Shown: positions 1 through 64,000 of the stretch, piece after piece | How the letters are laid out: each line of letters begins with the position of its first letter | Numbering within the stretch: the stretch's first letter is position 1 | Source: an uncultured Planctomycetales bacterium | Lineage (GTDB): Bacteria; Omnitrophota; Gorgyraeia; Zapsychrales; JANLHA01 | Direction: 5' to 3' | Assembly (NCBI GenBank): GCA_964489065.1 | Contig: CAZAXH010000008.1 | Location: 64,130-128,129 of the forward strand | Length of the DNA: 64,000 nucleotides | Notes under the pieces: generated by a model | Database searches by the model: none | Told to the model about the DNA's origin: nothing | The model's input: only the letters and a program-made list of their open reading frames with translations | Made by a program: the position numbers and the translations under genes

Positions 1-308
1 ATTTGTGTTATCAATTTCTTGACACCATTGTAGGGGAATTAGATATGGAAAAACAGGCCCCGCCTAGCATATTTCGAAGTGACACCAAACGGTTCCCGGA
101 AAAAGCCGGGTTATCCGGGTGGGTTCCTTTGATAGAAAGCTCGGTTGTCATTCATACGTTAAGCTTGAAAAATTTTATTACAATCGATATTTATTCCTGC
201 CGGGATTTTGATGAAGTCAAAGCTTTGGAATCATCCAAAAAGTATTTCTTACCCGCTCAAGTTGAATCGCAGTTTCTTTATCGTGGGCTTGCTTATTATG
301 ATGCCTAA
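1..308 (+). CDS. S-adenosylmethionine decarboxylase-like proenzyme (small bacterial pyruvoyl-dependent class), 5'-truncated by the window edge
   Basis: The ORF is open to the window start. Its translation contains LIESSVVIHTLSLKNFITIDIYSCRDFD. This matches the E-S self-cleavage site followed by the IHT...D.(F/Y)(T/S)C core of the AdoMetDC family. Confidence 0.6.
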   Translation, partial: LCYQFLDTIVGELDMEKQAPPSIFRSDTKRFPEKAGLSGWVPLIESSVVIHTLSLKNFITIDIYSCRDFDEVKALESSKKYFLPAQVESQFLYRGLAYYDA

Positions 309-341
309 AACTGCTGTGTTTCAAAAAAGGTAATCGGGACT

Positions 342-944
342 TTGGATCAAGCATCGATAAATCACGAAAAATATCTAGAGAGAAAGGCCGTATACCGGAG
401 TTTTGGTTATGATGTTGATGAAGAACGGGGATTTGTCCTTAAAATGGCGCAGCCCATTCAGGGGAGGATTCTTGAAGCCGGAACCGGGAAAGGGTATTTC
501 GCTGCTCTTTTGGCACAAACCGGTCATTCATTCACCACATTCGATATATCGCAGGAAGAACAGGACTACGCAAAACTCAATCTGCGTTATTGGGGGCTTG
601 ATCACCTGGTTGATTTCCGCATTGAGGATGGCGAGGCATTGAGTTTCCCGGATCATAGTTATGATGTGATTTTCTGCGTTAATGCCCTTCATCATTTTCG
701 CAAACCCTATCAGGTGATTCATGAAATGCTTCGCGTGCTTGCGCCGGCTGGAAAGTTTGTCTTAAGTGATTTTACTGATAGAGGGTTCTCTATAATAAAG
801 AAAATTCACGCCCGGGATGGAGGCAATCACGAGACGGGAAAAGTCAGGATTGCGGATATTCAACAATATCTGCTTAATCAAAAGTTTAAAATAAAAACCG
901 CTCAAACCCGGTTCCAGGAAGTTCTTGTCGCGAGTAATGAATGA
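342..944 (+). CDS. Class I SAM-dependent methyltransferase
   Basis: It has a glycine-rich SAM loop (ILEAGTGKGYFAALLA), an acidic residue after beta-2 (TFDIS) and a post-II motif (YDVIFCVNALHHF). The start is TTG in the ORF track. Confidence 0.8.
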   Translation: MDQASINHEKYLERKAVYRSFGYDVDEERGFVLKMAQPIQGRILEAGTGKGYFAALLAQTGHSFTTFDISQEEQDYAKLNLRYWGLDHLVDFRIEDGEALSFPDHSYDVIFCVNALHHFRKPYQVIHEMLRVLAPAGKFVLSDFTDRGFSIIKKIHARDGGNHETGKVRIADIQQYLLNQKFKIKTAQTRFQEVLVASNE

Positions 945-1172
945 CGGATATTTTTCTCAGATAGCACGCCTTCTTAAAATATCAAATTTTATAAATTTGT
1001 TTTGGGTATTTTCCCACCGAGTGGGGGGAGCCGGGAGGGTTATTATAAAAGCGTAATCAAAGCCGTATTTTATAAGAACAGGCAAGTGACCCGTATCACC
1101 CCCTTTAAGAGGTGTGAACCGATAATGGCTTACGTGGAACGTCGTTGAAAGTCTGAGGAAGGGAGGAACCGG

Positions 1173-2843
1173 ATGTTAAAAGCAAGAAGATGTTTGTGCC
1201 CGTGGGTTTTAGGTTTTTTGATTATATTGTTTTTAAACGGAGTGCCGGCGCCACAAGCCCGGGCCCAAGAGAAAGCCGAGCAATCATTGTGCGCCGTTTA
1301 TATTACCGGGAACGGTTGCAGCAATTGCGCTCTAACCGACCCCGCTCTTTTTACGGAAGCAACCGTCCTTAACCCCAACCTGGTTATTTTGGAGTATGAA
1401 ATTTATAGAACCCAGCAAGACAATATGGAGGTTAAAGATCAATATTTTCAAAATTATATCCCGCGTCGAAGACCAGGCGTTCCTTTCTTGATATGGGGAG
1501 AAGGGAAAACAGCTGTAGGGCGGATTGAAGTCCTTAAAGCCGTAAAACAGCTGACCGACACCAAGGTCGTTTCCCCCTGTGCTTTGCCCGATGGTTCCAG
1601 TAAAGCCTTCGAGGAGTTGGACGTGGGGCAATTGCCTGGCCGGGTCAATATTTGGACCAAAAACCGTTTGCTTATTTCTGAAAACACCTCCCAAGAGGCA
1701 AACCCGTCTTTGCGGCGGATTGTAAAAATGCAGGACATTTCTCGGGCTTTAGAAGGGTCCCGATTTGAAACGGTGGCTCCGAAGCCTTTTGAAATTTCTC
1801 AAGGCAAAGTTGATTTTGAGTATGCGGTTAAGATCGCTGATTGGGTTTTGCAATGGAACGGCGAGCCGTTGTCAGTCAGGCGAAGCGAAAAGGATATTTC
1901 CAAAAACATCGCCGGCATATTTATGCTCTTGGTGTTATGCGGAATCCTTTTTACGTTTTTTGAAGTCGAGCGCGCCCCGGCCGGGTTCAAAATTAAGTTC
2001 CGGTTAGGGGCCAAGATGAAAGACTGTCTTACTGTCGGCGTTTCTGTCCTAGGCTTAGTGCTGTTTTTTATTTTCGCCGGGCGAATTCCCCCGGACCTCA
2101 TTGAAAAAAGCGGTTATTCCATGCCGCTGTCGGTTTTTACTTTCTTGATCGGGTTGGTCGACGGTTTTAACCCCTGTAACATGTTTGTCCTGACCTGTCT
2201 TTTGGGGCTGCTGGTTTCAACGTCAAGCACGCGTCAACGGCTTTACCTGGTGGGTTTCTGTTTCGTGTTCGTCGTTTTTCTGTTTTATTTTTTGTTCATG
2301 GCCGCCTGGTTAAATGTTTTTAAATACATGGGATTTATCACGCCCTTAAGGATTGCTTTAGCGCTGATCGCCCTGCTTGCGGGGACGATTAACTGCAAAG
2401 AGATCCTTTTCTTCAAGAAAGGCGTCAGCCTGACGATCCAGGATCAGCATAAAGGCCCTTTGTTTAAAAAAATGCGGGATTTGCGCGCGCGTATTGAGAA
2501 AGGATCTTTATTTGTTCTGCTCGGATCTGCTATCAGCCTTGCAGTATTTTCTTCATTGATTGAATTGCTGTGTACGGCAGGGTTCCCTATCATTTATACG
2601 GGAATTCTGACAGGGAAAGGGCTGAAGGATTCATTCCAGTATTACCTGTATTTAATTTATTATAACCTTGTTTATGTCCTCCCTTTGGCTGTCATTGTTT
2701 TTGTGATTATTCACACCTTCAAAGCAACCCATGTCACACAGCGCCAGGTAGAAATTATGAAGTATGTCGGAGGGATTATCATGATTCTTCTAGGGCTGGT
2801 GCTTTTGGTTAACCCGATGTTATTAGGTATAGCGGTCCAATAA
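1173..2843 (+). CDS. Thiol:disulfide membrane protein with a CcdA/DsbD-type transmembrane domain and an N-terminal exported CxxC domain
   Basis: There is an N-terminal signal/TM segment, then CAVYITGNGCSNCA (CxxC). The C-terminal polytopic region has the DGFNPC motif and a second Cys helix (LLCTAGFPIIY), both typical of DsbD_2/CcdA electron-transfer domains. Confidence 0.65.
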   Translation: MLKARRCLCPWVLGFLIILFLNGVPAPQARAQEKAEQSLCAVYITGNGCSNCALTDPALFTEATVLNPNLVILEYEIYRTQQDNMEVKDQYFQNYIPRRRPGVPFLIWGEGKTAVGRIEVLKAVKQLTDTKVVSPCALPDGSSKAFEELDVGQLPGRVNIWTKNRLLISENTSQEANPSLRRIVKMQDISRALEGSRFETVAPKPFEISQGKVDFEYAVKIADWVLQWNGEPLSVRRSEKDISKNIAGIFMLLVLCGILFTFFEVERAPAGFKIKFRLGAKMKDCLTVGVSVLGLVLFFIFAGRIPPDLIEKSGYSMPLSVFTFLIGLVDGFNPCNMFVLTCLLGLLVSTSSTRQRLYLVGFCFVFVVFLFYFLFMAAWLNVFKYMGFITPLRIALALIALLAGTINCKEILFFKKGVSLTIQDQHKGPLFKKMRDLRARIEKGSLFVLLGSAISLAVFSSLIELLCTAGFPIIYTGILTGKGLKDSFQYYLYLIYYNLVYVLPLAVIVFVIIHTFKATHVTQRQVEIMKYVGGIIMILLGLVLLVNPMLLGIAVQ

Positions 2844-2863
2844 AATAGTGAAAGAGAGCGAAC

Positions 2864-3691
2864 ATGAATCAACAAAATTCAGCAGAAGAACAAAACCGGC
2901 GCCTTGACGAAAAGATGTCGAGAATTAAGCATAAATTGATCGTTATGAGCGGAAAAGGAGGCGTGGGAAAAACATCTGTCGCGGTTAATTTGTCCTATGG
3001 ATTAGCGTTGTCCGGACAGAGGGTAGGGCTCCTGGACGTTGACCTGCACGGCCCGAATATCGCCAAAATGCTGGGCATTGAAGATGCCGTCCTTTATGCC
3101 ACGGATTCCGGCATTGAGCCCGCGGAAGTTACCAGCCATCTCAAGGCCGTGAGCTTGGCTTTAACTGGAATAGACCGTAATCAGCCGATTATTTGGCGGG
3201 GACCGATGAAAGCATCGGCGATCCGGCAATTTTTAAGTGACGTCAACTGGGGATGCCTGGATTATTTAGTGATTGATTCCCCTCCCGGGACCGGAGACGA
3301 ACCTTTGAGTGTCTGCCAACTGATCCCGGAGATCACCGGGGCCCTTGTTGTTACGACCCCTCAGGATGTGGCTGTTTTAGACGCAAGGAAAAGCGTGCTT
3401 TTCGCAAAAGAATTGAATATCCCGGTCATCGGCGTGATTGAAAACATGAGCGGTTTTATATGCCCGCATTGCCGCCAAGAAATAGATATTTTTAAAAGGG
3501 GGGGCGGGCAAAGGATCGCGGCAGAATTCAAAGTCCCTTTCCTGGGGAGCATCCCTTTGGATCCGGGACTAGTACATTTTGCGGATAGCGGCAAGCCGTT
3601 TGTTTCTTCCCGAGATCAATCCGGGGCGGCTCCGGTTTTCCTTGAAATCATCAAAAGGATTGAAACGGCGCTCGTCAAAGAGCCGGATTAG
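2864..3691 (+). CDS. apbC: Mrp/NBP35 (ApbC) family Fe-S cluster carrier ATPase
   Basis: It has the deviant Walker A SGKGGVGKTSVAVNL, DSPPGTGDE, and a CPHC motif (FICPHCRQEIDIF) characteristic of Mrp/NBP35. Confidence 0.9.
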   Translation: MNQQNSAEEQNRRLDEKMSRIKHKLIVMSGKGGVGKTSVAVNLSYGLALSGQRVGLLDVDLHGPNIAKMLGIEDAVLYATDSGIEPAEVTSHLKAVSLALTGIDRNQPIIWRGPMKASAIRQFLSDVNWGCLDYLVIDSPPGTGDEPLSVCQLIPEITGALVVTTPQDVAVLDARKSVLFAKELNIPVIGVIENMSGFICPHCRQEIDIFKRGGGQRIAAEFKVPFLGSIPLDPGLVHFADSGKPFVSSRDQSGAAPVFLEIIKRIETALVKEPD

Positions 3692-3742
3692 CCCGGAAAG
3701 TTTCCCCCCGTCAAAAACTAAAATTATACGAAGGATAAAACG

Positions 3743-4609
3743 ATGAGAACATTTGTAGAGTGTGTCCCGTATTTTCTAAAACAAGCGCTTGAGCATGGCC
3801 GCTTATTCACCGGGGACGAGATGATTCATAAAGAAATTCTGGATGAAGTGGCGCACTTGATCCCGAATTTTTCCTTGGGGTGTACTCCTCCGGAGATGGC
3901 ACGGGAAATGCATAAACTGTTTGGGAAAAAATTCGGAGGGGAAGACCTTTATAAAGAGGTCAAAGAGCAAAGTAACCGAAGAGCTATGGACTTATATCCG
4001 GAACTAAAGAAAAAAGTTTCGCGCTCTCCCGATCCCCTGTTAACCGCCGTCGAGTTGGCCATCGCGGGCAATGTTATTGATTACGCCGTAAAAAATACGC
4101 TCAATATTGAGGACGAAATTCAAAAAATGCTAGACGGGAACTTTGCCGCAGGACGGAAAGGCATTTTTGAATACGAAGAATTCCGGGAGGATTTAGCCGC
4201 GGCCGAAACGGTGCTTTATTTAGCGGATAATGCCGGTGAAATCGTTTTTGACAGGGTCCTGTTGGAGGAACTCCCCAGCCGCCAAGAAATTATTTTTGCC
4301 GTGAGGGATAAACCGGTCATTAATGATGCGCTCCTGGATGACGCCCTGTTTTGCGGGATAGATAAAATAGCCCGGGTTATTTCCAGCGGAGTCGACGTAC
4401 CTGGGACGGTTTTAAAATATTGTTCCCAAGAGTTCCTGAAAATTTTTAAGCGGGCCGACCTGATCATCAGTAAAGGACAGGGCAATTATGAAGCCCTGAG
4501 CGATCTTAATGGGAAAATCTATTTTCTTTTTAAAGTCAAGTGCCCAGTCATCGCCCGGCATTCCGGAGCAAGTCTGGGGGATATCGTTTTGAGGCGAGCT
4601 GAAACATGA
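3743..4609 (+). CDS. DUF89 / ARMT1-like damage-control phosphatase family protein
   Basis: It has the motifs LADNAGEIVFD and SKGQGNYEAL, typical of DUF89 metal-dependent phosphatases. Its stop overlaps the next start (ATGA at 4606). Confidence 0.75.
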   Translation: MRTFVECVPYFLKQALEHGRLFTGDEMIHKEILDEVAHLIPNFSLGCTPPEMAREMHKLFGKKFGGEDLYKEVKEQSNRRAMDLYPELKKKVSRSPDPLLTAVELAIAGNVIDYAVKNTLNIEDEIQKMLDGNFAAGRKGIFEYEEFREDLAAAETVLYLADNAGEIVFDRVLLEELPSRQEIIFAVRDKPVINDALLDDALFCGIDKIARVISSGVDVPGTVLKYCSQEFLKIFKRADLIISKGQGNYEALSDLNGKIYFLFKVKCPVIARHSGASLGDIVLRRAET

Positions 4610-5157
4610 TTACCAATCTTTCTTTATGTTTTAATCATGAAAGAATGGTTTCTCGCTGTAAACATTTTATTTTTAAAGATGGGTTCAATGCCGTTATCGG
4701 TCCCAACGGCTCCGGGAAAAGCACCTTATTACGGGCTGTTTATCAGTGTCGCGAATGCCGGCGCGATGAAAACGGGCCAACCCATTATCGGTATTTCAAC
4801 GGGGAAACCATGAATCCGCACAAAGCGTATAAATATTTTAAAGGACCGCCTGGGACCAGGATCCGTGCCCGGGCTTTGTTTTCGTCGCATGGAGAAACCA
4901 TGAGGGATGTATTGAGTTCTTATAATCCTCTGCCCGGGGATTGTTTTATTTTAGATGAACCGGAAACAGGGCATGACCTTCATTGGGTGCTTAAGATCCG
5001 TCAAGGACTGGATCTCTTGGTGCAAAACGGCTGTCAGGTGTTTGTATCTTCCCATCACCCGATTTTCTGGCGCCACGCTCATATTATCGAATTACAACGC
5101 AATTATCAACAGAAGGTTCTTAAAATTCTCCTCGATCAGATGAACCGGACTTCGTAA
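4606..5157 (+). CDS. Minimal ABC/SMC-like P-loop ATPase (183 aa)
   Basis: It has Walker A GPNGSGKSTLLRA, a signature-like FSSHGET, Walker B CFILDEPETGHD and an H-loop-like SSHHP. It is much shorter than a normal ABC nucleotide-binding domain. Confidence 0.6.
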   Translation: MITNLSLCFNHERMVSRCKHFIFKDGFNAVIGPNGSGKSTLLRAVYQCRECRRDENGPTHYRYFNGETMNPHKAYKYFKGPPGTRIRARALFSSHGETMRDVLSSYNPLPGDCFILDEPETGHDLHWVLKIRQGLDLLVQNGCQVFVSSHHPIFWRHAHIIELQRNYQQKVLKILLDQMNRTS

Positions 5158-5162
5158 TTTTT

Positions 5163-5179
5163 ATCCCCCAATGGGGGAT
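5163..5179. terminator. Putative bidirectional hairpin terminator between convergent genes
   Basis: ATCCCCC-AAT-GGGGGAT forms a perfect 7-bp stem with a 3-nt loop. It is flanked by AATTTTT upstream and ATTTCTTCT downstream. It sits in the 21-nt gap between the 4606..5157 (+) and 5179..5934 (-) genes. Confidence 0.45.
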
Positions 5180-5934
5180 TATTTCTTCTCGGCTTCCCAG
5201 CTCCCCGATTCAACAACAGTTTCCCCAACCTGGACTTTCCATTCTCCCTGTATCACCTTTCCGGAAATTACCCCTTCAATTTCGACAATTTCATTTTTAT
5301 CAGAGACGATGGAGTAGGCGAACAGCTCCTTATTGTTAACATATCCTTTGAATTCTTCTTCTTGCTCCCGTATTGTAATCTTTTGCCCTTCCTGGAAAAT
5401 GACAATAGTCCGTTCCTCGGCCAGGCCGGCTTCATTAAAGATTTTGAATGCCCAGTTGCCGTTAATATCAGGGATGCTGGATTCCATAGTGGCGCATTGA
5501 TCAAGCGCATCCCGACTTTTTTCGGCAATCCAACGCCCGGTATTCACAACTTCCGCATTTCTGACATCTTTCCATGTCCCGCTTAAAACGTCCCTTGATA
5601 TGACCCCATGAACTTCTGTGGTATCGCAACCTTGAGTTTTATCGCAGGGAGCCGAAAGGTGTATTTTGTTTTTGTCCATATAGCCTTCATAGGTACGTGT
5701 CCCTTCCAGTAAAGATATCAGCTGACTGGAGTCCTGGCTGATCGTCACAACAGCGCTTTTACCTACTGGCGCGCCGTTTGCATCATAAGATTTTAAAAAC
5801 CATTCTCCAGCAATGACCGGGGTCGTCTGGCGCACGCCAAGTGTGTAGCCGATTCCAAAACATAGACAACCAACGAGAAGGCCAACAGCCAGAGATGGCA
5901 AAAGGACGTTTTTTTGAAAATATTTTTTTTGCAT
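5179..5934 (-). CDS. Membrane-anchored hypothetical protein with two internal repeats
   Basis: The ORF track gives 5179..6024. I prefer the internal ATG at 5934, which gives MQKKYFQKN and is preceded by AAAGGA. One N-terminal TM helix (LLPSLAVGLLVGCLCFGIG) is followed by two copies of about 100 aa of the pattern G(E/N)W..K...(Y/F)(E/K)GY...E(V/I).GVIS...G.WK...VV..G.W.AEK. Confidence 0.6.
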   Translation of the reverse strand: MQKKYFQKNVLLPSLAVGLLVGCLCFGIGYTLGVRQTTPVIAGEWFLKSYDANGAPVGKSAVVTISQDSSQLISLLEGTRTYEGYMDKNKIHLSAPCDKTQGCDTTEVHGVISRDVLSGTWKDVRNAEVVNTGRWIAEKSRDALDQCATMESSIPDINGNWAFKIFNEAGLAEERTIVIFQEGQKITIREQEEEFKGYVNNKELFAYSIVSDKNEIVEIEGVISGKVIQGEWKVQVGETVVESGSWEAEKK

Positions 5935-6150
5935 AACAGCAATCCTTTTTATGTTTTTGATACATTTTGGGTTCAAATTTTGGATTATTATAACATGGAA
6001 AAAGGAGGGGCGGTTCAAAAACATTATTATTTCTTTCCCTTAGGGATGCTTAAAGAATGTCTTAGTTCCATTATTGATATATTCATTTAAAATATTCATA
6101 ACTAGTTATTAGTGTTTGATTTAAAATAGTTCAAAATTAGAACTATTTCC

Positions 6151-6178
6151 TTGACTTTTTGAGCCAAAATTTTAAGAT
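6151..6178 (+). promoter_or_regulatory. Candidate sigma70-type promoter for the large + strand cluster
   Basis: TTGACT (6151-6156), a 16-nt spacer, then TAAGAT (6173-6178), with GATAAT at 6176-6181 as an alternative. It lies in a sharply AT-rich 340-nt intergenic island just upstream of the first cluster gene. Confidence 0.3.
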
Positions 6179-6365
6179 AATATAAGTAGGCTGGGGCCCT
6201 TAGCCCGTTTATAGGATACCAATAAAGCAGTATCAAGGTTTGATGCTTTAATATATAATAAGTTAACATGATATATAACTATAAATTAATTCTATGTTAT
6301 ATTAATCAAATATTATGTGGACTATGTGCCCGGGATGATCCGGGAAAAAGACATAAAAACGGGGT

Positions 6366-7421
6366 ATGATAGAACATTCCAAACCGACATTGGGGCCGCG
6401 CGAGAGACAGGCGCTCCTGAAAACTCTGGCTTCCAATTATATTGCGGAAGGCCAGGAAGTGCATTGCTTTGAAAATGAGGTGGCCGCTTATATCGGTTCC
6501 CCGGGCGCTGTCGCAACGTCCACCGGAACTTTGGGGCTCCATCTCGCACTTCTTTGCCTTGATATGAAGCCAGGGGCCGAGATCATCATCCCAAGCTACA
6601 CTTGCCGCTCTGTTTTAAACGCGGTTTCCTACTGCCGGGCTAAACCGGTGGTATGTGACGTGGAGATAGAAAATTATAATTTGTCTTTTGCGGATGTAAA
6701 AAAAAAAATGACGGCTCGCACGCAAGCGATTATTGTGCCGCATATGTTCGGGTGTCCGGCGCCGATTGACCACTTTAAAACACTGGGGGTTCCTCTTATT
6801 GAAGACTGTGCGCACGCTTTGGGCACCGAATATAAAGGGCGGAAAGCGGGCTGTTGGGGCGATTTGGCCCTGCTTTCTTTTGAAGGTACAAAATATATTG
6901 TAACGGGGGAAGGGGGGATGGTCTTAGCCAACTCTGCCCGCATGCTCAAAAGGCTCCGCAAGTTGAAGGAGGGGGATTCTCCCGATCTTCCTGCGAAATA
7001 CACGTATCGTATGACGGATTTACAGGCCGCCGTGGGACGGGTTCAACTGAGCAGGCTGGAAGATTTTATTAAGAAACGCCGGAGCATCGCCCGGGTTTAT
7101 GATAAAGCCTTCGCATCTGTGACCGAAAGGCATCCGTTGGCGCACATTGACGGCCGCCATATTTACCAGCGTTACATGGTTCAGGTCCGGGGAAACATCC
7201 GTAAACTCATGGAAGATTGCCTTCGCCAGGGGATAAAAGTGAAGCAGCCGGTCAAACCTTATCCTCTGCACCGCTATCTGGGTCTTGCCGGAGGTTTATT
7301 CCCCAACACCGAGCGTATTATGCGTTCGGCGGTCTCTATCCCGATATATCCCTCGTTAACAAAAAAAGAGATTATGCATATAACACAAATACTGCCACCC
7401 TTATTCAAGCGCTATGCCTGA
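6366..7421 (+). CDS. DegT/DnrJ/EryC1/StrS-family PLP-dependent aminotransferase
   Basis: It has the typical N-terminus (KPTLGPRERQALLKTLASNYIAEGQEV..FE), a STGTLGLHLAL segment and the PLP-lysine context SFEGTKYIVTGEGG. Confidence 0.9.
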   Translation: MIEHSKPTLGPRERQALLKTLASNYIAEGQEVHCFENEVAAYIGSPGAVATSTGTLGLHLALLCLDMKPGAEIIIPSYTCRSVLNAVSYCRAKPVVCDVEIENYNLSFADVKKKMTARTQAIIVPHMFGCPAPIDHFKTLGVPLIEDCAHALGTEYKGRKAGCWGDLALLSFEGTKYIVTGEGGMVLANSARMLKRLRKLKEGDSPDLPAKYTYRMTDLQAAVGRVQLSRLEDFIKKRRSIARVYDKAFASVTERHPLAHIDGRHIYQRYMVQVRGNIRKLMEDCLRQGIKVKQPVKPYPLHRYLGLAGGLFPNTERIMRSAVSIPIYPSLTKKEIMHITQILPPLFKRYA

Positions 7422-8406
7422 TACTGAAAAAACAATTATCCCGGTTCCTGATTTGTCCCATGTTGACGCCGGCCCGTTCCCGCCCATGGTGGTTGTCGAA
7501 ATCACGAATGTCTGTAATCTGCAGTGCATCCACTGTCCGTTTTGCTATATATCAAAAGAGCCCGGGTATAAACCGTGCTATATGGCCTGGCCGCTTTATA
7601 AAAAGATCGTGGATGAGGTCGCCGGCCATCCCGGAACCATTTTTCGGCTTTTATGTGACGGAGAGCCCCTCTGCCATCCTCGGTTTATCGATATGGTCCG
7701 CTATGCTAAGACGCGGGGGGTAAGCCCGGTTAATTTTATCACCAACGGGCTTTTAATGGACGGGGCCCGGGCTGCGGCGGTGCTGGAAGCCGGAGTGGAG
7801 GCGGTTGAATTCAGCCTGGATGCGCTTAATAAGAACACATACGAGCGCATCCGGAAAGGTTCGAATTATGAAACGGTCATGCATCATGTCAAAGGCTTTA
7901 TCCGGCTGCGAGACACGTTAAAGGCTCCGACAAAAATTTTTGTCAGCATTATTGACCAGCCTGAAGCCGAAGCCGAGTTGGACGCTTTTGTCGCTTACTG
8001 GACCCCCCGTGTCGACCGGGTTATTACCCGGGCCTACACGTCCATACGGGGCCTTGTTGACCCGGCCAAGATCAAGACCGACCCGCAGATTAAACGCTGG
8101 CCCTGTCCTGACCTTTGGAGGCGTTCGTTTATCAATGTCGACGGTTTTGCCGAATTCTGCGTGGAAGATTGGCACGACCAATCCGTGGTCGGGGATATTA
8201 ACAAAACGACCCTTCAGGCCGTCTGGCAGGGTCCGGATTACGAACGGCTCCGGACCCTGCACAGGCAACGGAGGTTTCAGGAAATTCCTTATTGTGCGGG
8301 CTGTCTGGATTGGCGGGCCCGGGACTGGCATTATGATTATTTTTTGGCTTTGAGAGATACGTTAGGCTCAACGGCAGCCCCAGAGCGGCGGGAGGTGCGG
8401 CCATGA
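7414..8406 (+). CDS. Radical SAM enzyme with an abbreviated SPASM/twitch C-terminal domain
   Basis: The rSAM motif is ITNVCNLQCIHCPF (CxxxCxxC). The C-terminal part has CPDLWRRSFINVDGFAEFC (C-x12-G-x4-C) plus YCAGC. It overlaps both neighbours (7414/7421 and 8403/8406). Confidence 0.85.
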   Translation: MPDTEKTIIPVPDLSHVDAGPFPPMVVVEITNVCNLQCIHCPFCYISKEPGYKPCYMAWPLYKKIVDEVAGHPGTIFRLLCDGEPLCHPRFIDMVRYAKTRGVSPVNFITNGLLMDGARAAAVLEAGVEAVEFSLDALNKNTYERIRKGSNYETVMHHVKGFIRLRDTLKAPTKIFVSIIDQPEAEAELDAFVAYWTPRVDRVITRAYTSIRGLVDPAKIKTDPQIKRWPCPDLWRRSFINVDGFAEFCVEDWHDQSVVGDINKTTLQAVWQGPDYERLRTLHRQRRFQEIPYCAGCLDWRARDWHYDYFLALRDTLGSTAAPERREVRP

Positions 8407-9779
8407 CTTCACGGATTCTCCGAAAAACTCAAAGTGTCTGTCCCCGGTGTCTCGAGACCCTGGACACCTTTATCGTGGAAAAGAACGCAAAAATCGTTAT
8501 GAAAAAAACCTGCCCCCGGCATGGGCTGTTTGAAATCGTATTGTCTTCGACTCCGACTTACTACGCCGAACTCGAGGAGTATTATTTTTCCCTGGCGGAC
8601 ACTCGTTATGAAGTCCCGGAATATGAATTTTGGCCAACCTACCGGTGCAACGCTGACTGCACGATCTGCTGTTTCGGGCGGCAGAATTGGGAGATGGCGG
8701 GGCAGGACGCCTCGACGGGCGAAATTGAAAAACTGGCTAAAAACAGCAAGAAGCGTTTTTTTATTATTTCCGGGGGTGACCCGACCTGCCGGGATGACCT
8801 GGGTGATATTATAAGGACTTTTCGTAAACACGGGAAAGTCGTGACGATCAATACCAACGGCTTAAAATGCGCGGATTTAAACTACCTGAAGAAGTTGAAA
8901 AAGGCGGGCCTGGATCGACTGAATTTGCAATTTGACGGGTTTGACCCCAGATATTATCTGGCTCTGCGGCGTCAGGATTACCTGGACATCAAGCTGAAAG
9001 TTCTTGAAAACCTGCAGACTTTGGGGATTCAGACGACATTCAACGCGACCATCGCCCGGAATCTTAATGAAGGAGCGATCAAGGAATTAATGGATTTCGC
9101 CTCTTCGCACCCTTTTATCAACGGCGTTAATTTCTTTTCCATCTGTTTTCTGGGAGGGGCGAGGGACTGGGAACAAAGTTCATACATCATGCCGGATGAA
9201 ATCATTGACCTGCTCATCAGCCAAATAAGACCCGTTATTTCTAAAAAGAATGTTTTTGTTTTTCAAAAACTTCATCTGGCGGTCAAGTCGTTCCTGGCTC
9301 AGAAATGGTGCTTTTATAATCAGGTCTATCTTTTTGTCCGCAGAAACGGCTCTTTCGAGCCGATTGACCGCTTTCTCAACCTCGCTAAAGCCGAACCTTG
9401 GCTGGACCGTTACAGGGACAACTTCAAGACCAAGCCCTTCTGGGCGCGCGCCTGTCTGGGGATAGCCGTGGGGTGTCTCTTCCTGAAAAAAGAGTCCGTT
9501 ATTATTTTAAAGGAGATCCTTTTGAGGAGCGTGTCCTATTTTCTGAAGACGCGCCATTATCTTCGCGGCAGCCGGTTTTTCTCCGTGAGCTTTTCAACCG
9601 GCTGTGATCCTTATAAATTTGATTTTAACATTGTGAAACATTGCCAGAATGAAATCATCGCGGCCCGGGACCAGGACGGCGTGTTGACTCACTTAGGGAG
9701 CGACGGCCTGTATTGCATGGGGCTGGAGAAACGGTATTTGAGAAATAAACTCCAGAAAGAGGGGATGAGTTCTCGTTGA
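8403..9779 (+). CDS. Radical SAM protein with an N-terminal zinc-ribbon/rubredoxin-like knuckle (subtype A)
   Basis: The N-terminus is SVCPRCL-x19-CPRHG. The rSAM motif is YRCNADCTICCF, followed by SGGDPT. The conserved C-terminal Cys triad is WCFYNQ, CDPYKFD and HCQNEII, and there is a hydrophobic segment FWARACLGIAVGCLFL. Confidence 0.85.
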   Translation: MTSRILRKTQSVCPRCLETLDTFIVEKNAKIVMKKTCPRHGLFEIVLSSTPTYYAELEEYYFSLADTRYEVPEYEFWPTYRCNADCTICCFGRQNWEMAGQDASTGEIEKLAKNSKKRFFIISGGDPTCRDDLGDIIRTFRKHGKVVTINTNGLKCADLNYLKKLKKAGLDRLNLQFDGFDPRYYLALRRQDYLDIKLKVLENLQTLGIQTTFNATIARNLNEGAIKELMDFASSHPFINGVNFFSICFLGGARDWEQSSYIMPDEIIDLLISQIRPVISKKNVFVFQKLHLAVKSFLAQKWCFYNQVYLFVRRNGSFEPIDRFLNLAKAEPWLDRYRDNFKTKPFWARACLGIAVGCLFLKKESVIILKEILLRSVSYFLKTRHYLRGSRFFSVSFSTGCDPYKFDFNIVKHCQNEIIAARDQDGVLTHLGSDGLYCMGLEKRYLRNKLQKEGMSSR

Positions 9780-9780
9780 T

Positions 9781-11052
9781 ATGATGAAAGCCTACCCCCG
9801 ACATTCCGTTGACATTACCTGGCGCGATTACAAGCGCATGGTTTCGTTTTTCTTCACATCCCCGGCCCGGAGGAAAGAATTCCTTCCGGAATTCGAACAA
9901 CGCTTTGCGGAATATACCGGCACCCGCTTCGCCCTGTCCGTGCCGTCCGCCCGGGTGGGGCTTTATGCGATCCTGCAGTATTTTAATTTCCCTAAAGGGG
10001 CCGAAGTTATCATCACCCCGTTCACGCACCAGAGTATTTTTACGGTCCTGAAGACGTTCCGGCTTAAGCCGGTTTTCGTCGATATCGATGAAAAGACGCA
10101 CAATATCGACCCGCACCTGGTCAGGAAATCGGTTTCGGAGAAAACCCGTCTGCTGATTTTAACTCATATGTGGGGGCAGCCCTGCGACATGGCCGCGTTC
10201 ACCGCCTTGAAAAAAGAGTACGATCTGAAAATTATTGAAGATTGCGCCATGGCCGCCGGCGCGACTTACCAGGGGCGGAAAGTGGGGAGTTTCGTCGATG
10301 CCAGCATATTCAGCTTCGGGAAAGCTAAGGCCATTTGCGCTTTCGGCGGCGGGATGCTGTGCTGCCATGACGCCTCCATGAAGGATTTTATCTCCGGCCT
10401 GATCCGGGATTTTAAGCCCTCCCGGAGCCTGCCGCTGGCGGTTTCCGTCATTAATTCCGTGATCGCCAATATCCTGACCCGGCCCCGCTTTTTTTTCTTC
10501 TCCCTTTATCCGGTGATGCGGCTTTTCAACCTGCGGGATCCCTACAATCCGGTTGAACATAAAAAAGACTCCGAAGTCATCCTGGAGCAGATGCCGGAAG
10601 AATGGAAAGTCAAAATGTCGCCGTTTCAGGCCGCCCTGGGGCTGGAACAGCTCCGGAGCCTGGACGCCCGTAACCAGGCCCGGGCCCGTAACGCGCAGCT
10701 TTTGAACTTTTTGTTGGAGGGGACGCCGGGGATCAGTGTGCCCCGGCCGCAACCCGGAGGTAATCATATTTATCTTTACTACGCGGTTCATATACAGAAC
10801 GCCGCTTCTCTGGACGCCCTTAGGTTGAGCTTGCTGAAGCGTTCGGTCGACACGCAATTAAATGAGTTGACGACTCCCCGGCAGCTGCGTGTTTTCGGGG
10901 CGGACAGCCGGACGGTCCCTGTTTTTGAAACCATATCCGCGAATATCCTTGTCATCCCCAACGGGATTTATTTAAATGACCGGGATATCCGGCTTGTGGC
11001 GGAGGCGTTAAAACAGAGCCTGAGGTCCCTTCCGGGGAAGGGGGATGCATGA
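9781..11052 (+). CDS. DegT-like PLP aminotransferase-fold protein (long subtype with a hydrophobic insert)
   Basis: It has a DegT-like layout (ALSVPSARVGLYAIL, IEDCAMAAGATYQGRKVG, FSFGKAKAICAFGGG). A hydrophobic insertion (LPLAVSVINSVIANILTRPRFFFFSLYPVMRLF) follows the lysine motif. Confidence 0.75.
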   Translation: MMKAYPRHSVDITWRDYKRMVSFFFTSPARRKEFLPEFEQRFAEYTGTRFALSVPSARVGLYAILQYFNFPKGAEVIITPFTHQSIFTVLKTFRLKPVFVDIDEKTHNIDPHLVRKSVSEKTRLLILTHMWGQPCDMAAFTALKKEYDLKIIEDCAMAAGATYQGRKVGSFVDASIFSFGKAKAICAFGGGMLCCHDASMKDFISGLIRDFKPSRSLPLAVSVINSVIANILTRPRFFFFSLYPVMRLFNLRDPYNPVEHKKDSEVILEQMPEEWKVKMSPFQAALGLEQLRSLDARNQARARNAQLLNFLLEGTPGISVPRPQPGGNHIYLYYAVHIQNAASLDALRLSLLKRSVDTQLNELTTPRQLRVFGADSRTVPVFETISANILVIPNGIYLNDRDIRLVAEALKQSLRSLPGKGDA

Positions 11053-12431
11053 AAACGGCCCGGCCATCCCGCTCGATATTACGGACAACGGAAAGCGTCT
11101 GCCCGAAATGTTCCGCGCCCCTGCCCGCCAGTATTGTCGCGGATGAAAAAGGCGTGTTTATGGAGAAACGCTGCCCGCAGCATGGAGATTTTCGCGTGCG
11201 CCTGTCCGAAACCCCGGCCTTGTACGCCGAACTGGACGGGTTTTACTGTTCCCTGATGGGGCGGGCGCAACCTTGTTTTGATTATGAAATCTGGCCCACC
11301 CTGCGGTGCAATATGAATTGCGCGATATGTTTTTTCGGCTGTCCGCGGGAATCTTCCCGGGTTTTTGAGCCGACGCTCAACGCCATCGAACAGTTCGTCA
11401 GCCGGGACCCGCACCCGTTTTACTGCCTCTCCGGAGCGGAAGCGACTGTCCGGGATGATTTGCCGGATATCATCCGTATTTTAAAAAAGCACCGGAAAGT
11501 CGTGACGTTGAACACTAACGGAATGCGTTTCGAGGATGAATCTTATCTGTTAAAACTGAAGAACGCCGGGCTGGACCGGGTTATTTTGCAATGCGATGGT
11601 TTTGATCCCCGTGTTTCCCTGAAGATGAGGGGAGAGGATGCTGTCCCCCAACGGCAGCGTGTCTTGGCCCTCTTGGAAAAGCATCATATGCCGACCGCGC
11701 TCAGTTCCACGATCGCCCGGGGCCTCAACGAACATACGGTTTCGGAATTGCTGGATTACGCGCTGGCGCATCCTTTCATCAACGGGATCGCGTTTCTGTC
11801 CATCGCCTTTGACGGCGGGGCCCGGAACTGGAGCCAGGAGCGCTACATGATGCCGGATGAAGTGATCGACGTTGTCTGCCGTGTCCCCGGCTATAACGTA
11901 AAAAAAGAAAACGTGCACAGATTTCAAAAGCTGCATTTCGCCGTCAAGGCGTTCTTGAAGCAGCGCGCGTGTTTATATAATCAGCTTTATGTCCTGGTGC
12001 GCCGGCGGGGTTCCTTTGAGCCTATTGACGCTTTCATGAATCTCGCTAAAGCCGAGCCCTGGCTGGACCGTTACCGGCACGCTTACGCGGGGAAGAAACA
12101 CGGCCTGGCCGCTCTTTATCTGGGGCTGGCTTTGCTATGCCTGTGCTGCCATCGCCGGATTTTAGTCCTGTTCCGGGACCTTCTCGGCTCGGGGGTGTCT
12201 TATTTCTTCCGGACGTCACGATATCTAAGAACAGGCCGACTGCTTGCTTTAAGTTTTACGACCAGCTGCGACCCGTATAAGCTCGACAAGACAATCCTCC
12301 AGAATTGTCAGAATGAAATTATGGCCGCGGATCAAACACCGGACTCTTTACGCCCTATCGGAAGGGAAGGCGCCTATTTCGTGAACCTGGAAAAACATTA
12401 CGCTGAATCTCAACCCCGGGGGGAACCATGA
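11049..12431 (+). CDS. Radical SAM protein with an N-terminal zinc-ribbon knuckle (subtype A)
   Basis: It has SVCPKCS-x19-CPQHG, LRCNMNCAICFF, KAEPWLDRYR, CDPYKLD and NCQNEIM, plus the hydrophobic segment LAALYLGLALLCLCC. ATGA overlaps occur at both ends. Confidence 0.85.
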   Translation: MKTARPSRSILRTTESVCPKCSAPLPASIVADEKGVFMEKRCPQHGDFRVRLSETPALYAELDGFYCSLMGRAQPCFDYEIWPTLRCNMNCAICFFGCPRESSRVFEPTLNAIEQFVSRDPHPFYCLSGAEATVRDDLPDIIRILKKHRKVVTLNTNGMRFEDESYLLKLKNAGLDRVILQCDGFDPRVSLKMRGEDAVPQRQRVLALLEKHHMPTALSSTIARGLNEHTVSELLDYALAHPFINGIAFLSIAFDGGARNWSQERYMMPDEVIDVVCRVPGYNVKKENVHRFQKLHFAVKAFLKQRACLYNQLYVLVRRRGSFEPIDAFMNLAKAEPWLDRYRHAYAGKKHGLAALYLGLALLCLCCHRRILVLFRDLLGSGVSYFFRTSRYLRTGRLLALSFTTSCDPYKLDKTILQNCQNEIMAADQTPDSLRPIGREGAYFVNLEKHYAESQPRGEP

Positions 12432-15184
12432 AACCTGACACGATCATTCGCGCGACGCAAAGCGTTTGCCCTGTATGCCTGGAAGCCGTGCCCGCGACGG
12501 TGCTTGAGAAAGACGGCCGGGTTTACCTGACTAAGACCTGCCCCCGGCACGGGGCCTCCGAAGTCCTTCTGTCTGAGACCGCGGGTCTTTACAAAGAACT
12601 GGAAGGCTTTTTTTCCGCCGTTATGAACCCGTCTTACCGCATCCGCGAATATGAAATCTGGGTGACAATGCGCTGCAACACGTCTTGCACCATCTGTCAT
12701 CTCGGAGACAGCAACAGGATCGACATCCCGGACCCGAGCCTGGAAAAAATCGAGGAGTTTATCCTCCGGCATGACCAGCCGGCTTATATCCTTTCTGGGG
12801 GAGAGCCCACCTGCCGGGAAGACCTGCCGGATATTGTCCGCCTTTTTAAAAAGCACGGCAAGCATATCAGCCTGCACACGAACGGTCTGGCTTTAGGGAA
12901 CAAAGATTACATCCGTTCCCTGCAGGAAGCGGGGTTGGACCGGATCAATCTTCAATTTGACGGGTTCGCGCCGGACGCGTATAAAATTTTCCGGGGGAAA
13001 AATATCCTGGATAAGAAGCAACTGGCTTTAAAAAACCTGGAAGACCTGCGTCTGCCGACGGATTTGAATATCACGGTTGCCCGGGGTGTCAATGAGCCGG
13101 CCGTCATGGACAGCGTCCGGTTTGCCGTTAAACATCCTTTCATCTCTTCCGTTAACTTCTTCACGATCTGCTACCTGGGAGAAACGGCCCGATGGCCTTT
13201 AAAATATTTCCTTATGCCGGATACGATCGGAGACATCCTGGAAAAAGAAACAGGCGGCCGGATTTCCAAGCGCGGCATCATCCTTTTTCAGAAACTGCAC
13301 CTGGCCGTTAAATCCCTGCGTTCGGAGCGTTATTGCCTTTACAGCCAGATTTTTGTCCTGTTCCGAAAACGGGACGGGACGTATGACCCCATTGACCGCT
13401 ATCTTAACCTGGAACGGACGGACAGGCTTCTGAAACTTTATCAAAAAATGGCTCCCGGGCATCCTGTCCTCGCCAAAATAATTTTAATTTTAGGCCTGCC
13501 GTTTTTTATGATGCGCTGGTCCACGCTGGTGATCCTGAAAGAAATCTTGCGGACCGGATTTTCTTTTATGATCAACGAGGATTACGCTTTAAAAACCAGC
13601 CCGTTCCTTTATTTGAATTTTAATACGAGCTGTGATCCTTATAAAATCGATTACGGGTTCGTGCAGGATTGTCAGGATGAAATCATTTTTTATGACCGTC
13701 AGCAGGAACACTTGGTGAACCAGGGAGTGGACGGATTGCGCGCCATCGAGTTCGAGCGCCGCTACCGTAAGGCCGCCCCCAAGGAGACGATTCGCATTGA
13801 TCGGAAAATGGAAACATCCCAGAGGCATAAGCCTGCCGGCTTGGGCAACCGTGTCATTCGGGAGACAATGAGCGTGTGTCCTGTTTGCCTGGCCCCGCTC
13901 CCGGCCAGGATCCGGGCCGGAGCGGATGGCGTTTATCTGGAAAAGACATGCCCCCGGCACGGGGCCTTTCGCGTTTTTGTTTCGACTCATCCGGATGATT
14001 ATCAGGCCCTGTCCGACACTTATTTTTATTTTATCCCCGGGGCTCTGGAACAACGGGAATATTACGTCTGCGCGAGCACGCGGTGCAACATTTCGTGCCC
14101 GATTTGTTACCTGAATTATTGCCCTGAGCGGCCTCCTCTGACGCCCGAGGATATGAACAGCGCCGTGGGGGATAAACCGCAGGTGGAGCGCTTCACGTTT
14201 TCCCACGGCGAGCCCACGGTCTCTCCGCAACTGCCGGAGATGATCCGGGCTTTAAAGAAAGCCGGGAAATTTGTCAACATTCATACGAACGGCGTGAAAC
14301 TTGCCGATTATGCTTATACTCAATCCCTGAAACAGGCGGGGCTGGATCACGTGAGCCTCCAGTTTGACGGTTTTCGTGATGAAATTTATGAGACCCTGAG
14401 AGGCGGGAAGCTCTTGGAGGCCAAAACGCGCGCTTTGGATAATCTTAAGGCGCTGGAAATCCCCGTGACATTAAACGTGACGATCGCCGGGGGCGTTAAT
14501 GAAGACGAGTGGGGCAAAGTTTTTGATTACGTTGTCCGGAATGATTTTATTAAAGACGTGAGTTATATCACTTACTGCCATTACTCCCCTCAGGGGGATG
14601 CCGAGGGCCGGTCCATGATGCCGGACGACCTGGTGATACGCCTCGTGGAGCATTCTCAAGGGACGATTGAGAGGGAGGATGTGGTCTGTTTTCAGAAATT
14701 GTTTTACGCCTATTTAAGCGCCTTCCGCAAGAAAAAATGCTTTAACTATTATCATTATTGCGTTGTGCGGACATCCGGCGGATACCGTGGGATTGAGCGT
14801 TATCTGGATGTGCGGAAGATCGCCGGGAAGATTGACGCGTGCCGGGAGAGAGGACAAACGATGACGAAAACGTTGTTGCTGAAAATATTGTTAACCTCTC
14901 TGCGATGGGATAGTGTGGCGTTGATTCCTTACGGATTATTTTTGCTGTCGCGCGGGGGGTATCCCCCAAGCCCCGGGAAACTTTTAGTCGTGACGTTGGC
15001 CAGTATCTGCGACCCGTATAAATATGACGCAACGGTCGCCTTAAATTGCGGGCAGGGCATTATTACTCAAACCATGCAACATGAGAGTTACGGGACATAT
15101 ATTATCGAGGAGATGAAGCGTTCGCCGCGTCCCGACGCAGCTCGTGTCCTGCCTGACGCGTTTCCTCAAGGGGGTTCGGTATAA
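12428..15184 (+). CDS. Tandem fusion of two zinc-ribbon radical SAM modules (subtype A followed by subtype B), 918 aa
   Basis: Module 1 has SVCPVCL..CPRHG, MRCNTSCTICHL, CDPYKIDYGFVQDCQDEII. A linker (RYRKAAPKETIRIDRKMETSQRHKPAGLGNRVIRET) follows. Module 2 has SVCPVCL..CPRHG, TRCNISCPICYL, ICDPYKYDATVALNCGQGII. The reading frame is continuous in the supplied sequence. Confidence 0.85.
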   Translation: MKPDTIIRATQSVCPVCLEAVPATVLEKDGRVYLTKTCPRHGASEVLLSETAGLYKELEGFFSAVMNPSYRIREYEIWVTMRCNTSCTICHLGDSNRIDIPDPSLEKIEEFILRHDQPAYILSGGEPTCREDLPDIVRLFKKHGKHISLHTNGLALGNKDYIRSLQEAGLDRINLQFDGFAPDAYKIFRGKNILDKKQLALKNLEDLRLPTDLNITVARGVNEPAVMDSVRFAVKHPFISSVNFFTICYLGETARWPLKYFLMPDTIGDILEKETGGRISKRGIILFQKLHLAVKSLRSERYCLYSQIFVLFRKRDGTYDPIDRYLNLERTDRLLKLYQKMAPGHPVLAKIILILGLPFFMMRWSTLVILKEILRTGFSFMINEDYALKTSPFLYLNFNTSCDPYKIDYGFVQDCQDEIIFYDRQQEHLVNQGVDGLRAIEFERRYRKAAPKETIRIDRKMETSQRHKPAGLGNRVIRETMSVCPVCLAPLPARIRAGADGVYLEKTCPRHGAFRVFVSTHPDDYQALSDTYFYFIPGALEQREYYVCASTRCNISCPICYLNYCPERPPLTPEDMNSAVGDKPQVERFTFSHGEPTVSPQLPEMIRALKKAGKFVNIHTNGVKLADYAYTQSLKQAGLDHVSLQFDGFRDEIYETLRGGKLLEAKTRALDNLKALEIPVTLNVTIAGGVNEDEWGKVFDYVVRNDFIKDVSYITYCHYSPQGDAEGRSMMPDDLVIRLVEHSQGTIEREDVVCFQKLFYAYLSAFRKKKCFNYYHYCVVRTSGGYRGIERYLDVRKIAGKIDACRERGQTMTKTLLLKILLTSLRWDSVALIPYGLFLLSRGGYPPSPGKLLVVTLASICDPYKYDATVALNCGQGIITQTMQHESYGTYIIEEMKRSPRPDAARVLPDAFPQGGSV

Positions 15185-15188
15185 AATT

Positions 15189-16751
15189 ATGAAGATCGCC
15201 TTTATTAATGATTCCTGTGAACGGCTGGGTGTTGAATATATTTCAGCCGTGCTTAAACAGCATGGGCACACCGTCAAATTGTTCGCCGATCCGCAGCTCT
15301 TTGATGACGAAAATTTTACAATCGCGCCTCTGGCCAGGTTTTTTGACCGGCAGGAAGACCTGCTGGCCCAAATTCAGGCGTTCCAGCCGGATCTGATCGG
15401 GTTCTCGGTCGTGACGGACTTTTATCAGTGGGCCTGCCGCCTCGCCAGGCGTATCAAAGCGGTGATGGATGTCCCGGTGCTTTTCGGAGGGATTCACGCG
15501 ACATCGGTTCCCGAAAAGGTCCTGCAGCAGGATTGCGTGGATATGGTCTGCCGGGGGGAAGGGGAGTTCGCCCTTTTGGACCTCGCCGACAGCATGGAGA
15601 AGGGCCTCCGGGATTACACGATCCCCAACATTTGGTTTAAAAAAGACGGTGCGATCATCAGGAATGATGCGCGTCCCCTGATCGAGGACCTGGATGCGCT
15701 GCCGTTCGCGGATAAAGACCTTTTTTATGAGGCCAGCCCCCATTTTTCCCGTTGCTATTTCCTGATGACCAACCGCGGCTGCGCTTACGCCTGCAGTTAT
15801 TGCTGTAATTCATTCCTGAAAAAATTTTATCATGCGAAAGGCCGGTACCTGCGTTTCCGCAGCGCCGGAAACGTGATCCGGGAGTTGACCCTGGCCAAAC
15901 AGAAATACGGCATTAAAATGGTCCGTATCCACGATGATGACTTCCTCACGCACGACGTGCCCTGGTTCGAGGAGTTCGCGGAAGAATACTCCCGGCATAT
16001 ACAGGCCCCGTTCGCATGCTTCACGCACCCCAACAGCGTGACGGAAACCAAAGCCCGCCTGCTGAAGAAAGCAGGGTGCCACGATATCGAAGTGGGGGTC
16101 CAGTCCATCTCCTCGGACACGCGTTACCGGATTCTTAACCGCCGCGTTTCGGATGAGCAATTGGTCCGCGCTCTGCAGATATTAAAAGACGCGGGCATCA
16201 AGGTGATCACGGATAATATCCTGGGGCTTCCTCACCAGGGGCGGGAGGAGCTTCTGGATCTCATTAAATTTTATAATAAAAACAGGATCATGAAGATTTA
16301 CTGTTTCGGCTTCCGGCATTATCCGGCCACGGATATCGTCGAATATTCCAGGGACGAGAAACTGCTGAGCGCACAGGATGTCGAGAACCTGGAGAACGGG
16401 ATCAATGTCAAGACCTTCATTCAGAGCGGGGATAATTTGAGCCGTGAGGACCGGCAACTGCAGACATTTTTTGCGTTTCTGCTCTACCTGCCGGAGACGG
16501 TCAATAATTACATCCTTGAGAAAAAGCTGTACCGTTATTTTATCCCGCTCCCGTATTATGTCCTGGTTATCTTTTCCAATTGGCTGCGCATCCCGTACCG
16601 GTACAACTGGGCGCTGCATATTACCGTGTGCCGGTACCGGGTTTATGCTTATAAAACGATAAAGAAAAAGTTTACCTCGGGTATCAGGGCGTTGCTTAAA
16701 AAGTTCCGCCCTTCGGCCTTTAACACGGCGCGGGGGACGCCTGTCCGGTGA
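15189..16751 (+). CDS. B12-binding (class B) radical SAM enzyme, array paralog 1
   Basis: The ATG at 15189 gives MKIAFINDSCERLGVEYISAVLKQHGH, matching the paralog N-termini. The track ORF starting at 15144 overlaps the upstream gene. It has GGIHATSVPE and CRGEGE (B12-binding domain) and NRGCAYACSYC (CxxxCxxC). Confidence 0.9.
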   Translation: MKIAFINDSCERLGVEYISAVLKQHGHTVKLFADPQLFDDENFTIAPLARFFDRQEDLLAQIQAFQPDLIGFSVVTDFYQWACRLARRIKAVMDVPVLFGGIHATSVPEKVLQQDCVDMVCRGEGEFALLDLADSMEKGLRDYTIPNIWFKKDGAIIRNDARPLIEDLDALPFADKDLFYEASPHFSRCYFLMTNRGCAYACSYCCNSFLKKFYHAKGRYLRFRSAGNVIRELTLAKQKYGIKMVRIHDDDFLTHDVPWFEEFAEEYSRHIQAPFACFTHPNSVTETKARLLKKAGCHDIEVGVQSISSDTRYRILNRRVSDEQLVRALQILKDAGIKVITDNILGLPHQGREELLDLIKFYNKNRIMKIYCFGFRHYPATDIVEYSRDEKLLSAQDVENLENGINVKTFIQSGDNLSREDRQLQTFFAFLLYLPETVNNYILEKKLYRYFIPLPYYVLVIFSNWLRIPYRYNWALHITVCRYRVYAYKTIKKKFTSGIRALLKKFRPSAFNTARGTPVR

Positions 16752-16761
16752 AACAAGATAA

Positions 16762-18114
16762 ATGTCTATGAAAACTTATTTCATAAGCGCGTCGACATTC
16801 TGCATGGAACGGATGCTGGACTGCCAGCAGGTTTCCGATTATCTCAAGTTGAACGGCTGGCGTCCGGTGACGCGGGTTCGGCAGGCCGGGCTGGTCATCA
16901 TAAGCACCTGCTCGTTCGGGCGCGAAGAGGACGCGAGCTCCCTGGATTATATCCGTTATTTTCTGCGGAAGAAATCGCCCCGGGCCCGTTTCCTGATTAT
17001 GGGGTGCCTTCCGGTGATCAACCCCGACTTATTATCTTCTTATCAGGATATTCCCGTGCTCACACCGACCACTTTATCCCGGATCGAAACCGTGGCCCCT
17101 CCGGAGAGGACCCGGTTCGCGGATGTCCCGGAACCCAATAAAATTTTGGCGACAGAAGTCACGCACAGTGTTTTTCTGAAAAAAGCGTTAAGTTTCCGTT
17201 CCGCGTTCAGGCAGGGCCTCCGGTGTTTTAAGCCTGATGTAGCGACGTTGCGGCGGGGGCTGTCCTTCCTGAAAGCCGCGGTGCGTTATGTCCCGGTTAT
17301 GAAGGCGCACATTAACCCGTTCTTATCCTGTAACCGGAACGGATTTTATTATTTGAGATTATCCAAGGGCTGCCTGGGGAACTGCAGTTACTGCGCTAAA
17401 AGACATTCGACAGGGACCTTGCAGAGCAAATCCACAACCTCTATCCTCGATGAATTCCGCGCCGGGCTCAGGGCCGGGGAAAAGCAGTTTTATTTATTGA
17501 CGGAAGACGTCGGCTGTTACGGGGCCGACCGGCACACAGATATCGTAGCCTTGTTGAAAAATCTTTTTGAAGCCGGGGAGAGGCATGATTTCCGGATTGT
17601 CCTGTCCAATTTCAATGCCCGGTGGTTCGTGCGGTATTATGAGGACCTGGAGCCGGTCTTGATCCGGAATCAGAACAAAATTTTGTATCTGCAAATACCG
17701 ATCCAGTCAGGCAGCACCCGCATCCTGGAATTCATGAACCGGCATTACACCATTGAAGACGTGGAATCCCGGCTCCTGACTTTAAGAAAGAACGCCCCGG
17801 CGGTCGCCTTCACGACCGATATCATCGCCGGATTCCCGGGGGAAACGGATGAGGATTTTGAACTCACCAAGAAGTTTTTGTCGAAAATACGTTTTCAGCA
17901 CGTTGATATTTTCGCTTACGAAAAACGCCCCGGCACTAAAGCGGGAACGCTTCCCGGGGACGTCCCCCCGGAGATCATCGAAGCCCGTGTCCTGCAGTTG
18001 GCCCGGCTTCAGAACAGCTATCACCGGGGCCCCATGCTTGCTAAAAAAGTGCTGGATGTTATCCGGGAAAACCTGCAGCGCTACCGGAATAAAGCCGTGA
18101 CCCGTACGCCATGA
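16762..18114 (+). CDS. MiaB/RimO-like methylthiotransferase-type radical SAM enzyme lacking a TRAM domain
   Basis: The N-terminal UPF0004-like domain has three spaced Cys (STFCMERMLDC.., IISTCSF, IMGCLP). The rSAM motif is SKGCLGNCSYCAKRH, and GFPGETDEDF is present. The C-terminus ends without a recognisable TRAM barrel. Confidence 0.75.
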   Translation: MSMKTYFISASTFCMERMLDCQQVSDYLKLNGWRPVTRVRQAGLVIISTCSFGREEDASSLDYIRYFLRKKSPRARFLIMGCLPVINPDLLSSYQDIPVLTPTTLSRIETVAPPERTRFADVPEPNKILATEVTHSVFLKKALSFRSAFRQGLRCFKPDVATLRRGLSFLKAAVRYVPVMKAHINPFLSCNRNGFYYLRLSKGCLGNCSYCAKRHSTGTLQSKSTTSILDEFRAGLRAGEKQFYLLTEDVGCYGADRHTDIVALLKNLFEAGERHDFRIVLSNFNARWFVRYYEDLEPVLIRNQNKILYLQIPIQSGSTRILEFMNRHYTIEDVESRLLTLRKNAPAVAFTTDIIAGFPGETDEDFELTKKFLSKIRFQHVDIFAYEKRPGTKAGTLPGDVPPEIIEARVLQLARLQNSYHRGPMLAKKVLDVIRENLQRYRNKAVTRTP

Positions 18115-19625
18115 CAAAACAAGGCCTGAGAATTGCTTTTGTGAATGATTCCTGCGAGCATTTGGGGGTTGAATATATCTCCGCCGTGCTGAAATCCGCA
18201 GGGCATGATACCCGTCTATTCGTTGACCCGCTTTTGTTTGATGATGAATTTATCACCGTTAAGGGGCTCAGCCGCCGCTTTGATTACACTAAGAAGATTA
18301 TCCGGGACCTCAGGGCTTATCAGCCGGATCTGGTCAGCCTGTCGGTGGTCTCAAGCTTCTATCCCTGGGCCGGCCGGATGGCCCGGGCTATAAAGGCGGA
18401 GATGGACGTCCCCGTTATCATGGGCGGTATTCATCCGACATCCGTTCCCGAAAGTGTCATCCAGAACGACGCCGTGGATATGGTCTGCCTGGGGGAAGGG
18501 GAATACCCCCTGCTGGAACTTGCCGACAGTATGGCCCGGGGAAGTATCGACGACACCGTAAAAAACATCTGGTTTAAAAAGAACGGGAAGATCCTGCGCA
18601 ACCCTTTGCGGCCGCTTATCGACGATTTAGATGCCCTCCCGTTTCCCGATAAAGACCTTTATTATTCCGTCAGCCCGCATTTTTCAAAAAGTTATTATAT
18701 CGCGACCAGCAGAGGCTGCCCCAACGCCTGCAGTTATTGCTGTAATTCTTACCTGCATTCTTTGTACAAGGGCCTGGGCGCGCCGCGGCGGTCGCGCAGC
18801 GTCCGGAATGTCATTGAAGAATTAATGTGGGCCCAAAACCGTTACCGGATCGATCCGGTTTTCTTCCTGGATGACTGTTTCGGGACCGATTTGGGATGGT
18901 TAAAAAAATTCGCGACGGAGTACCGAGAAAAAGTCGGCGTTAAGTTTTACTGCATGATGTTCCCCGCACCCCAGATGGAAGAGGCGGTTGAATATCTCGC
19001 GCAGGCCGGCTGCGGGGAAATCGAGATCGGCGTCCAGTCCTGGGATGAAGATGTCAGGCGCCGGATATTCAACCGGCGCGTTTCGAACGACACGATGATC
19101 CGGACGATGAAATTGATCAGGAAGGCGGGGATCAATCTCGTGACAGGCGATATCCTCGGTTATCCCGGGCAGAAAGAGGAGCATATTTTAAAAACCGCGG
19201 AGATTTACACAGACATAAAACCCAGCCGGACGTACGCTTTTATCCTGAAATATTTTCCCAAAACGGAGATCACGGAACAGGCGCTGCAGAACGGATGTCT
19301 GAGTCCGGCGGATCACGAAAAAATATTGGACGGCCATTACGGCAAATACTTATCGAAAGACGGCTCCATGACAGAGAGGGATGTCATGCAATATCTGCTT
19401 CTATTTTTGCTGGTGCGTATTTTACCGGTCTCTTGGGCCAAGACAGTAATCCGGAAAAAATTTTATAAGCGTTTCCCGGTTTTGTTCACGCCGGCCGTGA
19501 TTTCAATCCTGAATAATTTTTCGACATCCACCTTTGAATCGCAGGTCAACCGGAAAAGCGCCCTGGCACGGTACACTTTTTTCATTAAACGATTGTTTTC
19601 TAAATCCAAAGCAGGTGCGCGATGA
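18111..19625 (+). CDS. B12-binding (class B) radical SAM enzyme, array paralog 2
   Basis: It has LRIAFVNDSCEHLGVEYISAVLKSAGH, GGIHPTSVPE, CLGEGE and SRGCPNACSYC. The ATGA overlap with the upstream gene is at 18111/18114. Confidence 0.9.
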   Translation: MTKQGLRIAFVNDSCEHLGVEYISAVLKSAGHDTRLFVDPLLFDDEFITVKGLSRRFDYTKKIIRDLRAYQPDLVSLSVVSSFYPWAGRMARAIKAEMDVPVIMGGIHPTSVPESVIQNDAVDMVCLGEGEYPLLELADSMARGSIDDTVKNIWFKKNGKILRNPLRPLIDDLDALPFPDKDLYYSVSPHFSKSYYIATSRGCPNACSYCCNSYLHSLYKGLGAPRRSRSVRNVIEELMWAQNRYRIDPVFFLDDCFGTDLGWLKKFATEYREKVGVKFYCMMFPAPQMEEAVEYLAQAGCGEIEIGVQSWDEDVRRRIFNRRVSNDTMIRTMKLIRKAGINLVTGDILGYPGQKEEHILKTAEIYTDIKPSRTYAFILKYFPKTEITEQALQNGCLSPADHEKILDGHYGKYLSKDGSMTERDVMQYLLLFLLVRILPVSWAKTVIRKKFYKRFPVLFTPAVISILNNFSTSTFESQVNRKSALARYTFFIKRLFSKSKAGAR

Positions 19626-21136
19626 AAATCGCTTTTGTCAACGATTCATCCCAGCAGCTGGGTATACAATATATTTCGGCCGTCCTTAAACAGCACGGCC
19701 ATGACGTGAAGCTGTTCATGGACCCCCAGTTATTCGATGACGATGTGATCCGGGTCCCCCGATTGAGCCGGTGGCTTGATTCCAAGAAAGAGCTTGTCCG
19801 GCGTCTGAAAGCCTATCAGCCCGACTTGGTCGGGATCTCCGTGGTGACGGATTTTTACCAGTGGGCCCGCCGGATCGCCACGATGATCAAGGAAGAAATG
19901 GATGTCCCGATTATCGCCGGCGGAATCCACCCGACATCCGTTCCCGAGAGAGTGCTGAAAAACGATTGTTTTGACATGGTGTGTCTGGGAGAAGGGGAGT
20001 TTGCTTTGTCGGAACTGGCCGACAATATGCAGAAGGGAACGCCTGACTACACGATCCGTAATATCTGGTTCAAACGGGACGGCCAAATCATAAAAAATGA
20101 ACTCCGGCCGCTTATCGATGACCTGGACGACCTGCCCTTTCCGGATACGGACTTGTATTATTCCGCCAGTCCTCATTTTAAAAGGACCGGCCTGTACGTT
20201 ACCATGACTTCTCGCGGCTGTCCGAACGCCTGCACGTACTGCTGTTTTTCTTACCTGCAGGGGCTTTACAAAGGGAAAGGGAAAAGGATCCGGCAGCGCA
20301 GCGTCGGCAATGTCATGAGTGAATTGCGGACCAACAAGGAAAAATACAACATCAAGTTCGTCGCGTTTATGGACAATTGTTTCGGGTATGATTCGAAATG
20401 GTTGCGGGAATTTGCGCCCGTTTATCAGGCGGAGATCGGGATTAAATTCTGGTGCATCATGCATCCCAAGGATGTCACGGAAGAAACCCTGAAGCATTTG
20501 AAGCGGGCCGGGTGCCACACGATTGACATGGGGGTGCAGTCGTGGAACGAGCGCATCCGCAAGGAGGTCCTGCACCGGGATGTCGGGAATGACACGATGG
20601 CCCGCGCGATCCTCCTGGTCAAGAATGCGGGGATCGAAATCATGACCGACAGCATTTTCGACCTTCCCGGGCAAACGGAAGACGACATCCTGGAAAGTGC
20701 CCGCCGTTATGCGGAAATCCGGCCCAAGCGGATATATTTTTACATGCTCCGGCATTACCCCAACACCCTGATTACCCGGATGGCGAAGGAGGATAATCTT
20801 CTGACCTCATCCCGGTATGAAGAAGTGATGGACGGGGTGAACGTCACGTCTTTCACCATCGGAGGCGACAAGGTCAATAAAGACATGATCCGGTTTCAGA
20901 TCCTGTTTTATCTGATCGATTTGATCCCCAAACGGATGAGCTTGTTTATCATCCGCAGGAGACTGCACCGGTATTTCCCTCTCATGTTCGGCCCCGCCAT
21001 GATCGTGATCCTGCGTAATTTGCTGGCCTTTGACATGAACGCCCGGCTTCAGCGCGCCTGGGCCTTTAACCGTTACGCGCATTTTATCTGGGAGAAAATC
21101 CGTCCCGTCCGAAAATGCCGGGGACATCAGCCATGA
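19622..21136 (+). CDS. B12-binding (class B) radical SAM enzyme, array paralog 3
   Basis: It has MKIAFVNDSSQQLGIQYISAVLKQHGH, GGIHPTSVPE, CLGEGE and SRGCPNACTYC. The ATGA overlap is at 19622/19625. Confidence 0.9.
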   Translation: MKIAFVNDSSQQLGIQYISAVLKQHGHDVKLFMDPQLFDDDVIRVPRLSRWLDSKKELVRRLKAYQPDLVGISVVTDFYQWARRIATMIKEEMDVPIIAGGIHPTSVPERVLKNDCFDMVCLGEGEFALSELADNMQKGTPDYTIRNIWFKRDGQIIKNELRPLIDDLDDLPFPDTDLYYSASPHFKRTGLYVTMTSRGCPNACTYCCFSYLQGLYKGKGKRIRQRSVGNVMSELRTNKEKYNIKFVAFMDNCFGYDSKWLREFAPVYQAEIGIKFWCIMHPKDVTEETLKHLKRAGCHTIDMGVQSWNERIRKEVLHRDVGNDTMARAILLVKNAGIEIMTDSIFDLPGQTEDDILESARRYAEIRPKRIYFYMLRHYPNTLITRMAKEDNLLTSSRYEEVMDGVNVTSFTIGGDKVNKDMIRFQILFYLIDLIPKRMSLFIIRRRLHRYFPLMFGPAMIVILRNLLAFDMNARLQRAWAFNRYAHFIWEKIRPVRKCRGHQP

Positions 21137-22653
21137 AGATCGCGTTTGTCAATGATTGCGTCGAGAGGCTGGGGGTTGAATATATTTCGGCGCTCCTGAA
21201 GGGGCAGGGGCATCAGGTGAAACTTTTTGTCGATCCCCAGCTTTTTAATAACGTGTATGTGCAGATCAACCGCCTGAGCCGGTATTTTGATTACACGGAA
21301 AGAATTATTCGCGGTCTCATGGAATATCAGCCGGACCTGATCGGATTCTCCGTGGACACGGAATCCTATCAATGGGCTTCCCGTCTGGCGCGGCGCATTA
21401 AGGAGCGCATGGAAACTCCCATTATTTTCGGCGGGATCCATCCGACATCCGTGCCGGAGCGGGTTATTTTAAATGAAGCCGTGGATATCCTTTGCGTCGG
21501 GGAGGGGGAACACCCCATGCTGGAACTGGTCAACAGCATGGCCCGGGGCGGCGTGGACACGGCAATAAAGAATTTGTGGTTTAAAACGAACGGCAGGATT
21601 ATCACAAATCCCTTAAGGCCTCTTTTGGCCGACCTGGACAGACTCCCGGTCGCCGATCACGGCCTTTTTTATGACACTTACCCCTATTTCCGCAAAGGGT
21701 ACAGCACGATCGCTTCGCGCGGCTGCCCTTACGCCTGCAGCTACTGCGGGCACGCGTATCTGCGGCAATTGTATCAAAACAACGGGGCCTATTTCCGTCA
21801 CCGCAGTGTCGAAAATCTGCTGGATGAATTAGCGCTGCGCCTGACGCAGTATAAAATCGATATCATCACTTTCTTTGACGACAATTTCGGTTTTGAACCG
21901 GAGTGGCTGGAGAAATTTTCCGTCCGGTACGCCAGGGATATCAGAAGACCGTTTACCGTGACCGCCCGCCCGGAAATGATTTCCCGTGATTATGTCCGCC
22001 TCTTGAAACAGGCCGGATGCTGCTCCGTGACCCTGGGCGTTCAAACCTGGGATGATGCCGTTCGAAAAGAGTGGTTTAACCGGGATGTGAACCCGGAGGT
22101 GATGCTGAAGGCCATGCGGCTCGTCAAGGAAGCGGGCCTGGAATTGATCTGTGATAACATATTCGGGGTTCCCGTTGAAAACGATGAGGGGTATATGCGG
22201 GCGTTGCTGCCCTATGCCGATATTAAACCCGACCGGATCCTGTTTAATCAGCTGAAATATTTCCCGCGCGTGCCGATCACGGAAAAGGCCCGTGAAGGAA
22301 ATTTCATATCGGAGCAGCGGTATGACGCCATTATGGACGGCCGGGACCAGAAAGGAATTTTCCTGGGGCCGTCTGCCGCGAGCCGTGGGGACCGTAGACA
22401 GCTGATCCGGAAAAAACTTTTTTTATATTCATTGGATTGGTTGCCAAAAACATGGGCGCGGTTTATTATTAATAAGCGTCTTTACCGTTATTTCCCGACT
22501 TTCATTAACCCGGCGGTTCTTCCGGTTTTGCGGACGTTTTTTTCGTCCGACACGGACACGCGATATTTTAAACGCCGGACTTTATCACGCTACTGGTATC
22601 ATTTGACCCCACGCCTGCGGGGTCGGAGGAGACACGATGAGCCCACAAACTGA
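21133..22653 (+). CDS. B12-binding (class B) radical SAM enzyme, array paralog 4
   Basis: The ATG at 21133 (ATGA overlap with the stop at 21136) gives MKIAFVNDCVERLGVEYISALLKGQGH. It has GGIHPTSVPE, CVGEGE and SRGCPYACSYC. The track start at 21115 is probably too early. Confidence 0.9.
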   Translation: MKIAFVNDCVERLGVEYISALLKGQGHQVKLFVDPQLFNNVYVQINRLSRYFDYTERIIRGLMEYQPDLIGFSVDTESYQWASRLARRIKERMETPIIFGGIHPTSVPERVILNEAVDILCVGEGEHPMLELVNSMARGGVDTAIKNLWFKTNGRIITNPLRPLLADLDRLPVADHGLFYDTYPYFRKGYSTIASRGCPYACSYCGHAYLRQLYQNNGAYFRHRSVENLLDELALRLTQYKIDIITFFDDNFGFEPEWLEKFSVRYARDIRRPFTVTARPEMISRDYVRLLKQAGCCSVTLGVQTWDDAVRKEWFNRDVNPEVMLKAMRLVKEAGLELICDNIFGVPVENDEGYMRALLPYADIKPDRILFNQLKYFPRVPITEKAREGNFISEQRYDAIMDGRDQKGIFLGPSAASRGDRRQLIRKKLFLYSLDWLPKTWARFIINKRLYRYFPTFINPAVLPVLRTFFSSDTDTRYFKRRTLSRYWYHLTPRLRGRRRHDEPTN

Positions 22654-23980
22654 AACCCTTGTCCGCGAAACCACCAGCCTTTGCCCGGTGTGCCAAAAGC
22701 AGATTAAGGCGGCCGTTGTGGAGTCCGGGGACGGGATTTTTCTTTCCAAAAACTGCGATGTGCACGGGCCGTTTAAACTCAGGGTTTCGCGCCACGCTTG
22801 GTATTATAAAAACCTGACGGAGTATTATTTCCGCGTCATGCCGGCTGATATGCCCCAGAAACGTTTTTATATTTATTTAAGCAACCGCTGCAACCTTGAT
22901 TGCCCGATTTGCCTGCTGGAACCGAACCAGGATAAAGCGGCCGATGTCTCCCTGGACCAGTTTAAAAAGCTGATCCGCGATAACTCCGGTTTCCGTTATT
23001 ACCTTTACGGCGCGGAACCGACCCTGCGCGATGATCTCCCGGAATGGATCGCCCTTCTGAAAAAACACGGCAACCTGGTTAATATTCACACCAACGGCAT
23101 TAAACTTGATGATATCGCCTATCTCCGGTTCTTAAGAGACGCCGGGCTTGATTATGTGAGCCTGCAGTTTGACGGCTTCGACGATCAGGTCTATCTGGCG
23201 CTCCGGAACCGCACATTGCTGGATTCGAAGCTGAAAGCCCTGGAGAATCTTGAAAAGCTGGATATTCCGACGGGGCTCAATGTCACTATCGCCAAGGGCC
23301 TGAATGAGAAGGAAATAAACCCTATTATAGACTACGCTGTCGGTAAACCCTTTATCCGGGACGTGAGTTTCGCTTCGGTGTCTTTCCTGGGGAACGCGGA
23401 AAGGAATTTTTCTTCCGCGGACCTGCTGATGCCGGATGACGTGGTGGACCTGGTTGAAAACGCCACAAAAGGCAAAGTGAACCGCCGCAGTCTCTTCTTA
23501 TTTCAGAAATTGTATTATGCCGTGTTGTCTATTTTTAACATCCGCCGGTGCTATAATTTTCATCAGCTCGCTTTGGTCCGGGACGGACGGGGGGGATACC
23601 GATCCTTTGACGCGATCTATGACCTGGCGGGGTTTGAAAAAAAGATGGACCGGTTCAGCCATCTGGCGCCCCGGAATAAAACCCTGGCGGCGGGATATTT
23701 CTTCCTGCAGTTTATCATGAACATGCTGTCGGGCGACGTGAAGGAAAAGGTCCAGATCCTGCCGCTCAACATGCTCCTGCCGGGGCAGAAACGGAACGTG
23801 AAAATCCCGTCCAAGATCCTGCTCGTCAGCTTCGGGACGGTCTGCGATAAATATAAATACGATGCGGGGATTTCCCGGTACTGCGGGCAGGGGTTTGTTT
23901 TCAACCGGGATGGAAGCCTGGCGCTATCGGATTCCGTTTCGGACATGACGCTTTTAAAAAAGGGTGAGGCCTGCGGTTGA
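22637..23980 (+). CDS. Radical SAM protein with an N-terminal zinc-ribbon knuckle (subtype B)
   Basis: It has SLCPVCQ-x19-CDVHG, NRCNLDCPICLL, FQKLYYAVLSIFNIRRCYNF, VCDKYKYDAGISRYCGQGFV. Its closest relative in the window is the C-terminal module of 12428..15184. Confidence 0.85.
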   Translation: MSPQTETLVRETTSLCPVCQKQIKAAVVESGDGIFLSKNCDVHGPFKLRVSRHAWYYKNLTEYYFRVMPADMPQKRFYIYLSNRCNLDCPICLLEPNQDKAADVSLDQFKKLIRDNSGFRYYLYGAEPTLRDDLPEWIALLKKHGNLVNIHTNGIKLDDIAYLRFLRDAGLDYVSLQFDGFDDQVYLALRNRTLLDSKLKALENLEKLDIPTGLNVTIAKGLNEKEINPIIDYAVGKPFIRDVSFASVSFLGNAERNFSSADLLMPDDVVDLVENATKGKVNRRSLFLFQKLYYAVLSIFNIRRCYNFHQLALVRDGRGGYRSFDAIYDLAGFEKKMDRFSHLAPRNKTLAAGYFFLQFIMNMLSGDVKEKVQILPLNMLLPGQKRNVKIPSKILLVSFGTVCDKYKYDAGISRYCGQGFVFNRDGSLALSDSVSDMTLLKKGEACG

Positions 23981-24013
23981 ACCAGGGGGATGAAGGTCGG
24001 CAAGGATAAGGTT

Positions 24014-25540
24014 ATGAAAATCGCGTTTATCAATGAAGCGGATCAGCATATAGGCCTTCAGTACCTCACGGCGGTGCTGAAGGAGAACGGGCATGAGGTG
24101 AGGACATTTTCCGATCCGCGTTTATTCGATGACCTCTACATCACGATCCGGAGGCTCAACCGGATTTTTGATTTCCAGGACGACATCCTTAAGGACATCG
24201 CCGAATTTAATCCGGGATTGATCGGGTTTTCAGTATCCAGCCCGATCTATCGATGGGCCTGCGCTTTGGCCGCCAAGATAAAAGAACGCAGGGATATCCC
24301 CATTATTTTCGGCGGAGTTCACGCCACGGCCGTGCCGGAACGCGTGATTCGGAAAAGTTTCATAGATATGGTTTGTGTCGGGGAAGGGGAGTTCCCTATG
24401 CTGGAACTGGCCAACAGCATGGACCGCGGGCAGCCGGATTATTCCATTAAAAATATATGGTTTAAAACCCCACAGGGAGAAATTATCCGGAACGATATCC
24501 GTCCCCTACTTGATGACCTGGACGTTCTGCCTTTCCCGGATCAGGACCTGTTTTATTCCAGCAGTTCCTGTGACACCCGAAGCTACGTAACCATGATCTC
24601 CCGGGGCTGCCCGCACGGCTGCAGTTACTGCACCATGTCTTATCTGCACGATCTTTACCACGGGAAAGGGAAACGGATCCGGCTGCGCAGCGTCCGAAGC
24701 ATTATCGCCGAAATCACCGGGGTCCTGCAGAAGCACAAAGATATCAAAAGGGTCATGTTCCCGGACAACTGCTTCGGGACGGATATCGCCTGGCTGCGGG
24801 AATTCTCCCGTGAGTATTCGCAGAAAGTCGCCAGAGATTTTTTTTGCGTGATGCATCCCGCATCCGTCACTGAAGAATCCGTCGCGTGTCTCAAGGAGGC
24901 GGGATGCCGGTCCATCTCCCTGGGAATTCAGGCCTGGGACGCCCCGCTGCGTTACACCATGCTTAACCGCAAAGTTTCCAATGAGGTCATGGAAAACGCC
25001 CTGCGGCTTATCCTGGAGGCCAGGATTGAGCTCTTAATCGATAACCTGTTTGATTTTCCGGGGTACAGCATGGAGCATTATATTGAATCCCTGGAAGTTT
25101 ACACGCGGTATAAGCCGACGCGGAATTATTTTTATAAGCTGCATTTTTATCCGCACACCCAAATGAGCCAGATTGCCGTTCAGAATCGCTGGATCACGGC
25201 CGCGGAATACGAAGATTGCTTGGAAGGAGGGGACACCCTGGGGATTCTGCGTTATGATGCGTCACACGACGGCAATCGGACCCGGCAGCAGGACCGTGAA
25301 TCGAGACAGGGGCAAATTTTGTTTGTTTTGATGGACCTGATCCCCGCCCGCTGGACCCGGGCCATCATTCAAAAGAAATGGTACCGGTATTTTCCGTCTT
25401 TTCTGAACCCGGCTTTACTAACGATGCTCCGGACCCTGCTGGCCAACGATTTTGAATCACGTTACTTTAAGGACATAACATTCTGGCGGTATCGCCATTT
25501 TATGATGAAAAAATTGAAAGCATATTTTAAAAGAAAATGA
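24014..25540 (+). CDS. B12-binding (class B) radical SAM enzyme, array paralog 5
   Basis: The ATG at 24014 is preceded by AAGGA with a 7-nt spacer and gives MKIAFINEADQHIGLQYLTAVLKENGH. It has GGVHATAVPE, CVGEGE and SRGCPHGCSYC. The track start at 23990 is possible but less consistent with the paralogs. Confidence 0.88.
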   Translation: MKIAFINEADQHIGLQYLTAVLKENGHEVRTFSDPRLFDDLYITIRRLNRIFDFQDDILKDIAEFNPGLIGFSVSSPIYRWACALAAKIKERRDIPIIFGGVHATAVPERVIRKSFIDMVCVGEGEFPMLELANSMDRGQPDYSIKNIWFKTPQGEIIRNDIRPLLDDLDVLPFPDQDLFYSSSSCDTRSYVTMISRGCPHGCSYCTMSYLHDLYHGKGKRIRLRSVRSIIAEITGVLQKHKDIKRVMFPDNCFGTDIAWLREFSREYSQKVARDFFCVMHPASVTEESVACLKEAGCRSISLGIQAWDAPLRYTMLNRKVSNEVMENALRLILEARIELLIDNLFDFPGYSMEHYIESLEVYTRYKPTRNYFYKLHFYPHTQMSQIAVQNRWITAAEYEDCLEGGDTLGILRYDASHDGNRTRQQDRESRQGQILFVLMDLIPARWTRAIIQKKWYRYFPSFLNPALLTMLRTLLANDFESRYFKDITFWRYRHFMMKKLKAYFKRK

Positions 25541-27012
25541 AAATCGCTTTTGTAAATGATTCCTGTGAACGTCTGGGTGTCGGTTATATCGCGTCCTTGT
25601 TGCGGTCGCGCGGGCATGACGTGCGGCTTTTTGTCGACCCGCAGTATTTTAATGATGAAAATATCAGTATCCGCTGGCTTCACGCCCGGTTTGATTATAA
25701 AAAGACAATCGTTCCGGCGCTAAAGGCTTTTACGCCCGACCTGATCGGCTTTTCCGTGGTTTCGGATTTTTATCCATGGGCTTGCCAGATGGCCGAACTG
25801 ATCAAGAAAGAACTGCCGGTTCCGATTATTTTCGGCGGGATCCACCCCACGTCCGTTCCGGACCGGGTCATTAAGAATGATTGCGTTGATATGGTCTGCG
25901 TGGGGGAAGGGGAATACCCTATGCTGGAGCTTGTGCAGAGCATGAGTTCCGGGAGGCCGGATTATTCCATAAAGAACATCTGGTTTAAAAAGAACGGGGA
26001 GATCATCAGGAACGAACAGCGTGATTTAATCGCCGACCTCAATGTCCTGCCGTTCCCGGCCAAAGACCTGTTTTATTCCGTGAGCCCGCATTTGGCTCAA
26101 TGTTATTACATTATGGCCAGCCGGGGCTGCATGTATTCCTGCAGCTACTGCTGTCATTCTATTTTAAGACAGCGCTGTAAGGGCAAAGGGGCCTACTTCC
26201 GGCAACGGCGGGTCGGGCATGTCATGGATGAACTCAAAGCCGCCAAAGAGCGGTATAAAATACGGTATGTGCGCTTTTTTGATGATAGCCTGGGTTCCAA
26301 CATGACCTGGCTTAAAGAGTTTTCTGAAAAGTATCCCCGGGAAGTCGGTCTGCCTTTTATATGCTACATGTATCCCAGTCACGTGTCCGCGGAGACGGCC
26401 CGCCTGCTGAAAACCGCGGGCTGCTGCGAGGTGGAAATCGGCGTTCAGAGTCTCAATGAAGATTTGAGCCGCAGCGTTTTGAACCGGAACATGTCCGTGG
26501 AGACGATCGCCAACGCCATCGACCTGTTAAAAAAGGAAAAGATCCGGCTTGTCGCGGACAATATCGTGGGCCTTCCCGGACAGGAAGAAGCGGATATCGT
26601 CCGCATGGCCGAATTTTACAACCAGCGCCGGGTCAACCGGATATATTTTTTCTGGCTGCGTTATTACCCCGGGACACAGATCACGGAATACGCGAAAAAA
26701 CACGGATTTTTAAGCGCCGAAGAATACGAGCTTATCATGGAAGGCGCGCCGAGCCGGCCCTTTTCAAGGGGGGGGAACACCATGAACGCGGAATGGATGG
26801 GGCTGCAGTTTTTATGTTTGCTTATTCCGCTTTTGCCGCCCCGTGTTATAAACTGGATTATAAGAAAACGGATATACCATTATTTCAGCAAGATTAAATC
26901 ACCGGGCATTTTCGCCGCCTTAACCAGCTTATTTTCAACCGCCTATAATGATAAACTTCTTATCAGGCGGGAATTCGCCCGTTACAGCCGCCTTTTTAAA
27001 GGCGCGCATTAA
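25537..27012 (+). CDS. B12-binding (class B) radical SAM enzyme, array paralog 6
   Basis: It has MKIAFVNDSCERLGVGYIASLLRSRGH, GGIHPTSVPD, CVGEGE and SRGCMYSCSYC. The ATGA overlap is at 25537/25540. Confidence 0.9.
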   Translation: MKIAFVNDSCERLGVGYIASLLRSRGHDVRLFVDPQYFNDENISIRWLHARFDYKKTIVPALKAFTPDLIGFSVVSDFYPWACQMAELIKKELPVPIIFGGIHPTSVPDRVIKNDCVDMVCVGEGEYPMLELVQSMSSGRPDYSIKNIWFKKNGEIIRNEQRDLIADLNVLPFPAKDLFYSVSPHLAQCYYIMASRGCMYSCSYCCHSILRQRCKGKGAYFRQRRVGHVMDELKAAKERYKIRYVRFFDDSLGSNMTWLKEFSEKYPREVGLPFICYMYPSHVSAETARLLKTAGCCEVEIGVQSLNEDLSRSVLNRNMSVETIANAIDLLKKEKIRLVADNIVGLPGQEEADIVRMAEFYNQRRVNRIYFFWLRYYPGTQITEYAKKHGFLSAEEYELIMEGAPSRPFSRGGNTMNAEWMGLQFLCLLIPLLPPRVINWIIRKRIYHYFSKIKSPGIFAALTSLFSTAYNDKLLIRREFARYSRLFKGAH

Positions 27013-27029
27013 CCGCGGAAAGGATTAAC

Positions 27030-28640
27030 ATGCGAGTCGCGTTTATCAGCAATGCTTATGAGAGCATGGGATTCGAATATCTTTCTGCCGTTTTAAAAAA
27101 GGCCGGCCATGAAGTCAGATTATTCATGGACCCGGAACTTTTTAACGATTCCGACACGACGATTTCTCCATTGGGTAAATTTTTCGATTTCAAACCGCAG
27201 CTGCTCGCGGACCTGAAGCCCTTTAAACCTGATTTAGTCGCGTTTTCCGTCATCACGGATTCTTTCCTCTGGGCCGCCGACCTCGCCCGCCGGATTAAAA
27301 GCGAAATGAACGTGCCTATCATTTTCGGTGGCATTCACGCCACATCCAGCCCGGACAGCGTTATCGCCAACGATTGTATCGATATGGTTTGCCTGGGGGA
27401 GGGGGAATACGCCATGCTTGACCTGGTGGCAAGTATGGCCCTAGGGGAAACCGACTTGTCTATCAGGAACATCTGGTTTAAAGCGGATGGGAAAATCATC
27501 AAAAATGATATGCGCCCTTTAATTGAAGATTTGGACACGCTGCCTTTGGCTGATAAAAATCTTTATTATTCGGTCAGCCCTCATTTTCGCTTCTGCTATT
27601 ATACGCTGACCAACCGGGGCTGTCCGCACGCCTGCTCTTATTGTATCCATTCTTATTTAAGAAAATTGTACCGGGGGAAAGGGGCGTACTGCCGCCAGCG
27701 CAGCGTCGATAATGTCATTCAGGAGCTGGTGGACGCCAAGAAAACTTATAATATCTCCCTGGTTCGGTTCATGGATGACTGTTTCCCTTCTGAAATCGGC
27801 TGGCTGAACGAATTCAGGGAAAAATACGCCAGAGAAGTCGGCCTGCCTTTCCTGTGTTACCTTTATCCCTGTCAAGTCACCCCCGGGGTGCTGGAAGCCC
27901 TTGAGGCCAGCGGCTGTGTGGAGATTAATCTAGGGATTCAGTCCTGGGATGAAAATGTCCGAAAAAAAGTCTTGCACAGGATGGAAGACAATGAGACCCT
28001 GGAGAATTTGCTGGATATCTGTTGCCGGTTTAAATTCAGTTATGTCCTGGATATTATCAGCGGAATCCCAGGGGAAAATATTGATTCCCTGTTCGAATTC
28101 CTGCAAATGTGCCGGGCCAAAAAGTTTAAAAGCGTTAATTTTTACTGGTTAAAGTATTATCCGGCAGTCACCATCACACAGGAGGCGTATAAAAACGGCG
28201 TGATTACCCTCGAACAGGTTTCAAAAACAGCCGCGGGGAAGCTGGGCCGAAATTTCGCGGTGGGAGGGGATACCGAAAACGCCGATAGCCGGAAGCTCTA
28301 TCTTTTCTTCCTCCTCTGCCGGTGCCTCCCCGGAAGAACCGCCCGGTGGCTTTACCAAAAAAAGGCGTACCGTTTTATGCCGGGTTTTGTCCCTTTGCGG
28401 ATTTTATATTTTTTTTGGAATTTCCCGGCCAACAATTATGAACTCAAATACATTCATAAAATGCAAACGTTTTATTACCGGCATTTTATCCTGGCCAGGC
28501 TTAAACAGCATCTCGGGCAGGCCTGGCGTTCCCTGAAGAAATGCGCGCGGCGTTTATGGCCGAGCCAAGGACCTGTCCGGATTTCGCAAGGCGAAGTCCG
28601 GGTGGCCGGTGAGAAGTCAAAACCGACATTTAAGTCATGA
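27030..28640 (+). CDS. B12-binding (class B) radical SAM enzyme, array paralog 7 (with a C-terminal extension)
   Basis: It has MRVAFISNAYESMGFEYLSAVLKKAGH, GGIHATSSPD, CLGEGE and NRGCPHACSYC. An AAAGGA RBS lies upstream. The basic C-terminal tail is about 40 aa longer than in the other paralogs. Confidence 0.9.
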   Translation: MRVAFISNAYESMGFEYLSAVLKKAGHEVRLFMDPELFNDSDTTISPLGKFFDFKPQLLADLKPFKPDLVAFSVITDSFLWAADLARRIKSEMNVPIIFGGIHATSSPDSVIANDCIDMVCLGEGEYAMLDLVASMALGETDLSIRNIWFKADGKIIKNDMRPLIEDLDTLPLADKNLYYSVSPHFRFCYYTLTNRGCPHACSYCIHSYLRKLYRGKGAYCRQRSVDNVIQELVDAKKTYNISLVRFMDDCFPSEIGWLNEFREKYAREVGLPFLCYLYPCQVTPGVLEALEASGCVEINLGIQSWDENVRKKVLHRMEDNETLENLLDICCRFKFSYVLDIISGIPGENIDSLFEFLQMCRAKKFKSVNFYWLKYYPAVTITQEAYKNGVITLEQVSKTAAGKLGRNFAVGGDTENADSRKLYLFFLLCRCLPGRTARWLYQKKAYRFMPGFVPLRILYFFWNFPANNYELKYIHKMQTFYYRHFILARLKQHLGQAWRSLKKCARRLWPSQGPVRISQGEVRVAGEKSKPTFKS

Positions 28641-28680
28641 ACTCTGTTTTGTGCCTTTGTTAAGAGAGGAAAAAGGTTTT

Positions 28681-30291
28681 ATGCAGACCAATAAAGTGAT
28701 GGCCGCTTATTTAAAATACCGTTTTTTTCTCTTGCCGTTATTATTCATCGAGATTATACGCAATCCTTTTTATAAAAATTTTGTCGATTCCTCGGATTCC
28801 ATCCGCGAATTTTTTAAATACATTTTTTTGAAGTCAGCGCTCCTTAATAACATCACGGATAACGCTGTCGTCCTGATAAACGGCCAACTCCATCTGTTAT
28901 CCGGGTCCATCATCTCAATCCTGTTTTATGGGACGGTCGTTGTCGCGGTCAACGGCGTGGTTTGGTATCGCCAAAGCCGCGCGCCCGGAAGGCCTTCAGC
29001 GGCCATTTTCCCGCATTTAATTTGGACGGCCGTATTTTGTTTCGCCATTAAATCTTTCCCGCCGCTTACGGCTGTTACCTTAACATCCCTGCTGGGCTTT
29101 GTCTACATAGCGGATTTTGTGTTTTTTAACAACGATTCGTTTTTTTTAACCCGTATAAAAAGATCCTTCTTCTTTATATTCTCGCTGGCTGCCGTTTTTC
29201 TCGCAGAGTGGCTCTGCTTTCCTTTATACATAAAGTTTCTATATTTTCTTCAGGATAAAAAAATTACGCCTGCGAAAGCCCAGCTCATCCAATGGGGGCA
29301 TTATTCCCTCTTTGTTTTTTTTACCCTCCTCATGGTTTCTCCATTGAAGAATCCGTCTATCATTGACATGCAGCTTTTGCAGAAAGGCCGTTATTTCGAC
29401 CTGCAATATTATGAAAAAGGCGACGCCCTGATCGTCCTGAATGACTTTGAAGGGCAAGTGGAACGGATATCCGTGAAACATATGGCACCCCCGGCTGTGC
29501 TTTACAAATCCCGGATGTCAAGCGGGACAGAAGATTCGATGGGAGACTGGCTGGCCGTCAATAACGAAACACAGGAGCTGTATTTTACAGACCGCAGTTT
29601 TCATGAATTGATGATCCTGGATTTGACGACCCATGCCATCAAAAAGACCCTGTCATCGGAGATCTTTAACGCTGGGGACAATTTTATCACGTCCCTGAAT
29701 CACCACATTTATGGGATCACGGAAGAGGGGGCCTGTATTTATAAAATTGACCCGGAGAATGTTTCTCCCGTTGACAGCATGCTGAACTTTTGCATTCGGG
29801 AAGGAGAGGGGTCCATGCTCGTCCCGAATCCCCGGCTTAATGTTTTATACGCGACAAACTGGAATGAGCCCTCATCAAAATTTTTTATTTATAAAATTGA
29901 TGCCGACACTTTGGCCGTTCTGGGCCGGTTCCCCTTAAGCTCACCGGGGATCGTGATGGTTTCCGAAGATGGGGAACGGTTGCACTGCGGCGTCAGCACA
30001 GGGCCGGTGAATATTTTCACGATCGACGCCAGGAGCCTGCGACTGGTGGACCGCTTTCTGATTCCATACGGAACGGAAAACGGGGCCCTGGACAAAAAGC
30101 GGGAACTGTTGTTTGCCGCCAATCATTTCACCAACATTGTTGAAGTCATTGATCTGAAGACCAAAAAGACGGTTCAGTATTTTCGAGCCGGGGATGGGCG
30201 GTCTTACATCCGCAGGATCATTGTCGACGCCTCTAACAAACGGTTTTTTGTCACGGTTTTTAACGAAGGCATTTACGTGGGGGCCTATTAA
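28681..30291 (+). CDS. Polytopic membrane protein with a C-terminal beta-propeller (YVTN/YncE-like repeats)
   Basis: The ATG at 28681 is preceded by GAGAGGAAAAAGG; the track start at 28609 overlaps the upstream gene. The N-terminal half has several hydrophobic helices. The C-terminal half has repeated strand patterns (LYFTDRSFHELMILDLTTH, VLYATNW..FIYKIDADTL, VNIFTIDARSLRLV, NIVEVIDLKTKKTV, RFFVTVFNEGIYV). Confidence 0.6.
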   Translation: MQTNKVMAAYLKYRFFLLPLLFIEIIRNPFYKNFVDSSDSIREFFKYIFLKSALLNNITDNAVVLINGQLHLLSGSIISILFYGTVVVAVNGVVWYRQSRAPGRPSAAIFPHLIWTAVFCFAIKSFPPLTAVTLTSLLGFVYIADFVFFNNDSFFLTRIKRSFFFIFSLAAVFLAEWLCFPLYIKFLYFLQDKKITPAKAQLIQWGHYSLFVFFTLLMVSPLKNPSIIDMQLLQKGRYFDLQYYEKGDALIVLNDFEGQVERISVKHMAPPAVLYKSRMSSGTEDSMGDWLAVNNETQELYFTDRSFHELMILDLTTHAIKKTLSSEIFNAGDNFITSLNHHIYGITEEGACIYKIDPENVSPVDSMLNFCIREGEGSMLVPNPRLNVLYATNWNEPSSKFFIYKIDADTLAVLGRFPLSSPGIVMVSEDGERLHCGVSTGPVNIFTIDARSLRLVDRFLIPYGTENGALDKKRELLFAANHFTNIVEVIDLKTKKTVQYFRAGDGRSYIRRIIVDASNKRFFVTVFNEGIYVGAY

Positions 30292-30304
30292 CACAAAAAC
30301 TCAT

Positions 30305-31366
30305 ATGAGGACTCCCAAACATAATATTCTACGCACGATTCTGATGCTGCTCATCCCCGGGGCCGCCACCGCGGCTGTGTTATACCTCATTTTCAGGAAT
30401 CTTGATTTCAAGGTTCTGTTGATATCCCTCAAAAATTCCGACTATAGATTTCTCACGCTCGCTTTAGGGGTTTCCCTCACATGGAATATCGGTCTTTTCG
30501 GTCTACTCCGGAAAATAATCTGGCAATATATGGGATATGTTATTTCCCTGAAAGAATGCCTGTTTGTTCGGGCCGGGAGCCTGCCTTTTCAGGCGATCCC
30601 GTCTTTTAAGGACACAGGCTTAGCCATGGCGCTGTATTTAAAAAATTACCGCCATATGCCTTTAAGTGAAGGCATATTATCAAATATCATCGTTAATCTT
30701 TTTAGTCTGGTGGGCCTGTTTTTTTTAATTATACTGGGCTACTTGTTTTACAGACCCGGATTCCCAGAGGGAGGAGACCTCTTCCCTCATCTAACGGCCA
30801 GGATCGTGCCTGTCGTTCTGTTCCTTGGGTTCATTGCGTACGCCTTTTATTTTAACCAGGCCTTGGGGAAACGGATTCTTTTTTACGCTTGCTTCAAGAA
30901 AAAGACCCCTTTATTTAATATTTTTGAAAAAAATATTGATCTGTGGAAAATCCTTCCCAAACATAAAATTATCATTTTCTTTCTATTGACGACAATATAC
31001 AAACTGGCGGAAGTGCTTCTTTTTTGCGCGCTGGCGCAATCTTACCAACTTAGAGTCCCGCTGTCAGCCATTTTGCTGTATGTGCCTCTGGCCATGATGA
31101 TCAGTGAATCCCCGGCCAATATCAGCGGGATCGGGGTGAGGGAAGGAGCCCTGATTTTGTTTTTTTACAATTTCGCGCCCAAAGAAATTTTAGTCTCCGT
31201 GGCCGTTCTAATTTTTATTATAAACAGGATCGTGCCGATCATGGTCGGGTTCTTTTTCCTGGCCCCTTTCCTCTCCCGAACCCAGCTATCCTTTGCTAAA
31301 ATATGGGAACAGGTGCGGTTCATCTCAGGCGGAGGGCCGAAAAACTCTCCGGAGGCGTTATGCTGA
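30305..31366 (+). CDS. Flippase-like / LPG-synthase-TM (UPF0104) family integral membrane protein
   Basis: The N-terminus (LLIPGAATAAVLYLIFRNLDFKVLLISLKNSDYRFLTLALGVSL) and the late motif (PANISGIGVREGALILFF) are typical of this family. The start at 30305 was chosen to avoid overlap with the upstream gene. Confidence 0.7.
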   Translation: MRTPKHNILRTILMLLIPGAATAAVLYLIFRNLDFKVLLISLKNSDYRFLTLALGVSLTWNIGLFGLLRKIIWQYMGYVISLKECLFVRAGSLPFQAIPSFKDTGLAMALYLKNYRHMPLSEGILSNIIVNLFSLVGLFFLIILGYLFYRPGFPEGGDLFPHLTARIVPVVLFLGFIAYAFYFNQALGKRILFYACFKKKTPLFNIFEKNIDLWKILPKHKIIIFFLLTTIYKLAEVLLFCALAQSYQLRVPLSAILLYVPLAMMISESPANISGIGVREGALILFFYNFAPKEILVSVAVLIFIINRIVPIMVGFFFLAPFLSRTQLSFAKIWEQVRFISGGGPKNSPEALC

Positions 31367-32076
31367 ATACCAGTATTTCCTTGGTTGTCCCTGTTTATAA
31401 TGAAGCGGAAATCATCGCCGACACGTTGGCGGCCTTTACCCGGGAACTATCGGGTGTCTGCAGGGATTTTGAAATTATCGTTGTGGATGACGGGAGCACG
31501 GATGACACCGCGGCCATATTACGCCGGATTTCAGAAAATAACGCGCGTATCAAAGTTGTCTATAACCCGGTCAATGAAGGGAGCGGAGCCAGCGTCTGGA
31601 AAGGGTTCAAGAGCGCCGGCAAAGAACTGATCATCAGTAATTTCGCGGACCGCCCTTTTGCCCTTTCGGATTTAGAGGGGGTTATCCGGGCGGCCGACCT
31701 GAACAGCGCTGATTTTATCGTCGTGGTCAGACAGGACCGGAGCGCCAACACGGGCTATAGGAAAATAACGTCCCTGACGAATTACTGGCTTATCCGATTC
31801 CTGTTTAAGGTGAAGATATCTGATTTCCAGTTTGTCCAGGTCTATAAACGCCCGGTCATTCAGGGCATCCCTATCCGTTCCCGGGAGACGTTTGTCCCGC
31901 CAGAACTGATGATCAGGCTTCTGGACAAAGGCTTTCAGTATCGGGAAGTCATCCGGCCGTTTCATAAAAGACCGGGAGGGCAGTCGAAATGCGGCCGCCC
32001 GGGGAAAGTGTTGAGAAGTATGCTGGAAATCTTTAACTTTTGGATATATTGGGTCATCCTCAAAAAGCGAGATTGA
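31360..32076 (+). CDS. GT2-family polyprenyl-phosphate glycosyltransferase (DPM1/ArnC/CsbB-like)
   Basis: The ATG at 31360 follows a GGAGG RBS. It has SLVVPVYNEAEII, IIVVDDGSTDDT and a small soluble size, typical of polyprenol-P sugar synthases. It overlaps the upstream stop. Confidence 0.85.
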   Translation: MLNTSISLVVPVYNEAEIIADTLAAFTRELSGVCRDFEIIVVDDGSTDDTAAILRRISENNARIKVVYNPVNEGSGASVWKGFKSAGKELIISNFADRPFALSDLEGVIRAADLNSADFIVVVRQDRSANTGYRKITSLTNYWLIRFLFKVKISDFQFVQVYKRPVIQGIPIRSRETFVPPELMIRLLDKGFQYREVIRPFHKRPGGQSKCGRPGKVLRSMLEIFNFWIYWVILKKRD

Positions 32077-32077
32077 A

Positions 32078-32773
32078 ATGCGGATCAGTATCATGCAGCC
32101 CGGATATATTCCCTGGCTGGGATTTTTTGAACTTATGGCGCGGTGTGACGTGTTCGTCATCCTGGATGACGTGAGTTATACAAAACGTGATTGGCGCAGC
32201 CGCAACCGGATCCGCACAAAACAGGGATGGATATGGCTTACCGTCCCTGTCCTGTCCAAAAACCGGAGCGGACAGCTTATCCTGGAGACAAAAATCAACA
32301 ATGATAAAAACTGGCGTGCCGCGCATCTGAAGTGTCTTGAAATTCATTATTCCCAATCGGCTTATTTCAAGAAATATATTCATCCCTTTACAGACCTTTA
32401 CCGCCGGGAGTGGGAGCTTTTGATTGATCTGGATATGGCCATTATTTCCTTCCTCGCAGAAGCCCTGGACATCGGGACTCCGGTGATCCGTTCTTCCCAG
32501 TTGGGAATCCGTGGCCTGAACGGAAACCAGCGTATCCTTACCATTTGTGAGAAGCTGCAGTCCCGGGAACTCTATGACAGCCAAGGGGCGAAACCTTTTA
32601 TCGATCTGGCTCTTTTTCAGGAGAAAGGAATTCGTGTTGAATTTCAGGAATTCCGGCATCCCACATATCGTCAGGTTTATGCTCCTTTTTTACCTTTTAT
32701 GTCCGTGGTGGATTTGCTGTTTAATGAAGGTCCGCGTGGTAAAGAGATTATTTTAGGCAACCGACCTGCTTAA
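32078..32773 (+). CDS. WbqC-family protein
   Basis: The N-terminus (MRISIMQPGYIPWLGFFELMARCDVFVILDDVSYTKRDWRSRNRI) is the hallmark of the WbqC-like family found in O-antigen and glycan clusters. Confidence 0.8.
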   Translation: MRISIMQPGYIPWLGFFELMARCDVFVILDDVSYTKRDWRSRNRIRTKQGWIWLTVPVLSKNRSGQLILETKINNDKNWRAAHLKCLEIHYSQSAYFKKYIHPFTDLYRREWELLIDLDMAIISFLAEALDIGTPVIRSSQLGIRGLNGNQRILTICEKLQSRELYDSQGAKPFIDLALFQEKGIRVEFQEFRHPTYRQVYAPFLPFMSVVDLLFNEGPRGKEIILGNRPA

Positions 32774-32977
32774 AAACAGAGGAGGACAAAAGGGCCGCCC
32801 CCTGGCAAAAATTATGGAGCCCCATGCCCATAGGCATGTGGCTATTAACAATTCGTTTCGCGGAATGATCTGACCACCTTAATATATGTACGGACATCCC
32901 CGAAACAGAAAACCTTGTTAGTCCTCCGGCATTCATCCACGGGCACGCCTGCGGTCTTCTGCCAGGGGGATAAAAAT

Positions 32978-34765
32978 ATGAAAAAAAGACCCTGGCTAAC
33001 TTTAATAGTTTTTTCCGCCCTGACTTTTCTTTTCACATCCCCGGTATTTACCCATATTTCTTACTGGGGGCATCTGGACTGGGACCAATTCACGTTCTGG
33101 CACGCGGTGCCCCGAGAGATTATTTTGAGGCATGGGCAATTCCCTTTATGGAATCCCTATGCCAATGGGGGGAATGTTTTGCTGGCGCATCCGCAGTCGG
33201 CTTTTTTGTCCCCATTTTTTATTTTTGTGTTTCTGGGGGGGCCGATTTTAGGACTCAAGCTGGAAATCCTCGCGCATTTATGGCTGGGCCTGCTCGGCAT
33301 GCATAACCTTTCCCGTCATTTGGGCTTGAATTGGCGGGGCGCTTATTTAAGCGCATGCGTTTATATGCTGAATTCCGTATTTTTCTTGCACCTGGGAGAA
33401 GGGCAGATGGAATGGGTGGCGCTTGCTTTTGTCCCCTGGATTTTTATGTTTTATTTAAAAAGCATTCCGCCTGCCCGCACGCAGGGCCAGACTACCCCTG
33501 CCCTGAATCGTTTTTCTTTGGCCGGGGCTATCCTCACCCTGGGATTGATTCTCGTCACCGGGGTTTATGTGGTGAATTTGTTCCTTGTGTTTTTGTCCCT
33601 ATACGCCGGCTTTAAGTCTGTTCAGATGAAACGGGGACAGCCTGTCCTGATTTTGGGGGTTGCGTTTGCCGGCGCATGTCTTATCGGCGCTGTCAAATTT
33701 CTGCCTATGCTGGAATTTGTGCACCAGGTTCCCCGGTTAGTGGATCAACAAAGCGGAGTTAGCCCAGCGACCTTATGGACAATGCTGTTCAGCCGGAACC
33801 AGGCCTTCCTTGACTCACGGCTCTGGGAAACAACCTTTCTGCACGACGGAACCTATCGTTACGGCTGGCATGAATACGGAGCTTATATCGGATTTTTACC
33901 GTTTCTTTTATTCGTGGTGGGAGGGATGAGAGACTATAAAACCCGCTGGCCTTTACTGGGCTCGGCTGCCGTCTGCCTGCTTTTGGTGATGGGGCATTCT
34001 TCGCCTGTCAATCTTTGGGGAATTTTGCATCACCTCCCGGTTTATAGATCCTTGACTGTTCCGTCCCGGTTTATATTTTGCGTTATATTCCCGGTCGCTC
34101 TTTTATCCGGGTTCGGCCTCGCTCATGTCGAAAACAGCCTGCGCAAGTATGGCCGCGTGGTGTCGTGTCTAATCCTGATTTTCGTGACCTTAGATTTATG
34201 GCAGGTGAATGGGGTTTTGCTCAAAAACGTTTTCCGCATTCCGCCGCAACAAGTGGCCCGGGAAAGAATGTTCAGGCAACGCTACGCCGCCATTAATTTT
34301 TATAAGGAAAAATCCCTGAGCCGGAGTTCCCAGTACCCGATTTTTTTAAGCAACAGTGGTATTCTAGAGGCCTATGAATGCGCCGCGATCAAAAGGGGAG
34401 ACGTGAGAATCGCATCCGATCCGGGGTACCGGGGGGAAGCGTATCTGAAAAGCGGGAACGGCAGGATCCTGAATGTCCGTTTTTCACCCAACGCCATCGC
34501 AGTAAGCGTCGATATGGACAGGGATGACACCCTTATCGTGAATCAGAACTATTATACCGGCTGGCGCGTCAGAGCCAACGGAAACGATCTGCCGCCCGCT
34601 GTTTATAACGGCCTTACGGCCGCGCGCCTTAGCCCTGGCCGGCAGGATGTGGTCTTTTATTATTTACCGGGCAGTTTTATCCTGGGATTGTGCTTGAGCT
34701 TGAGTTTTTCCGTTACTCTGATTTTTTGGTTGCAGCGCGGGCTTAAAACGCCGGCAATTCCCTGA
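32978..34765 (+). CDS. YfhO-like GT-C fold membrane glycosyltransferase
   Basis: The ATG at 32978 follows AGGGGGA. The protein is polytopic, with GQFPLWNPYANGGNVLLAHPQSAFLSPFF resembling the YfhO family loop. A large C-terminal extracytoplasmic domain follows the last helices. Confidence 0.65.
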   Translation: MKKRPWLTLIVFSALTFLFTSPVFTHISYWGHLDWDQFTFWHAVPREIILRHGQFPLWNPYANGGNVLLAHPQSAFLSPFFIFVFLGGPILGLKLEILAHLWLGLLGMHNLSRHLGLNWRGAYLSACVYMLNSVFFLHLGEGQMEWVALAFVPWIFMFYLKSIPPARTQGQTTPALNRFSLAGAILTLGLILVTGVYVVNLFLVFLSLYAGFKSVQMKRGQPVLILGVAFAGACLIGAVKFLPMLEFVHQVPRLVDQQSGVSPATLWTMLFSRNQAFLDSRLWETTFLHDGTYRYGWHEYGAYIGFLPFLLFVVGGMRDYKTRWPLLGSAAVCLLLVMGHSSPVNLWGILHHLPVYRSLTVPSRFIFCVIFPVALLSGFGLAHVENSLRKYGRVVSCLILIFVTLDLWQVNGVLLKNVFRIPPQQVARERMFRQRYAAINFYKEKSLSRSSQYPIFLSNSGILEAYECAAIKRGDVRIASDPGYRGEAYLKSGNGRILNVRFSPNAIAVSVDMDRDDTLIVNQNYYTGWRVRANGNDLPPAVYNGLTAARLSPGRQDVVFYYLPGSFILGLCLSLSFSVTLIFWLQRGLKTPAIP

Positions 34766-36262
34766 TCACCAGAAATCACCCAACGGCGTTTGGGGATCGG
34801 ACACGCATCGAAACGGTTCAAAAGTGGAGGAACGGACCAAACGGTATTTCCCGGAAGAAGCCGTGCGGATATAATCAACGGCCTGAAAGCGGATATCGGT
34901 CCCGCTCCCTAAGACATGTTTCAATTTGTCCCGGAGCCCGTCTAAATCGGTTTCTTTTTGAAGGGCATCCTGCACGAATTTAAAATCAAACTGGTCCGGC
35001 GCGCGCTGGATCAATTGAAATAATTTAATGCCAGGATGGGACAAAGACAGCTCAAGAATTTCACGGGAAGGGATGGCATGCCCGTCAGCCGTCATGATTA
35101 AATCCTGAAGGCGTCCTTCCACCCGCATGAGGCGTGATGTCCGGCGGCAGGGGCAAGGGTCATCAGCAAAGGACCCGACGTCGCCGTGCTCGTAACGGAT
35201 AAAAGGCATGCCGTAAGAATTTAAGGCGGTCATAATAATATTAGCGAGTTCCCCGGGCCGGGCCGGCTCGCCGTTGGCGCGGATAAATTCCAGATAACAT
35301 TGGTCTTCCAGAACGTGCATCTGCCCGTTGCTCATCGCGCAGGAGCTGGCCACCCGTCCCAATTCACACCCGCCGTAACTTTGGAAAACCGGAGCGCGAA
35401 ACTGTTCGCCGATGAATTGCCGCATGCCCGGGAAAGACAACCCGGCGGTTAAGTCCAGTCCTTTAAGAGGCGGGATGGATATCTGTTTCTTCTGCATAAA
35501 ATTTGCCAGCAAATATAAATAGACAGGGTATCCGGAGATCATATCTGGCTTGAATTCCTGAACCACGCGGATATAATCCAGTATGTCTTCATCGGAGAAA
35601 TCAGAATTTAACGGCGGGGGGAAGCGGCGGTTGTTCAGCAATCCGTTGGTGATGTGCCGTTCCACAAAGATATAGTAAGCCTGCCTTGCGTGCTTGTGAC
35701 GGGACAAGACCATCTTAAGGTATTTGAGAAGAGGAATATCCGGGCTTTCTCCGGTCGGGAGGCAGGGCTGGCATTCATTCGGTGTGATCCGGACGACCGT
35801 GTCCCCCAGATCACACCCCATCAAGTGCCAGCTTCTAAGCTTGGAGGCGTACTTGTGATTAATATCGTCATGGTCGTGGACCAACATCAGGGACGCACCT
35901 GTGGTCCCGGATGTGTTAGAATAACGCATCCTCCCTAATGGATAATTATCTGCGACCGTGTGCCGGGGAAAATTTTCCCGGAGCTCTTTTTTCGTTACCA
36001 CCGGCAGTTTCCTGAAATCGGCTTCACATTTTATATATTCAGGTTTGATTCCGGCCTGATCGTACTTCTTCCTGTAAAAAGGCACGTGGTAATACGCATG
36101 GTTCACGAGGCTTAAGATGCGTCGCCATTGCCGGGCTCTGCGGGTTTCAACGGGCTCAAAGTCAGCCCGGATATAATCGTTATAATAGCACCACCCTTTA
36201 TTGGAGCTCATCCGCAGGGAGAGGGGCATGACGATTTTTTTTAGAAAATATTTCCGCATCAT
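34766..36262 (-). CDS. PaaK/CapK/F390-synthetase-like adenylate-forming ligase
   Basis: It has the AMP-binding P-loop SNTSGTTGASLMLVHD and QSYGGCELG, and its length and domain order match the phenylacetate-CoA ligase family. Its stop abuts the convergent YfhO-like stop with 0 nt between them. Confidence 0.75.
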   Translation of the reverse strand: MMRKYFLKKIVMPLSLRMSSNKGWCYYNDYIRADFEPVETRRARQWRRILSLVNHAYYHVPFYRKKYDQAGIKPEYIKCEADFRKLPVVTKKELRENFPRHTVADNYPLGRMRYSNTSGTTGASLMLVHDHDDINHKYASKLRSWHLMGCDLGDTVVRITPNECQPCLPTGESPDIPLLKYLKMVLSRHKHARQAYYIFVERHITNGLLNNRRFPPPLNSDFSDEDILDYIRVVQEFKPDMISGYPVYLYLLANFMQKKQISIPPLKGLDLTAGLSFPGMRQFIGEQFRAPVFQSYGGCELGRVASSCAMSNGQMHVLEDQCYLEFIRANGEPARPGELANIIMTALNSYGMPFIRYEHGDVGSFADDPCPCRRTSRLMRVEGRLQDLIMTADGHAIPSREILELSLSHPGIKLFQLIQRAPDQFDFKFVQDALQKETDLDGLRDKLKHVLGSGTDIRFQAVDYIRTASSGKYRLVRSSTFEPFRCVSDPQTPLGDFW

Positions 36263-37674
36263 ACCCCCAGGACTGTTTTCAGGATTGTTTTGGGATAATA
36301 TTTCAGATAAAAATAAAAACGTTTATCCTGATTTTTCATGGCAAGGACGAGCATCCCTGCCATGATCAGGACGTTAGGAACGAAGCGAAAAAATTTCCAC
36401 CGGTTCTTATGCCGCAGAAAAGAATTCACGGCCGGGGAAAACAACGGGAGTATCTTAAAATATTTTTGAAAACAGGCGTTAGGGATTTTCATGTCCGGGC
36501 TTCCGGCCACAGCGGAAAAAAAGTCCGACTGGTAACGGTCGTCGTTTTTAATGTCGGCTGGAGCCCATTCAAATATTTTCGCCTGACGGTAAAAAACCAG
36601 GTTATGGCATTTGATTCTGTTGAGGCCGCGCAAGTTAGCGTATATTCCCGCCGCCGTTATATGGTCGTCCAGGCTTTCTCCGGGAATGCCGAATAGATGG
36701 TCGGCATCATAGGCGAGATGGTGCCGGTCACATAGGGCAAAGGCTTTTGCAACCACCGCATTGTGTTCCTCCCGGGACAGGACGCGCCGTTTAAGGGATT
36801 CATTCAGTGTCTGCACCCCGAACTCCACGCAATAGCAACGGCTTTCTTTGAGCATCCCGGCCATTTCCTCGTCGAAACTTCCAGCTTTGGCAAAACATTT
36901 ATAGGGCAGGCCAATCTGCTTGCGGTATTGCGCCAGGAATTGCCGAAGCCAGTCCTTGTTTAAAGCAAAAATGGGATCTTTAAAAATGACTTCTCTCATG
37001 CGGTAACGTTTTTGCGCCTCTTGCAGTTCCGCGATCACGTGTTCAGGGAGCCGTCTCCGGCAATAATGCGCGCCCAGGGTGTCCTTTAACACCGTTTCAA
37101 GGCAGTAAGAGCAATGGGCGGGGCAGCCCTTGCTGGTAAACACCATGTAACTGTCCCGGAAGTTCACGTAACGTTCAAATAAGCTTTTATCCGGCAACGG
37201 CAGTTTATTGACATCAACCACTCCGGGAATCCGGAAAACCACCGGTGCCCCCGTGTCATATCGTTCACGCAGGAAAACGTCGAATGCGAGTTCCGGTTCA
37301 CCGATAAGGGTGAAATCAACCCCGCAGGGCGCCGGGAGATCGATAACGGATAAATAAACTGTTTTGACTCCGGGCAGAGATGTTTTGATGCCCTCCGCGA
37401 AACCCTCTATCCCAGGTTTATTCAAATGAATAGCATCATAAAAGACAACAAGGTCAGGGTTCAGGGTTATTATTTTTTTTATGGACTTTTGGGGCCGGGA
37501 AAAAATTTTATGAAGGCGGGGAGAAGAAATAATGTTATCGGAAAGGCCGAAACTATCCTGGTCATAAATCAGGGCTGTTTCATGCCCGTAACCCCTGGCA
37601 ATCGCCGAAAGGGTCTCCGTGACAAGGGCATCCTGCAAAAAGTAACGGCCTTTGTAAAAAAATGCGATTTTCAT
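36259..37674 (-). CDS. Class-B-like radical SAM enzyme with a degenerate N-terminal B12-type domain
   Basis: It has the MKIAFFYKG start, SKGCPAHCSYC (CxxxCxxC), VEFGVQTLNE and a hydrophobic C-terminal tail (FRFVPNVLIMAGMLVLA). The GG.H.T motif of the other paralogs is absent. Confidence 0.8.
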   Translation of the reverse strand: MKIAFFYKGRYFLQDALVTETLSAIARGYGHETALIYDQDSFGLSDNIISSPRLHKIFSRPQKSIKKIITLNPDLVVFYDAIHLNKPGIEGFAEGIKTSLPGVKTVYLSVIDLPAPCGVDFTLIGEPELAFDVFLRERYDTGAPVVFRIPGVVDVNKLPLPDKSLFERYVNFRDSYMVFTSKGCPAHCSYCLETVLKDTLGAHYCRRRLPEHVIAELQEAQKRYRMREVIFKDPIFALNKDWLRQFLAQYRKQIGLPYKCFAKAGSFDEEMAGMLKESRCYCVEFGVQTLNESLKRRVLSREEHNAVVAKAFALCDRHHLAYDADHLFGIPGESLDDHITAAGIYANLRGLNRIKCHNLVFYRQAKIFEWAPADIKNDDRYQSDFFSAVAGSPDMKIPNACFQKYFKILPLFSPAVNSFLRHKNRWKFFRFVPNVLIMAGMLVLAMKNQDKRFYFYLKYYPKTILKTVLGV

Positions 37675-37978
37675 TTTTGACTCAATCGTCCTTTTTAAGC
37701 CGGATGGTTCCTGGCAGACCAGCGGTGAGCATGAGCGCCCGGTGACAAGACAATGTTTATAATACTAGAAACCAGAAAGCTAAACCAGTAAAAACTTAAA
37801 ACGATTACCGGTGTTGTGCTGTCATCAAAGCCGGGAAGTTATCAGGTCGTGAATTTATAATTTTTTTCTATAAATATGATTATTAATATTCAAATAACAT
37901 TTAAAGTATCGTAAAGAATTCCTGCTATAATAAAAGGCCGTAGATAAAAATTGTTTTCAACATTTCTTTAAGCGGGCT

Positions 37979-39181
37979 GTGATGAATTACCATTTTTCAG
38001 AAAAAATAAGGTTTATTTTCGGCCTTCTGGTGTGCCTTCTTTTTATTTTTGCTGATCGAATCATGACGGTTAAGGACCGCCCTGAAATTCTCGCCCCCGG
38101 CGTGAAAGTACCATTTATAAATAGTTCTGATATAGATATCCCAGACACCGCCCTTTTGGAATATCAAAGTTATATCCAAAGAACCGGACACCACGATTTG
38201 AAACAGCTCAAGGCATTGCTTTATAACCGGCTTGGGCATAACGATATTCGTGTGCGGATGAATGCCGTGGAAGTCTTGGGGGAAGTGGATGACCCTGATG
38301 TCCTGGACCGGCTTTGGAAAATTTACCTTCATGATGACGAGGCGTTTATAAGAAATTCAGCCATAGCCGGGATGCTTAACCACGGAACCCCCGAGGTTTT
38401 AGAGTTTCTTACGCAATCCATATCAGACACCGATCCAGAAGTCCGAAGGCAATCTGTAGAAGGGTGTATGGTCTTTGCCGATGCGGCTCTCCAAGGCCTC
38501 ATAGAAACGCGGTTTGCGCAGGAAACTGACACCCTGAACCGGATCGCGCTGGCAGCGCTTTTGTATAAGATCGGCGATAAGGAAAAACTGGCCTATCTCA
38601 CGGACGTTCTGCTTCATGAGCCGTCCCTGGAGTTCCGTATCTACACGGCCCATATGTTGCAGGATTCCGGCGTCAAAATTAACCCGGAAGACATAAAAGA
38701 AATTTTCGTTCAGGAGACTCACCCGGAAGTCAAAATCTGGCTGGCCGCTCTTTTGGCCGGACAAGGAGACACCTCCGGATTAGATGACTTAAAACATATC
38801 GTGTCCGGGGACGCTGATCCCGTTTTAAAATCTTCAGCTGCTCAGGCTTTGAACGCTTTAGGCGAACAGGCCTATGTTTATCCTTATTTATTGGATCTTT
38901 TAAAAACCGGCGATGAGGCCATCCGGGAGCGGGCTCTTGAGGATTTAGTGGATTTTAAAGATTATCCGCTATTACCGGTTTTAAGCCGAGTCCTCAAGGA
39001 TGACCCTAGCATAACGGTCAGGGAAATCGCCGCCTGGGTGATGGGCGAAAGAAAAGACATCGAGGCGCTGCCCTGTCTGGAGCAAGGGCTCAATGATAAA
39101 AGCGCTTTTGTGCGGACCGGCGTTATTGCCGCGCTTTATAAAATTTTATCAGCTCAGGAGCTGAAACAAGGGAAAAAATAA
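37979..39181 (+). CDS. HEAT-repeat (PBS-lyase-like) protein with an N-terminal membrane anchor
   Basis: The N-terminal helix is IRFIFGLLVCLLFIFA. It is followed by repeated motifs of about 30 aa (VRMNAVEVLGEVDDP, IRNSAIAGML, VRRQSVEG, VREIAAWVMGE, VRTGVIAAL). The start is GTG at 37979 or ATG at 37982. Confidence 0.7.
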   Translation: MMNYHFSEKIRFIFGLLVCLLFIFADRIMTVKDRPEILAPGVKVPFINSSDIDIPDTALLEYQSYIQRTGHHDLKQLKALLYNRLGHNDIRVRMNAVEVLGEVDDPDVLDRLWKIYLHDDEAFIRNSAIAGMLNHGTPEVLEFLTQSISDTDPEVRRQSVEGCMVFADAALQGLIETRFAQETDTLNRIALAALLYKIGDKEKLAYLTDVLLHEPSLEFRIYTAHMLQDSGVKINPEDIKEIFVQETHPEVKIWLAALLAGQGDTSGLDDLKHIVSGDADPVLKSSAAQALNALGEQAYVYPYLLDLLKTGDEAIRERALEDLVDFKDYPLLPVLSRVLKDDPSITVREIAAWVMGERKDIEALPCLEQGLNDKSAFVRTGVIAALYKILSAQELKQGKK

Positions 39182-39369
39182 AACCGGCGTCCATAAATTT
39201 TTTTTAAAAGACTTTGCGCTCTACGTGATACGCGCCCGCTGCCCGGGATGGAGATTTTAAGGATTCAATGGGTTTATGATACAATGAACATGGGGATGTT
39301 TAAGAATTAGACCATAAAATACTGATGTGATATGACGGGGATATCCGATAATACCAGAAAGCAGGGGGC

Positions 39370-40875
39370 ATGAAGTTATCTCTGATTTTCAATCCCTTCT
39401 CCTATAAGGCGCACGAAGAAAATCTTAAAATCGTCCAGAAATATTTCGGCCTATTTCCCCCTTTAAGTCTGGCCTGGGTGGCCGCCATCGCGGAAAAGTC
39501 CGGGCATCAGGTCCAGCTAATCGACGCCCGGACTTTAAAACTCTCCATGGAAGAGACTTTTCAACAGGTCCGGGCTTTTAATCCGGACATTATGGGATTT
39601 ATGATGACGACCTATATGTTTCAGGACACGTTGTCCTGGATCAAATTCTTAAAAGCCCGTATCTCCGTCCCGGTCGTGGTGGGAGGATATAATCTCCGGG
39701 TGTACCCCAGAGAGTCTTTGTCTCATCCGGAAATAGATTTCGGCGTGGTCGAGCACGCTTACTACACCATCCCGCGTCTTCTGGAAGAACTGGAGAGCGG
39801 TCGTCATGATTTCACCACAGTGCCCGGCCTGGTTTATAAAAAAAACGGATTAGTTCTAGTCACTCCGCACCCGCAAAAAATCAACTTTAACGATTTCCCC
39901 AACCCGGCGAGGCACCTTTTGCCGAATCATCTTTACGCCGAATTCCCGACCGAACGGAGGAACTTCACGGTGATGGTGACGTCCCTGGGATGCCCTTACG
40001 GCTGTACCTTTTGTGAAGCGGGGCGTACGCCGTATAATCCCCGTTCTCCGGAAAAAGTCGTGGCGGAAATGGAGGAATGTTATTTGCATTACGGGATCAG
40101 GGAAATTGACATTTTTGATTATGAATTCACGGGAATCCGTGACCGGGTTATGAAAATCTGCCAGATGATTAAGGAAAAAAAATGGGACATGATCTGGGCC
40201 TGCCGGTCCCGCATTGACACCGTTGACGCGGAATTGCTCTCTGAAATGAAACAGGCCGGCTGCCGGAGGATATATTTCGGGCTGGAATCAGGGCGGCAGG
40301 ACATCCTGGACAGTGTCCACAAAGGATATTCCCTGAAACAAGTCCGGGACATTATTGCCGCCTGCTCCTCTCTGGGAATCCGGACCCTGGGGTTCTTTCT
40401 GGTCGGCGCGCCGGGTGACACGAGGGAAACGGTTAAAGAAACGGTCGCGTTCGCCAAAAAACTCAACTTGGATTATGTGCAGTTTTCCAAATGCCTAGCC
40501 AAACCTTTAACCCCACTCTGGAAAGACATGGTCGTCCAGGAGCAGAAAGACTACTGGGGCGACTGGGTTCTGGGAACGGAAACAGACCGGGAGTTGCCCC
40601 GCCCCTGGACCGAATTGACAAACCAGGAGGTTGATCAGCTGGCCCGATGGGCCTATATTTCGTATTACGCGCGGCCTTCCTTTTTATGGAAGCATTTGCT
40701 GAAAATCGGCTCATTCCTGGAACTGAAACGCAAGGTGCTTGCGCTTATCGATATGTTATGGAAACAGGAACCCTATTCGCGGCCGGAAAAGGATTTTAAG
40801 GCTTTTAACGAGAATCCGGCAGCCCGGGTCCGGAACTATCAGGCGGCCCCAAAACACACGGCCCCGCAAAGGTGA
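39370..40875 (+). CDS. B12-binding (class B) radical SAM enzyme, second subfamily
   Basis: It has FPPLSLAWVAAIAEKSGHQVQLID (B12 domain), VVGGYNLRVYP, SLGCPYGCTFC and GLESG. An AGGGGG RBS lies upstream. Confidence 0.9.
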   Translation: MKLSLIFNPFSYKAHEENLKIVQKYFGLFPPLSLAWVAAIAEKSGHQVQLIDARTLKLSMEETFQQVRAFNPDIMGFMMTTYMFQDTLSWIKFLKARISVPVVVGGYNLRVYPRESLSHPEIDFGVVEHAYYTIPRLLEELESGRHDFTTVPGLVYKKNGLVLVTPHPQKINFNDFPNPARHLLPNHLYAEFPTERRNFTVMVTSLGCPYGCTFCEAGRTPYNPRSPEKVVAEMEECYLHYGIREIDIFDYEFTGIRDRVMKICQMIKEKKWDMIWACRSRIDTVDAELLSEMKQAGCRRIYFGLESGRQDILDSVHKGYSLKQVRDIIAACSSLGIRTLGFFLVGAPGDTRETVKETVAFAKKLNLDYVQFSKCLAKPLTPLWKDMVVQEQKDYWGDWVLGTETDRELPRPWTELTNQEVDQLARWAYISYYARPSFLWKHLLKIGSFLELKRKVLALIDMLWKQEPYSRPEKDFKAFNENPAARVRNYQAAPKHTAPQR

Positions 40876-40879
40876 CGAT

Positions 40880-42124
40880 ATGATTTTTAAACCGATCCCC
40901 CGGCAAAAATCCTGCAACACTTTTCGCGACCTCTGGCGTGTTTTCTGCCTCCTTGCAACAAAACGTTTCTGGCAGGGGGAAGAAACACGAGAATTTGAAA
41001 CTCTCTTCGCCGAAAAATATGGCATGAAATACGCTCTGGCCACGGGGTCCTGCCGCTCTGCTTTCGCGCTTCTTCTTGATGCGCTGGAGATCAAAAGCGG
41101 GGATGAAGTCATTTTACCGGCTTATAACATGCCGGCTTTCCCGAAAATATTAAAATGCAAGGGGATCCAACCGGTTTTTATCGATATTAATGAAAATACC
41201 CTGAATATGGATGAACGCCTGATTGGACCCAAAATCAGCTCGAGAACCAAAGCCATCGTCGCGGTTCATCTTTTCGGGAACGCCTGCCCTATGGACGAAA
41301 TCCTGTCCCTAGCCCGCAAACATAACCTATATGTCATTGAGGATTGCGCCAACGCGTGGGGAGCGTGTTTCCGATCCCGGTATGTCGGCACTTTTGGGGA
41401 CGCGGCCTGTTTCAGCCTTGGGGCCACAAAAGACATCCCGACTTTCGGCGGCGGGATGATTTTGACAAACAACCAAACCCTCTTTGACAAACTGGCTTGT
41501 ATTTATGAACAACAAACGAGTTGTCCCTCTTGGGGGAATGTCCTGATAGACCTCGCCAGGAACATGATAATGTTACTGATGGGCTTCGGCCCTTTCTACA
41601 GCCTGCTGGTTTTTCCTGTCCAGTTCCTTTGTTCCCGGGCCGGGTTTGACCTGATGGATTATCTCATCGAGGAAAAAGACCGTCCTCTGACGGCTGTCCC
41701 GCAAAAAAAATATGTTAATTTTCAAGCTGTCGTGGGCCTGCATCAATTCAAGCCCGGAGAACAAAACCAGCAGCGGAGGATATGGAACGCCCGGATTCTC
41801 AACGCCCGGCTGCGCGATATCCCGGAGGTCCATATCCCGCAAACAGCGCCGGAGGGAGATCACACATACTGGAATTACCCGCTCCTCGTTCCCCGACGCG
41901 GGCTTTTAGTCACAAGGTTGCTCAAACACGGGATCAGCACAAAAATTCTGGATACTTATAACTGTAATCAATTAAAAACTTTTAGTGATTTCCGGCAAGA
42001 CTGCCCCCGGGCAGACCGGATCGCGAACACAGTCCTGATTTTGCCGGTATACCATCATTTGCACGAAACCGAAATGAATTTCATCGCGGAAACCATAAAA
42101 AAAGAATGCCAGTGTCTCGTTTAA
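40880..42124 (+). CDS. DegT-like PLP aminotransferase-fold protein (long subtype with a hydrophobic insert)
   Basis: The ATG at 40880 follows AAAGGTGA; the track start at 40739 overlaps the upstream gene. It has ATGSCRSAFALLL, IEDCANAWGACFRSRYVG and FSLGATKDIPTFGGG. The hydrophobic insert is ARNMIMLLMGFGPFYSLLVFPVQFLCSRAGF. Confidence 0.78.
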   Translation: MIFKPIPRQKSCNTFRDLWRVFCLLATKRFWQGEETREFETLFAEKYGMKYALATGSCRSAFALLLDALEIKSGDEVILPAYNMPAFPKILKCKGIQPVFIDINENTLNMDERLIGPKISSRTKAIVAVHLFGNACPMDEILSLARKHNLYVIEDCANAWGACFRSRYVGTFGDAACFSLGATKDIPTFGGGMILTNNQTLFDKLACIYEQQTSCPSWGNVLIDLARNMIMLLMGFGPFYSLLVFPVQFLCSRAGFDLMDYLIEEKDRPLTAVPQKKYVNFQAVVGLHQFKPGEQNQQRRIWNARILNARLRDIPEVHIPQTAPEGDHTYWNYPLLVPRRGLLVTRLLKHGISTKILDTYNCNQLKTFSDFRQDCPRADRIANTVLILPVYHHLHETEMNFIAETIKKECQCLV

Positions 42125-42133
42125 ATTAAAAAG

Positions 42134-43612
42134 ATGGACTTGTTCACGCCCCCACTTCAAACAAACTGTAAGTGCAGGATTATGTTATTACGCCTCGTTC
42201 CGGATGTATACCGCCGGTCCAATCATCCGATTGGCCACCGGCCGCCGTATACCCTGAAATATATTGAAGCCTGCTTAAAACGGGAGGACCAGTTTTCAGT
42301 CACGCTTCTTGATCAGCATATTTCTGATATAAGGATGACCTTGGCCGGAATTGGAGGCATCCAGCGCCGGATAAAACCGCATGTCCTCGTATTGGACGTG
42401 TCCTCCCTGAACGAATCCGTCACGAAAACTTTTTTGCGCGGCATGGACGCTTCACAAAACGCGCAGACCATGCTGATCGCCGTGGGCCACGCTCCCAGCG
42501 CCGGCACGGAAATTTTCCGTGAAAAACATCCGCAATTTCATATCACACTAGCCGGGGAAGCGGAACAGGAGGTGGTGGGCCTCATTCAAAAATTTGCCGC
42601 GGGAGTGTCCTTAAAGGATCTGCGACCCATTTATGAAAACCCGCCTTTGTCCCGGCAAACATGGCTTGTCCGGGATCTGGATGCCCTGCCGTTTCCAGAA
42701 TACGACCGGGCCGAACTGCGTGGATATCATTTTGTTTACCCTCTTCCGGTGGCCAAACGGATTGTTTGGGGGCATATTTTAAGCAGCCGCGGCTGTCCCC
42801 ATCGGTGTGTTTTTTGTTCTCAACTCATGCGGGAAAGCTACGGGACGGAAATACGACGACGTTCAGCCCCCAGCGTGGTGGATGAAATCGAGCATCTTTT
42901 AAAATTAGGCGCCAATGTTATCAGCTTTGACGATGACAATTTCACCTATTCCCCCGCGCATGTCCGCTCCATTTGCGGAGAAATTTTGCGCCGTCACCTA
43001 AAAATTCGTTGGATCGCGCATGCACGGGTCGATGAAGTTGACGGCTCGCTTTTAACTTTAATGCGGGACAGCGGTTGCCTTTTGATACGTTATGGGGTCG
43101 AAACAGTCAGCAAGCTCATTCTCGATCGCCTCGAAAAGACCCCGGATCCCGAGACCTGGCCGGAAAAAACCCGGGAAGCGGTGGCCATGGCTAAAGCGCG
43201 CGGCATAGGCGTGGTGTGCCTGTTCATGATCGGGTGTCCCGGAGAAACCCGACAGGAACTGGAAAACGACATCCTGTTCGCGCAAAACCTTCAGCCCGAC
43301 ATTATTCAAGTCGCTTATTTCACCCCGTTTCCTGGATCCCGTTATTACGCGACCTTCCGGGGGCAGTTACCCGTCCGCAATGATTCGAAATTATATCATT
43401 ACAGTATCCCTGCGATAAATCCCAGTCGCATGAGAGACCGGGAATTTCAAACAGCCCAGGTTTTGTTTTATAAAAAATTTTTGCTACGGCCGGCTTTTCT
43501 CTGGAAACATCTGTGCCGTTATTTCATCTGTTATATAATGAATCCTGAAATCTTCCGTGAACTGATTAAAATAAAGAAAGAGCTGTTAAAACCCGGCCGC
43601 GACCTGTCATGA
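42134..43612 (+). CDS. B12-binding (class B) radical SAM enzyme, second subfamily
   Basis: It has HRPPYTLKYIEACLK, SRGCPHRCVFC, YGVETVS and IGCPGETRQE. The start is ambiguous (42134 or the internal M at about 42182). Confidence 0.85.
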   Translation: MDLFTPPLQTNCKCRIMLLRLVPDVYRRSNHPIGHRPPYTLKYIEACLKREDQFSVTLLDQHISDIRMTLAGIGGIQRRIKPHVLVLDVSSLNESVTKTFLRGMDASQNAQTMLIAVGHAPSAGTEIFREKHPQFHITLAGEAEQEVVGLIQKFAAGVSLKDLRPIYENPPLSRQTWLVRDLDALPFPEYDRAELRGYHFVYPLPVAKRIVWGHILSSRGCPHRCVFCSQLMRESYGTEIRRRSAPSVVDEIEHLLKLGANVISFDDDNFTYSPAHVRSICGEILRRHLKIRWIAHARVDEVDGSLLTLMRDSGCLLIRYGVETVSKLILDRLEKTPDPETWPEKTREAVAMAKARGIGVVCLFMIGCPGETRQELENDILFAQNLQPDIIQVAYFTPFPGSRYYATFRGQLPVRNDSKLYHYSIPAINPSRMRDREFQTAQVLFYKKFLLRPAFLWKHLCRYFICYIMNPEIFRELIKIKKELLKPGRDLS

Positions 43613-44613
43613 AAAAAAGCACCATCCTTCTTATAGTGAAAAATTTATTGCGCGCCCGGCTCTACAAAGAAAACATCCCAGTTATCGTCAGCTGGGCTAT
43701 TACCTATAAATGCAACGCGCGGTGTCAATATTGCGAAAACTGGACTTGCCCCACTGACAAGGAACTGACTAGGGAAGAAATCATGGCGGTTATTGATGAC
43801 CTGGCGGCCATGGGCACAGCGGTCATATCGTTGACGGGAGGGGAGCCTTTGTTGCGCCCGGATCTGGCGGATATCATTGATCATGCCGTGCACCGGAAAA
43901 TCTATGTGTCGGTTAATACCAATGGGATTCTCGTATCCCAACATCTTCCGGTTCTTAAAAAAGCGGACCGCGTGACGGTTAGTTTTGACGGGCCGGAAGC
44001 CGTGCATGATTCCATCCGCGGCCCCGGCACGCACGGCCTTGTCCTGAAGGCGATAGAAATTTTGGTGGAGAACGGGTGTGCGCCGGCATTAAACACCGTG
44101 TTGACAAAAATGAACGCCCCCTACGTTGACGACATCCTTAAAACCGCCGGACAATATAACGTTAAAGTATCATTTCAACCCGTTTCTCTTTGTTTACTCG
44201 AGAGTAAAAAAGAAAATCCGCTCGCGCCCGCGTCGGAAGATTATCAGGCGGCCATCAATAAGATCATAACCGCAAAAAGAAAAGGCAACCCGCATATCTT
44301 AAATTCACTGGGAGGGTTAAATCACCTTGCTCACTGGCCCTGTCCGGCCGCCATCGCGTGTTCGGCCGGGAGCGTGCATTTCCGTATCGAACCGGACGGG
44401 TTGATGACAAACTGCAGCCGGCAGTTTCTTTTAAAATCCAAGCACAGCCAAAGCGCGGATATCCGGGAAGGGGGTGTCCTCAGGGCTGTCCGTCAGTTGA
44501 AAGTCGTCCCGTGCTGTGAATGCTGGTGCGCCTCTACCGTGGAAACAAATTTAGCGACGTCTTTTAACGTTTCATGTGCTTGGAATATGCTGAAACGCGC
44601 CCGGGGGCATTAA
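43609..44613 (+). CDS. Radical SAM enzyme with a SPASM/twitch-like C-terminal domain
   Basis: It has ITYKCNARCQYCENW (CxxxCxxC), LTGGEPLL, CSAGSVHFRIEPDGLMTNC (C-x12-G-x4-C) and PCCECWC. The ATGA overlap is at 43609/43612. Confidence 0.85.
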   Translation: MKKSTILLIVKNLLRARLYKENIPVIVSWAITYKCNARCQYCENWTCPTDKELTREEIMAVIDDLAAMGTAVISLTGGEPLLRPDLADIIDHAVHRKIYVSVNTNGILVSQHLPVLKKADRVTVSFDGPEAVHDSIRGPGTHGLVLKAIEILVENGCAPALNTVLTKMNAPYVDDILKTAGQYNVKVSFQPVSLCLLESKKENPLAPASEDYQAAINKIITAKRKGNPHILNSLGGLNHLAHWPCPAAIACSAGSVHFRIEPDGLMTNCSRQFLLKSKHSQSADIREGGVLRAVRQLKVVPCCECWCASTVETNLATSFNVSCAWNMLKRARGH

Positions 44614-44620
44614 AAACCTT

Positions 44621-45982
44621 ATGAGTCAAATGGGATATATCGATCGTATAAAAAAAATATTATCTAGGGACAACACCCAATATACCCCGGCAGGGACGAT
44701 CCTGACCCTGTGCCTTACGGCTGGATTCTTGCTGCGGATTTATGCCGCAACAACAGTCCCCCGGGTTTTGGATGAAGAAGAAATTTTAATGCACGTGCCC
44801 GCCTTCAGCGGAATAACGTCCATAGCCGCCGGCAGTGATTGGACTCATAATCCTCCGTTAGTCCCTTATTTGCTTCAATTAAGCTTGGCGGCCGGAGGGA
44901 ACAATACCTTGGCCATGCGCTTCCCGGGGGTGTTGGCAGGGACGTTAACATTATTAATTCTGTATCTGCTCGTAAAAAAGCATGTAAACACACAAACAGC
45001 TTTATGGGCTCTTTTTTTCGCGGCCTTCAGCCAGTTTTTTATAGGATTCTCCCGCTTACTGAAACCAGACGGGATATCGTTATTTTTTATTGCCTGTGTT
45101 TTATTTCTTGCCGAGCAGGCGCATATAACGCGAAAGAAGTATTACCTTTGGGGTGCCGGGCTTTTTATGGGGTTCGGGCTTCTGGTAAAATTGAACATCA
45201 TAACCCTCTGGCCCGTCATCCTGTGTTATCTTTTTATCGGCTCTCCCGACCGCCGGGGTTTCTCGGGAAAAGATTTTATTCTTGTGCATATTCTCATGCT
45301 TCTTTGCCTTGCTCCGTATATCCTCTGGAATATCCAGAACTCCTGGGTTGACTATTCCGTCAAAACCGGCCGAACCGAGTTCCTTTCCATTAGCCTTGTG
45401 CCAACAGCTCTTTTTCTGGGGGAAATTTTTATTTCCAATATGCCTGAATTCACCAGTGAATACATATTTAAAATTTGTTCGGTGGAATATCCTTTCTTTA
45501 ACTGGATGCTGGGTCTGATCTGTATCACGGGAGCCGTATATTTTCTGTTTCGTGACACAAAGAATAGTTTTTTAACCTTATTAAAATGGGTCTTTTATTC
45601 CAATTACCTTTTTTTCTCACTCATGCGGCCCAGGACAGGGGGCGGGTATCATTTCCACCTGGATAATTTCTGGTGGGCCATTGTTCTGGTCATCCCCGGA
45701 CTTATCCTGGGATCCGCCATGATCGCTGAATTCTGGGACCGTTTCCGTTGGACCCGTTACCTTTCGCCGTTTTTGATTATCTATCTGATCCTGAACGCTT
45801 TTTCTTTCGCGTCTTTTCCCGCAAATTGCTGGGTGCCGGATGAGGGGTTAAAAGTACGGGAACTGTGCCTGACGGAAAATCACTATCGGGAAACGGGCGA
45901 TATCAGACGGGCAAAAAAAATTCGGGCTTATCTTCTCAAACATTTCCCGGAAAAAAGTCATTGCCGTTATTATAATTTTTGA
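44621..45982 (+). CDS. GT-C fold glycosyltransferase, ArnT/PMT (GT39/GT83)-like
   Basis: The protein is polytopic. Its first loop has the acidic motif VLDEEEIL, followed by AMRFPGVLAGTLTLLILYLLVKK, typical of PMT_2/ArnT-type enzymes. Confidence 0.7.
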   Translation: MSQMGYIDRIKKILSRDNTQYTPAGTILTLCLTAGFLLRIYAATTVPRVLDEEEILMHVPAFSGITSIAAGSDWTHNPPLVPYLLQLSLAAGGNNTLAMRFPGVLAGTLTLLILYLLVKKHVNTQTALWALFFAAFSQFFIGFSRLLKPDGISLFFIACVLFLAEQAHITRKKYYLWGAGLFMGFGLLVKLNIITLWPVILCYLFIGSPDRRGFSGKDFILVHILMLLCLAPYILWNIQNSWVDYSVKTGRTEFLSISLVPTALFLGEIFISNMPEFTSEYIFKICSVEYPFFNWMLGLICITGAVYFLFRDTKNSFLTLLKWVFYSNYLFFSLMRPRTGGGYHFHLDNFWWAIVLVIPGLILGSAMIAEFWDRFRWTRYLSPFLIIYLILNAFSFASFPANCWVPDEGLKVRELCLTENHYRETGDIRRAKKIRAYLLKHFPEKSHCRYYNF

Positions 45983-46006
45983 GAAAGACGCCCGTATTGT
46001 AACGTC

Positions 46007-47602
46007 ATGAAATTAACCATGCCCATAAAGATTCCCGAACTCCGGTTTCAACTCCAAGACATCAAATATGTCACTGGAGCGGCCGGCTGGGCCATCGGGA
46101 CCTATCTTTTCGGCTCATATCTGCTCAGCCTGCTTTATCATTGCAGCTTTCGAGAGGTCCGCATTTTCAGCCCGGACAACCTTAGTACGGCAGCGGTCCT
46201 CATGAGCTTCCTGATTTTCGGGGCCGGATTTATAATGACCTTCTTTATCCCGGGGTGGATTCTGTGCCTGCATTTCCGGCGCTTGCAAAATGATCTTCCG
46301 GGATTCCTGACAGCCGCATTTTTTTCCAGTATCGGAATTTGTATCCTGGGGAGCTCAATTTATAAAATCATGGGGGGGAGGATTTTGTGCAGGAATAATT
46401 TTCTGGGTATTATCATTTTGTTGATAATATTAGAACTCATCTCGCTATTATGGAAAAGACACCGCCGTCAAGAACAATGTCCCCCAAGAGATATTATGTT
46501 TTCACTGCCATCTCTTATGCCATATTGTGTTTTGATTCTTCTAGCCATTTTGTTCCTCCTGACTTCAGGCCGGGACCTTATTAACGGGGCTCCTGTGGCT
46601 TATCAATACGACCCCCAAACGGTTCTGGCCATTCCCCTGGGAGAGCAGTCGGATTCTCTTGAAGCTTTCGGCCTGGCGCACAGCCTCCGGACCCATCTTT
46701 TGCCGTACTGGGACCTGGAATACGCTGATAAATTCGGCTATGTTTTTACAGATACCCCGCTGTATCCTTATGTGGCTCTGTTTGCTATTTTACTTTTCGG
46801 GGAAAGCTTCGCGGCCGTATCTCTGTTGTCTGTCAGTTTTATTATTATGATATTCAGCTCTGTGCTGGCCCGGGGGTATCCGCTGCGCTCCCAGATACGC
46901 TTTGTAACCTGCGCCGGGCTCATGCTCGCCTATCTTTTTTTTCTTCTCAAAGAACCGGCTGTTTTTGTTTACATGGAACATTTTTTCCTCCTGCAGATTA
47001 TTCTGGTTTATATCTTCCTCCTTAAAAAAGACAAGGTTGTTTTTTGGCTGTTGGCCATCAGCGCGACCCTGACGAAATTTTATGGAATTTTTTTTATTCT
47101 TCTGGGGATCGGCGCTTTATTCCTGTTTTTTAAAAAAAGACAAAGGGAAGCCCGGGGCCTGCTGGCTGGATATGGACTGATCGTTGCCAGTGTGTTGGTC
47201 GGCATTCTGTTCATGGGTGTTATAACCGGGAATACCGGCACGTATATAAAATGCCTGTTCATCGAGCATCTTAACCGTCTGGATTATTTTTCCTTACTCC
47301 CCAGGATATACCCTCAGGACGTCGTGTATCGCCCGACGCCGGATTTTAACCAAAGCACCCGGTTTCTCACCTGGACGTTATTGGCGACCGCGTTCACGTT
47401 CCCGGCTTTATTTGTTTTTGGAGACGACCGGGAAGAACGGTTTTACTCGTTGATCGGTCTGATTTATTTCACCCTTGTTTTTGTCAGCACCTACAGCTTG
47501 CCCCGGTATGTGCTTCCGCTCATCCCGTTTGCGGCCATGGTCGTGAGCAGCCAGGGGGAAAGATATCTGGCCCGGAGGATAAAAAGGGAGACTTATTCAT
47601 GA
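46007..47602 (+). CDS. Polytopic integral membrane protein of unknown function (possible GT-C-like)
   Basis: It is 531 aa with at least 10 predicted hydrophobic helices. I recognise no soluble-domain motif. It is translationally coupled to the downstream rSAM gene (ATGA at 47599/47602). Confidence 0.5.
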   Translation: MKLTMPIKIPELRFQLQDIKYVTGAAGWAIGTYLFGSYLLSLLYHCSFREVRIFSPDNLSTAAVLMSFLIFGAGFIMTFFIPGWILCLHFRRLQNDLPGFLTAAFFSSIGICILGSSIYKIMGGRILCRNNFLGIIILLIILELISLLWKRHRRQEQCPPRDIMFSLPSLMPYCVLILLAILFLLTSGRDLINGAPVAYQYDPQTVLAIPLGEQSDSLEAFGLAHSLRTHLLPYWDLEYADKFGYVFTDTPLYPYVALFAILLFGESFAAVSLLSVSFIIMIFSSVLARGYPLRSQIRFVTCAGLMLAYLFFLLKEPAVFVYMEHFFLLQIILVYIFLLKKDKVVFWLLAISATLTKFYGIFFILLGIGALFLFFKKRQREARGLLAGYGLIVASVLVGILFMGVITGNTGTYIKCLFIEHLNRLDYFSLLPRIYPQDVVYRPTPDFNQSTRFLTWTLLATAFTFPALFVFGDDREERFYSLIGLIYFTLVFVSTYSLPRYVLPLIPFAAMVVSSQGERYLARRIKRETYS

Positions 47603-49071
47603 CCCCCTGTCATAATATTTTGTTAGTGCGGGTTGGGTATGCAGAGAGGAAAAAAATCGACCATCCTCTGCATCACCCGCCGCCTTTGGCCCTGAAATAC
47701 ACCCAGGCCCTGCTGGAACAAGACAGACGTTTCAAGACCCGGATTCTGGATGGCCTGATTGAGCCTATGCCGGATCAAGTGGTCGTGGCTATGATCGGGC
47801 AATGGCCGGCACACACGCTGTGCGTTGAAATCGCCTCACCGTCCAGTGAAAAGGGGCTGGCGCTATGCAAAAGCGTCCGGGAAAAGTATCCCGCCCTTTT
47901 CATTGTCGCCGTCGGCTCTGACGTCAGCGAGCGTCATCTGTTTTATGCAAACACAAACGGCCTTTTCGATGTGATCCTGAGGGGGGAGTTTGAACTGGAA
48001 TTCAGCCGCTTGATGGCCCGTGTTCAGGACAAGGGGAAAGCCGACGTTATTCAGGCGTATGGAAGCTCCGCTTTAGATCAGGAGGTGTGCCTGGTGCCCG
48101 ACCCAGGCGCCCTGCCTATCCTGGATTGGACCAGGCGTGATCTCAAGAAATATCCTTACCGCTACCCTTTGCGGCTTCCTAAAAAAATACGGCCGGGTTA
48201 TATCGCCAGTTCGCGAGGATGCCGACATGGCTGTTCCTTTTGCTCGCCGTCTGTCAGGAAAAGTTACGGGAAGAAACTCCGGCTGCGGCCGGCCAGCCAC
48301 ATCCTTCAGGAAATTGAAAGCCTGCAAAGGTTAGGGGTCAATATCATTGCATTTGAAGATGACGATTTTACGGGAGACCCCGAACACGTGCGCTCGCTCT
48401 GCGCTGAAATACGGCGCAAAAAATTAAACATCCACTGGACCTGTCACGCCCGGATTGACGAGGTGACCCCTGAATTGTTGCGCGATATGAAACAGGCCGG
48501 ATGCGTTCTCATACTATTCGGCGTTGAATCCGGTTCCGCGAAAATTATCCGTTTGCTGCACAAAAGTTCCCGGGAGCGTGACTGGAACTCCCTGGCCAGG
48601 GAAACCTTCCGGCAGGCGAGGGCCATTGGCATCGCGACCTGCGCTTTGTTTATGGTGGGGAACCCGAAGGAAACCCGGGCGGATGTGGACGAGAGCATCA
48701 AACTTGCTTTTGAATTACAGCCGGATTTTATCAAAGTACATAACTTCACCCTTTATCCCGGGTCGCAGGATTACAAACGCTATGGCGCAACTCCTGACCT
48801 GTCTGCCGCGCCGCACCATTACCTTCGGCCCATTGTGAATGTAAGCCGGTTAACAGACCAGGAATTAAAAATCCTTCAGAAGGAATTTTACAGGAACTTT
48901 TTTTTCAGGCCAGGGTACCTCTGGCCTCATATTAAGAATTATTCTCTTTTTTATCTGTTCAACTGGACTTGGAGTTTCAGGATGATCGGTGAGCTCCTTT
49001 GTTTTTTGCTCTCCCGGGAACAGCAGGGGGCAGCCGGCGCTCCGTCAACAACACCCAGCTTGTTAAAATAA
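47599..49071 (+). CDS. B12-binding (class B) radical SAM enzyme, second subfamily
   Basis: It has HHPPPLALKYTQALLE, SRGCRHGCSFC, FGVESGS and VGNPKETRAD. It is the closest paralog of 42134..43612. Confidence 0.88.
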   Translation: MTPCHNILLVRVGYAERKKIDHPLHHPPPLALKYTQALLEQDRRFKTRILDGLIEPMPDQVVVAMIGQWPAHTLCVEIASPSSEKGLALCKSVREKYPALFIVAVGSDVSERHLFYANTNGLFDVILRGEFELEFSRLMARVQDKGKADVIQAYGSSALDQEVCLVPDPGALPILDWTRRDLKKYPYRYPLRLPKKIRPGYIASSRGCRHGCSFCSPSVRKSYGKKLRLRPASHILQEIESLQRLGVNIIAFEDDDFTGDPEHVRSLCAEIRRKKLNIHWTCHARIDEVTPELLRDMKQAGCVLILFGVESGSAKIIRLLHKSSRERDWNSLARETFRQARAIGIATCALFMVGNPKETRADVDESIKLAFELQPDFIKVHNFTLYPGSQDYKRYGATPDLSAAPHHYLRPIVNVSRLTDQELKILQKEFYRNFFFRPGYLWPHIKNYSLFYLFNWTWSFRMIGELLCFLLSREQQGAAGAPSTTPSLLK

Positions 49072-49081
49072 GGATTTGAAT

Positions 49082-50962
49082 ATGCCGCCTTTTTATGGAA
49101 CCATTTCCTGGGATAAGCCGCTCACGTCAGACATCAGGCATCGCCTGAAGGCGCTCGCGCCGCACGTTCAAAATAATTCCCGGAAGGGGGCTGATGAAAA
49201 CCAGCATGTCCTGCTTGCTTCTCAAGCCCCTCACGGGGAGAGGGGGAATTACTGCGAAATTCCGGGGTGTTGTGTGCTATTTAACGGCATCCTTTATAAC
49301 GCGCAGGAACTGCTGCCGCTTTTACCGGAACACGACCGGGCTTGCGCCCAGAGATGCCAGGCCCGTTTAGTCGCCTCGCTTTTTCAAAAATTCCATCATG
49401 CCTGTTTCACCCGGTTTAATGGGGATTTTTCCCTCGCCCTTCATGACGTTTCCCAGCGAACATTTTATTTGCTCAACGGGAAACTCCAGCCCAGGAAAAT
49501 ATATTATGCCTGGCAACAGGGATATTTGTTCTTTGCCGAAAACATGGAAACCATCGTAAAGATGTCCGGCTCACTTCCGCCGTTTAACAGCCGGTTCTTG
49601 CCGAAATATTTTGCCTACGGCTTTGTCCCCAGCCCCCACACCTTGCTGGAAGGGATCCATCGCCTGCCTTCCGGGAAATTCCTGCAATTCAAACCAACCA
49701 ACCTGGCTTTAGAGACTTATTGGGACATCCAATTCAGCGAGGAGAAGATGGAGGCGGCCCCAACAGGGAAGACCAGTTATAGCCAAGAAGCCTTCCGTGT
49801 ACTGTGTGAAAGCACGCAACGACGTTTCAATGCCGGCGCCCGGATTGGCTTATTTTTAAGCGGCGGGCTTGATTCCGGTTCTTTGGCAGCCGTGCTAAAG
49901 CATATCAGCCCACAGACCCCTCTGCAGACCTTTACCGCCGTATTCAACGAACAATCCTTCAATGAAGCCTCCCGCGCCCGGACTGTCGCGTCTTTTTTTC
50001 AAACGCAGCACCATGAAATTTTGTTCACCCAGGAGAAGGCCCTGACGTTTGTGACGAACTGGATAGAACGGCTGGATGATCCGTTCTCGGATGATGACGT
50101 TATTTGCGGAGGCATCCTTTCCCCCGTGGCCGAAAAATCCGCGGAGGATATCTTTCTGGGGGACGGTCCGGACGAACTGTTCATGGGCTACCCGTCCTTC
50201 CTGGCTCATCGTATCACGGAGATCTACGAACGCGTCCCGGCCTTGGTCAGGAAATATTTTGAACGGGCCGTCAGAGTCCTGCCGGTGTCCTATCGATACT
50301 GCGCCTTTGACGCGCGGTTCAGCCAGTTTTTAAGCGGTGTCGGCTATCCTCCCGCTCTCCGTGACGCGGCCTGGTGGGGCCCGTTTCCCCCGGCTTCTCA
50401 AAAGCCGTTATACCTGGATGCGGGGTTCTCTTTGGACGCCACGGATGTTTTTCAAGACGTCTTGACCGCACAGGACCGGGCTCGGGCCCAAACATTTGTG
50501 AATCAGGTTTTAACGGCTTATATTAAAATTTTAAGTGAACGCTGGCTCATGAAACTCAACGCCGTAAGCCTTGACACGCCCCTGCGGTTTAAAATGCCGT
50601 ACCTGGACGACGACTTTATGGCCTTTGTCAACAGGATCCCCTGGCAATACAAATTAAAGCCGAAATACATTTTAAGACAAGCAATAAGCCCTTATCTTCC
50701 TCAACGTATCGTCCAGGGGACCAAACGGCCGTTCTTTGTCCCCCTGGCACTCTGGATTAAAAATGGTTTTAAAGGACTGATCAGCGGCATTTTAACCCCG
50801 GAGAACCTTCAGCAGACAGGGTTGAATCATCCTACGGTTTTAAAGATGTGTGACGAACATTTTTCCGGGCACAGGAACTACGCCAGGCAAATATGGAATA
50901 TATTTATATTGACCGCCTGGCACCGGAGGATCCGAAGGATAGGGCAGGGCTTAAATCTTTAG
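49082..50962 (+). CDS. Asparagine synthetase B-like ATP-dependent amidoligase lacking the N-terminal Cys nucleophile
   Basis: It has the PP-loop LFLSGGLDSGSLAAV. The N-terminus reads MPPFYGTISW instead of MCG(I/V). The ATG at 49082 follows TAAGGA with a 7-nt spacer; the track TTG start at 49076 is less likely. Confidence 0.8.
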   Translation: MPPFYGTISWDKPLTSDIRHRLKALAPHVQNNSRKGADENQHVLLASQAPHGERGNYCEIPGCCVLFNGILYNAQELLPLLPEHDRACAQRCQARLVASLFQKFHHACFTRFNGDFSLALHDVSQRTFYLLNGKLQPRKIYYAWQQGYLFFAENMETIVKMSGSLPPFNSRFLPKYFAYGFVPSPHTLLEGIHRLPSGKFLQFKPTNLALETYWDIQFSEEKMEAAPTGKTSYSQEAFRVLCESTQRRFNAGARIGLFLSGGLDSGSLAAVLKHISPQTPLQTFTAVFNEQSFNEASRARTVASFFQTQHHEILFTQEKALTFVTNWIERLDDPFSDDDVICGGILSPVAEKSAEDIFLGDGPDELFMGYPSFLAHRITEIYERVPALVRKYFERAVRVLPVSYRYCAFDARFSQFLSGVGYPPALRDAAWWGPFPPASQKPLYLDAGFSLDATDVFQDVLTAQDRARAQTFVNQVLTAYIKILSERWLMKLNAVSLDTPLRFKMPYLDDDFMAFVNRIPWQYKLKPKYILRQAISPYLPQRIVQGTKRPFFVPLALWIKNGFKGLISGILTPENLQQTGLNHPTVLKMCDEHFSGHRNYARQIWNIFILTAWHRRIRRIGQGLNL

Positions 50963-51804
50963 TCGTATTGATAAATAATCTGCATTAAATCATACAAATT
51001 AAGCGCGATGCCTTTCTGATACCACGAGTCGGGGATATGTAATGCACTTCCTTTGGCCACAAAATCAATAAAATACTGGCCAATATAACCGATAGACCTA
51101 AAACGCGTGAAATGTGCGAAGCCCAGTTCCTTTAATCCATGCTCCCCCGCAACCTTCCTGAGCGTGCCGCGGGAAAAAAATGAAAAATGATATTTGTTAA
51201 TGTAATGCCAATTTCCCCCGCACAGACGCGCGAAGAAACTGTCCGCATTAGGCGTGCAGACATAGACCACAGCCCCTCGATCCAGCACCAAGCCGAGATC
51301 GTGGAAGAAAATCCGGGGGGCCCTGACATGTTCCAGCACGTCCGAAATAATGACCGCGTCATATCTGGCCTGCGGAGCGGAAGCCCCGGGCAACCCTTTA
51401 ATGTCTGTTAAGAAGAAAAATGGCTCCCGGGAAAGATACCGGTTATATAAAGCCGCGGAAGGTTCAATCCCGTAAGCGTCAACCGAGTTCCGGCGAAGAT
51501 AGCGCACGAGTTTCCCCGTGCCCGTGCCGATATCCAAGACGCGCAATCCCTTTAAAGGTTTAAACCGTTCGATCCATGCCAGCATCCTTGCGAAATTCAC
51601 TGCGTCTTCAGGGGAATCTTCTAAATAATGGATATACGCAGGCTCATATTCTTCCAGGGTATTATGATCCAGATTAGGGTTCTGCGTCTGCCCGGAAAAC
51701 AGGAAACCGCACGACAGACAGCGGAAATAGGGGACGGCATTTTTCTTAAAAACTTCTTTTATATGTTCTGTGGAGCATAAGGGACATTGGCTTATCATAT
51801 CCAT
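50959..51804 (-). CDS. Class I SAM methyltransferase with an N-terminal zinc ribbon
   Basis: It has CPLCS-x17-CLSCGF followed by VLDIGTGTGKLVRYL and DAVIISDVLEHV. The preferred start is MDMISQ (ATG at 51804); the track TTG start at 51837 is possible. It overlaps the convergent AsnB-like stop by 4 nt. Confidence 0.8.
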   Translation of the reverse strand: MDMISQCPLCSTEHIKEVFKKNAVPYFRCLSCGFLFSGQTQNPNLDHNTLEEYEPAYIHYLEDSPEDAVNFARMLAWIERFKPLKGLRVLDIGTGTGKLVRYLRRNSVDAYGIEPSAALYNRYLSREPFFFLTDIKGLPGASAPQARYDAVIISDVLEHVRAPRIFFHDLGLVLDRGAVVYVCTPNADSFFARLCGGNWHYINKYHFSFFSRGTLRKVAGEHGLKELGFAHFTRFRSIGYIGQYFIDFVAKGSALHIPDSWYQKGIALNLYDLMQIIYQYD

Positions 51805-51935
51805 CCGCCTCTCGAGAATAATGGTCTTGCGTATCAAGTATACTATACAATAATTAAGTTTAAATGAAAGGAGAATAATCCTTATCTCCTTTTTCAGAAA
51901 CCGGCAAGAAATTCAAGGAATCAAAGTCATAAACC

Positions 51936-51977
51936 CCAGAGCAAGCTCTGGACTCAATTAACCGCAGCAAGCTGCGG
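51936..51977. repeat. Pair of related 16-nt hairpin/palindromic elements
   Basis: The two elements are CCAGAGCAAGCTCTGG (51936-51951) and CCGCAGCAAGCTGCGG (51962-51977). They share the frame CC-NN-AGCAAGCT-NN-GG, and the NN changes are compensatory. Their centres are 26 nt apart, in a divergent intergenic region. Confidence 0.5.
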
Positions 51978-52045
51978 GGTATGAAACCAAGATCTTTCGA
52001 CTCCTTCGCTCTAGCTCACTCGCCTCAAGGATCAATTCGTATTTC

Positions 52046-52076
52046 TAGTTTACACTCCCTGGGGTCGTGTAAACTA
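52046..52076. promoter_or_regulatory. Perfect 10-bp inverted repeat (candidate operator) upstream of the ABC-2 exporter
   Basis: TAGTTTACAC-(11 nt)-GTGTAAACTA. The left arm contains a -35-like TTTACA. The repeat lies about 50 nt upstream of the ABC ATPase start. Confidence 0.4.
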
Positions 52077-52123
52077 AATACTCATTGAATAAATTTTTGG
52101 GAAAGAGAGGAAATGATGTTAGA

Positions 52124-52969
52124 ATGGATTCCATCATGCCTGACGTGTGTTTCCAAGACCCATATTTTATGAACACAAAAGCCATCAGCGTTTCAAAGTT
52201 ATCAAAATGTTTCAACGGCGTCCGCGCGGTTGACGGGATTTCTTTTGAAGTCGAGGAAGCCGAACTGTTTGGCTTCCTGGGGCCTAACGGCGCAGGGAAA
52301 ACAACGACGATTAACATTCTTTGCGGCCTGCTGAACCCCACGGGTGGGGAGGCCCGGGTGAACGGGTTTGATGTCATGAGTTCCCCCACGGAAGTCAGGA
52401 AATCCATAGGGATTATTTTTCAGGACCCCAGCCTGGATGAACGGCTCACAGCGCACGAAAATTTGAATTTTCACGGGATGATTTACCATCTTCCCCAAAA
52501 AATCAGAAAGGCGCGCATTGATGAAGTCCTTAATATGGTGGGGTTATACAGCAAAAAACACAATGTCGTGCGCACGTTTTCCGGGGGCATGAAGCGGAGG
52601 TTGGAAATAGCCCGGGGTCTAATGCATAGACCTAAAGTCCTGTTCCTGGATGAGCCGACCATAGGGCTGGACCCGCAGACAAGACAATATATCTGGGATT
52701 ATATCTTAACCCTTTCCGAGATAGAAAAAATCACCGTATTTCTCACGACACACTATATGGACGAAGCGGAAATATGCCGGCGGGTCGCAATTATGGATCA
52801 TGGTAAAATCGTGGATATGGACACACCGGACACTTTAAAAAATAAATACCGTGTTTCTTCCCTGAATGAAGTATTTCTGCATGTAACGGGCCGGGAGATA
52901 AGGGAAGGGGAGTCCCATGGAAAAGAACACCTGGGGAGTTTCCTTCGCGCCAGGCATAAGGTGAGATAA
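52124..52969 (+). CDS. ABC transporter ATP-binding protein (ABC-2 / DrrA-like exporter subfamily)
   Basis: It has Walker A GPNGAGKTTT, the signature FSGGMKRRLEIA and Walker B LFLDEPTIGLD. The start is uncertain: the track gives TTG at 52085, I prefer ATG at 52124 (GAGAGG upstream), and ATG at 52169 also fits the family N-terminus. Confidence 0.88.
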   Translation: MDSIMPDVCFQDPYFMNTKAISVSKLSKCFNGVRAVDGISFEVEEAELFGFLGPNGAGKTTTINILCGLLNPTGGEARVNGFDVMSSPTEVRKSIGIIFQDPSLDERLTAHENLNFHGMIYHLPQKIRKARIDEVLNMVGLYSKKHNVVRTFSGGMKRRLEIARGLMHRPKVLFLDEPTIGLDPQTRQYIWDYILTLSEIEKITVFLTTHYMDEAEICRRVAIMDHGKIVDMDTPDTLKNKYRVSSLNEVFLHVTGREIREGESHGKEHLGSFLRARHKVR

Positions 52970-52972
52970 AGT

Positions 52973-53716
52973 ATGGATTTCGACGCTATATATATGATTT
53001 GGATACGGGATATTACCCGCCATTTCCGGGATCAAGTGCGGCTTTTAGGCTCTATTTCCCGCCCTGTGATGTGGCTGCTGATTATGGGCACGGGACTAAG
53101 GGCCACGTTCTATATACCGGGGGTGTCTTACTCCCATTTCATTTTTCCTGGAATTATCGCGATGAACCTTATTTTCGCAGCCATGATATCCACCATCAGT
53201 ATTATATGGGACAGGGAATTCGGTTTTCTCCGTGAAATCCTGGTGGCGCCCATACCGCGCAGTTCGATTGTTATCGGGAAAGCCTTAAGCGGCTCAACCG
53301 TCGCTTTTATTGAAGGACTGTTTGTCCTGGCCTTCGCGCCTTTTATAAAAATAAACCTTTCCGTGGCTCAGCTTCTCTTGCTTTTCCCCCTCATGTTCCT
53401 GATTGCGTTTGTATGCACCAGCCTGGGAATCGTTATCGCGGCAAGGATGACGTCTTTCGAAGGGTTCGGTGTCATATCCAATTTCATCATTATGCCGATG
53501 TTCTTCCTGAGCGGGGCCGTCTTTCCCATAGATAACCTGCCTCATTGGGTGAATTACGTGGTCCGGATGAATCCTTTAACCTATGGGGTTGACCTTCTGC
53601 GGTGGGCCAGTCTGGGGATAAAAACATTTCCACTATACATCAATTTTCTGTTTCTTCTAAGCTTTGCCACGGTCATGCTCATGATCGGGATTTTCGAATT
53701 TACTAAACGTGATTAA
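52973..53716 (+). CDS. ABC-2 type transporter permease
   Basis: It is 247 aa with 6 hydrophobic helices and the family-typical N-terminus (IWIRDITRHFRDQVRLLGSISRPVMWLLI). It lies immediately downstream of the ATPase. Confidence 0.85.
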   Translation: MDFDAIYMIWIRDITRHFRDQVRLLGSISRPVMWLLIMGTGLRATFYIPGVSYSHFIFPGIIAMNLIFAAMISTISIIWDREFGFLREILVAPIPRSSIVIGKALSGSTVAFIEGLFVLAFAPFIKINLSVAQLLLLFPLMFLIAFVCTSLGIVIAARMTSFEGFGVISNFIIMPMFFLSGAVFPIDNLPHWVNYVVRMNPLTYGVDLLRWASLGIKTFPLYINFLFLLSFATVMLMIGIFEFTKRD

Positions 53717-53962
53717 ACAAAAAATATACAAGCTTGGATCCAGATACACCGGGTGTTAAAATCAAACATTATCTACCGCTATGGCCCTGCGCTGAAGGCG
53801 ATGACTTTTACGTGATGCGGGGGTTGAGACCGTTTCTGGAGAACCACCACCGATTTGAATAAACCATGGATGGCGGCCAGCAATAAAAGAAATAAAAAAC
53901 AAGCTCTTCCTTTTTGAAAGAAGGGGGGCTTAACCTGTCCTTCATTTGTTAGTCAATGTCTT

Positions 53963-56900
53963 ATGCTTGAAAAATTTATTCAATACTTCGTTAAACGCCA
54001 CCTTTTAACAAACCTGATTTTCATGACCGTTATTATAGGCGGAGTCCTGAGCTGGCGGTCTATTAAGAAAGAGGAGATGCCCGATGTCACTTTTGACAGG
54101 GTACGTATTTCCGCGACCTACCCCGGCGCAACAGCCGAGGAAGTCGAACATTTTGTTACCAAACCCATCGAAGACGAAATCCAAGGTCTTGATGGCATTT
54201 ACCGCGTCACCAGCAGCGCCAGTGAGGGGCAAACTGATATAACCGTCGAGATCGAAAAAAATTATCCCGACAAGGAGGAGGTGATCACTGAAATCCGCAA
54301 CGCGGTCCTTGATGTCGACCTGCCGGATGACGTGCGGGATGCCCCGACCGTGCGCGTTTTTAAGACCGCTAAAATGGCTATTATGGATGTGGCTTTATAT
54401 CATACCGGCCAACATCTTTTAAACGCCGATGACCGCCGGATCCTCCAGGAATACGCCCACGCCCTGGAAAACCAGCTCTTAAATCTTCCGCAGATCAACA
54501 GTTTTAATAAATCCGGGTACATGCAGGAAGAAATTCAGATTAAAGTGAACCCGGCTAAGCTGGTCGAGTATGAAATTCCTCTCAGCCAAGTCATGCGGGA
54601 GGTGCGGGACAATCATGTCCGGCAACCGGCCGGAAACATTGAAGTTAAAAATGAGCCCAAGGTCACTTTAAATTCCCAGCTTGATACGATCGAGAAACTC
54701 GGCCATTTGATTATCCAAGCCGGCTTTGAAGGCAGGGCGGTCCCTTTAAGAGATATCGCCCAAATTCAATCCGGGTTCAATCTTGAGAAGGAAATCACCA
54801 AAGTTAACGGCCACGAAGCCGTCATCCTTAATGTCGTAAAAAACACCTCGTATGGAATTCTGAACTCCATCACCGCCGTCCAGAAGGAAATAGAACGGTT
54901 TAGAATGAACTGCCTCCAGAACGCCCCGGTTGCGATCAGCATCATGGACGACGAGTCCACGGATTTACGCAACCGGCTGTCCATCATTACCGTTAACGGC
55001 ACGATCGGATTCTTTTTGATCCTTTTTTCCCTCTTTTTATTCCTAGATAAAAAATCCGGATTCTGGGTGGCCATGGGGATCCCTTTCACGATCTGCTTTA
55101 CATTGCTAGCCGCTGTCCTCTTGGGTTACTCAATCAATAATATCACCCTAGCCGCGGTCATTATCGTCATGGGGATGGTGGTTGATGACGCGATCGTCGT
55201 TACCGAGAATATCGCCCGTCTCCGCTCCCAGGGGATGGGTTCACAGGAGGCGGCCGTTAAGGGGACGGCCCGTGTTTTTTTCCCGGTCATGGCCAGCATC
55301 GTGACAACCTGCATCACCTTTATTCCGCTCTTTTTCTTCACCGGCCGGTTCGGACAGATCAACAGGTTTATCCCGCCCATTATTTTTCTTATGCTCGGCT
55401 CAAGCCTGCTGGAAGCCCTCATTATTTTACCCGGGCACATGCATTTTGAAATTCCTCATCTCCAAAATTACTTCCGTAAAAAAAAGCATACGATTGCCGA
55501 AACCCGGGCGCACTGGTTTGAAAAGGTTGAAAACGCTTATGGCGGTTTTCTTATCAAAATTTTGCCGTATAAAATTCTGATTATAGCGATGTTCGTTCTG
55601 CTGCTGGTTGTTTCCTGGTTTATTCTGACCCGGTACATGAAATTTGTCATGTTTCCCGATGAAGAGACGAGGGCGGTGACGGTTATCGGTGAGGCCCCTG
55701 ATACCTATGACCGATATGACACCGCCGCCCTCACGCGCAGGATCGAAGATGTCGTCAGGCCGTTTATCGGCAGGGAAGTGATCGGCGTGAGAACCGATAT
55801 CGCCCGCAACCGCAGAGGCGGAGGGGTGGAAGAGAACCGTTTCCGGACTATCATTGAAATTGTCCCCAAGGAAAAACGGAAAGAATCGGCGGACCAGATG
55901 ATCACCCGATGGAGAGAGGATTTCGACAAAATAGAAGACCTGAAGAAACTAACGATTCAGAAAAACCGTTGGGGGCAATCGAGCGGCAGCGCGATTGAAA
56001 TCCTCATCCAGGAAAACGACGACCATCTGCGGGACCAGGCCGCCCATAAGCTCGTGGAATTCATGAAAAAGAACCCGGACCTGATCAATGTCGACATCGA
56101 GCGTCCAATGCAAATCCCGGAATACAAGATTGGCCTGAAAATGGAAAAAATCAAACGCCTGTCCATCAGCCCGGTGGATATCGCCGACGCTTTCCGCGCC
56201 GCTCTGGAAGGCACGGTCCTTTATGAATTGCCTAAAGGTGACGAAGAGGTCGATGTGCGTCTGACCATTATCGATGAAGCCAAACGGGATATGAACGATA
56301 TCCTCCAAGTGCCGGTTGAGAATCAAAATAATTACCTGGTACCTCTGGGAGACCTGGTTGATGTTCAAAAAACCACGACTCCCATTTCGATTTCCCGGCG
56401 AGACCGGAAACGCACCACCACCGTTTATGCGGATATCAAACCTAAAACAGGCTTGACCCCGATTGAGATCGCCCGCAACCTGGAGATCAACGCCTTCCCC
56501 CATATTACAGCCGATCATCCTTCGACAACCCTGTCCTTTACCGGCGAAATCCAGGACACGCGGGAATCACAGGGGGATCTGCGCCAAGGGATCATCCTCG
56601 TTCTGTTCCTGATTTTTTCGGTTTTGGCGATTCTCTTCAATTCATTGACCAGGCCGCTGATTATCATGCTGGCAATTCCCTTCGGTCTGGTGGGGATTAT
56701 TTTAGCGTTCTGGCTGCACGGAAAAATCCTTTTTGGCTTCTTCGCCGCTATCGGGGCCCTGGGGCTGGCAGGGGTTGTCATCAATGATTCCATTATCATG
56801 CTCTCAAAGCTGGATGAGGAATTCCTGGAGGTCAAATTCAAAAATGCCGTTGACATAAACGCCTATATAAGCCGGGTGGCCCAGACGCGTTTGCGCGCCG

Positions 56901-57112
56901 TGATTCTGACAACACTCACCACTGTCGCCGGGCTTTTTCCCACCGCTTACGGCGTGGCCGGCTATGACGCCATGCTGGCGGACATGATGCTTGCGATGGC
57001 CTGGGGGTTGTGTTTCGGGACGTTCATCACCCTTATCCTGATTCCCTGTATTTATAGTGTTATGCAGGAAAGCAAGCTAAAATTTCAATCAGCCTTGGGA
57101 TTAATAAAATGA
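53963..57112 (+). CDS. RND-family efflux transporter permease (AcrB/CzcA superfamily)
   Basis: It is 1049 aa with a 12-TM/two-large-loop architecture. The N-terminus (FVKRHLLTNLIFMTVIIGGVLSW..MPDVTFDRVRISATYPGATAEEVE) and the VDDAIVVTENI motif are typical of this superfamily. Confidence 0.9.
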   Translation: MLEKFIQYFVKRHLLTNLIFMTVIIGGVLSWRSIKKEEMPDVTFDRVRISATYPGATAEEVEHFVTKPIEDEIQGLDGIYRVTSSASEGQTDITVEIEKNYPDKEEVITEIRNAVLDVDLPDDVRDAPTVRVFKTAKMAIMDVALYHTGQHLLNADDRRILQEYAHALENQLLNLPQINSFNKSGYMQEEIQIKVNPAKLVEYEIPLSQVMREVRDNHVRQPAGNIEVKNEPKVTLNSQLDTIEKLGHLIIQAGFEGRAVPLRDIAQIQSGFNLEKEITKVNGHEAVILNVVKNTSYGILNSITAVQKEIERFRMNCLQNAPVAISIMDDESTDLRNRLSIITVNGTIGFFLILFSLFLFLDKKSGFWVAMGIPFTICFTLLAAVLLGYSINNITLAAVIIVMGMVVDDAIVVTENIARLRSQGMGSQEAAVKGTARVFFPVMASIVTTCITFIPLFFFTGRFGQINRFIPPIIFLMLGSSLLEALIILPGHMHFEIPHLQNYFRKKKHTIAETRAHWFEKVENAYGGFLIKILPYKILIIAMFVLLLVVSWFILTRYMKFVMFPDEETRAVTVIGEAPDTYDRYDTAALTRRIEDVVRPFIGREVIGVRTDIARNRRGGGVEENRFRTIIEIVPKEKRKESADQMITRWREDFDKIEDLKKLTIQKNRWGQSSGSAIEILIQENDDHLRDQAAHKLVEFMKKNPDLINVDIERPMQIPEYKIGLKMEKIKRLSISPVDIADAFRAALEGTVLYELPKGDEEVDVRLTIIDEAKRDMNDILQVPVENQNNYLVPLGDLVDVQKTTTPISISRRDRKRTTTVYADIKPKTGLTPIEIARNLEINAFPHITADHPSTTLSFTGEIQDTRESQGDLRQGIILVLFLIFSVLAILFNSLTRPLIIMLAIPFGLVGIILAFWLHGKILFGFFAAIGALGLAGVVINDSIIMLSKLDEEFLEVKFKNAVDINAYISRVAQTRLRAVILTTLTTVAGLFPTAYGVAGYDAMLADMMLAMAWGLCFGTFITLILIPCIYSVMQESKLKFQSALGLIK

Positions 57113-58551
57113 AAAAAACGAGCCGGAAATCATCCGTGAACACCGCTATGTTCGGCCTCCTGCTGGCTGGAGTCCTGCTGGTCGCCTGCCGGGGCAGCGC
57201 AGCCGGCAGCCCCGCGATAGCGCTGGAGAATTTTAGCAAACAGGACGCCACCGTGTTAACCATCGAAGAGTTTGTCCGGCGCACCAGTCAAAATGACACG
57301 GTCTTCGAGCAAATCCTGATGGATGAATTAAAGCTCCAGTACCGTAAGGACCTATCCCTCCCAGCCGGAGATATTATTTTGTCCGTAAAAGGACACTATG
57401 ACTTTATCCTGAATCAAAACAGAGAAGAGCCGGACATGGCCCTTGGGTTGGACAAACTCTTCCCCGATACGGGTACGAACATATCCCTGTCTTACGAAAA
57501 CACCCCTTCGATCAGTTCAACAACGGAAAAGTCCCAACTGGATTTCCTGGTATCCCAGCCGATCGCCGAGAATGCGTTCGGCCATGCCACCCGTATGCAG
57601 GATAAGATTTCCGGCATTGAAATCGACGTCATTCGGTATCAAATTACCGAGGCATACGAAGACTATTTGGCCAGCCTCATCAATATTTATTATGACTGGT
57701 ATTCGGCGTGGGAAAATCTCAAAATAGGACAATCCTCCTATGCGCAGAATAAACAGTTATTGGACAACATGAACCGCAGGGCCCAAAACAAAATCGCCCT
57801 GCCGGTGGATGTCAATAAGGTCCAGCTTTTGGTCATCGCCAAAGAAGAAAACATGATTTCCCTGAAGGAAATATATGAAAATTATACAAATCTGGTCAAA
57901 AAGGCCATCCGGAGCGACAAAAATGCTGCATGGGTCCCGCAGGACCCCTCCGGATTCCATGATTTTGAAGTCAATTTCGAGGAACGATACAAGCAGTTTA
58001 CCGATTCTAGCCGGACTTATGCGATCCTGAAGCTGCTAGAAGAAAAAAGTTCCCTGGATGTCAGTAAAAACACGGATGCTCTTTTGCCATCGACAAACCT
58101 GATGTTTGGCTATACGATGGAGGGAACCCGATGGGGGATTCAGGAGGAGGATCATATGGTTTACACGGGGATTTCCATGAAATGGCCCTTCCCGGGACAA
58201 AAGGAGCGCGCCGGACATAAAACCGCAGAAATTGATTTTCAAAAAACCCGGCTGACCCATCAGAACAAATATCTTGAACTCTATACCGATTTAAAAAACC
58301 TGCAACTTCAGGTCATGAGAGAGAAAGAGCTCATACGGCTGGCGGATGAAAAGATTAATTTGTCTGAAGCCGTCCTAACGGATGAGACCCGGAACTATTC
58401 ATTTGGGAAAATTACCTTGAACGATTATATCGACGCGGTCAACACGGTCGACCTCAATAAATTCAAGAAGATTCTGCATACCGTTGAGCTCAAAAAACTT
58501 CTCCTGGAATGGCTTCGCCTGACCGACCGGTTAGTCGATAAAACACATTGA
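57109..58551 (+). CDS. TolC-like outer membrane efflux protein (OMF)
   Basis: It has a signal/lipobox-like N-terminus (LLLAGVLLVACRG) and two OEP-type coiled-coil repeats. It is translationally coupled to the RND gene (ATGA at 57109/57112). Confidence 0.8.
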   Translation: MKKTSRKSSVNTAMFGLLLAGVLLVACRGSAAGSPAIALENFSKQDATVLTIEEFVRRTSQNDTVFEQILMDELKLQYRKDLSLPAGDIILSVKGHYDFILNQNREEPDMALGLDKLFPDTGTNISLSYENTPSISSTTEKSQLDFLVSQPIAENAFGHATRMQDKISGIEIDVIRYQITEAYEDYLASLINIYYDWYSAWENLKIGQSSYAQNKQLLDNMNRRAQNKIALPVDVNKVQLLVIAKEENMISLKEIYENYTNLVKKAIRSDKNAAWVPQDPSGFHDFEVNFEERYKQFTDSSRTYAILKLLEEKSSLDVSKNTDALLPSTNLMFGYTMEGTRWGIQEEDHMVYTGISMKWPFPGQKERAGHKTAEIDFQKTRLTHQNKYLELYTDLKNLQLQVMREKELIRLADEKINLSEAVLTDETRNYSFGKITLNDYIDAVNTVDLNKFKKILHTVELKKLLLEWLRLTDRLVDKTH

Positions 58552-58649
58552 AATAATAAGGACGCCCCCCAGATGGCCACGGGGCCGCAATCCCTTTAAG
58601 ACGTAAGACGGGGCCGGGCCCCTATCAGAAAAGAGTTAAGGAAGCGCAT

Positions 58650-59444
58650 ATGAAAAACAGAAAACCGCCTTTACTGGAATTTAATGACCTAACTGTTCTA
58701 AAAGGAGGACGGGTTGTCCTGGACGCCCTGTCTTTGAAAATTTATGAAGGCGAGGATGTGGCCATATTGGGGCCTAACGGAGCCGGGAAATCCTCGCTCA
58801 TCAAAGTCATCACCCGGGACTATTATCCCATACAGCCCAACCAGGGATGCCCGTTCAGAATATGGGGGCAGGATCAGTGGAATATCTTCGAACTAAGGAA
58901 ATTATTGGGGATCGTGTCCAATGACCTTCAATACACCTGCACCAGAGACACAACAGGGGGGGACGTCGTCCTGTCCGGTTTCTTCAGCAGCATCGGCCTG
59001 TATAGAGAGCGCCTGACTCCCGTTATGAAACGCAAAGCCCAGGAGGTCATTGAATTCCTGGAAATAGGGCATCTACAGCATAGGAACATGAATGAGATGT
59101 CCTCCGGGGAAGCGCGCCGCTTCCTGATCGCACGGGCCCTGGTTCATGACCCTAAGGCGCTGATCCTTGATGAGCCAACCAACAGCCTTGATCTGCATGC
59201 CACCTATAAATTCACGGACATGATCCGGAAAATCACCCGGGCCGGGACAAGCCTGATTCTGGTGACGCAAAACCCTTCTGATATTATTCCCGAAATCAGA
59301 CGGGTGATCCTGATGAAGGACGGAAAATTTTATCAATATGGGACTAAAGAGTCTGTCCTGACGGGAGAGAGAATCAGCCGTCTGTTCGGCTCTTCCATCC
59401 ATATTATGAAAAAAAATGGATATTATTACGCCCTGCGGGCGTAG
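58650..59444 (+). CDS. Orphan ABC-type ATPase (ModF-like)
   Basis: It has Walker A GPNGAGKSSLIKV, the signature MSSGEARRFLIARAL and Walker B LILDEPTNSLD. There is no adjacent permease. Confidence 0.8.
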   Translation: MKNRKPPLLEFNDLTVLKGGRVVLDALSLKIYEGEDVAILGPNGAGKSSLIKVITRDYYPIQPNQGCPFRIWGQDQWNIFELRKLLGIVSNDLQYTCTRDTTGGDVVLSGFFSSIGLYRERLTPVMKRKAQEVIEFLEIGHLQHRNMNEMSSGEARRFLIARALVHDPKALILDEPTNSLDLHATYKFTDMIRKITRAGTSLILVTQNPSDIIPEIRRVILMKDGKFYQYGTKESVLTGERISRLFGSSIHIMKKNGYYYALRA

Positions 59445-59504
59445 CCTGATACTTTTATTATTAAAAATAAAACACGGGAAAGTCGATTAAAAAAGGAGCC
59501 CATC

Positions 59505-60068
59505 ATGAACCCGGTTATTGAAAACATTTTTGCCAGAAGGTCCGTGAGGATTTATGCTGCCACACCGATTCCCCGGGACACGCTCTTGACGATCATCGAA
59601 GCCAGCAACATGGCGCCGAGCGGATGCAATGCCCAGGGATGGCGGTATATTATCGTGGAAGACTGTGGGTTCCGGGAAAAACTCGCGGACCTCGCCTTAC
59701 CGAAGTATAAAAAATGGATGGAGAATATTTCCGGCCCGCTCAAAGACCTGCGGGAGGACATTGACAAAAAGACACCCGACCCTGTATATTATTCGGCGCC
59801 GGCCGTAGTTTTCGTTGTCGGTTCAGGGATGACCGCTGATTTTGACTGCTCCATGGTATGTCAAAACATGATGCTCGCGGCCCGTTCGTTCGGCATAGGC
59901 AGTTGCTGGGTTTATTTCGGCCAGCTGGTTCTGGATGACGCCGAAATCAAAAAAATATTTGCCCTAAGCCCCGAGGAGAAAGTTTACGGACCGGTTTTGC
60001 TTGGGTACCCGCGGGAAGGATTCCCAGAGGCGCCCGCGAAGAAATCACCGGAAATTCAATGGATATAA
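59505..60068 (+). CDS. Nitroreductase-family flavoprotein
   Basis: It has IFARRSVRIY, SNMAPSGCNAQGWRYIIV and the size (187 aa) typical of the NADH/FMN nitroreductase fold. Confidence 0.85.
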   Translation: MNPVIENIFARRSVRIYAATPIPRDTLLTIIEASNMAPSGCNAQGWRYIIVEDCGFREKLADLALPKYKKWMENISGPLKDLREDIDKKTPDPVYYSAPAVVFVVGSGMTADFDCSMVCQNMMLAARSFGIGSCWVYFGQLVLDDAEIKKIFALSPEEKVYGPVLLGYPREGFPEAPAKKSPEIQWI

Positions 60069-60889
60069 TGCGGCCCAAAAATACCGCGTGGGAGAACAAC
60101 GTGAAAACAATCCTATTTTCTTTGTGCTTTCTGCTTCTGCAATCCTTTGTGTCGTACGCCCAAGACATCGACAAGGCCCTTTTTAAGGAATACGAGACTG
60201 CTCTGGTCATTCACAACAGGGCCAGCGGAGAAGTCATCAATCCCAATCCGATATTCACTTCCAGGCGGCTATCGCCCTGTTCAACTTTCAAAATTTATAA
60301 TACCCTGATAGGGTTAGAACTTGGCTTGATCCAAGGGCCGGACGAACCGTGGTATCAATGGGACGGGGTCCACCGCGCCCTCAAGGAATGGGACCGGGAT
60401 TTGACTCTCCGCGAGGCCTTCCAGGTCTCCTGTGTACCGGCCTATCAGACTTTAGCGCGCCAGATCGGGGAAGAGAGCATGCAAAGGTACATTGACCTGC
60501 TTGATTACGGGACGAAAGATATGGCATCCGGAATCGATACCTTTTGGCTCCCCCGTCCAGAAACCGCGTCAATCATGATCAGTGCTGAAGAGCAGGTTTC
60601 CCTTCTGGATAAACTTTTAGATGGGGATTTGCCGTTCTCCAACGATAACATTGCCATATTGCGAAGTGTTATGGAAGCGGGCAAGACAGAACGCGGGACG
60701 CTTTACGGCAAAACCGGTTCCGGGCTTGATGAAGAGGGGAAAGCCAATCTGGGATGGTTTGTCGGGTTTCTGGAAACCCCTCAAACGACCTACACTTTTG
60801 CGTGCAACATTATGGGAGGGGACAATCCTACCGGCAGGACCGCAAAAGCCATTGTGGAAAATATTTTTAAATCGCTGGGGCTTTTTTAA
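60059..60889 (+). CDS. Class D (OXA-type) beta-lactamase homolog
   Basis: It has a signal peptide. The active-site motifs are S-T-F-K (PCSTFKIYN), S-x-V (QVSCVPAYQ), YG(T) in place of YGN, K-T-G (YGKTGSG) and GWFVGF. The long stretch WDGVHRALKEWDRDLTLREAFQVS closely resembles my recollection of OXA-10. Confidence 0.9.
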   Translation: MDIMRPKNTAWENNVKTILFSLCFLLLQSFVSYAQDIDKALFKEYETALVIHNRASGEVINPNPIFTSRRLSPCSTFKIYNTLIGLELGLIQGPDEPWYQWDGVHRALKEWDRDLTLREAFQVSCVPAYQTLARQIGEESMQRYIDLLDYGTKDMASGIDTFWLPRPETASIMISAEEQVSLLDKLLDGDLPFSNDNIAILRSVMEAGKTERGTLYGKTGSGLDEEGKANLGWFVGFLETPQTTYTFACNIMGGDNPTGRTAKAIVENIFKSLGLF

Positions 60890-60917
60890 CCTAAAAGAAA
60901 CTGTGAGGTTTTGATTC

Positions 60918-61093
60918 ATGCGTATTCTTGTCGTGGGAGATGAGAAGAAACTCGCCAGCTTCATAAAAAGAGGCAAGAGCAAGACTACGCTGTGGATGTT
61001 GCTTTTGAGGGCAACAAAAGCCTTTTTCTGGCCGATGGGGACCCGAATGATCAAATCGTATTGAATATCATGGCCTTCTTACCCGCCCTCTAA
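60918..61093 (+). pseudogene. Decayed OmpR-type response-regulator receiver fragment (frameshifted and truncated)
   Basis: Frame 1 reads MRILVVGDEKKLASFIKRG. After a -1 shift near 60974 the reading continues QEQDYAVDVAFEGNKSLFLADGDPNDQIVLNIMAFLPAL and then stops. Only about 58 aa of a receiver domain of about 120 aa remain. The phospho-acceptor position reads LNIM rather than LDIM, and there is no DNA-binding domain. Confidence 0.6.
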
Positions 61094-61109
61094 CTCGCGC
61101 AGAATTCCA

Positions 61110-61138
61110 TTGACAAGATAATTTGGGGGAAGTAGCAT
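61110..61138 (+). promoter_or_regulatory. Candidate sigma70 promoter of the atp operon
   Basis: It has a perfect -35 TTGACA (61110-61115), a 17-nt spacer and a -10 TAGCAT (61133-61138). It lies about 90 nt upstream of atpB. Confidence 0.4.
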
Positions 61139-61230
61139 GATTGTCAATGTGACAGTGTGGCCACATGGAATATCTAACAAGGAAGTCCTTTTGAGAAAGA
61201 TATTTTCTGAAAGGACTTATTTTTTTCTTT

Positions 61231-62091
61231 ATGAGTCTAGGGATCTCAAATATTTTCAGCCGCAAAAATATGGGGAGCGCAGCGCTGATCTCATTTCTCA
61301 TGTTAACGCCGGCCGCCGCCTTGGGAGATGAGGGGGGCATTACTGCGACATTACTGAAGGAAATATCCAACAGTCATACGGAGGAGATATTTCCCCTGCT
61401 TAACCCCATCCCCCTGCCTGCGGGATTATCCGTTCATCTCCTCATGCTTTTTCTTTCCGCAGGCATGATGCTTTCCCTGTTTTTTTACGCGAAAAGGAAT
61501 GCCTGTTTACGCCCCCGGGGGCTGCTCGTTGCCGTTGAAAGTGCCGTCCTTTTTATCCAGGACGATGTCGTTTGCCCGGTCATGGGAGAAGAGAGGGGCA
61601 AACAGTGGTTGCCGTTTTTCTGTACATTATTTGTCTTTCTCTTAATCGTCAATCTCCTGGGCCTTATTCCCGCTTTTAAAACCGCGACCGGGAATATCAA
61701 CGTGACAACAGCCTTGTCTATTATGATTTTAGGGCTCATTTTTCTGGAGGGCATCAAGAATTTTGGGCTAAAAAATTTTTTCATTAATTTTTATCCGAAA
61801 AATACGCCCTGGCCGGTAGGTTTTTTTGTGGTTTTTTTAGAATTCAGCGGTTTATTTATTAAAACGGCGGTCTTAAGTCTTCGCCTTTTTGCCAATATGT
61901 TTGCCGGACATTTAGCGATCAGCTCGTTTTTAGTCCTGATTTTCGTTATCAGCCCCTGGATAAGCGCCGTGTCCGTTTCCTTTTCGGTTTTTACGTGTCT
62001 TTTGGAAGTTCTGGTGGGATTTATCCAGGCCGTAGTTTTTACGCTGCTGAGCTGTATTTTTATCACATTGTCCAGCAGTAGTCACGAATAA
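61231..62091 (+). CDS. atpB: F-type ATP synthase subunit a
   Basis: It has LSLRLFANMFAGH with the essential Arg, a polytopic architecture and the expected position before atpE. The start is uncertain (61231 or 61270). Confidence 0.9.
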   Translation: MSLGISNIFSRKNMGSAALISFLMLTPAAALGDEGGITATLLKEISNSHTEEIFPLLNPIPLPAGLSVHLLMLFLSAGMMLSLFFYAKRNACLRPRGLLVAVESAVLFIQDDVVCPVMGEERGKQWLPFFCTLFVFLLIVNLLGLIPAFKTATGNINVTTALSIMILGLIFLEGIKNFGLKNFFINFYPKNTPWPVGFFVVFLEFSGLFIKTAVLSLRLFANMFAGHLAISSFLVLIFVISPWISAVSVSFSVFTCLLEVLVGFIQAVVFTLLSCIFITLSSSSHE

Positions 62092-62115
62092 GTCAACACT
62101 TGAAGGAGGAAGTCA

Positions 62116-62346
62116 ATGGAATTAACTACGATGTCACACGCAATCGCTGTTATTGGCGCGAGTATCGGTGTTGTCGGAGGCAGTCTAGGGATCGCGATCA
62201 TCGGCGCCAAGGCCATGGACGCCATCGCGCGGCAGCCGGAAGAAAAAAAGGATATCCGCACGAATATGATCCTTATGGCAGCCTTGATAGAAGGGTTAGC
62301 TTTCTTTGGCGCGATCGTCGCCTTGCTGGCCATCTTCACAAAATAA
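62116..62346 (+). CDS. atpE: F-type ATP synthase subunit c
   Basis: It is a 76-aa two-helix hairpin with the ARQPE loop and a carboxylate in helix 2 (ALIEGLAFFG). A strong GGAGG RBS lies upstream. Confidence 0.95.
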   Translation: MELTTMSHAIAVIGASIGVVGGSLGIAIIGAKAMDAIARQPEEKKDIRTNMILMAALIEGLAFFGAIVALLAIFTK

Positions 62347-62452
62347 TTTTACCCTTCTTGGGCCAAACTTTATTGGGATGGTTCAAAAAGAAGACTACCG
62401 TTTTATTATGTGAACGAGACAGGATGTTTCTCGTATTGCAGGAGGCCTACTT

Positions 62453-62935
62453 ATGGAGTTGTTTCAACTAGATCCCGGGCTGGCGCTGTGGACCTGGGTT
62501 GTTTTTGGCGTAACGTTTTTTATTCTTCAGAAATTCGCGTTCCCTCAGATTCTGGAAAATATCAGGGACCGTGAAATGATGATTTCCAAGGCCGTTCATA
62601 AAGCCGAGCAAATAGAAAAACGCCTTTCCGAAATCGAAAAAGAAAGAGACGATATCCTCAGGGAGGCCCAAAGGCAAGCCAACGAAATATTACAGCAGTC
62701 CCGGCTGCACGCCGAATCTTTGAAAAAAGATATTCTGAAAAAAGCGGAGGAAGAAGCGAAAGCTGTCCTGAACGAAGCCAAGGTCAAAATTGACGCTGAG
62801 CGGGCGGTTATGTTCGGGTCTCTGAAATCCGAGATTGCCGATCTTGTCTGCGACACTTCGGAGAAACTCATCGGTCAATCATTTGTGGAAGAAAAAGACC
62901 GCCAATGGGTTAAAGAATTGATTAAAACAATATGA
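62453..62935 (+). CDS. atpF: F-type ATP synthase subunit b
   Basis: It has a single N-terminal TM helix and then a long charged coiled coil (EKRLSEIEKERDDILREAQRQANEIL). An AGGAGG RBS lies upstream. Confidence 0.9.
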   Translation: MELFQLDPGLALWTWVVFGVTFFILQKFAFPQILENIRDREMMISKAVHKAEQIEKRLSEIEKERDDILREAQRQANEILQQSRLHAESLKKDILKKAEEEAKAVLNEAKVKIDAERAVMFGSLKSEIADLVCDTSEKLIGQSFVEEKDRQWVKELIKTI

Positions 62936-63471
62936 ACGGGACAACAGTCACCATCAGGTACGCCAGGGCGCTTTATGAGGTAGCCGTTGAGAAGGGGGTT
63001 CTTGATATGGTTTCGGAAGACCTTTCTCAATTAGACAGGATCATCAAACAGGCCCCTTCCATAAGGGCGTATTGCCTGAAGCGCCATAAGGACCATATCC
63101 TGGAGATGGACTTTGTCGACATCGCTTTTATCCCTTATGTCAGTGACTTAACCGCGGCCGTCTTAAAGACCGCAGTCCGAAACGGGAGGTTGTCCGCCCT
63201 GGTGTACCTGCCCTCGGCCTTTCATCAGATAAGGGCTGAAAAAACCGAGATCTCGGACGTCACCCTGGAAACCACGTGGCCGGCGGACCAAACTCTTCAA
63301 GAGGCGGTCAGGGCAAAAATGAGTTCGCGACTGGGAGGGGAAATAAAACTTACAACCCGTGTCGTTCCCGGACTGCTGGGCGGGGTCAGGATTTTATGGG
63401 ATAACCGCATGATCGATCTATCAGCCTCCGGGCGTTTAAAAAAAATACGGTCAAGAATCAAGACCGTCTGA
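62932..63471 (+). CDS. atpH: F-type ATP synthase subunit delta (OSCP)
   Basis: It has the IRYARALYEVA start and a GGV(R)I..DNRMIDLS C-terminal motif. The ATGA overlap with atpF is at 62932/62935. Confidence 0.88.
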   Translation: MNGTTVTIRYARALYEVAVEKGVLDMVSEDLSQLDRIIKQAPSIRAYCLKRHKDHILEMDFVDIAFIPYVSDLTAAVLKTAVRNGRLSALVYLPSAFHQIRAEKTEISDVTLETTWPADQTLQEAVRAKMSSRLGGEIKLTTRVVPGLLGGVRILWDNRMIDLSASGRLKKIRSRIKTV

Positions 63472-63486
63472 CAACAGGAAATTTTT

Positions 63487-64000
63487 ATGCGTAACGAAAT
63501 AAAACCACAGGAAATTCTGGATGTCTTAAAAAAGAAAATCGCGGATTTTGACGTCCCTTCCGCAGAAACAGAAACCGGCCGTATCATCCAAGCCGGCGAC
63601 GGGATCGCCCGGGTCTGGGGGTTAAACAGGATTATGGCCGGCGAGCTTGTTGAAATCGAGGCGGATCAGGACAAAACAGTTTCCGGCATGGTCATGAACC
63701 TTGAAGAAGAGACCGTCGGAATTATTCTGTTCGCTGATTATGAACATGTCAAAGAAGGATGCCTGGTGCGCCGGACCAGCCGGGTGGCGGAAGTCCCGGT
63801 CGGCGAAGGACTCTTAGGCCGAATCGTCGACCCGTTAGGGAATCCTATCGACGGGAAGGGCCCGGTCAAGGCGTCCGCACGCCAGATGGTGGAGGTTAAA
63901 GGTCCTGGCATCACGGACCGCAAAAACATTGACGAACCGCTGCACACCGGAATTAAGGCTATTGACGCCATGATCCCGATCGGACGCGGACAGCGAGAGT
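63487..64000 (+). CDS. atpA: F-type ATP synthase subunit alpha, 3'-truncated by the window edge
   Basis: This ORF is not in the ORF track because it is open-ended. From the ATG at 63487 the translation reads MRNEIKPQEILDVLKKKIADF..GRIIQAGDGIARVWGL..GELVEI..VGEGLLGRIVDPLGNPIDGKGP..EPLHTGIKAIDAMIPIGRGQRE, a canonical AtpA N-terminus. Confidence 0.92.
   Translation, partial: MRNEIKPQEILDVLKKKIADFDVPSAETETGRIIQAGDGIARVWGLNRIMAGELVEIEADQDKTVSGMVMNLEEETVGIILFADYEHVKEGCLVRRTSRVAEVPVGEGLLGRIVDPLGNPIDGKGPVKASARQMVEVKGPGITDRKNIDEPLHTGIKAIDAMIPIGRGQRE

Follow-up and report, generated by a model that had tools for sequence, protein, structure and literature searches.

What would lead a bacterium to keep seven related cobalamin-type (class B) radical SAM genes within a single operon, and on what do the encoded enzymes act? 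Cobalamin-dependent radical SAM enzymes act on unactivated carbon, with reactions that rank among the hardest in biology, and only for a few of them is the substrate established. The array considered here lies in a window of 64,000 nucleotides (the whole stretch of DNA analysed) from an uncultured nanobacterial phylum, the Omnitrophota, and a literature search found no published description of the locus.

Seven class-B radical SAM genes within one operon

All seven open reading frames are present on the forward strand where the preliminary description had placed them (Table 1), each with one terminal stop, and the reported lengths of 491-536 aa are correct. Judged by their sequences, they encode anciently diverged, individually conserved and catalytically intact class-B radical SAM enzymes, for which cobalamin binding is predicted. 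Each contains the Pfam domains B12-binding (PF02310; 57-74 bits, gathering score 32.1) and Radical_SAM (PF04055; 53-90 bits, gathering score 29.5). The motifs quoted previously are visible in the alignment, and the cysteine triads carry no disabling substitutions: CxxxCxxC is intact in all seven, and C200, C204 and C207 are invariant in them as well as in 111 family members. Besides, all 32 columns invariant over these 111 members are present in the seven, and the GGxHxT motif is conserved, with G100, G101 and H103 invariant among family members. An AF2 model of paralog C (pLDDT 92.9) has TsrM, CysS, MgmA, AprD4, TokK and OxsB as its best Foldseek matches (TM 0.62-0.66, E 1e-18 to 6e-23), which agrees with the Pfam domains in the class assignment. 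Sequence matches to solved class-B chains had E values of 4e-13 to 1e-6 with AprD4 as the closest chain, and no solved Grs structure was among the sequence or Foldseek matches. AprD4 has a similar domain yet performs non-methylating chemistry.

In an NCBIfam scan of paralogs A, C and G, none of the curated cut-offs was reached. The best match of each was HpnJ (TIGR03471; 87-118 bits, cut-off 577.6), the lipid biosynthesis B12/radical SAM "ladder" family TIGR04072 ranked second or third (80-109 bits, cut-off 360), and the anaerobic Mg-protoporphyrin cyclase BchE (TIGR02026) scored 76-107 bits against a cut-off of 481.

The genes between 6366 and 34765, about 28 kb in all, make up a single operon with translational coupling, and 13 of its 20 genes encode radical SAM proteins. 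Junctions are tight or overlapping throughout, with -8 to +4 nt in the upstream part (6366..15184) and spacings of at most 33 nt elsewhere, apart from one 141-nt gap. Together with the seven paralogs, the operon encodes five Tes/GDGT-MAS-like modules as well as MiaB-like, SPASM radical SAM, GT2, flippase-like and YfhO-like proteins and two sugar aminotransferases. The array had been called near-tandem with four ATGA overlaps; the seven genes and all four overlaps are real, but the series is broken by the MiaB-like gene and by a Tes-like gene, and the overlap at 18111 is formed with the stop of the MiaB-like gene and not with a paralog. ATGA overlaps between paralogs occur at B/C, C/D and E/F. 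The MiaB-like gene scores 212 bits for TIGR00089 (cut-off 251) and occupies the same array position in the related loci L001, L002 and L003; in L001 and L002 the upstream (6366..15184) and downstream (28681..34765) genes also follow the same order. A supposed eighth copy at 36259 on the reverse strand does not belong to the series, being 24-29% identical to the seven, devoid of a significant B12-binding Pfam match and located outside the array.

For paralog A, a longer GTG reading frame from 15144 is possible, and we prefer the ATG at 15189 because the family N-terminus matches there. Alternative ATG codons also exist for paralogs D (21115) and E (23990).

Table 1. Features of the operon and of the adjoining part of the window
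Feature	Position	Strand	Evidence and remarks
DegT aminotransferase	6366-7421	+	Pfam, NCBIfam
SPASM radical SAM	7414-8406	+	Pfam, NCBIfam
Tes-like	8403-9779	+	Pfam, NCBIfam
DegT aminotransferase	9781-11052	+	Pfam, NCBIfam
Tes-like	11049-12431	+	Pfam, NCBIfam
918-aa fusion of two Tes-like modules	12428-15184	+	Pfam, NCBIfam
Paralog A, class-B radical SAM, 520 aa	15189-16751	+	Pfam B12-binding 67 bits, Radical_SAM 90 bits; own orthologue clade; dN/dS 0.085
MiaB/RimO-like methylthiotransferase-family radical SAM	16762-18114	+	Pfam UPF0004, Radical_SAM; interrupts array
Paralog B, 504 aa	18111-19625	+	Both Pfam domains; Cys motif; own orthologue clade; dN/dS 0.12
Paralog C, 504 aa	19622-21136	+	Both Pfam domains; Cys motif; own clade; AF2 model; dN/dS 0.075
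Paralog D, 506 aa	21133-22653	+	Pfam domains; own clade; dN/dS 0.195
Tes/GDGT-MAS-like radical SAM with N-terminal zinc ribbon, orthogroup T4	22637-23980	+	Pfam Zn_ribbon_HMPTM, Radical_SAM; interrupts array
Paralog E, 508 aa	24014-25540	+	Pfam domains; own clade; dN/dS 0.093
Paralog F, 491 aa	25537-27012	+	Pfam domains; own clade; dN/dS 0.097
Paralog G, 536 aa, most divergent of the seven	27030-28640	+	Pfam domains; own clade; dN/dS 0.132
Membrane protein with beta-propeller-like C-terminus	28681-30291	+	No Pfam match; weak NHL matches
LPG_synthase_TM flippase-like protein	30194-31366	+	Pfam
GT2	31303-32076	+	Pfam
WbqC-like protein	32078-32773	+	Pfam
YfhO-like membrane protein	32915-34765	+	Pfam
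PaaK/F390-synthetase-like AMP ligase	34766-36262	-	Convergent with operon
Distant class-B-like radical SAM	36259-37674	-	24-29% identity to the seven
Radical SAM genes of other subfamilies	39370-40875, 42134-43612, 43609-44613, 47599-49071	+	Pfam; 16-24% identity to the seven
DegT gene and GT-C (PMT_2) membrane glycosyltransferases, with further radical SAM genes	within 39370-49071	+	Pfam

Age, selection and the C-terminal domain

The copies had been proposed to be old duplicates held by purifying selection, and our data bear this out at the expense of recent amplification, gene conversion or an assembly artefact. In an all-vs-all comparison the seven proteins are 38-49% identical, and pairwise nucleotide identity amounts to 48-60%, 62-71% and 33-43% at codon positions 1, 2 and 3, respectively. 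At position 3, 27% would be expected from base composition alone, and between copies these third positions are close to saturation. The scrambling of third positions noted earlier is also evident over the first 35 codons (65/82/47% at positions 1/2/3). Neither near-identical copies nor near-identical DNA tracts between them were found, as the longest common DNA segments are only 60-79% identical. The N-termini are less uniform than the "almost invariant" of the preliminary description, since the first 40 residues are 45-80% identical with a mean of 61%, and GGTTGAATATAT, cited as a surviving block, is exact in two copies only (18167, 21174) with one mismatch in a third (15230). The gradient from the N- to the C-terminus is real, with an average identity of 55% in the first half and 32% in the second.

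Across at least seven Candidatus Omnitrophota genomes the orthologues of each paralog group in a clade of their own, and the gene order A-MiaB-B-C-D-Tes-(E)-F-G is kept in related genomes. Compared with the orthologues in the nearest relative, dN/dS ranges from 0.075 to 0.195 at an unsaturated dS of 0.26-0.63, so that all seven are under purifying selection. Taken together, separate clades, conserved gene order and low dN/dS argue for old duplications of which every copy has been maintained.

The divergence between copies is concentrated in the C-terminal domain, which is itself conserved inside each clade: identity is 60.5% within orthogroups and 26.5% between them, compared with 69.5% and 56.7% for the B12 domain. 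In the AF2 model, 17 of 20 clade-specific positions fall in the barrel core or the C-terminal domain, many of them at or just after core strands. This C-terminal pattern fits distinct specificities, and we infer that the seven paralogs are not redundant.

Reactions and candidate substrates

Separate orthologue clades and clade-conserved C-terminal domains lend plausibility to the earlier suggestion that each of the seven enzymes catalyses its own site- or step-specific reaction on one scaffold. We put the probability of this, for a scaffold associated with the envelope, at roughly 70%. They would share an N-terminal Rossmann domain and a barrel core with the cobalamin and [4Fe-4S]/SAM machinery, and the individual C-terminal domain, together with residues at the barrel strand ends, would position a different carbon or pathway intermediate in each enzyme. 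The 5'-deoxyadenosyl radical would take a hydrogen atom from this carbon, and cobalamin would then donate a methyl group or hold the substrate radical for the formation of a C-C or C=C bond. TsrM, CysS, TokK, MgmA, OxsB and AprD4 are built in the same way, with a Rossmann domain of the B12 type at the N-terminus, CxxxCxxC in a partial TIM barrel and a helical domain at the C-terminus, but the seven are only 15-19% identical to these enzymes and differ in the C-terminal domain. None of the six occurs in an array with Tes-like genes, and while TokK and CysS each methylate iteratively as a single enzyme, seven separate enzymes are kept here. With seven separately selected lineages, a common cofactor half and specificity apparently moved into one domain, the paralogs offer a natural comparison set for how this fold picks its target carbon.

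For the scaffold, we tentatively favour, at somewhat less than even odds, a membrane lipid; the substrate would be its unactivated hydrocarbon chains, which the Tes-like enzymes would couple or cross-link. This preference derives from the co-operonic zinc-ribbon radical SAM genes, which are homologous to a structurally characterised tetraether synthase (PDB 7tol; E=6.4e-43 for 22637..23980) and fall into conserved orthogroups of their own, and from hydrophobic C-terminal helices in three of the four Tes-like genes and in paralogs B and C. The aminosugar and glycosyltransferase genes would decorate the lipid head group, and the operon would represent a bacterial counterpart of the archaeal Tes and Grs/Gmm/Ted toolkit. 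In archaea, Tes and B12 radical SAM paralogs jointly modify the lipid tails (PMC13459092; PMC8473941; bioRxiv 10.1101/2025.10.20.683597); among these paralogs GrsA and GrsB, about 31% similar, form rings at C-7 and C-3, respectively (PMC13459092; PMC8473941). Methylation, ring closure and desaturation are all known for such homologues (bioRxiv 10.1101/2025.10.20.683597). Genes of the Grs/Gmm/Hgm/Ted type in some cases lie in clusters with further radical SAM genes for lipids, and a C-terminal helix has been proposed as the substrate binder (PMC13459092; PMC8473941; 10.1101/2023.10.20.563219). As B12-type paralogs working with Tes on one scaffold, GrsA/GrsB, Gmm/Hgm and Ted provide the best functional analogy. 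In contrast to them, the array described here belongs to a bacterium, comprises seven copies and shares its operon with aminosugar and glycosyltransferase genes. Its Tes-like proteins fail the Tes family cut-off (NCBIfam NF045702, 450 bits): the gene at 22637-23980 scores 153 bits, the 918-aa double module 266 bits.

Several observations weaken the case for a lipid. The seven miss all curated family cut-offs and belong to a subfamily without a characterised enzyme. The Tes-like genes miss the Tes cut-off and, besides the cysteines of the zinc ribbon and of the radical SAM motif, conserve only three more, so that they may have a function other than tetraether synthesis; the gene at 22637..23980 also falls short of the cut-off for TrsS (182 bits, NCBIfam cut-off 490). 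When others assayed a bacterial Tes homologue, it yielded no lipid that spans the membrane (bioRxiv 10.1101/2022.04.21.487849), and no fatty-acid, isoprenoid or ether-lipid genes are recognisable in the operon. HpnJ and TIGR04072, among the top NCBIfam matches of A, C and G, are lipid-associated families, but no hopanoid or ladderane genes lie near the array. Cobalamin binding is a prediction, and AprD4, which comes nearest in sequence among the solved chains, is a diol dehydratase and not a methylase. Finally, relatives of 30-40% identity in other phyla have mostly other radical SAM, GT2, GT1 and class-I methyltransferase genes as neighbours, a glycan-type context that speaks against a lipid.

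A more specific and rather unlikely scenario is a bacterial envelope-lipid machine in which Tes-like enzymes join or cross-link alkyl chains and each of the seven orthogroups has a separate carbon at which it introduces a methyl branch, a ring or a double bond. If so, multiply branched or cyclised membrane-spanning lipids of anoxic settings would have a hitherto unrecognised source in the Omnitrophota, and the enzyme class still missing for methylation and cyclisation of bacterial brGDGT-like lipids would be found in this array. Bacterial branched tetraethers serve as palaeoclimate proxies, and we know of no enzymes that methylate or cyclise them; published papers describe their pathway as not fully constrained. 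In this phylum, the association with five tetraether synthase homologues makes the array a concrete candidate, open to testing, for a pathway to unusual envelope lipids or glycolipids of bacteria.

As the foremost alternative, though with less confidence than for hydrocarbon chains, the seven may modify sugars. An aminosugar, or the repeat unit of a surface glycan linked to polyprenyl phosphate, would undergo C-methylation, epimerisation, deoxygenation or ring contraction, and the GT2, LPG_synthase_TM and GT-C genes would flip and transfer this glycan in an Arn-like pathway. PseC/LegC/ArnB-like DegT aminotransferases, WbqC, YfhO-like and PMT_2 GT-C proteins are encoded here, and ArnC is the best NCBIfam match of the GT2; such glycosylation genes would, however, be expected equally for the decoration of a lipid head group. 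The neighbours of distant relatives are enriched in GT2 (11/133), methyltransferase (9/133), GT1 (5/133) and LPG_synthase_TM genes (3/133), and in the archaeal MAG loci L013 and L032 a family member adjoins an LPG_synthase_TM-like gene. AprD4 works on an aminoglycoside, and the archaeal lipid methylase Hgm is reportedly 31% identical to the sugar methylase MoeK5, so that sugar and lipid enzymes are interleaved in the superfamily. On the other hand, every sugar-family NCBIfam match is far under its cut-off, the sole characterised relative of the Tes-like genes works on lipid tails, and we know of no precedent for seven class-B and five Tes-like enzymes acting on one glycan. If the substrate is a surface glycan, the pathway would be unusually rich in radical chemistry.

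It is improbable that the copies are redundant isoenzymes, whether retained for their dosage or expressed under different conditions, or that they assemble as subunits into a single hetero-oligomer. The N-terminal halves are alike, and array copy number varies from four to at least seven among related genomes, which implies that not every copy is indispensable. Orthogroup E is lacking in the L001 and L002 arrays, has been relocated in OY759724.1 (L009/L083) and occurs as three tandem copies in L006, and paralog G is missing from L001. Against redundancy stand the conserved order of the orthogroups, the strong purifying selection on each copy and the contrast in C-terminal identity within and between orthogroups. 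Redundant copies would not be expected to last as separate clades at the observed divergence, and differential regulation is unlikely because all copies share one operon.

We consider a peptide substrate very improbable. Several class-B C-methyltransferases or cross-linkers could act on one RiPP precursor of the proteusin or polytheonamide type, in keeping with a SPASM radical SAM gene in the operon, an asparagine-synthase-like gene at 49076 with a weak lasso-cyclase match, and NCBIfam matches to ApyD (79-100 bits) and rSAM_ocin_1 (52-76 bits). These matches are far under cut-off and weaker than those to lipid-associated families, the operon holds no plausible precursor (short ORFs of low complexity are all that its few gaps contain), genes for a leader peptidase, a transporter or a recognition element were not seen among the Pfam-annotated genes of the window, and the context is one of envelope glycosylation.

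A cofactor-like small molecule such as a tetrapyrrole or pterin derivative is equally remote: it could be read from the BchE matches, from the Zn_ribbon_HMPTM domain, named after a once-proposed pterin methylase activity, and from the tetrapyrrole substrate proposed for radical-SAM-rich Elusimicrobia loci (bioRxiv 10.1101/765248), but tetrapyrrole, pterin and Nif-like genes are absent from the window, the protein behind the pterin-methylase assignment has a solved structure deposited as GDGT-MAS (7tol), and the membrane glycosyltransferase context fits poorly. Those groundwater Elusimicrobia loci lie beside nitrogenase paralogs and hold up to 13 radical SAM genes, some with B12-binding domains (Meheust et al., bioRxiv 10.1101/765248). 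They resemble the present locus in the dense packing of radical SAM genes, in copy number variation between genomes and in their origin from a related uncultured PVC-group phylum, and differ from it in that the array described here is accompanied not by NifH/D/K-like genes but by Tes-like, MiaB-like and glycosylation genes.

Age and conservation of the seven paralogs

The seven class-B radical SAM genes of the array (paralogs A to G) are plus-strand reading frames with one terminal stop each at the starts proposed in the preliminary description, and the motifs quoted there are visible in the paralog alignment, in which no CxxxCxxC cysteine varies. All seven exceed the Pfam gathering thresholds both for a B12-binding domain at the N-terminus and for the radical SAM core. 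"Near-tandem" is an apt term for the array, since two further radical SAM genes lie between the paralogs; all four ATGA start/stop overlaps exist, but the partner at 18111 is a MiaB-like gene and not a paralog. AF2 modelled paralog C with confidence (pLDDT 92.9), and the model aligns with TsrM, CysS, MgmA, AprD4, TokK and OxsB, all solved class-B enzymes, at TM scores of 0.62-0.66 and 15-19% identity. In the PDB search, AprD4 is the closest solved relative by sequence (E=4e-13), and sequence and fold searches together point to the general class-B fold only. No curated NCBIfam model was matched at or above its cut-off: HpnJ reached 87-118 bits (cut-off 577.6), the lipid "ladder" family TIGR04072 80-109 bits (cut-off 360), and BchE, ApyD and the P-methyltransferases scored similarly low. 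The seven paralogs belong to a class-B radical SAM subfamily that is still uncharacterised.

The view that the copies are old duplicates is well borne out. Pairwise protein identity is 38-49%, and whole-gene nucleotide identity at codon positions 1, 2 and 3 amounts to 48-60%, 62-71% and 33-43%, with third positions, for which 27% is expected from composition alone, near saturation. For the first 35 codons the values are 65, 82 and 47%, and a repeat scan found homologous segments merely 60-79% identical and no long identical tracts. The copies are therefore neither an assembly artefact or collapse nor the outcome of recent amplification or recent gene conversion. The short block GGTTGAATATAT, given in the preliminary description as one that survives among the copies, is an exact match in two of them only. 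Likewise, to call the N-termini almost invariant was an overstatement, as identity over the first 40 residues is 61% on average, but the gradient from N- to C-terminus is real: identity is 56% in the B12 domain, 58% in the linker, 41% in the radical SAM core and 27-28% in the last ~140 residues.

Decay of individual copies can be rejected as well, given that internal stops are absent, the Cys triads are intact in 7/7, and all seven retain the 32 columns invariant over 111 family members. Besides, dN/dS against the nearest relative is 0.075-0.195 for every paralog at an unsaturated dS of 0.26-0.63, in line with the purifying selection proposed before. Comparing identity within and between orthogroups, we found 69.5 vs 56.7% for the B12 domain, 65.0 vs 42.0% for the radical SAM core and 60.5 vs 26.5% for the C-terminal domain, so the C-terminal domain is constrained in each lineage toward a lineage-specific sequence. 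Twenty positions, for instance 253, 279, 302, 308/309, 344, 374-377 and 465-474, are fixed within clades and different among them; 17 of these fall into the barrel core or the C-terminal domain. Mapped onto the AF2 model by secondary structure only, many of the 20 lie in or just after core beta strands, which is where radical SAM barrels have their substrate site.

Orthologue clades and copy number in related genomes

The nearest proteins (93% to about 50% identity) all derive from Candidatus Omnitrophota metagenome-assembled genomes (MAGs), often with several on one contig, and the same cluster is found in one record labelled Planctomycetia (L007). At 30-40% identity, relatives extend to Elusimicrobia, Patescibacteria, DPANN and further archaea as well as to many uncultured bacteria. 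Syntenic loci are present on the 3.36-Mb Omnitrophota chromosome OY759724.1 (L001/L010), on a 229-kb contig (L002), in the nearest relative Go_SlDig_bin_317 (L003, L011, L012; 89-93% amino-acid identity) and in several more distant genomes. In a neighbour-joining tree each of the seven paralogs forms its own clade with orthologues from the syntenic genomes, and the order A-MiaB-B-C-D-Tes-(E)-F-G is maintained. The duplications thus predate the divergence of the compared genomes.

Copy number varies: the nearest relative has seven copies as in the window, L002 counts six, with E missing, the array of OY759724.1 counts five, with E and G missing from it, and is supplemented by one E-type and one B-like copy 47 kb off, and one more distant genome has four. 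Copy number shifts via loss, relocation and occasional new duplication. A Y1 (IS200-like) transposase gene immediately precedes the extra pair of OY759724.1 and a Tad pilus/secretin locus follows it, an arrangement that suggests transfer of the pair by a mobile element. Three E-type paralogs stand in tandem in a MAG of a marine Omnitrophota bacterium (L006, JAHJCZ010000174.1), where one orthogroup has expanded again in a lineage-specific manner.

Class-B radical SAM enzymes and radical-SAM-rich loci as such are already known. In Elusimicrobia, up to 13 radical SAM genes are located beside nitrogenase paralogs (10.1101/765248); this paper mentions Omnitrophica and radical SAM, but the locus is a Nif-paralog locus and different from the Omnitrophota array. 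Lipid-gene surveys list homologues of Mss, ElbD and Hbs for Omnitrophota but not, in their accessible portions, this array (PMC11868695, 10.1101/2023.10.20.563219), and in a recent preprint on complete genomes from Omnitrophota, radical SAM comes up solely as a domain within giant proteins. Our literature search found no description of the subfamily or its seven conserved orthogroups, of its operonic link with multiple Tes-like modules in Omnitrophota, or of TrsS. The evolutionary finding on the seven paralogs is genuine and well supported.

Operon context and possible substrates

The paralogs belong to an operon of 20 plus-strand genes with junctions that overlap or span at most 33 nt, except for one 141-nt gap. 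A promoter-like site lies upstream; promoter and terminator scans were otherwise uninformative, with counts near shuffle expectation. Thirteen of the 20 genes encode radical SAM proteins, namely one SPASM type, four Tes-like (five modules), one MiaB-like and the seven paralogs. The Tes-like proteins, which carry a zinc ribbon, are clearly homologous to GDGT-MAS, a tetraether synthase of solved structure (7tol, E=6e-43), yet score below both the Tes and TrsS cut-offs of NCBIfam and form conserved orthogroups of their own. Other operon genes code for two PseC/ArnB-like aminotransferases, an LPG_synthase_TM flippase-like protein, WbqC, a YfhO-like protein, a conserved membrane protein with a beta-propeller-like domain and a GT2 with a best, weak match to ArnC; in the PDB, neither WbqC nor the conserved membrane protein encoded downstream had a useful match. 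A core set of DegT, SPASM, Tes-like, MiaB-like, class-B and GT2 genes recurs in all related Omnitrophota loci examined. The idea that B12 and Tes-like copies pair strictly 1:1 was not upheld: besides ratios of 7:5, 6:4 and 5:3, those of 4:4 and 5:4 occur. The stretch at 36-49 kb adds five radical SAM genes from other subfamilies, which brings the window total to 18, along with a third aminotransferase gene and genes for GT-C glycosyltransferases.

In class-B chemistry, SAM is cleaved by a [4Fe-4S] cluster, and the resulting 5'-deoxyadenosyl radical removes a hydrogen atom from an unactivated carbon; the part of cobalamin is then to pass on a methyl group or to engage in other radical outcomes. 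The preliminary description had suggested seven distinct reactions, and it is indeed probable (roughly 0.7) that the seven are non-redundant, site- or step-specific enzymes working on one scaffold. As for this scaffold, we tentatively favour an envelope lipid: each paralog would act at its own carbon or step on the hydrocarbon chains, and the head group would be glycosylated afterwards. This reading builds on the co-operonic Tes homologues, on hydrophobic C-terminal helices and on an archaeal analogy. In archaea, homologous B12 radical SAM enzymes act on the lipid scaffold downstream of Tes, with GrsA and GrsB (about 31% similar) forming rings at C-7 and C-3, Gmm/Hgm and relatives methylating and Ted desaturating (PMC13459092, PMC8473941, 10.1101/2023.10.20.563219, 10.1101/2025.10.20.683597).

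The main rival, somewhat less likely than the lipid reading, is that the enzymes modify aminosugars or a glycan linked to a lipid. It is favoured by the glycosylation genes within the operon, by the GT2/GT1/methyltransferase neighbourhoods around distant relatives and by two archaeal MAG loci (L013, L032) in which a family member adjoins an LPG_synthase_TM-like membrane protein gene, as in the window operon. RiPP maturation, for which the intergenic gaps revealed no convincing precursor, and cofactor synthesis are both unlikely, and so is simple redundancy of the copies, against which stand the separate orthologue clades, the low dN/dS and the clade-specific C-terminal conservation.

Further features of the locus

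Coordinates of the array, its surroundings and selected loci in other genomes (window positions unless a locus is named; paralog lengths from the ATG starts of the preliminary description)
Feature	Position	Strand	Remark
MrpORP/ApbC-like iron-sulfur cluster carrier ATPase	2864-3691	+	356 bits, cut-off 450
Promoter-like site	6151-6178
Operon	6366-34765	+	20 genes
Region with 18 radical SAM genes	7414-49071		~42 kb, 19 domains
Radical SAM block	8000-28000		G+C 0.50-0.55
Fused Tes-like ORF	12428-15184	+	918 aa
Paralog A	15189 (start)	+	520 aa
MiaB/RimO-like gene, array interruption	16762-18114	+	Pfam, NCBIfam
Paralog B	18111 (start)	+	504 aa
Paralog C	19622 (start)	+	504 aa
Paralog D	21133 (start)	+	506 aa
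Zinc-ribbon radical SAM gene, array interruption	22637-23980	+	Pfam, NCBIfam
Paralog E	24014 (start)	+	508 aa
Paralog F	25537 (start)	+	491 aa
Paralog G	27030 (start)	+	536 aa
Asparagine-synthase-type amidotransferase	49076-50962	+
Convergent ORF	50959-51837	-
Separate Tes-like genes	L002, 2758-4158 and 4133-5497
Three E-type paralogs	L006, 9296-13800
Extra E-type and B-like pair of OY759724.1	L083, 8026-11515		2.90-2.92 Mb

The density of radical SAM genes in this part of the window is unusually high. The 918-aa ORF is a fusion of two complete Tes-like modules, each with zinc ribbon and radical SAM core, and the orthologous modules in L002 are separate adjacent genes. In the MiaB/RimO-like methylthiotransferase-family gene, which all close relatives retain within the array, a TRAM (RNA-binding) domain was not detected, and this combination suggests a non-tRNA substrate. 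The carrier ATPase encoded just upstream of the radical-SAM-rich locus may supply the many Fe-S clusters. Most of the sequence flanking the radical SAM block has a G+C content of 0.45-0.49. The locus is closed by the amidotransferase gene, with a best, below-cut-off match to an XrtA/PEP-CTERM-associated family, and by the convergent ORF, whose GxGxG motif alone suggests a class-I methyltransferase.

Follow-up and report, generated by a model that had tools for sequence, protein, structure and literature searches.

Methylthiotransferases (MTTases) are all described as tripartite enzymes that include a TRAM domain (PMC2952846; bioRxiv 10.1101/717249), and four clades are recognised, all of them with TRAM and with tRNA or ribosomal protein S12 as target (PMC2952846; PMC10702137). 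RimO, the S12 Asp-88/89 beta-methylthiotransferase (4jc0), is the sole known MTTase with a non-tRNA target (PMC10702137); its own C-terminal TRAM is fitted to S12. MiaB (i6A37; PDB 7mjv-7mjz) binds RNA via TRAM and carries an N-terminal GCQMN motif, and the e-MtaB/CDKAL1-type and MtaB enzymes (t6A37; TIGR01578, TIGR01579) likewise bear TRAM and act on tRNA. Discrimination between the N6 substituents i6A and t6A was found to reside outside TRAM (Anton et al., PMC2952846). Small-molecule substrates are handled by B12-binding-domain radical SAM enzymes such as AprD4 (aminoglycoside diol dehydratase, 6fd2) and MgmA/QCMT (9ccb), in which the N-terminal domain binds cobalamin or nothing. In a literature search, no description was found of a TRAM-less MTTase clade or of the gene cluster considered here.

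The window, i.e. the whole 64-kb stretch of DNA that was analysed, contains one MTTase-like gene, for which the following features were assigned:

16762..18114, + strand: MTTase-like radical SAM gene, 450 aa with ATG start (open reading frame and translation)
16801..17037, + strand: core of the UPF0004 (MTTase) N-terminal domain, aa 14-92, with C14, C50 and C82 (Pfam)
17170..17310, + strand: predicted helical insertion specific to the family, aa 137-183, separating the N-terminal domain from the radical SAM core (AlphaFold2; segment lengths)
17359..17880, + strand: radical SAM core, aa 200-373 (Pfam; alignment to RimO 4jc0 and MiaB 7mjz; conservation table)
17968..18111, + strand: short C-terminus, predicted to be helical, replacing the TRAM beta-barrel, aa 403-450 (AlphaFold2; negative TRAM HMM)
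18111..18114, + strand: stop/start overlap ATGA with the downstream B12-binding radical SAM gene at 18111-19625 (sequence; Pfam)

An alternative ATG for the 450-aa reading frame is located at 16768. The existing gene call (P0001; ncbi, Logan; 436 aa) represents the same protein started at Met15, by which Cys14 is lost; the longer reading frame including this residue is supported, because the N-terminal strand is conserved and C14 is kept in 93% of the relatives. Pfam analysis returned UPF0004 (PF00919) at aa 14-92 with 37.9 bits (cutoff 27) and Radical_SAM (PF04055) at aa 200-373 with 62.6 bits. The N-terminal cysteines C14 (STFC), C50 (STCSF) and C82 (MGCLP), numbered from alignment A1, form the auxiliary-cluster trio and align with the cluster ligands of RimO and MiaB, and the radical SAM motif reads C204-LGN-C208-SY-C211 (C204-x3-C208-x2-C211). 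Within the core, the MTTase motifs PxQSGS (313-318), MxR (325-327) and GFPGE (357-361) are present together with the family-specific residues N285, W288 and Y292. The first-pass annotation, which was made from the letters of the DNA, had proposed a three-Cys N-terminal domain, a radical SAM core with the motif GCLGNCSYC and ATGA coupling to the next paralog, and all three were confirmed at these positions. The TGA stop codon (18112-18114) overlaps the ATG (18111-18113) of the downstream B12-radical-SAM gene ('...gccATGAcaaaa'), and the last position of the B12-binding radical SAM gene upstream is 16751, which leaves 10 nt before the start at 16762.

Assignment to the superfamily was assessed with curated profiles and structure comparison. 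TIGR00089 matched the protein with E = 1e-62 and 212.4 bits, which is below the curated NCBIfam cutoff of 251, and the equivalog scores were 172 bits for MtaB (cutoff 357), 168 for RimO (357), 160 for e-MtaB (315) and 155 for MiaB (355); ten canonical enzymes run as controls on NCBIfam gave 336-528 bits. Sequence matches were obtained to RimO 4jc0 (E = 8e-35) and MiaB 7mjz, and an AlphaFold2 model computed from a 41-sequence alignment (pLDDT 90.3, pTM 0.88) matched radical SAM structures in a structure search. The nearest relatives in sequence and structure are, by a wide margin, all genuine MTTases. The e-MtaB/CDKAL1-type and MtaB enzymes are the nearest canonical sequences (the best TRAM-bearing matches, P0045 and P0046, are e-MtaB) and show the same GCLGxCxYCA form of the radical SAM motif (L010), whereas their full-length identity to the 450-aa protein is at most 29%. 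RimO differs in its TRAM, in its lack of an inter-domain insertion and in its clade, and MiaB likewise belongs to another clade. Of the defining features of MTTases, two are found, a radical SAM core and an N-terminal domain with three cysteines, and three are missing, namely TRAM, a score above the curated cutoffs and a place in one of the four recognised clades. By all available sequence and structure criteria the protein appears MTTase-like, with the labels MiaB, RimO, MtaB and e-MtaB seeming unsuited. Taken jointly with the function proposed below, the reading of the gene product as a functional radical SAM enzyme with two clusters, belonging to the MTTase superfamily, is modestly favoured by sequence and model.

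A degenerate B12-binding N-terminal domain was considered for the protein and rejected, as the three-Cys UPF0004 domain occupies this place and the NCBIfam B12 families reached at most 60 bits. The class B radical SAM methyltransferase feature PF02310 gave no match in the 450-aa protein, whereas the flanking genes do carry it. Similarity to MgmA/QCMT 9ccb is marginal (E = 1.6e-7), and the cobalamin-binding or empty N-terminal domain of this enzyme and of AprD4 is replaced here by a three-Cys [4Fe-4S] domain.

The absence of TRAM, which the first-pass annotation had also claimed, was corroborated by several independent procedures. Pfam returned no TRAM in the 450-aa protein even at E ≤ 1, and the alignment with RimO from T. 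maritima stops where query residue 419 meets RimO 360, so that only some 30 aa follow. A purpose-built TRAM HMM, trained on 138 canonical C-termini, matched 155 of 159 canonical MTTases and none of the 180 members of the TRAM-less family; applied to every open reading frame of 35 aa or more across the six frames of the window, it found nothing (best E = 1.4). The tail beyond residue 415 has a median length of 13 aa in the family versus 74 aa in canonical enzymes. A cryptic TRAM fold at the C-terminus had been named beforehand as the finding that would count against a substrate outside translation; in the AlphaFold2 model this region is formed by helices at 403-420 and 426-446 without a beta-barrel, in agreement with Foldseek, and the HMM was negative window-wide. 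The possibility that a frameshifted or split TRAM lies downstream was likewise discarded, the next open reading frame beginning inside the stop codon and opening with a B12-binding domain. TRAM is absent both in cis and, within the window, in trans, as judged by HMM search and by the predicted fold.

The linker of about 100 aa between the two domains, which had been described as unusually long, is only partly an insertion. Segment 95-195 comprises 100 aa in the protein, against medians of 86 aa for the family and 48 aa for canonical enzymes; the extra length is real, but only about 50 aa are in excess, the rest belonging to the second half that the N-terminal domain normally has. In the model, the excess residues form three helices within 137-183 (137-154, 160-175 and 177-183; pLDDT 76-88). 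The insertion is short or missing in P0034, P0036 and P0038-44.

Relatives were collected by homology and profile searches. The first homology search yielded about 44 TRAM-less clusters with 33-85% identity and 390-450 aa, the named members of which come from Candidatus Omnitrophota/Omnitrophica MAGs, and canonical enzymes appeared in it only below 29% full-length identity. When 1.84 billion representatives were searched with a profile, at least 150 clusters (50% identity level) scored above 350 bits; they are about 370-440 aa long and end right after the radical SAM domain, bar a few multi-domain fusions. Canonical MTTases scored 190-250 bits on the family profile, versus at least 350 for family members, and in the search with profile A2 a score gap was observed between 375 and 314 bits; this search added no further named members. 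The mean column identity of the family alignment A2 is 32%. The clade occurs in Omnitrophota and in many other uncultivated anaerobes, and its members are all metagenomic. A contig profile scan with alignment A1 gave at least 80 loci, nearly all of them ordinary MiaB, MtaB or e-MtaB, since the patterns T[DH][IM][IM][VA]GFPG and GC[LM]GxC[SN]YCA used in it also fit canonical MTTases; L007 was the only TRAM-less locus among the matches listed.

The phylogeny against MiaB, RimO, MtaB and e-MtaB that the first-pass annotation had suggested was computed by neighbour joining (242 sequences, 378 columns; distance-based only, with RimO represented by a single partial sequence). In this tree, all 165 family sequences and 3 other TRAM-less proteins formed one split with a bootstrap value of 99/100, by which they are separated from MiaB, MtaB, e-MtaB and the partial RimO; the 450-aa protein lies outside all four, and the nearest canonical enzymes are e-MtaB and RimO. 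Conservation was evaluated over 178 family members. C14 (93%), C50 (99%) and C82 (100%) are conserved as in canonical enzymes, C204, C208 and C211 are invariant, and PxQSGS, MxR, GFPGE and Y..R..T are likewise retained. A conserved N-x2-W-x3-Y motif is a family trait; its W288 is present in 88% of the family, and canonical enzymes have a gap at the same column. Sequence, tree and model place the protein in a distinct, widespread clade that is predicted to have lost TRAM and to have acquired some 50 aa as a helical insertion. Cys252 (GCYG) was considered as a family-specific catalytic residue and dropped; it is invariant in the close subfamily and present in only 44% of the sequences family-wide.

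The genomic surroundings of the gene comprise the following units:

6366..32773, + strand: host operon of about 26 kb, tightly packed (open reading frame list, Pfam, NCBIfam)
32915-34765: YfhO gene after the operon
36259-50962: second block with further radical SAM genes, DegT, PMT_2 and asparagine synthase

The operon contains genes for two DegT aminotransferases and for a radical SAM/SPASM protein, besides four Zn-ribbon (HMPTM-type) radical SAM genes (including a fused double) and seven B12-binding radical SAM paralogs; LPG_synthase_TM, GT2 and WbqC come after these. The flanks of the window consist of housekeeping genes, with class-I methyltransferases at the window edges. No sulfur-mobilising gene was found in the window, which counts against the function proposed below; neither a nucleotidyltransferase nor a 4,6-dehydratase was found in its cluster, which counts against it too and weighs against a clear assignment of the substrate carrier.

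The same gene order surrounds the orthologue in the relatives L001, P0024 and L005 (identities of 65%, 46% and 45%). Glycan genes (DegT, glycosyltransferases, sugar epimerases/dehydratases) were found in 11 of the 13 neighbourhoods examined and B12-radical-SAM neighbours in 9. Contexts of distant members include NTP_transferase, DegT, dTDP-sugar isomerase, epimerases/dehydratases and Wzx in one case, GT4, two DegT, a pyruvyl transferase and two family paralogs in another, and further UDP-GlcNAc 2-epimerase (Epimerase_2) with GT2 and PMT_2, UDP-glucose dehydrogenase with GT4, tandem family paralogs with DegT, GT2 and PMT_2, as well as B12-radical-SAM genes with epimerase, PMT_2, GT2 and YfhO. 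One family member is fused to a MurB_C domain (UDP-sugar-binding enzyme) and one to a B12-radical-SAM unit. The two contexts without glycan genes are L089, which is isolated, and L007 from Thermodesulfobacteriota, where a B12/HMPTM-type radical SAM array stands with two U32-family proteins; what unites the contexts may thus be the radical SAM array, and possibly a lipid, instead of a sugar. Neither the family size nor the sugar/glycolipid context had been part of the first-pass annotation.

Since the clade stands almost always beside sugar- and cell-envelope-building genes, a sugar or glycolipid is probably modified. The earlier suggestion that the product of the cluster, rather than tRNA or S12, is the target is strongly supported by the conserved synteny and by the family-wide association with glycan genes. 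Because TRAM is lost, the neighbourhoods are those of glycan genes and Omnitrophota have a separate MtaB, tRNA or S12 is almost certainly not the substrate, which would instead be an intermediate on the way to the glycan or glycolipid made by the cluster; an (amino)sugar carried on a nucleotide or on polyprenyl phosphate, or the glycolipid formed from it, is the most likely candidate. From sequence and by analogy to characterised MTTases, the balance of probability inclines slightly towards a dedicated tailoring enzyme of the operon that would install a methylthio group on a pathway intermediate, and methylthiolation can reasonably be inferred as the most parsimonious candidate chemistry. In a mechanism modelled on MiaB and RimO, a first SAM would methylate a sulfide carried by the free iron in the N-terminal [4Fe-4S] cluster (C14, C50, C82), and a second SAM would be cleaved at the radical SAM cluster (C204, C208, C211) to the 5'-deoxyadenosyl radical, which would take hydrogen from an unactivated substrate carbon; the resulting carbon radical would capture -SCH3. 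To our knowledge, such clusters have not been connected with a methylthio-sugar or any other product, which counts against this reading.

Three other readings were weighed against methylthiolation of a pathway intermediate. Three-Cys auxiliary clusters serve non-sulfur chemistry too in other radical SAM enzymes, and a dedicated tailoring enzyme of the same fold might use the N-terminal cluster for substrate binding or electron transfer while catalysing a different radical reaction of the sugar or lipid intermediate, e.g. dehydrogenation, epimerisation, dehydration/deamination, C-C bond formation or C-methylation. This is considered rather unlikely, given that the closest relatives in sequence and structure are genuine MTTases and that the auxiliary cysteines and shared MTTase motifs are kept across so divergent a family, the pattern that full retention of both chemical steps would produce. 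Alternatively, sulfur could be inserted without methylation in a LipA/BioB-like manner, giving a thio-sugar or a thiol for e.g. a thioether or disulfide. The sulfur-donor architecture would be the same, the tandem paralogs of several members could divide the labour, and separate class-I methyltransferases are available in some clusters as well as at the edges of the window. Characterised MTTases employ the same SAM site for methylating the sulfide of the auxiliary cluster, and nothing specific to this step is lost in the family; with no evidence preferring thiolation to methylthiolation, it is regarded as distinctly improbable.

The idea of a housekeeping MTTase for tRNA or a ribosomal protein, which would have lost TRAM, recognise its substrate otherwise or via a partner and stand in the operon incidentally, draws on the fold and chemistry of the tRNA/S12 enzymes, on the location of the i6A/t6A discrimination outside TRAM (Anton et al., PMC2952846) and on JGI auto-annotations of some family members as MiaB or CDKAL1. 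Against it stand the array position conserved down to 45% identity, the glycan contexts in unrelated lineages, the tandem paralogs and the fusions to B12-radical-SAM or MurB_C units, as well as the separate clade at 99/100 and the lack of a TRAM reading frame in the window. Among the canonical sequences, 13 proteins named from Candidatus Omnitrophica/Omnitrophota MAGs proved to be ordinary MtaB-type enzymes with TRAM-like C-termini (TRAM-HMM E = 1e-10 to 1e-16), scoring 170-212 bits on the family HMM versus 640 for the 450-aa protein. The first-pass annotation had named a sole MiaB/RimO homologue in the genome as a sign of a housekeeping role; the separate canonical MTTase answers this at phylum level, the analysis having covered 64 kb of the gene's own genome. 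As these MAGs separately encode a TRAM-bearing MtaB, a housekeeping role is held to be highly improbable.

With methylthiolation of a pathway intermediate as the preferred reading, a wider interpretation is offered tentatively and rated somewhat short of an even chance: the family would be a fifth, TRAM-less MTTase clade and the first with a small molecule or glycoconjugate as substrate, in which an envelope aminosugar or glycolipid with heavy C-alkylation would receive a methylthio (or thiol) group at an unactivated carbon. If so, MTTase chemistry would extend to small-molecule or glycoconjugate substrates, and an undescribed class of sulfur-containing envelope glycans or lipids would exist. 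The clade would then provide a defined candidate enzyme for putting sulfur into sugars or lipids, of use in enzymology, and would point to an undescribed envelope component, extensively tailored by radical SAM enzymes, in Omnitrophota and other uncultivated bacteria. As to present databases, with 'MiaB', 'CDKAL1' or simply 'radical SAM protein' in use as automatic annotations of these proteins, metagenome inventories of tRNA modification could be inflated by this family.

The window locus (6366-34765 and 36259-50962) was exceptionally rich in radical SAM enzymes, with about 19 radical SAM domains, and no paper on its product was found in the literature.

15144, 18111, 19622, 21115, 23990, 25537, 27030 and 39370: eight B12-binding class-B radical SAM paralogs
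8403, 11049, 12428 and 22637: four Zn_ribbon_HMPTM radical SAM genes
7414: radical SAM gene with SPASM
43609, 36259 (- strand), 42134 and 47599: other radical SAM genes

Partners of these genes in the locus were three DegT aminotransferases, GT2, WbqC, YfhO, PMT_2, LPG_synthase_TM and AsnB. A further array, L007 664-17364 of a Thermodesulfobacteriota MAG (CAZFWM010000012.1), contained a TRAM-less methylthiotransferase (MTTase)-like relative (288 bits on the family HMM). Its neighbors were six radical SAM genes, five of them B12-binding and one HMPTM-type, and two proteins of the Peptidase_U32 family. Since no sugar genes were detected among the ten ORFs scanned in L007, what truly stays constant next to the TRAM-less family may be the radical SAM array.

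The nearest canonical relatives of this family were e-MtaB sequences, and the radical SAM motif variant 'GCLGxCxYCA' was common to the family and an archaeal e-MtaB (L010 1587-2972, Candidatus Brockarchaeota). The TRAM-less clade may have originated from an e-MtaB-like ancestor. For the window member, the public gene call (P0001, 436 aa) begins at Met15 (window positions 16762-16804) and thereby loses Cys14, which is the auxiliary cluster's first ligand; P0003 and P0008 were shortened likewise. The longer ORF is supported by conservation.

Natural fusions and paralog pairs were found within the family:

L088 429-4166: P0211, 1245 aa, a MurB_C-like domain fused to two MTTase-like units
L087 10001-12586: P0136, 861 aa, fusion of a B12-binding radical SAM unit with an MTTase-like one
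L002 10001-11203 and 15117-16436: pair of TRAM-less paralogs
L091 4703-5956 and 5993-7246: pair of TRAM-less paralogs

In L087, P0136 is followed by a second, stand-alone paralog. The second copy in L002 has diverged, scoring 298 bits against the family HMM. The presence of two TRAM-less paralogs per cluster, as in some genomes (L002, L091), suggests that sulfur is inserted twice or that the two copies divide the labour.

The window ORF 12428-15184 (+ strand, 918 aa) was recognized as a head-to-tail fusion of two Zn_ribbon_HMPTM plus radical SAM units, with two Pfam stretches of each. For its single-unit paralog at 8403, the top NCBIfam matches were TrsS (153 bits) and the tetraether lipid synthase Tes (144 bits), both far under the cutoff; this gives a hint of class-D-like methylation or of chemistry on C-C bonds or lipids.

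No Pfam or NCBIfam family was found for four large ORFs (498-560 aa) within or adjoining the window cluster (28609-30291, 34766-36262 on the - strand, 46007-47602 and 1173-2843), the sole match of 28609-30291 being a marginal one to lactonase/beta-propeller. Just upstream of the cluster, at 2864-3691 and 3743-4609, a Mrp/NUBPL-type Fe-S cluster carrier ATPase and an ARMT1-like (DUF89) protein are encoded. Another ARMT1-like gene (L089 16125-17015) is located 5 kb away from a family member, and its recurrence near family members in both window and L089 may be coincidence.

Follow-up and report, generated by a model that had tools for sequence, protein, structure and literature searches.

A UPF0104-GT2-WbqC-GT-C gene quartet within a radical SAM gene cluster as a candidate extracytoplasmic glycosylation module

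In silico analysis of a 64,000-nucleotide stretch of DNA (the window) of an uncultured Omnitrophota bacterium identified four neighbouring genes coding for a UPF0104 membrane protein (A), a GT2 glycosyltransferase (B), a WbqC protein (C) and a GT-C glycosyltransferase (D). The chance is judged slightly better than even that the products of A, B and D constitute an Omnitrophota form of the three-component extracytoplasmic glycosylation scheme, acting by the steps proposed below. The logic of a polyprenyl-phosphate GT2, a flippase and a GT-C working outside is shared by CsbB/GtcA/YfhO, GtlA/GtcA/GtlB (lipoteichoic acid, Bacillus/Listeria) and GtrA/GtrB/GtrC (O-antigen glucosylation) (PMC7389260, PMC5836110, PMC8035078). 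The features of the locus are as follows.

6366..28640, + strand: 15 tightly packed upstream genes, two DegT and 13 radical SAM (Pfam, NCBIfam, spacing)
Starts at 6366 and 9781, + strand: DegT-type sugar aminotransferases of this run
Start at 7414, + strand: one radical SAM gene of SPASM type
Within 6366..28640, + strand: four radical SAM genes of Tes/HMPTM zinc-ribbon type, including the gene at 12428 for a tandem double of 918 aa
Within 6366..28640, + strand: seven radical SAM genes of B12-binding type
Start at 16762, + strand: one MiaB-like radical SAM gene
28681..30291, + strand: membrane/beta-propeller protein, 536 aa, immediately upstream of A
30305..31366, + strand: gene A, UPF0104, 353 aa
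31360..32076, + strand: gene B, GT2, 238 aa
32078..32773, + strand: gene C, WbqC, 231 aa, soluble
32774..32977, no strand: spacer before D, 204 nt
32978..34765, + strand: gene D, GT-C, 595 aa
34766-36262, - strand: CapK/PaaK-like adenylate-forming ligase, convergent to D (NCBIfam, Pfam)
36259-37674, - strand: radical SAM gene paired with this ligase, convergent to D
37979..50962, + strand: second co-directional run (Pfam, NCBIfam, hydropathy), in the order HEAT-repeat, B12-radical SAM, DegT, B12-radical SAM, small radical SAM, PMT_2, 531-aa protein, B12-type radical SAM, AsnB-like amidotransferase
44621-45982, + strand: PMT_2 GT-C of the second run
46007-47602, + strand: polytopic 531-aa protein of the second run, nothing in Pfam
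52085..53716, + strand: ABC-2 type exporter pair (ATPase and ABC2_membrane; Pfam), just past the cluster

The four genes begin at the + strand start codons originally proposed for them, and independent calls on identical public contigs gave products of the same 353, 238, 231 and 595 amino acids. The ATG of A (30305) lies 13 nt past the preceding stop; that of B (31360) has GGAGG ahead of it and shares the overlap ATGCTGA with the stop of A; that of C (32078) follows the stop of B by 1 nt. The start codon of D (32978) is followed by MKKRPWLTLIVF. The run at 6366-34765 comprises 20 co-directional genes, of which A-D are the last, and all its gaps are at most 40 nt with the sole exception of the 204 nt ahead of D. 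This spacer is peculiar to the studied species, the orthologous loci L001 and L010 having 30-34 nt; within 32774-32977 no terminator-like site was found on the + strand, and nothing was matched by Rfam. From the gene spacing, co-transcription of A-D with the radical SAM run may be inferred. The original prediction placed the module at the end of the radical SAM operon, which is correct for the 6366-34765 run; the cluster, however, extends to about 50962 with radical SAM genes on both sides of A-D, so that the module lies mid-cluster. Across 6366-53716 the inter-gene gaps are at most ~300 nt.

Among the surrounding products, the aminotransferases at 6366 and 9781 score best in NCBIfam against PseC, LegC, ArnB and DesI, and the zinc-ribbon radical SAM proteins against TrsS and Tes, all under cut-off. 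The 536-aa protein, whose length was reproduced by gene calls on public contigs, possesses about 5-6 N-terminal transmembrane segments (hydropathy) and a C-terminal beta-propeller-like domain with weak Lactonase/YncE propeller matches in Pfam. Its gene also adjoins the UPF0104 gene on the upstream side in L001, L010 and L170, and it is likely an associated component of the module. The convergent CapK/PaaK-like and radical SAM pair is syntenic in the same three loci (tblastn; CapK_C domain in the orthologues). The ABC-2 pair is a possible glycan exporter; the related locus L172 also terminates in an ABC2_membrane/ABC_tran pair.

Each of the four products matches the Pfam family assigned to it beforehand (LPG_synthase_TM, Glycos_transf_2, WbqC, YfhO), D matching YfhO over its C-terminal end alone. 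Gene B matches Glycos_transf_2 (PF00535) with 82.2 bits (E 5e-23), and its single sequence already finds ArnC in the PDB (E 3.7e-15). The family profile of 237 positions aligns with ArnC at E 6.5e-36 (4-224 onto residues 8-225), with DPMS at E 2.6e-28 (positions 3-227 onto 22-247) and with GtrB at E 4e-26 (positions 4-153). Near-full-length alignment is limited to ArnC and DPMS, whereas chondroitin and heparosan synthases, TarS-like enzymes and other GT2s are aligned only over the N-terminal half (~4-120); the enzyme thus groups with polyprenyl-phosphate synthases rather than processive ones, as had been predicted. Two elements are present in B; (i) a GT-A catalytic domain with conserved aspartates (PF00535, with D44, D48, D97 and D155, which are invariant in the family alignment together with E182), D97 corresponding in the alignment to the second Asp in the DAD motif of ArnC; (ii) homology that, as is specific to this subgroup, also covers the acceptor/interface region past the nucleotide-binding half. 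The C-terminal transmembrane helices of ArnC, GtrB and DPMS are missing, no 19-residue window of B reaching a Kyte-Doolittle value of at least 1.6; B ends instead in a hydrophobic C-terminal helix, ...MLEIFNFWIYWVILKK. Such helices are not universal in polyprenyl-phosphate GT2s, since PpgS and eukaryotic DPM1 lack them. The best NCBIfam match is ArnC (NF007986), at 63.3 bits against an equivalog cut-off of 529, so B is rejected as an ArnC orthologue and regarded as its relative. On sequence grounds, B is a polyprenyl-phosphate-type GT2 with an ArnC/DPMS/GtrB-like catalytic and interface region.

The D protein consists of an N-terminal polytopic module, a beta-sandwich (about 420-562) and a last transmembrane helix (565-590). 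Its assignment as a GT-C-type enzyme is upheld by a high-confidence structure model with the GT-C fold and by an acidic motif, DWDQ, whose D36 is shared by all 47 family sequences and whose D34 is conserved in at least 90% of them. Both residues stand at the start of helix 35-52, in the first loop right past TM1 (5-24), and an invariant acidic residue opening the first-loop helix is a feature that D has in common with GT-C enzymes. The loop is predicted to face outward because the N-terminus is basic (MKKRP). The label "YfhO-like" is marginal: the match to YfhO (PF09586) exceeds the cut-off (32.7 against 28.5 bits), but it is weak and restricted to 76 residues (499-574 onto model positions 758-835 of 835), and GT-C_AftD is matched about as often in the family (26/47, YfhO 23/47). 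Some family members are named "YfhO family protein" by NCBI. In fold comparison AftD, AftA, PMT and ArnT, all four of which use monophosphate-linked donors, score on par with oligosaccharyltransferases. The adjacency to a polyprenyl-phosphate-type GT2 suggests that the donor of D may be a polyprenyl-(di)phosphate-linked sugar.

Gene A matches LPG_synthase_TM (PF03706) over the full length (78.2 bits, E 1e-21, cut-off 33.4, profile 3-302 of 302) and is polytopic, with about 8 hydrophobic segments (hydropathy). The representative library contains 1278 relatives, almost all of which are 300-340 aa long and stand alone, and PF03706 is likewise carried by the relatives from the profile search. With just 7 sequences as input, AF2 gave a model of pLDDT 53.3, too low for a fold comparison with the MprF flippase domain, and neither the single sequence nor the profile matched a PDB sequence. 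The protein, of PplT type, is a candidate for flipping the lipid-linked sugar and/or for docking the TM-less GT2 to the membrane. That UPF0104 proteins act as flippases is itself a literature prediction (PMC5898192; 10.1101/2022.03.11.483950), and flipping by GpgF is likewise putative (PMC12713373). Gene A does not occur in most loci of the B and D families and is therefore no obligatory partner. Gene C matches WbqC (PF08889) with 247.8 bits (E 1e-73, cut-off 21.3, model 1-215 of 218); no PDB sequence relative was found.

In orthologous loci with a D identity of 57-69% the order membrane/propeller-A-B-C-D is syntenic. The complete A-D quartet is nevertheless confined to close relatives and does not form a fixed module. 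Gene C is the steadiest neighbour of B: a WbqC gene lies immediately 3' of the B-family GT2 in the window, L001, L010, L170 (61% identity) and L172 (52% identity). As GT2-WbqC is a stable pair among relatives, WbqC is no mere add-on. The membrane transferase, in turn, is swapped among D-type GT-C, PMT_2 and Wzy_C-TPR, and in L170 no D-family gene could be detected within 10 kb. In 12 loci that fall outside the close A-B-C-D clade and are mostly labelled non-Omnitrophota (including Woesearchaeota, Altiarchaeales and Deltaproteobacteria), a D-family gene has a full-length ArnC-like GT2 at a distance of 60 nt to 6 kb. The predicted three-component logic stands as regards the GT2 and the GT-C, which are encoded together (0.9 kb apart, same strand), but not as regards a small flippase: none of GtrA/GtcA or ArnE/F type occurs among the window products scanned (ORFs of at least 150 aa), and the UPF0104 protein would take its place.

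The genomic link to the radical SAM array, also part of the original prediction, is real and recurs across related Omnitrophota loci. At least one radical SAM gene (up to 9) lies within 10 kb in 13/14 loci with a D identity of at least 39%, compared with only 9/72 loci with more distant D, and all examined B-family loci sit within or after a radical SAM/DegT array. Fused proteins occur in related loci, namely B12-radical SAM+GT2 in L009 and radical SAM-SPASM+GT4 in L004.

Compared to the CsbB/GtcA/YfhO and GtrABC systems, the flippase candidate is a UPF0104 protein of roughly 350 aa and not a small GtrA/GtcA, and WbqC and the membrane/propeller protein are additional, amid 18 radical SAM genes. 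The GT2, in contrast to those of the CsbB and GtrB systems, has no transmembrane helices. D and YfhO share a Pfam-matched C-terminal element (the end of the extracytoplasmic domain and the last transmembrane helix); D is, however, a 595-aa protein matching only the last 78 of 835 model positions. From the ArnB/ArnC/ArnD/ArnE-F/ArnT pathway (lipid A aminoarabinose) the locus differs in that B is no orthologue (63 bits against 529) and ArnA, ArnD and ArnE/F are missing; nothing in that pathway corresponds to the radical SAM enzymes encoded here. The mycobacterial PpgS (Rv3631)/Rv3632/Rv3779 system, which decorates arabinogalactan with galactosamine, resembles A-D in combining a membrane helper and a GT-C with a polyprenyl-phosphate GT2 that is short and TM-less; B nevertheless scores 47 bits against the PpgS cut-off of 370, the helper there is small and GtrA-like, and radical SAM enzymes are not involved. 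A glycosyltransferase with a putative-flippase UPF0104 partner is also known from HpnI/J/K/L (hopanoid glucosamine/cyclitol ether), where the B12-type radical SAM enzyme HpnJ acts on the sugar head group; Hpn models in NCBIfam are reached by neither A nor B (HpnB 30 bits only, HpnL no match). GpgSDF (Pseudomonas aeruginosa GlcN-phosphatidylglycerol) and HexSDF (C. difficile) combine a glycosyltransferase with a putative-flippase UPF0104, as A and B do. Unlike A-D, however, GpgSDF, HexSDF and Hpn make end-product glycolipids, include a deacetylase and have no GT-C, and GpgS is a GT4. The same three families as A, B and D are found in archaea, in AglD (a GT2-UPF0104 fusion) with the GT-C AglS and in the conserved MJ_1079/MJ_1080 neighbourhood, where UPF0104 (arCOG00899) accompanies an AglD-like GT2 and a PMT/STT3-like GT-C (PMC5898192, Makarova et al. 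2015). The overlapping A and B genes may resemble a split AglD fusion; the differences are that the locus is bacterial, that UPF0104 precedes GT2 as a gene of its own, and that flipping by UPF0104 is a prediction.

The proposed process would run as follows; (i) TM-less B, at the cytoplasmic face, would move a sugar from a nucleotide sugar onto polyprenyl phosphate, docking to the membrane probably via its hydrophobic C-terminal helix and/or the translationally coupled A; (ii) the DegT aminotransferases would probably furnish this donor as an amino sugar, with the cluster's radical SAM enzymes modifying it; (iii) WbqC may act on the donor or the lipid-linked sugar; (iv) A would flip the lipid-linked sugar; (v) D, with the Asp34/Asp36 loop predicted outward, would use the sugar to glycosylate an envelope acceptor beyond the cytoplasmic membrane, a step that in relatives may fall to another membrane transferase. 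Counting against this scheme are the missing transmembrane helices of B and its score far under the ArnC cut-off, the patchy occurrence of A, the exchange of D in relatives and the 204-nt gap ahead of D.

Two other explanations change the substrate of B, and both are considered unlikely. In a glycolipid head-group reading, the acceptor of B would be a membrane lipid (phospholipid, diacylglycerol or other) and not a polyprenyl-phosphate carrier. The finished glycolipid would be flipped outward by A, a route also proposed for GpgSDF, HexSDF and MprF; WbqC and the radical SAM enzymes would tailor head group or tails, and D would be a separate envelope enzyme. The best documentation for UPF0104 proteins indeed concerns lipid end products (with the MprF flippase domain, GpgF, whose gene adjoins a glycosyltransferase and a deacetylase (PMC12713373), and the PplT preprint), the top scores of the cluster radical SAM proteins are to lipid-acting families (Tes, HpnJ, ladderane B12-radical SAM), though under cut-off, and most D-family loci lack A. 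Against this, the B family is specifically akin over its full length to polyprenyl-phosphate GT2s, the GpgSDF glycolipid synthases are GT4, ArnC-like GT2 genes repeatedly adjoin D-family genes in distant lineages, and the cluster holds three DegT genes and two or three GT-C-like membrane proteins that would need a lipid-phosphate-sugar donor. Kinship past the nucleotide-binding half, which chain-building GT2s do not show, also argues against a conventional polysaccharide pathway, an improbable reading in which B builds a chain on undecaprenyl-diphosphate-linked oligosaccharide, D is a polymerase, ligase or oligosaccharyltransferase using a diphosphate-linked glycan, and the nearby ABC-2 transporter serves for export, with A and WbqC in accessory roles. 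A priming phosphoglycosyl transferase, Wzx and Wzy were not found among window ORFs of at least 150 aa, and the enzymes with monophosphate donors score level with oligosaccharyltransferases for D.

It is quite improbable that the genes are merely adjacent, the radical SAM array tailoring something unrelated, such as a lipid tail, cofactor or peptide, and A-D belonging to a composite envelope island. Such a reading would fit the fact that none of the cluster radical SAM proteins attains any NCBIfam equivalog cut-off, the rarity of radical SAM genes near D outside the Omnitrophota-like clade (the 9/72 loci above), and the lipid-type radical SAM homologues (Mss, Hbs) reported from Omnitrophota MAGs (PMC11868695; 10.1101/2023.10.20.563219). 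Yet the association persists despite rearranged gene orders and just 40-60% protein identity, DegT genes are interleaved with radical SAM genes, genes overlap or are separated by at most 40 nt, and radical SAM and glycosyltransferase domains are fused in single polypeptides in related loci.

Under the three-component reading, the lipid-linked sugar or the acceptor may be the radical-tailored molecule. The unusual aspect of the locus is that a glycosylation-type quartet is embedded in a conserved ~45 kb cluster with 18 radical SAM genes. The recurrent radical SAM link and the radical SAM-glycosyltransferase fusions, judged from sequence, lend support short of proof to the idea that the sugar or glycan is radical-tailored.

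Genes A to D close a run of 20 co-directional plus-strand genes (6366-34765), in which, with one exception, neighbouring genes overlap or are separated by gaps of at most 40 nt.

Features of the window in and around the radical SAM (rSAM) cluster
16762-18114 (+): MiaB/RimO-like methylthiotransferase-type rSAM protein (UPF0004 and rSAM domains), midway along the B12-rSAM array; it scores 212 bits against a subfamily model whose cut-off is 251
28681-30291 (+): membrane/propeller protein, 536 aa, with about 5-6 N-terminal transmembrane (TM) segments, a C-terminal beta-propeller-like domain and weak Lactonase/YncE matches
30305-31366 (+): gene A, UPF0104/LPG_synthase_TM (PplT) protein
31360-32076 (+): gene B, GT2 glycosyltransferase
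32078-32773 (+): gene C, WbqC protein
32978-34765 (+): gene D, GT-C transferase
44621-45982 (+): second GT-C, of PMT_2 type and weakly Agl23-like, in a second operon
46007-47602 (+): 531-aa polytopic protein with no Pfam match, adjoining the PMT_2 GT-C
52085-53716 (+): ABC-2 exporter pair (ATPase and ABC2_membrane) after the cluster; the same arrangement occurs in the related locus L172 (14631-15501)

The start codons originally predicted for the four genes are preferable to the longest-ORF starts: (i) the ATG of gene A (30305) lies 13 nt past the upstream stop; (ii) that of gene B (31360) is preceded by GGAGG and overlaps the gene A stop (ATGCTGA); (iii) that of gene C (32078) lies 1 nt beyond the GT2 stop; (iv) gene D begins at 32978 with MKKRPWLTLIVF. 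Independent gene calls on public contigs with an identical GT2 gave the same products of 353, 238, 231 and 595 aa, and homologues are labelled Candidatus Omnitrophota. The C-D spacer (32774-32977) is species-specific, measuring 204 nt here and 30-34 nt in the orthologous loci L001 and L010; it contains a GC-rich hairpin (32782-32802) with a T-tail on the minus strand only. A promoter and terminator scan of 28000-39500 found no plus-strand terminator in the spacer and gave promoter predictions no better than those of shuffled sequence; the operon structure is one that we infer. No Rfam match was found anywhere in the window, the spacer included.

Gene B gives 82 bits to Pfam Glycos_transf_2, and as a single sequence its top PDB match is ArnC (E 3.7e-15), which also comes first in NCBIfam with 63 bits, far under the 529-bit equivalog cut-off. 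A family profile of 36 sequences and 237 positions aligned to ArnC over positions 4-224 (E 6.5e-36), to DPMS over positions 3-227 (E 2.6e-28) and to GtrB over positions 4-153 (E 4e-26), while its matches to chondroitin and heparosan synthases, TarS-type enzymes and others were limited to the N-terminal nucleotide-binding half. The ArnC and DPMS alignments thus reach far beyond that half, and gene B does not group with processive synthases, in agreement with the polyprenyl-phosphate GT2 of the original prediction. Judged by its sequence, gene B belongs to the polyprenyl-phosphate GT2 subgroup without being an ArnC orthologue. Unlike ArnC, GtrB and DPMS, which have TM helices, it has none by hydropathy, only a hydrophobic C-terminal helix, and in this it resembles PpgS and DPM1, the short TM-less members of the subgroup. 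A metagenome scan with the alignment of the gene B family, which used a generic GT2 pattern, returned only GT2s of at most 40% identity, and at most 34% where most of gene B was covered, too distant to inform on the surroundings of B-family genes.

The gene D product matches Pfam YfhO with 32.7 bits (cut-off 28.5), the match being confined to the last 76 residues. Its structure model places TM1 at residues 5-24, followed by a loop helix beginning at D34-W-D36-Q, a beta-sandwich at about 420-562 and a last TM helix at 565-590; in the family D36 is invariant and D34 at least 90% conserved. On this model gene D is a GT-C enzyme. Among 47 relatives, Pfam GT-C_AftD was matched in 26 and YfhO in 23, all weakly; of the proposed YfhO-like GT-C, membership of the GT-C superfamily is retained, and membership of YfhO is doubtful. 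The gene D profile had no meaningful match among PDB sequences. Profile comparison of the family with the polytopic proteins at 44621 and 46007 detected no relation (probability <1%), which rules out paralogy with gene D at the sequence level. The D-type GT-C family is widespread: among GTDB species representatives 457 relatives were confirmed by tblastn. They come from many bacterial phyla and also from DPANN archaea, namely Woesearchaeota, Nanoarchaeota, Undinarchaeales and Altiarchaeota, and most have no rSAM neighbours (loci L014, L018-L022, L028, L031, L036, L053, L055 and L060). One relative, P0056 (984 aa), from a related Omnitrophota locus, is fused to HEAT repeats and recalls the separate HEAT-repeat gene at 37979-39181.

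Gene A, a divergent stand-alone UPF0104 protein, covers the entire Pfam LPG_synthase_TM/UPF0104 model with 78 bits. A word-based search found six close relatives only, all in orthologous loci; an exhaustive profile search, run without genomic context, found 1278, nearly all stand-alone and of 300-340 aa, the few longer ones being methyltransferase fusions with no GT2 fusion among them. In some of the closest relatives (P0311, P0317, P0395) the UPF0104 protein is joined to a class I SAM-dependent methyltransferase domain, and a stand-alone Methyltransf_23 gene is present at 50959-51837 (-). Structure prediction from 7 sequences was too poor for a fold search (pLDDT 53), and neither the single sequence nor the profile had a meaningful PDB match, the profile giving two chance-level matches (E 0.18-0.27). 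The flippase role of gene A is a prediction drawn from the literature. In archaea, a neighbourhood of UPF0104, an AglD-like GT2 and a PMT/STT3-like protein is conserved (PMC5898192), and glycosyltransferase fusions are listed in the PplT preprint. For GpgF, of the GpgSDF system, the role is still unverified (PMC12713373). The trio of genes A, B and D is thus a bacterial counterpart of an arrangement already predicted in archaea, the overlapping genes A and B looking like a split AglD. Among the window products of 150 aa or more, none matched a GtrA- or ArnE/F-type flippase. An assignment of the hopanoid HpnI/J/K/L type was rejected: gene A had no NCBIfam match, gene B gave 30 bits to HpnB, and no Hpn model came near its cut-off.

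Gene C gives 248 bits to Pfam WbqC, a widespread protein of O-antigen clusters; comparison with PDB sequences gave no meaningful match, and no biochemical function for WbqC was found in the literature. In L001 and L010, where gene D is 57% and 69% identical, the order is rSAM array, membrane/propeller gene, A, B, C, D, convergent CapK-like ligase and rSAM, HEAT, B12-rSAM and DegT. Among 80 D-family loci of GTDB species representatives, the full A-B-C-D set occurs only in close relatives. Loci of the gene B family (45-60% identity) always lie within or after rSAM/DegT arrays, and the partners differ: L170 retains the propeller protein and A-B-C, with gene D undetectable within 10 kb; in L172, B-WbqC precedes an unassigned 544-aa protein and a PMT_2 GT-C, and a second GT2 there adjoins an LPG_synthase_TM gene; in L008 and L009 gene B is followed by more GT2 genes and Wzy_C-TPR proteins; in L171 it stands alone within the array. 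B-WbqC is therefore the most stable unit, often with UPF0104, and the membrane transferase is interchangeable. The membrane/propeller gene, whose place immediately before the UPF0104 gene is conserved in L001, L010 and L170, may encode a fifth component of the module. Another 12 loci, beyond the close A-B-C-D clade, have a D-family gene with a full-length ArnC-like GT2 at a distance of between 60 nt and 6 kb, most of them with non-Omnitrophota labels such as Woesearchaeota, Altiarchaeales and Deltaproteobacteria, which supports a general functional pairing of GT2 and GT-C in the D-type family.

From 7414 to 49071 the window contains 18 rSAM genes with 19 domains in all, and none of their products reaches an NCBIfam equivalog cut-off. 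Five domains are of the Tes/HMPTM zinc-ribbon type (genes 8403, 11049, 12428-15184 (+) and 22637), the 918-aa product of 12428-15184 being a tandem of two such domains, each complete. In NCBIfam they score best, though always below cut-off, against TrsS and against Tes, the tetraether lipid synthase. In archaea Tes-type enzymes form C-C bonds between lipid tails; here they occur in a sugar-type cluster. The MiaB/RimO-like protein hints at sulfur insertion or methylthiolation in the pathway. Three DegT aminotransferases are interleaved with the rSAM genes (best matches PseC, LegC, ArnB and DesI, all below cut-off), and the cluster also encodes an AsnB-like amidotransferase and a CapK/PaaK-like ligase. 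The second operon, with the genes at 44621 and 46007, has no GT2 or flippase of its own; its two proteins might draw on the lipid-linked donor that gene B produces. The exporter pair after the cluster, in the window and in L172, suggests that a glycan, which could serve as the acceptor, is exported by an ABC-dependent route.

The best supported reading of genes A to D, held with slightly more than even confidence, is lipid-carrier glycosylation with a tailored sugar. Gene B, docked by its own C-terminal helix and/or by gene A, would load a tailored, probably amino, sugar on polyprenyl phosphate at the inner face; WbqC would work on the donor or the lipid-linked sugar; gene A would flip the latter and gene D would pass the sugar to an envelope acceptor, and the same donor may also feed the cluster's remaining GT-C-like proteins. 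In function the module is likened to CsbB/GtcA/YfhO, GtrABC, ArnC/ArnEF/ArnT, mycobacterial PpgS/Rv3632/Rv3779 and archaeal AglD/AglS.

Two other readings of the glycosylation genes are unlikely, to a similar degree: a GpgSDF-like module for glycolipid head groups, and a conventional diphosphate-linked polysaccharide pathway with gene D as ligase, polymerase or OST-like enzyme. Less probable still is that the glycosylation genes merely lie next to the rSAM array. At least one rSAM gene lies within 10 kb at 13 of 14 loci with gene D identity of at least 39% (up to nine such genes), against 9 of 72 more distant loci. Related Omnitrophota loci also encode fusions of a B12-binding rSAM with a GT2 (L009, 16096-18357, 753 aa) and of an rSAM-SPASM with a GT4 (L004, 2872-5310, 812 aa), which make one pathway shared by rSAM and glycosylation genes likely. 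The substrate of the radical chemistry may be a sugar, nucleotide-bound or lipid-linked, or else the acceptor or a lipid.

The glycosylation logic is already established, and the four genes alone make a sound, routine and well-founded annotation; what merits following up is the conserved place that they occupy in an Omnitrophota cluster exceptionally rich in rSAM genes, together with the UPF0104 and WbqC partners. A bacterial UPF0104/PplT in the flippase slot, beside a GT-C and a polyprenyl-phosphate GT2 that lacks TM helices, would offer a compact system for testing the long-standing proposal that lipid-linked sugars are flipped by UPF0104 proteins, and the tight pairing of WbqC with the gene B GT2 narrows the search area for WbqC activity. 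To our knowledge, Omnitrophota is a phylum without cultured, genetically tractable members, and no description of rSAM/GT-C clusters in it was found in the literature. Conservation of the module in Omnitrophota clusters with up to about 20 rSAM domains and with rSAM-glycosyltransferase fusions points to undescribed envelope sugar or glycolipid chemistry. Tentatively, the supercluster of about 45 kb might make an undescribed Omnitrophota envelope glycoconjugate, its amino-sugar unit or lipid-linked intermediate being extensively remodelled by about 19 rSAM domains, with multiple C-methylations and/or C-C bonds made by B12-type and Tes-like enzymes; the unit would then be delivered on a polyprenyl-phosphate carrier by a flippase of UPF0104 type and by GT-C or Wzy_C transferases that can stand in for one another. 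If true, this would be an rSAM-dominated glycan tailoring pathway unprecedented in known cell-envelope biosynthesis.
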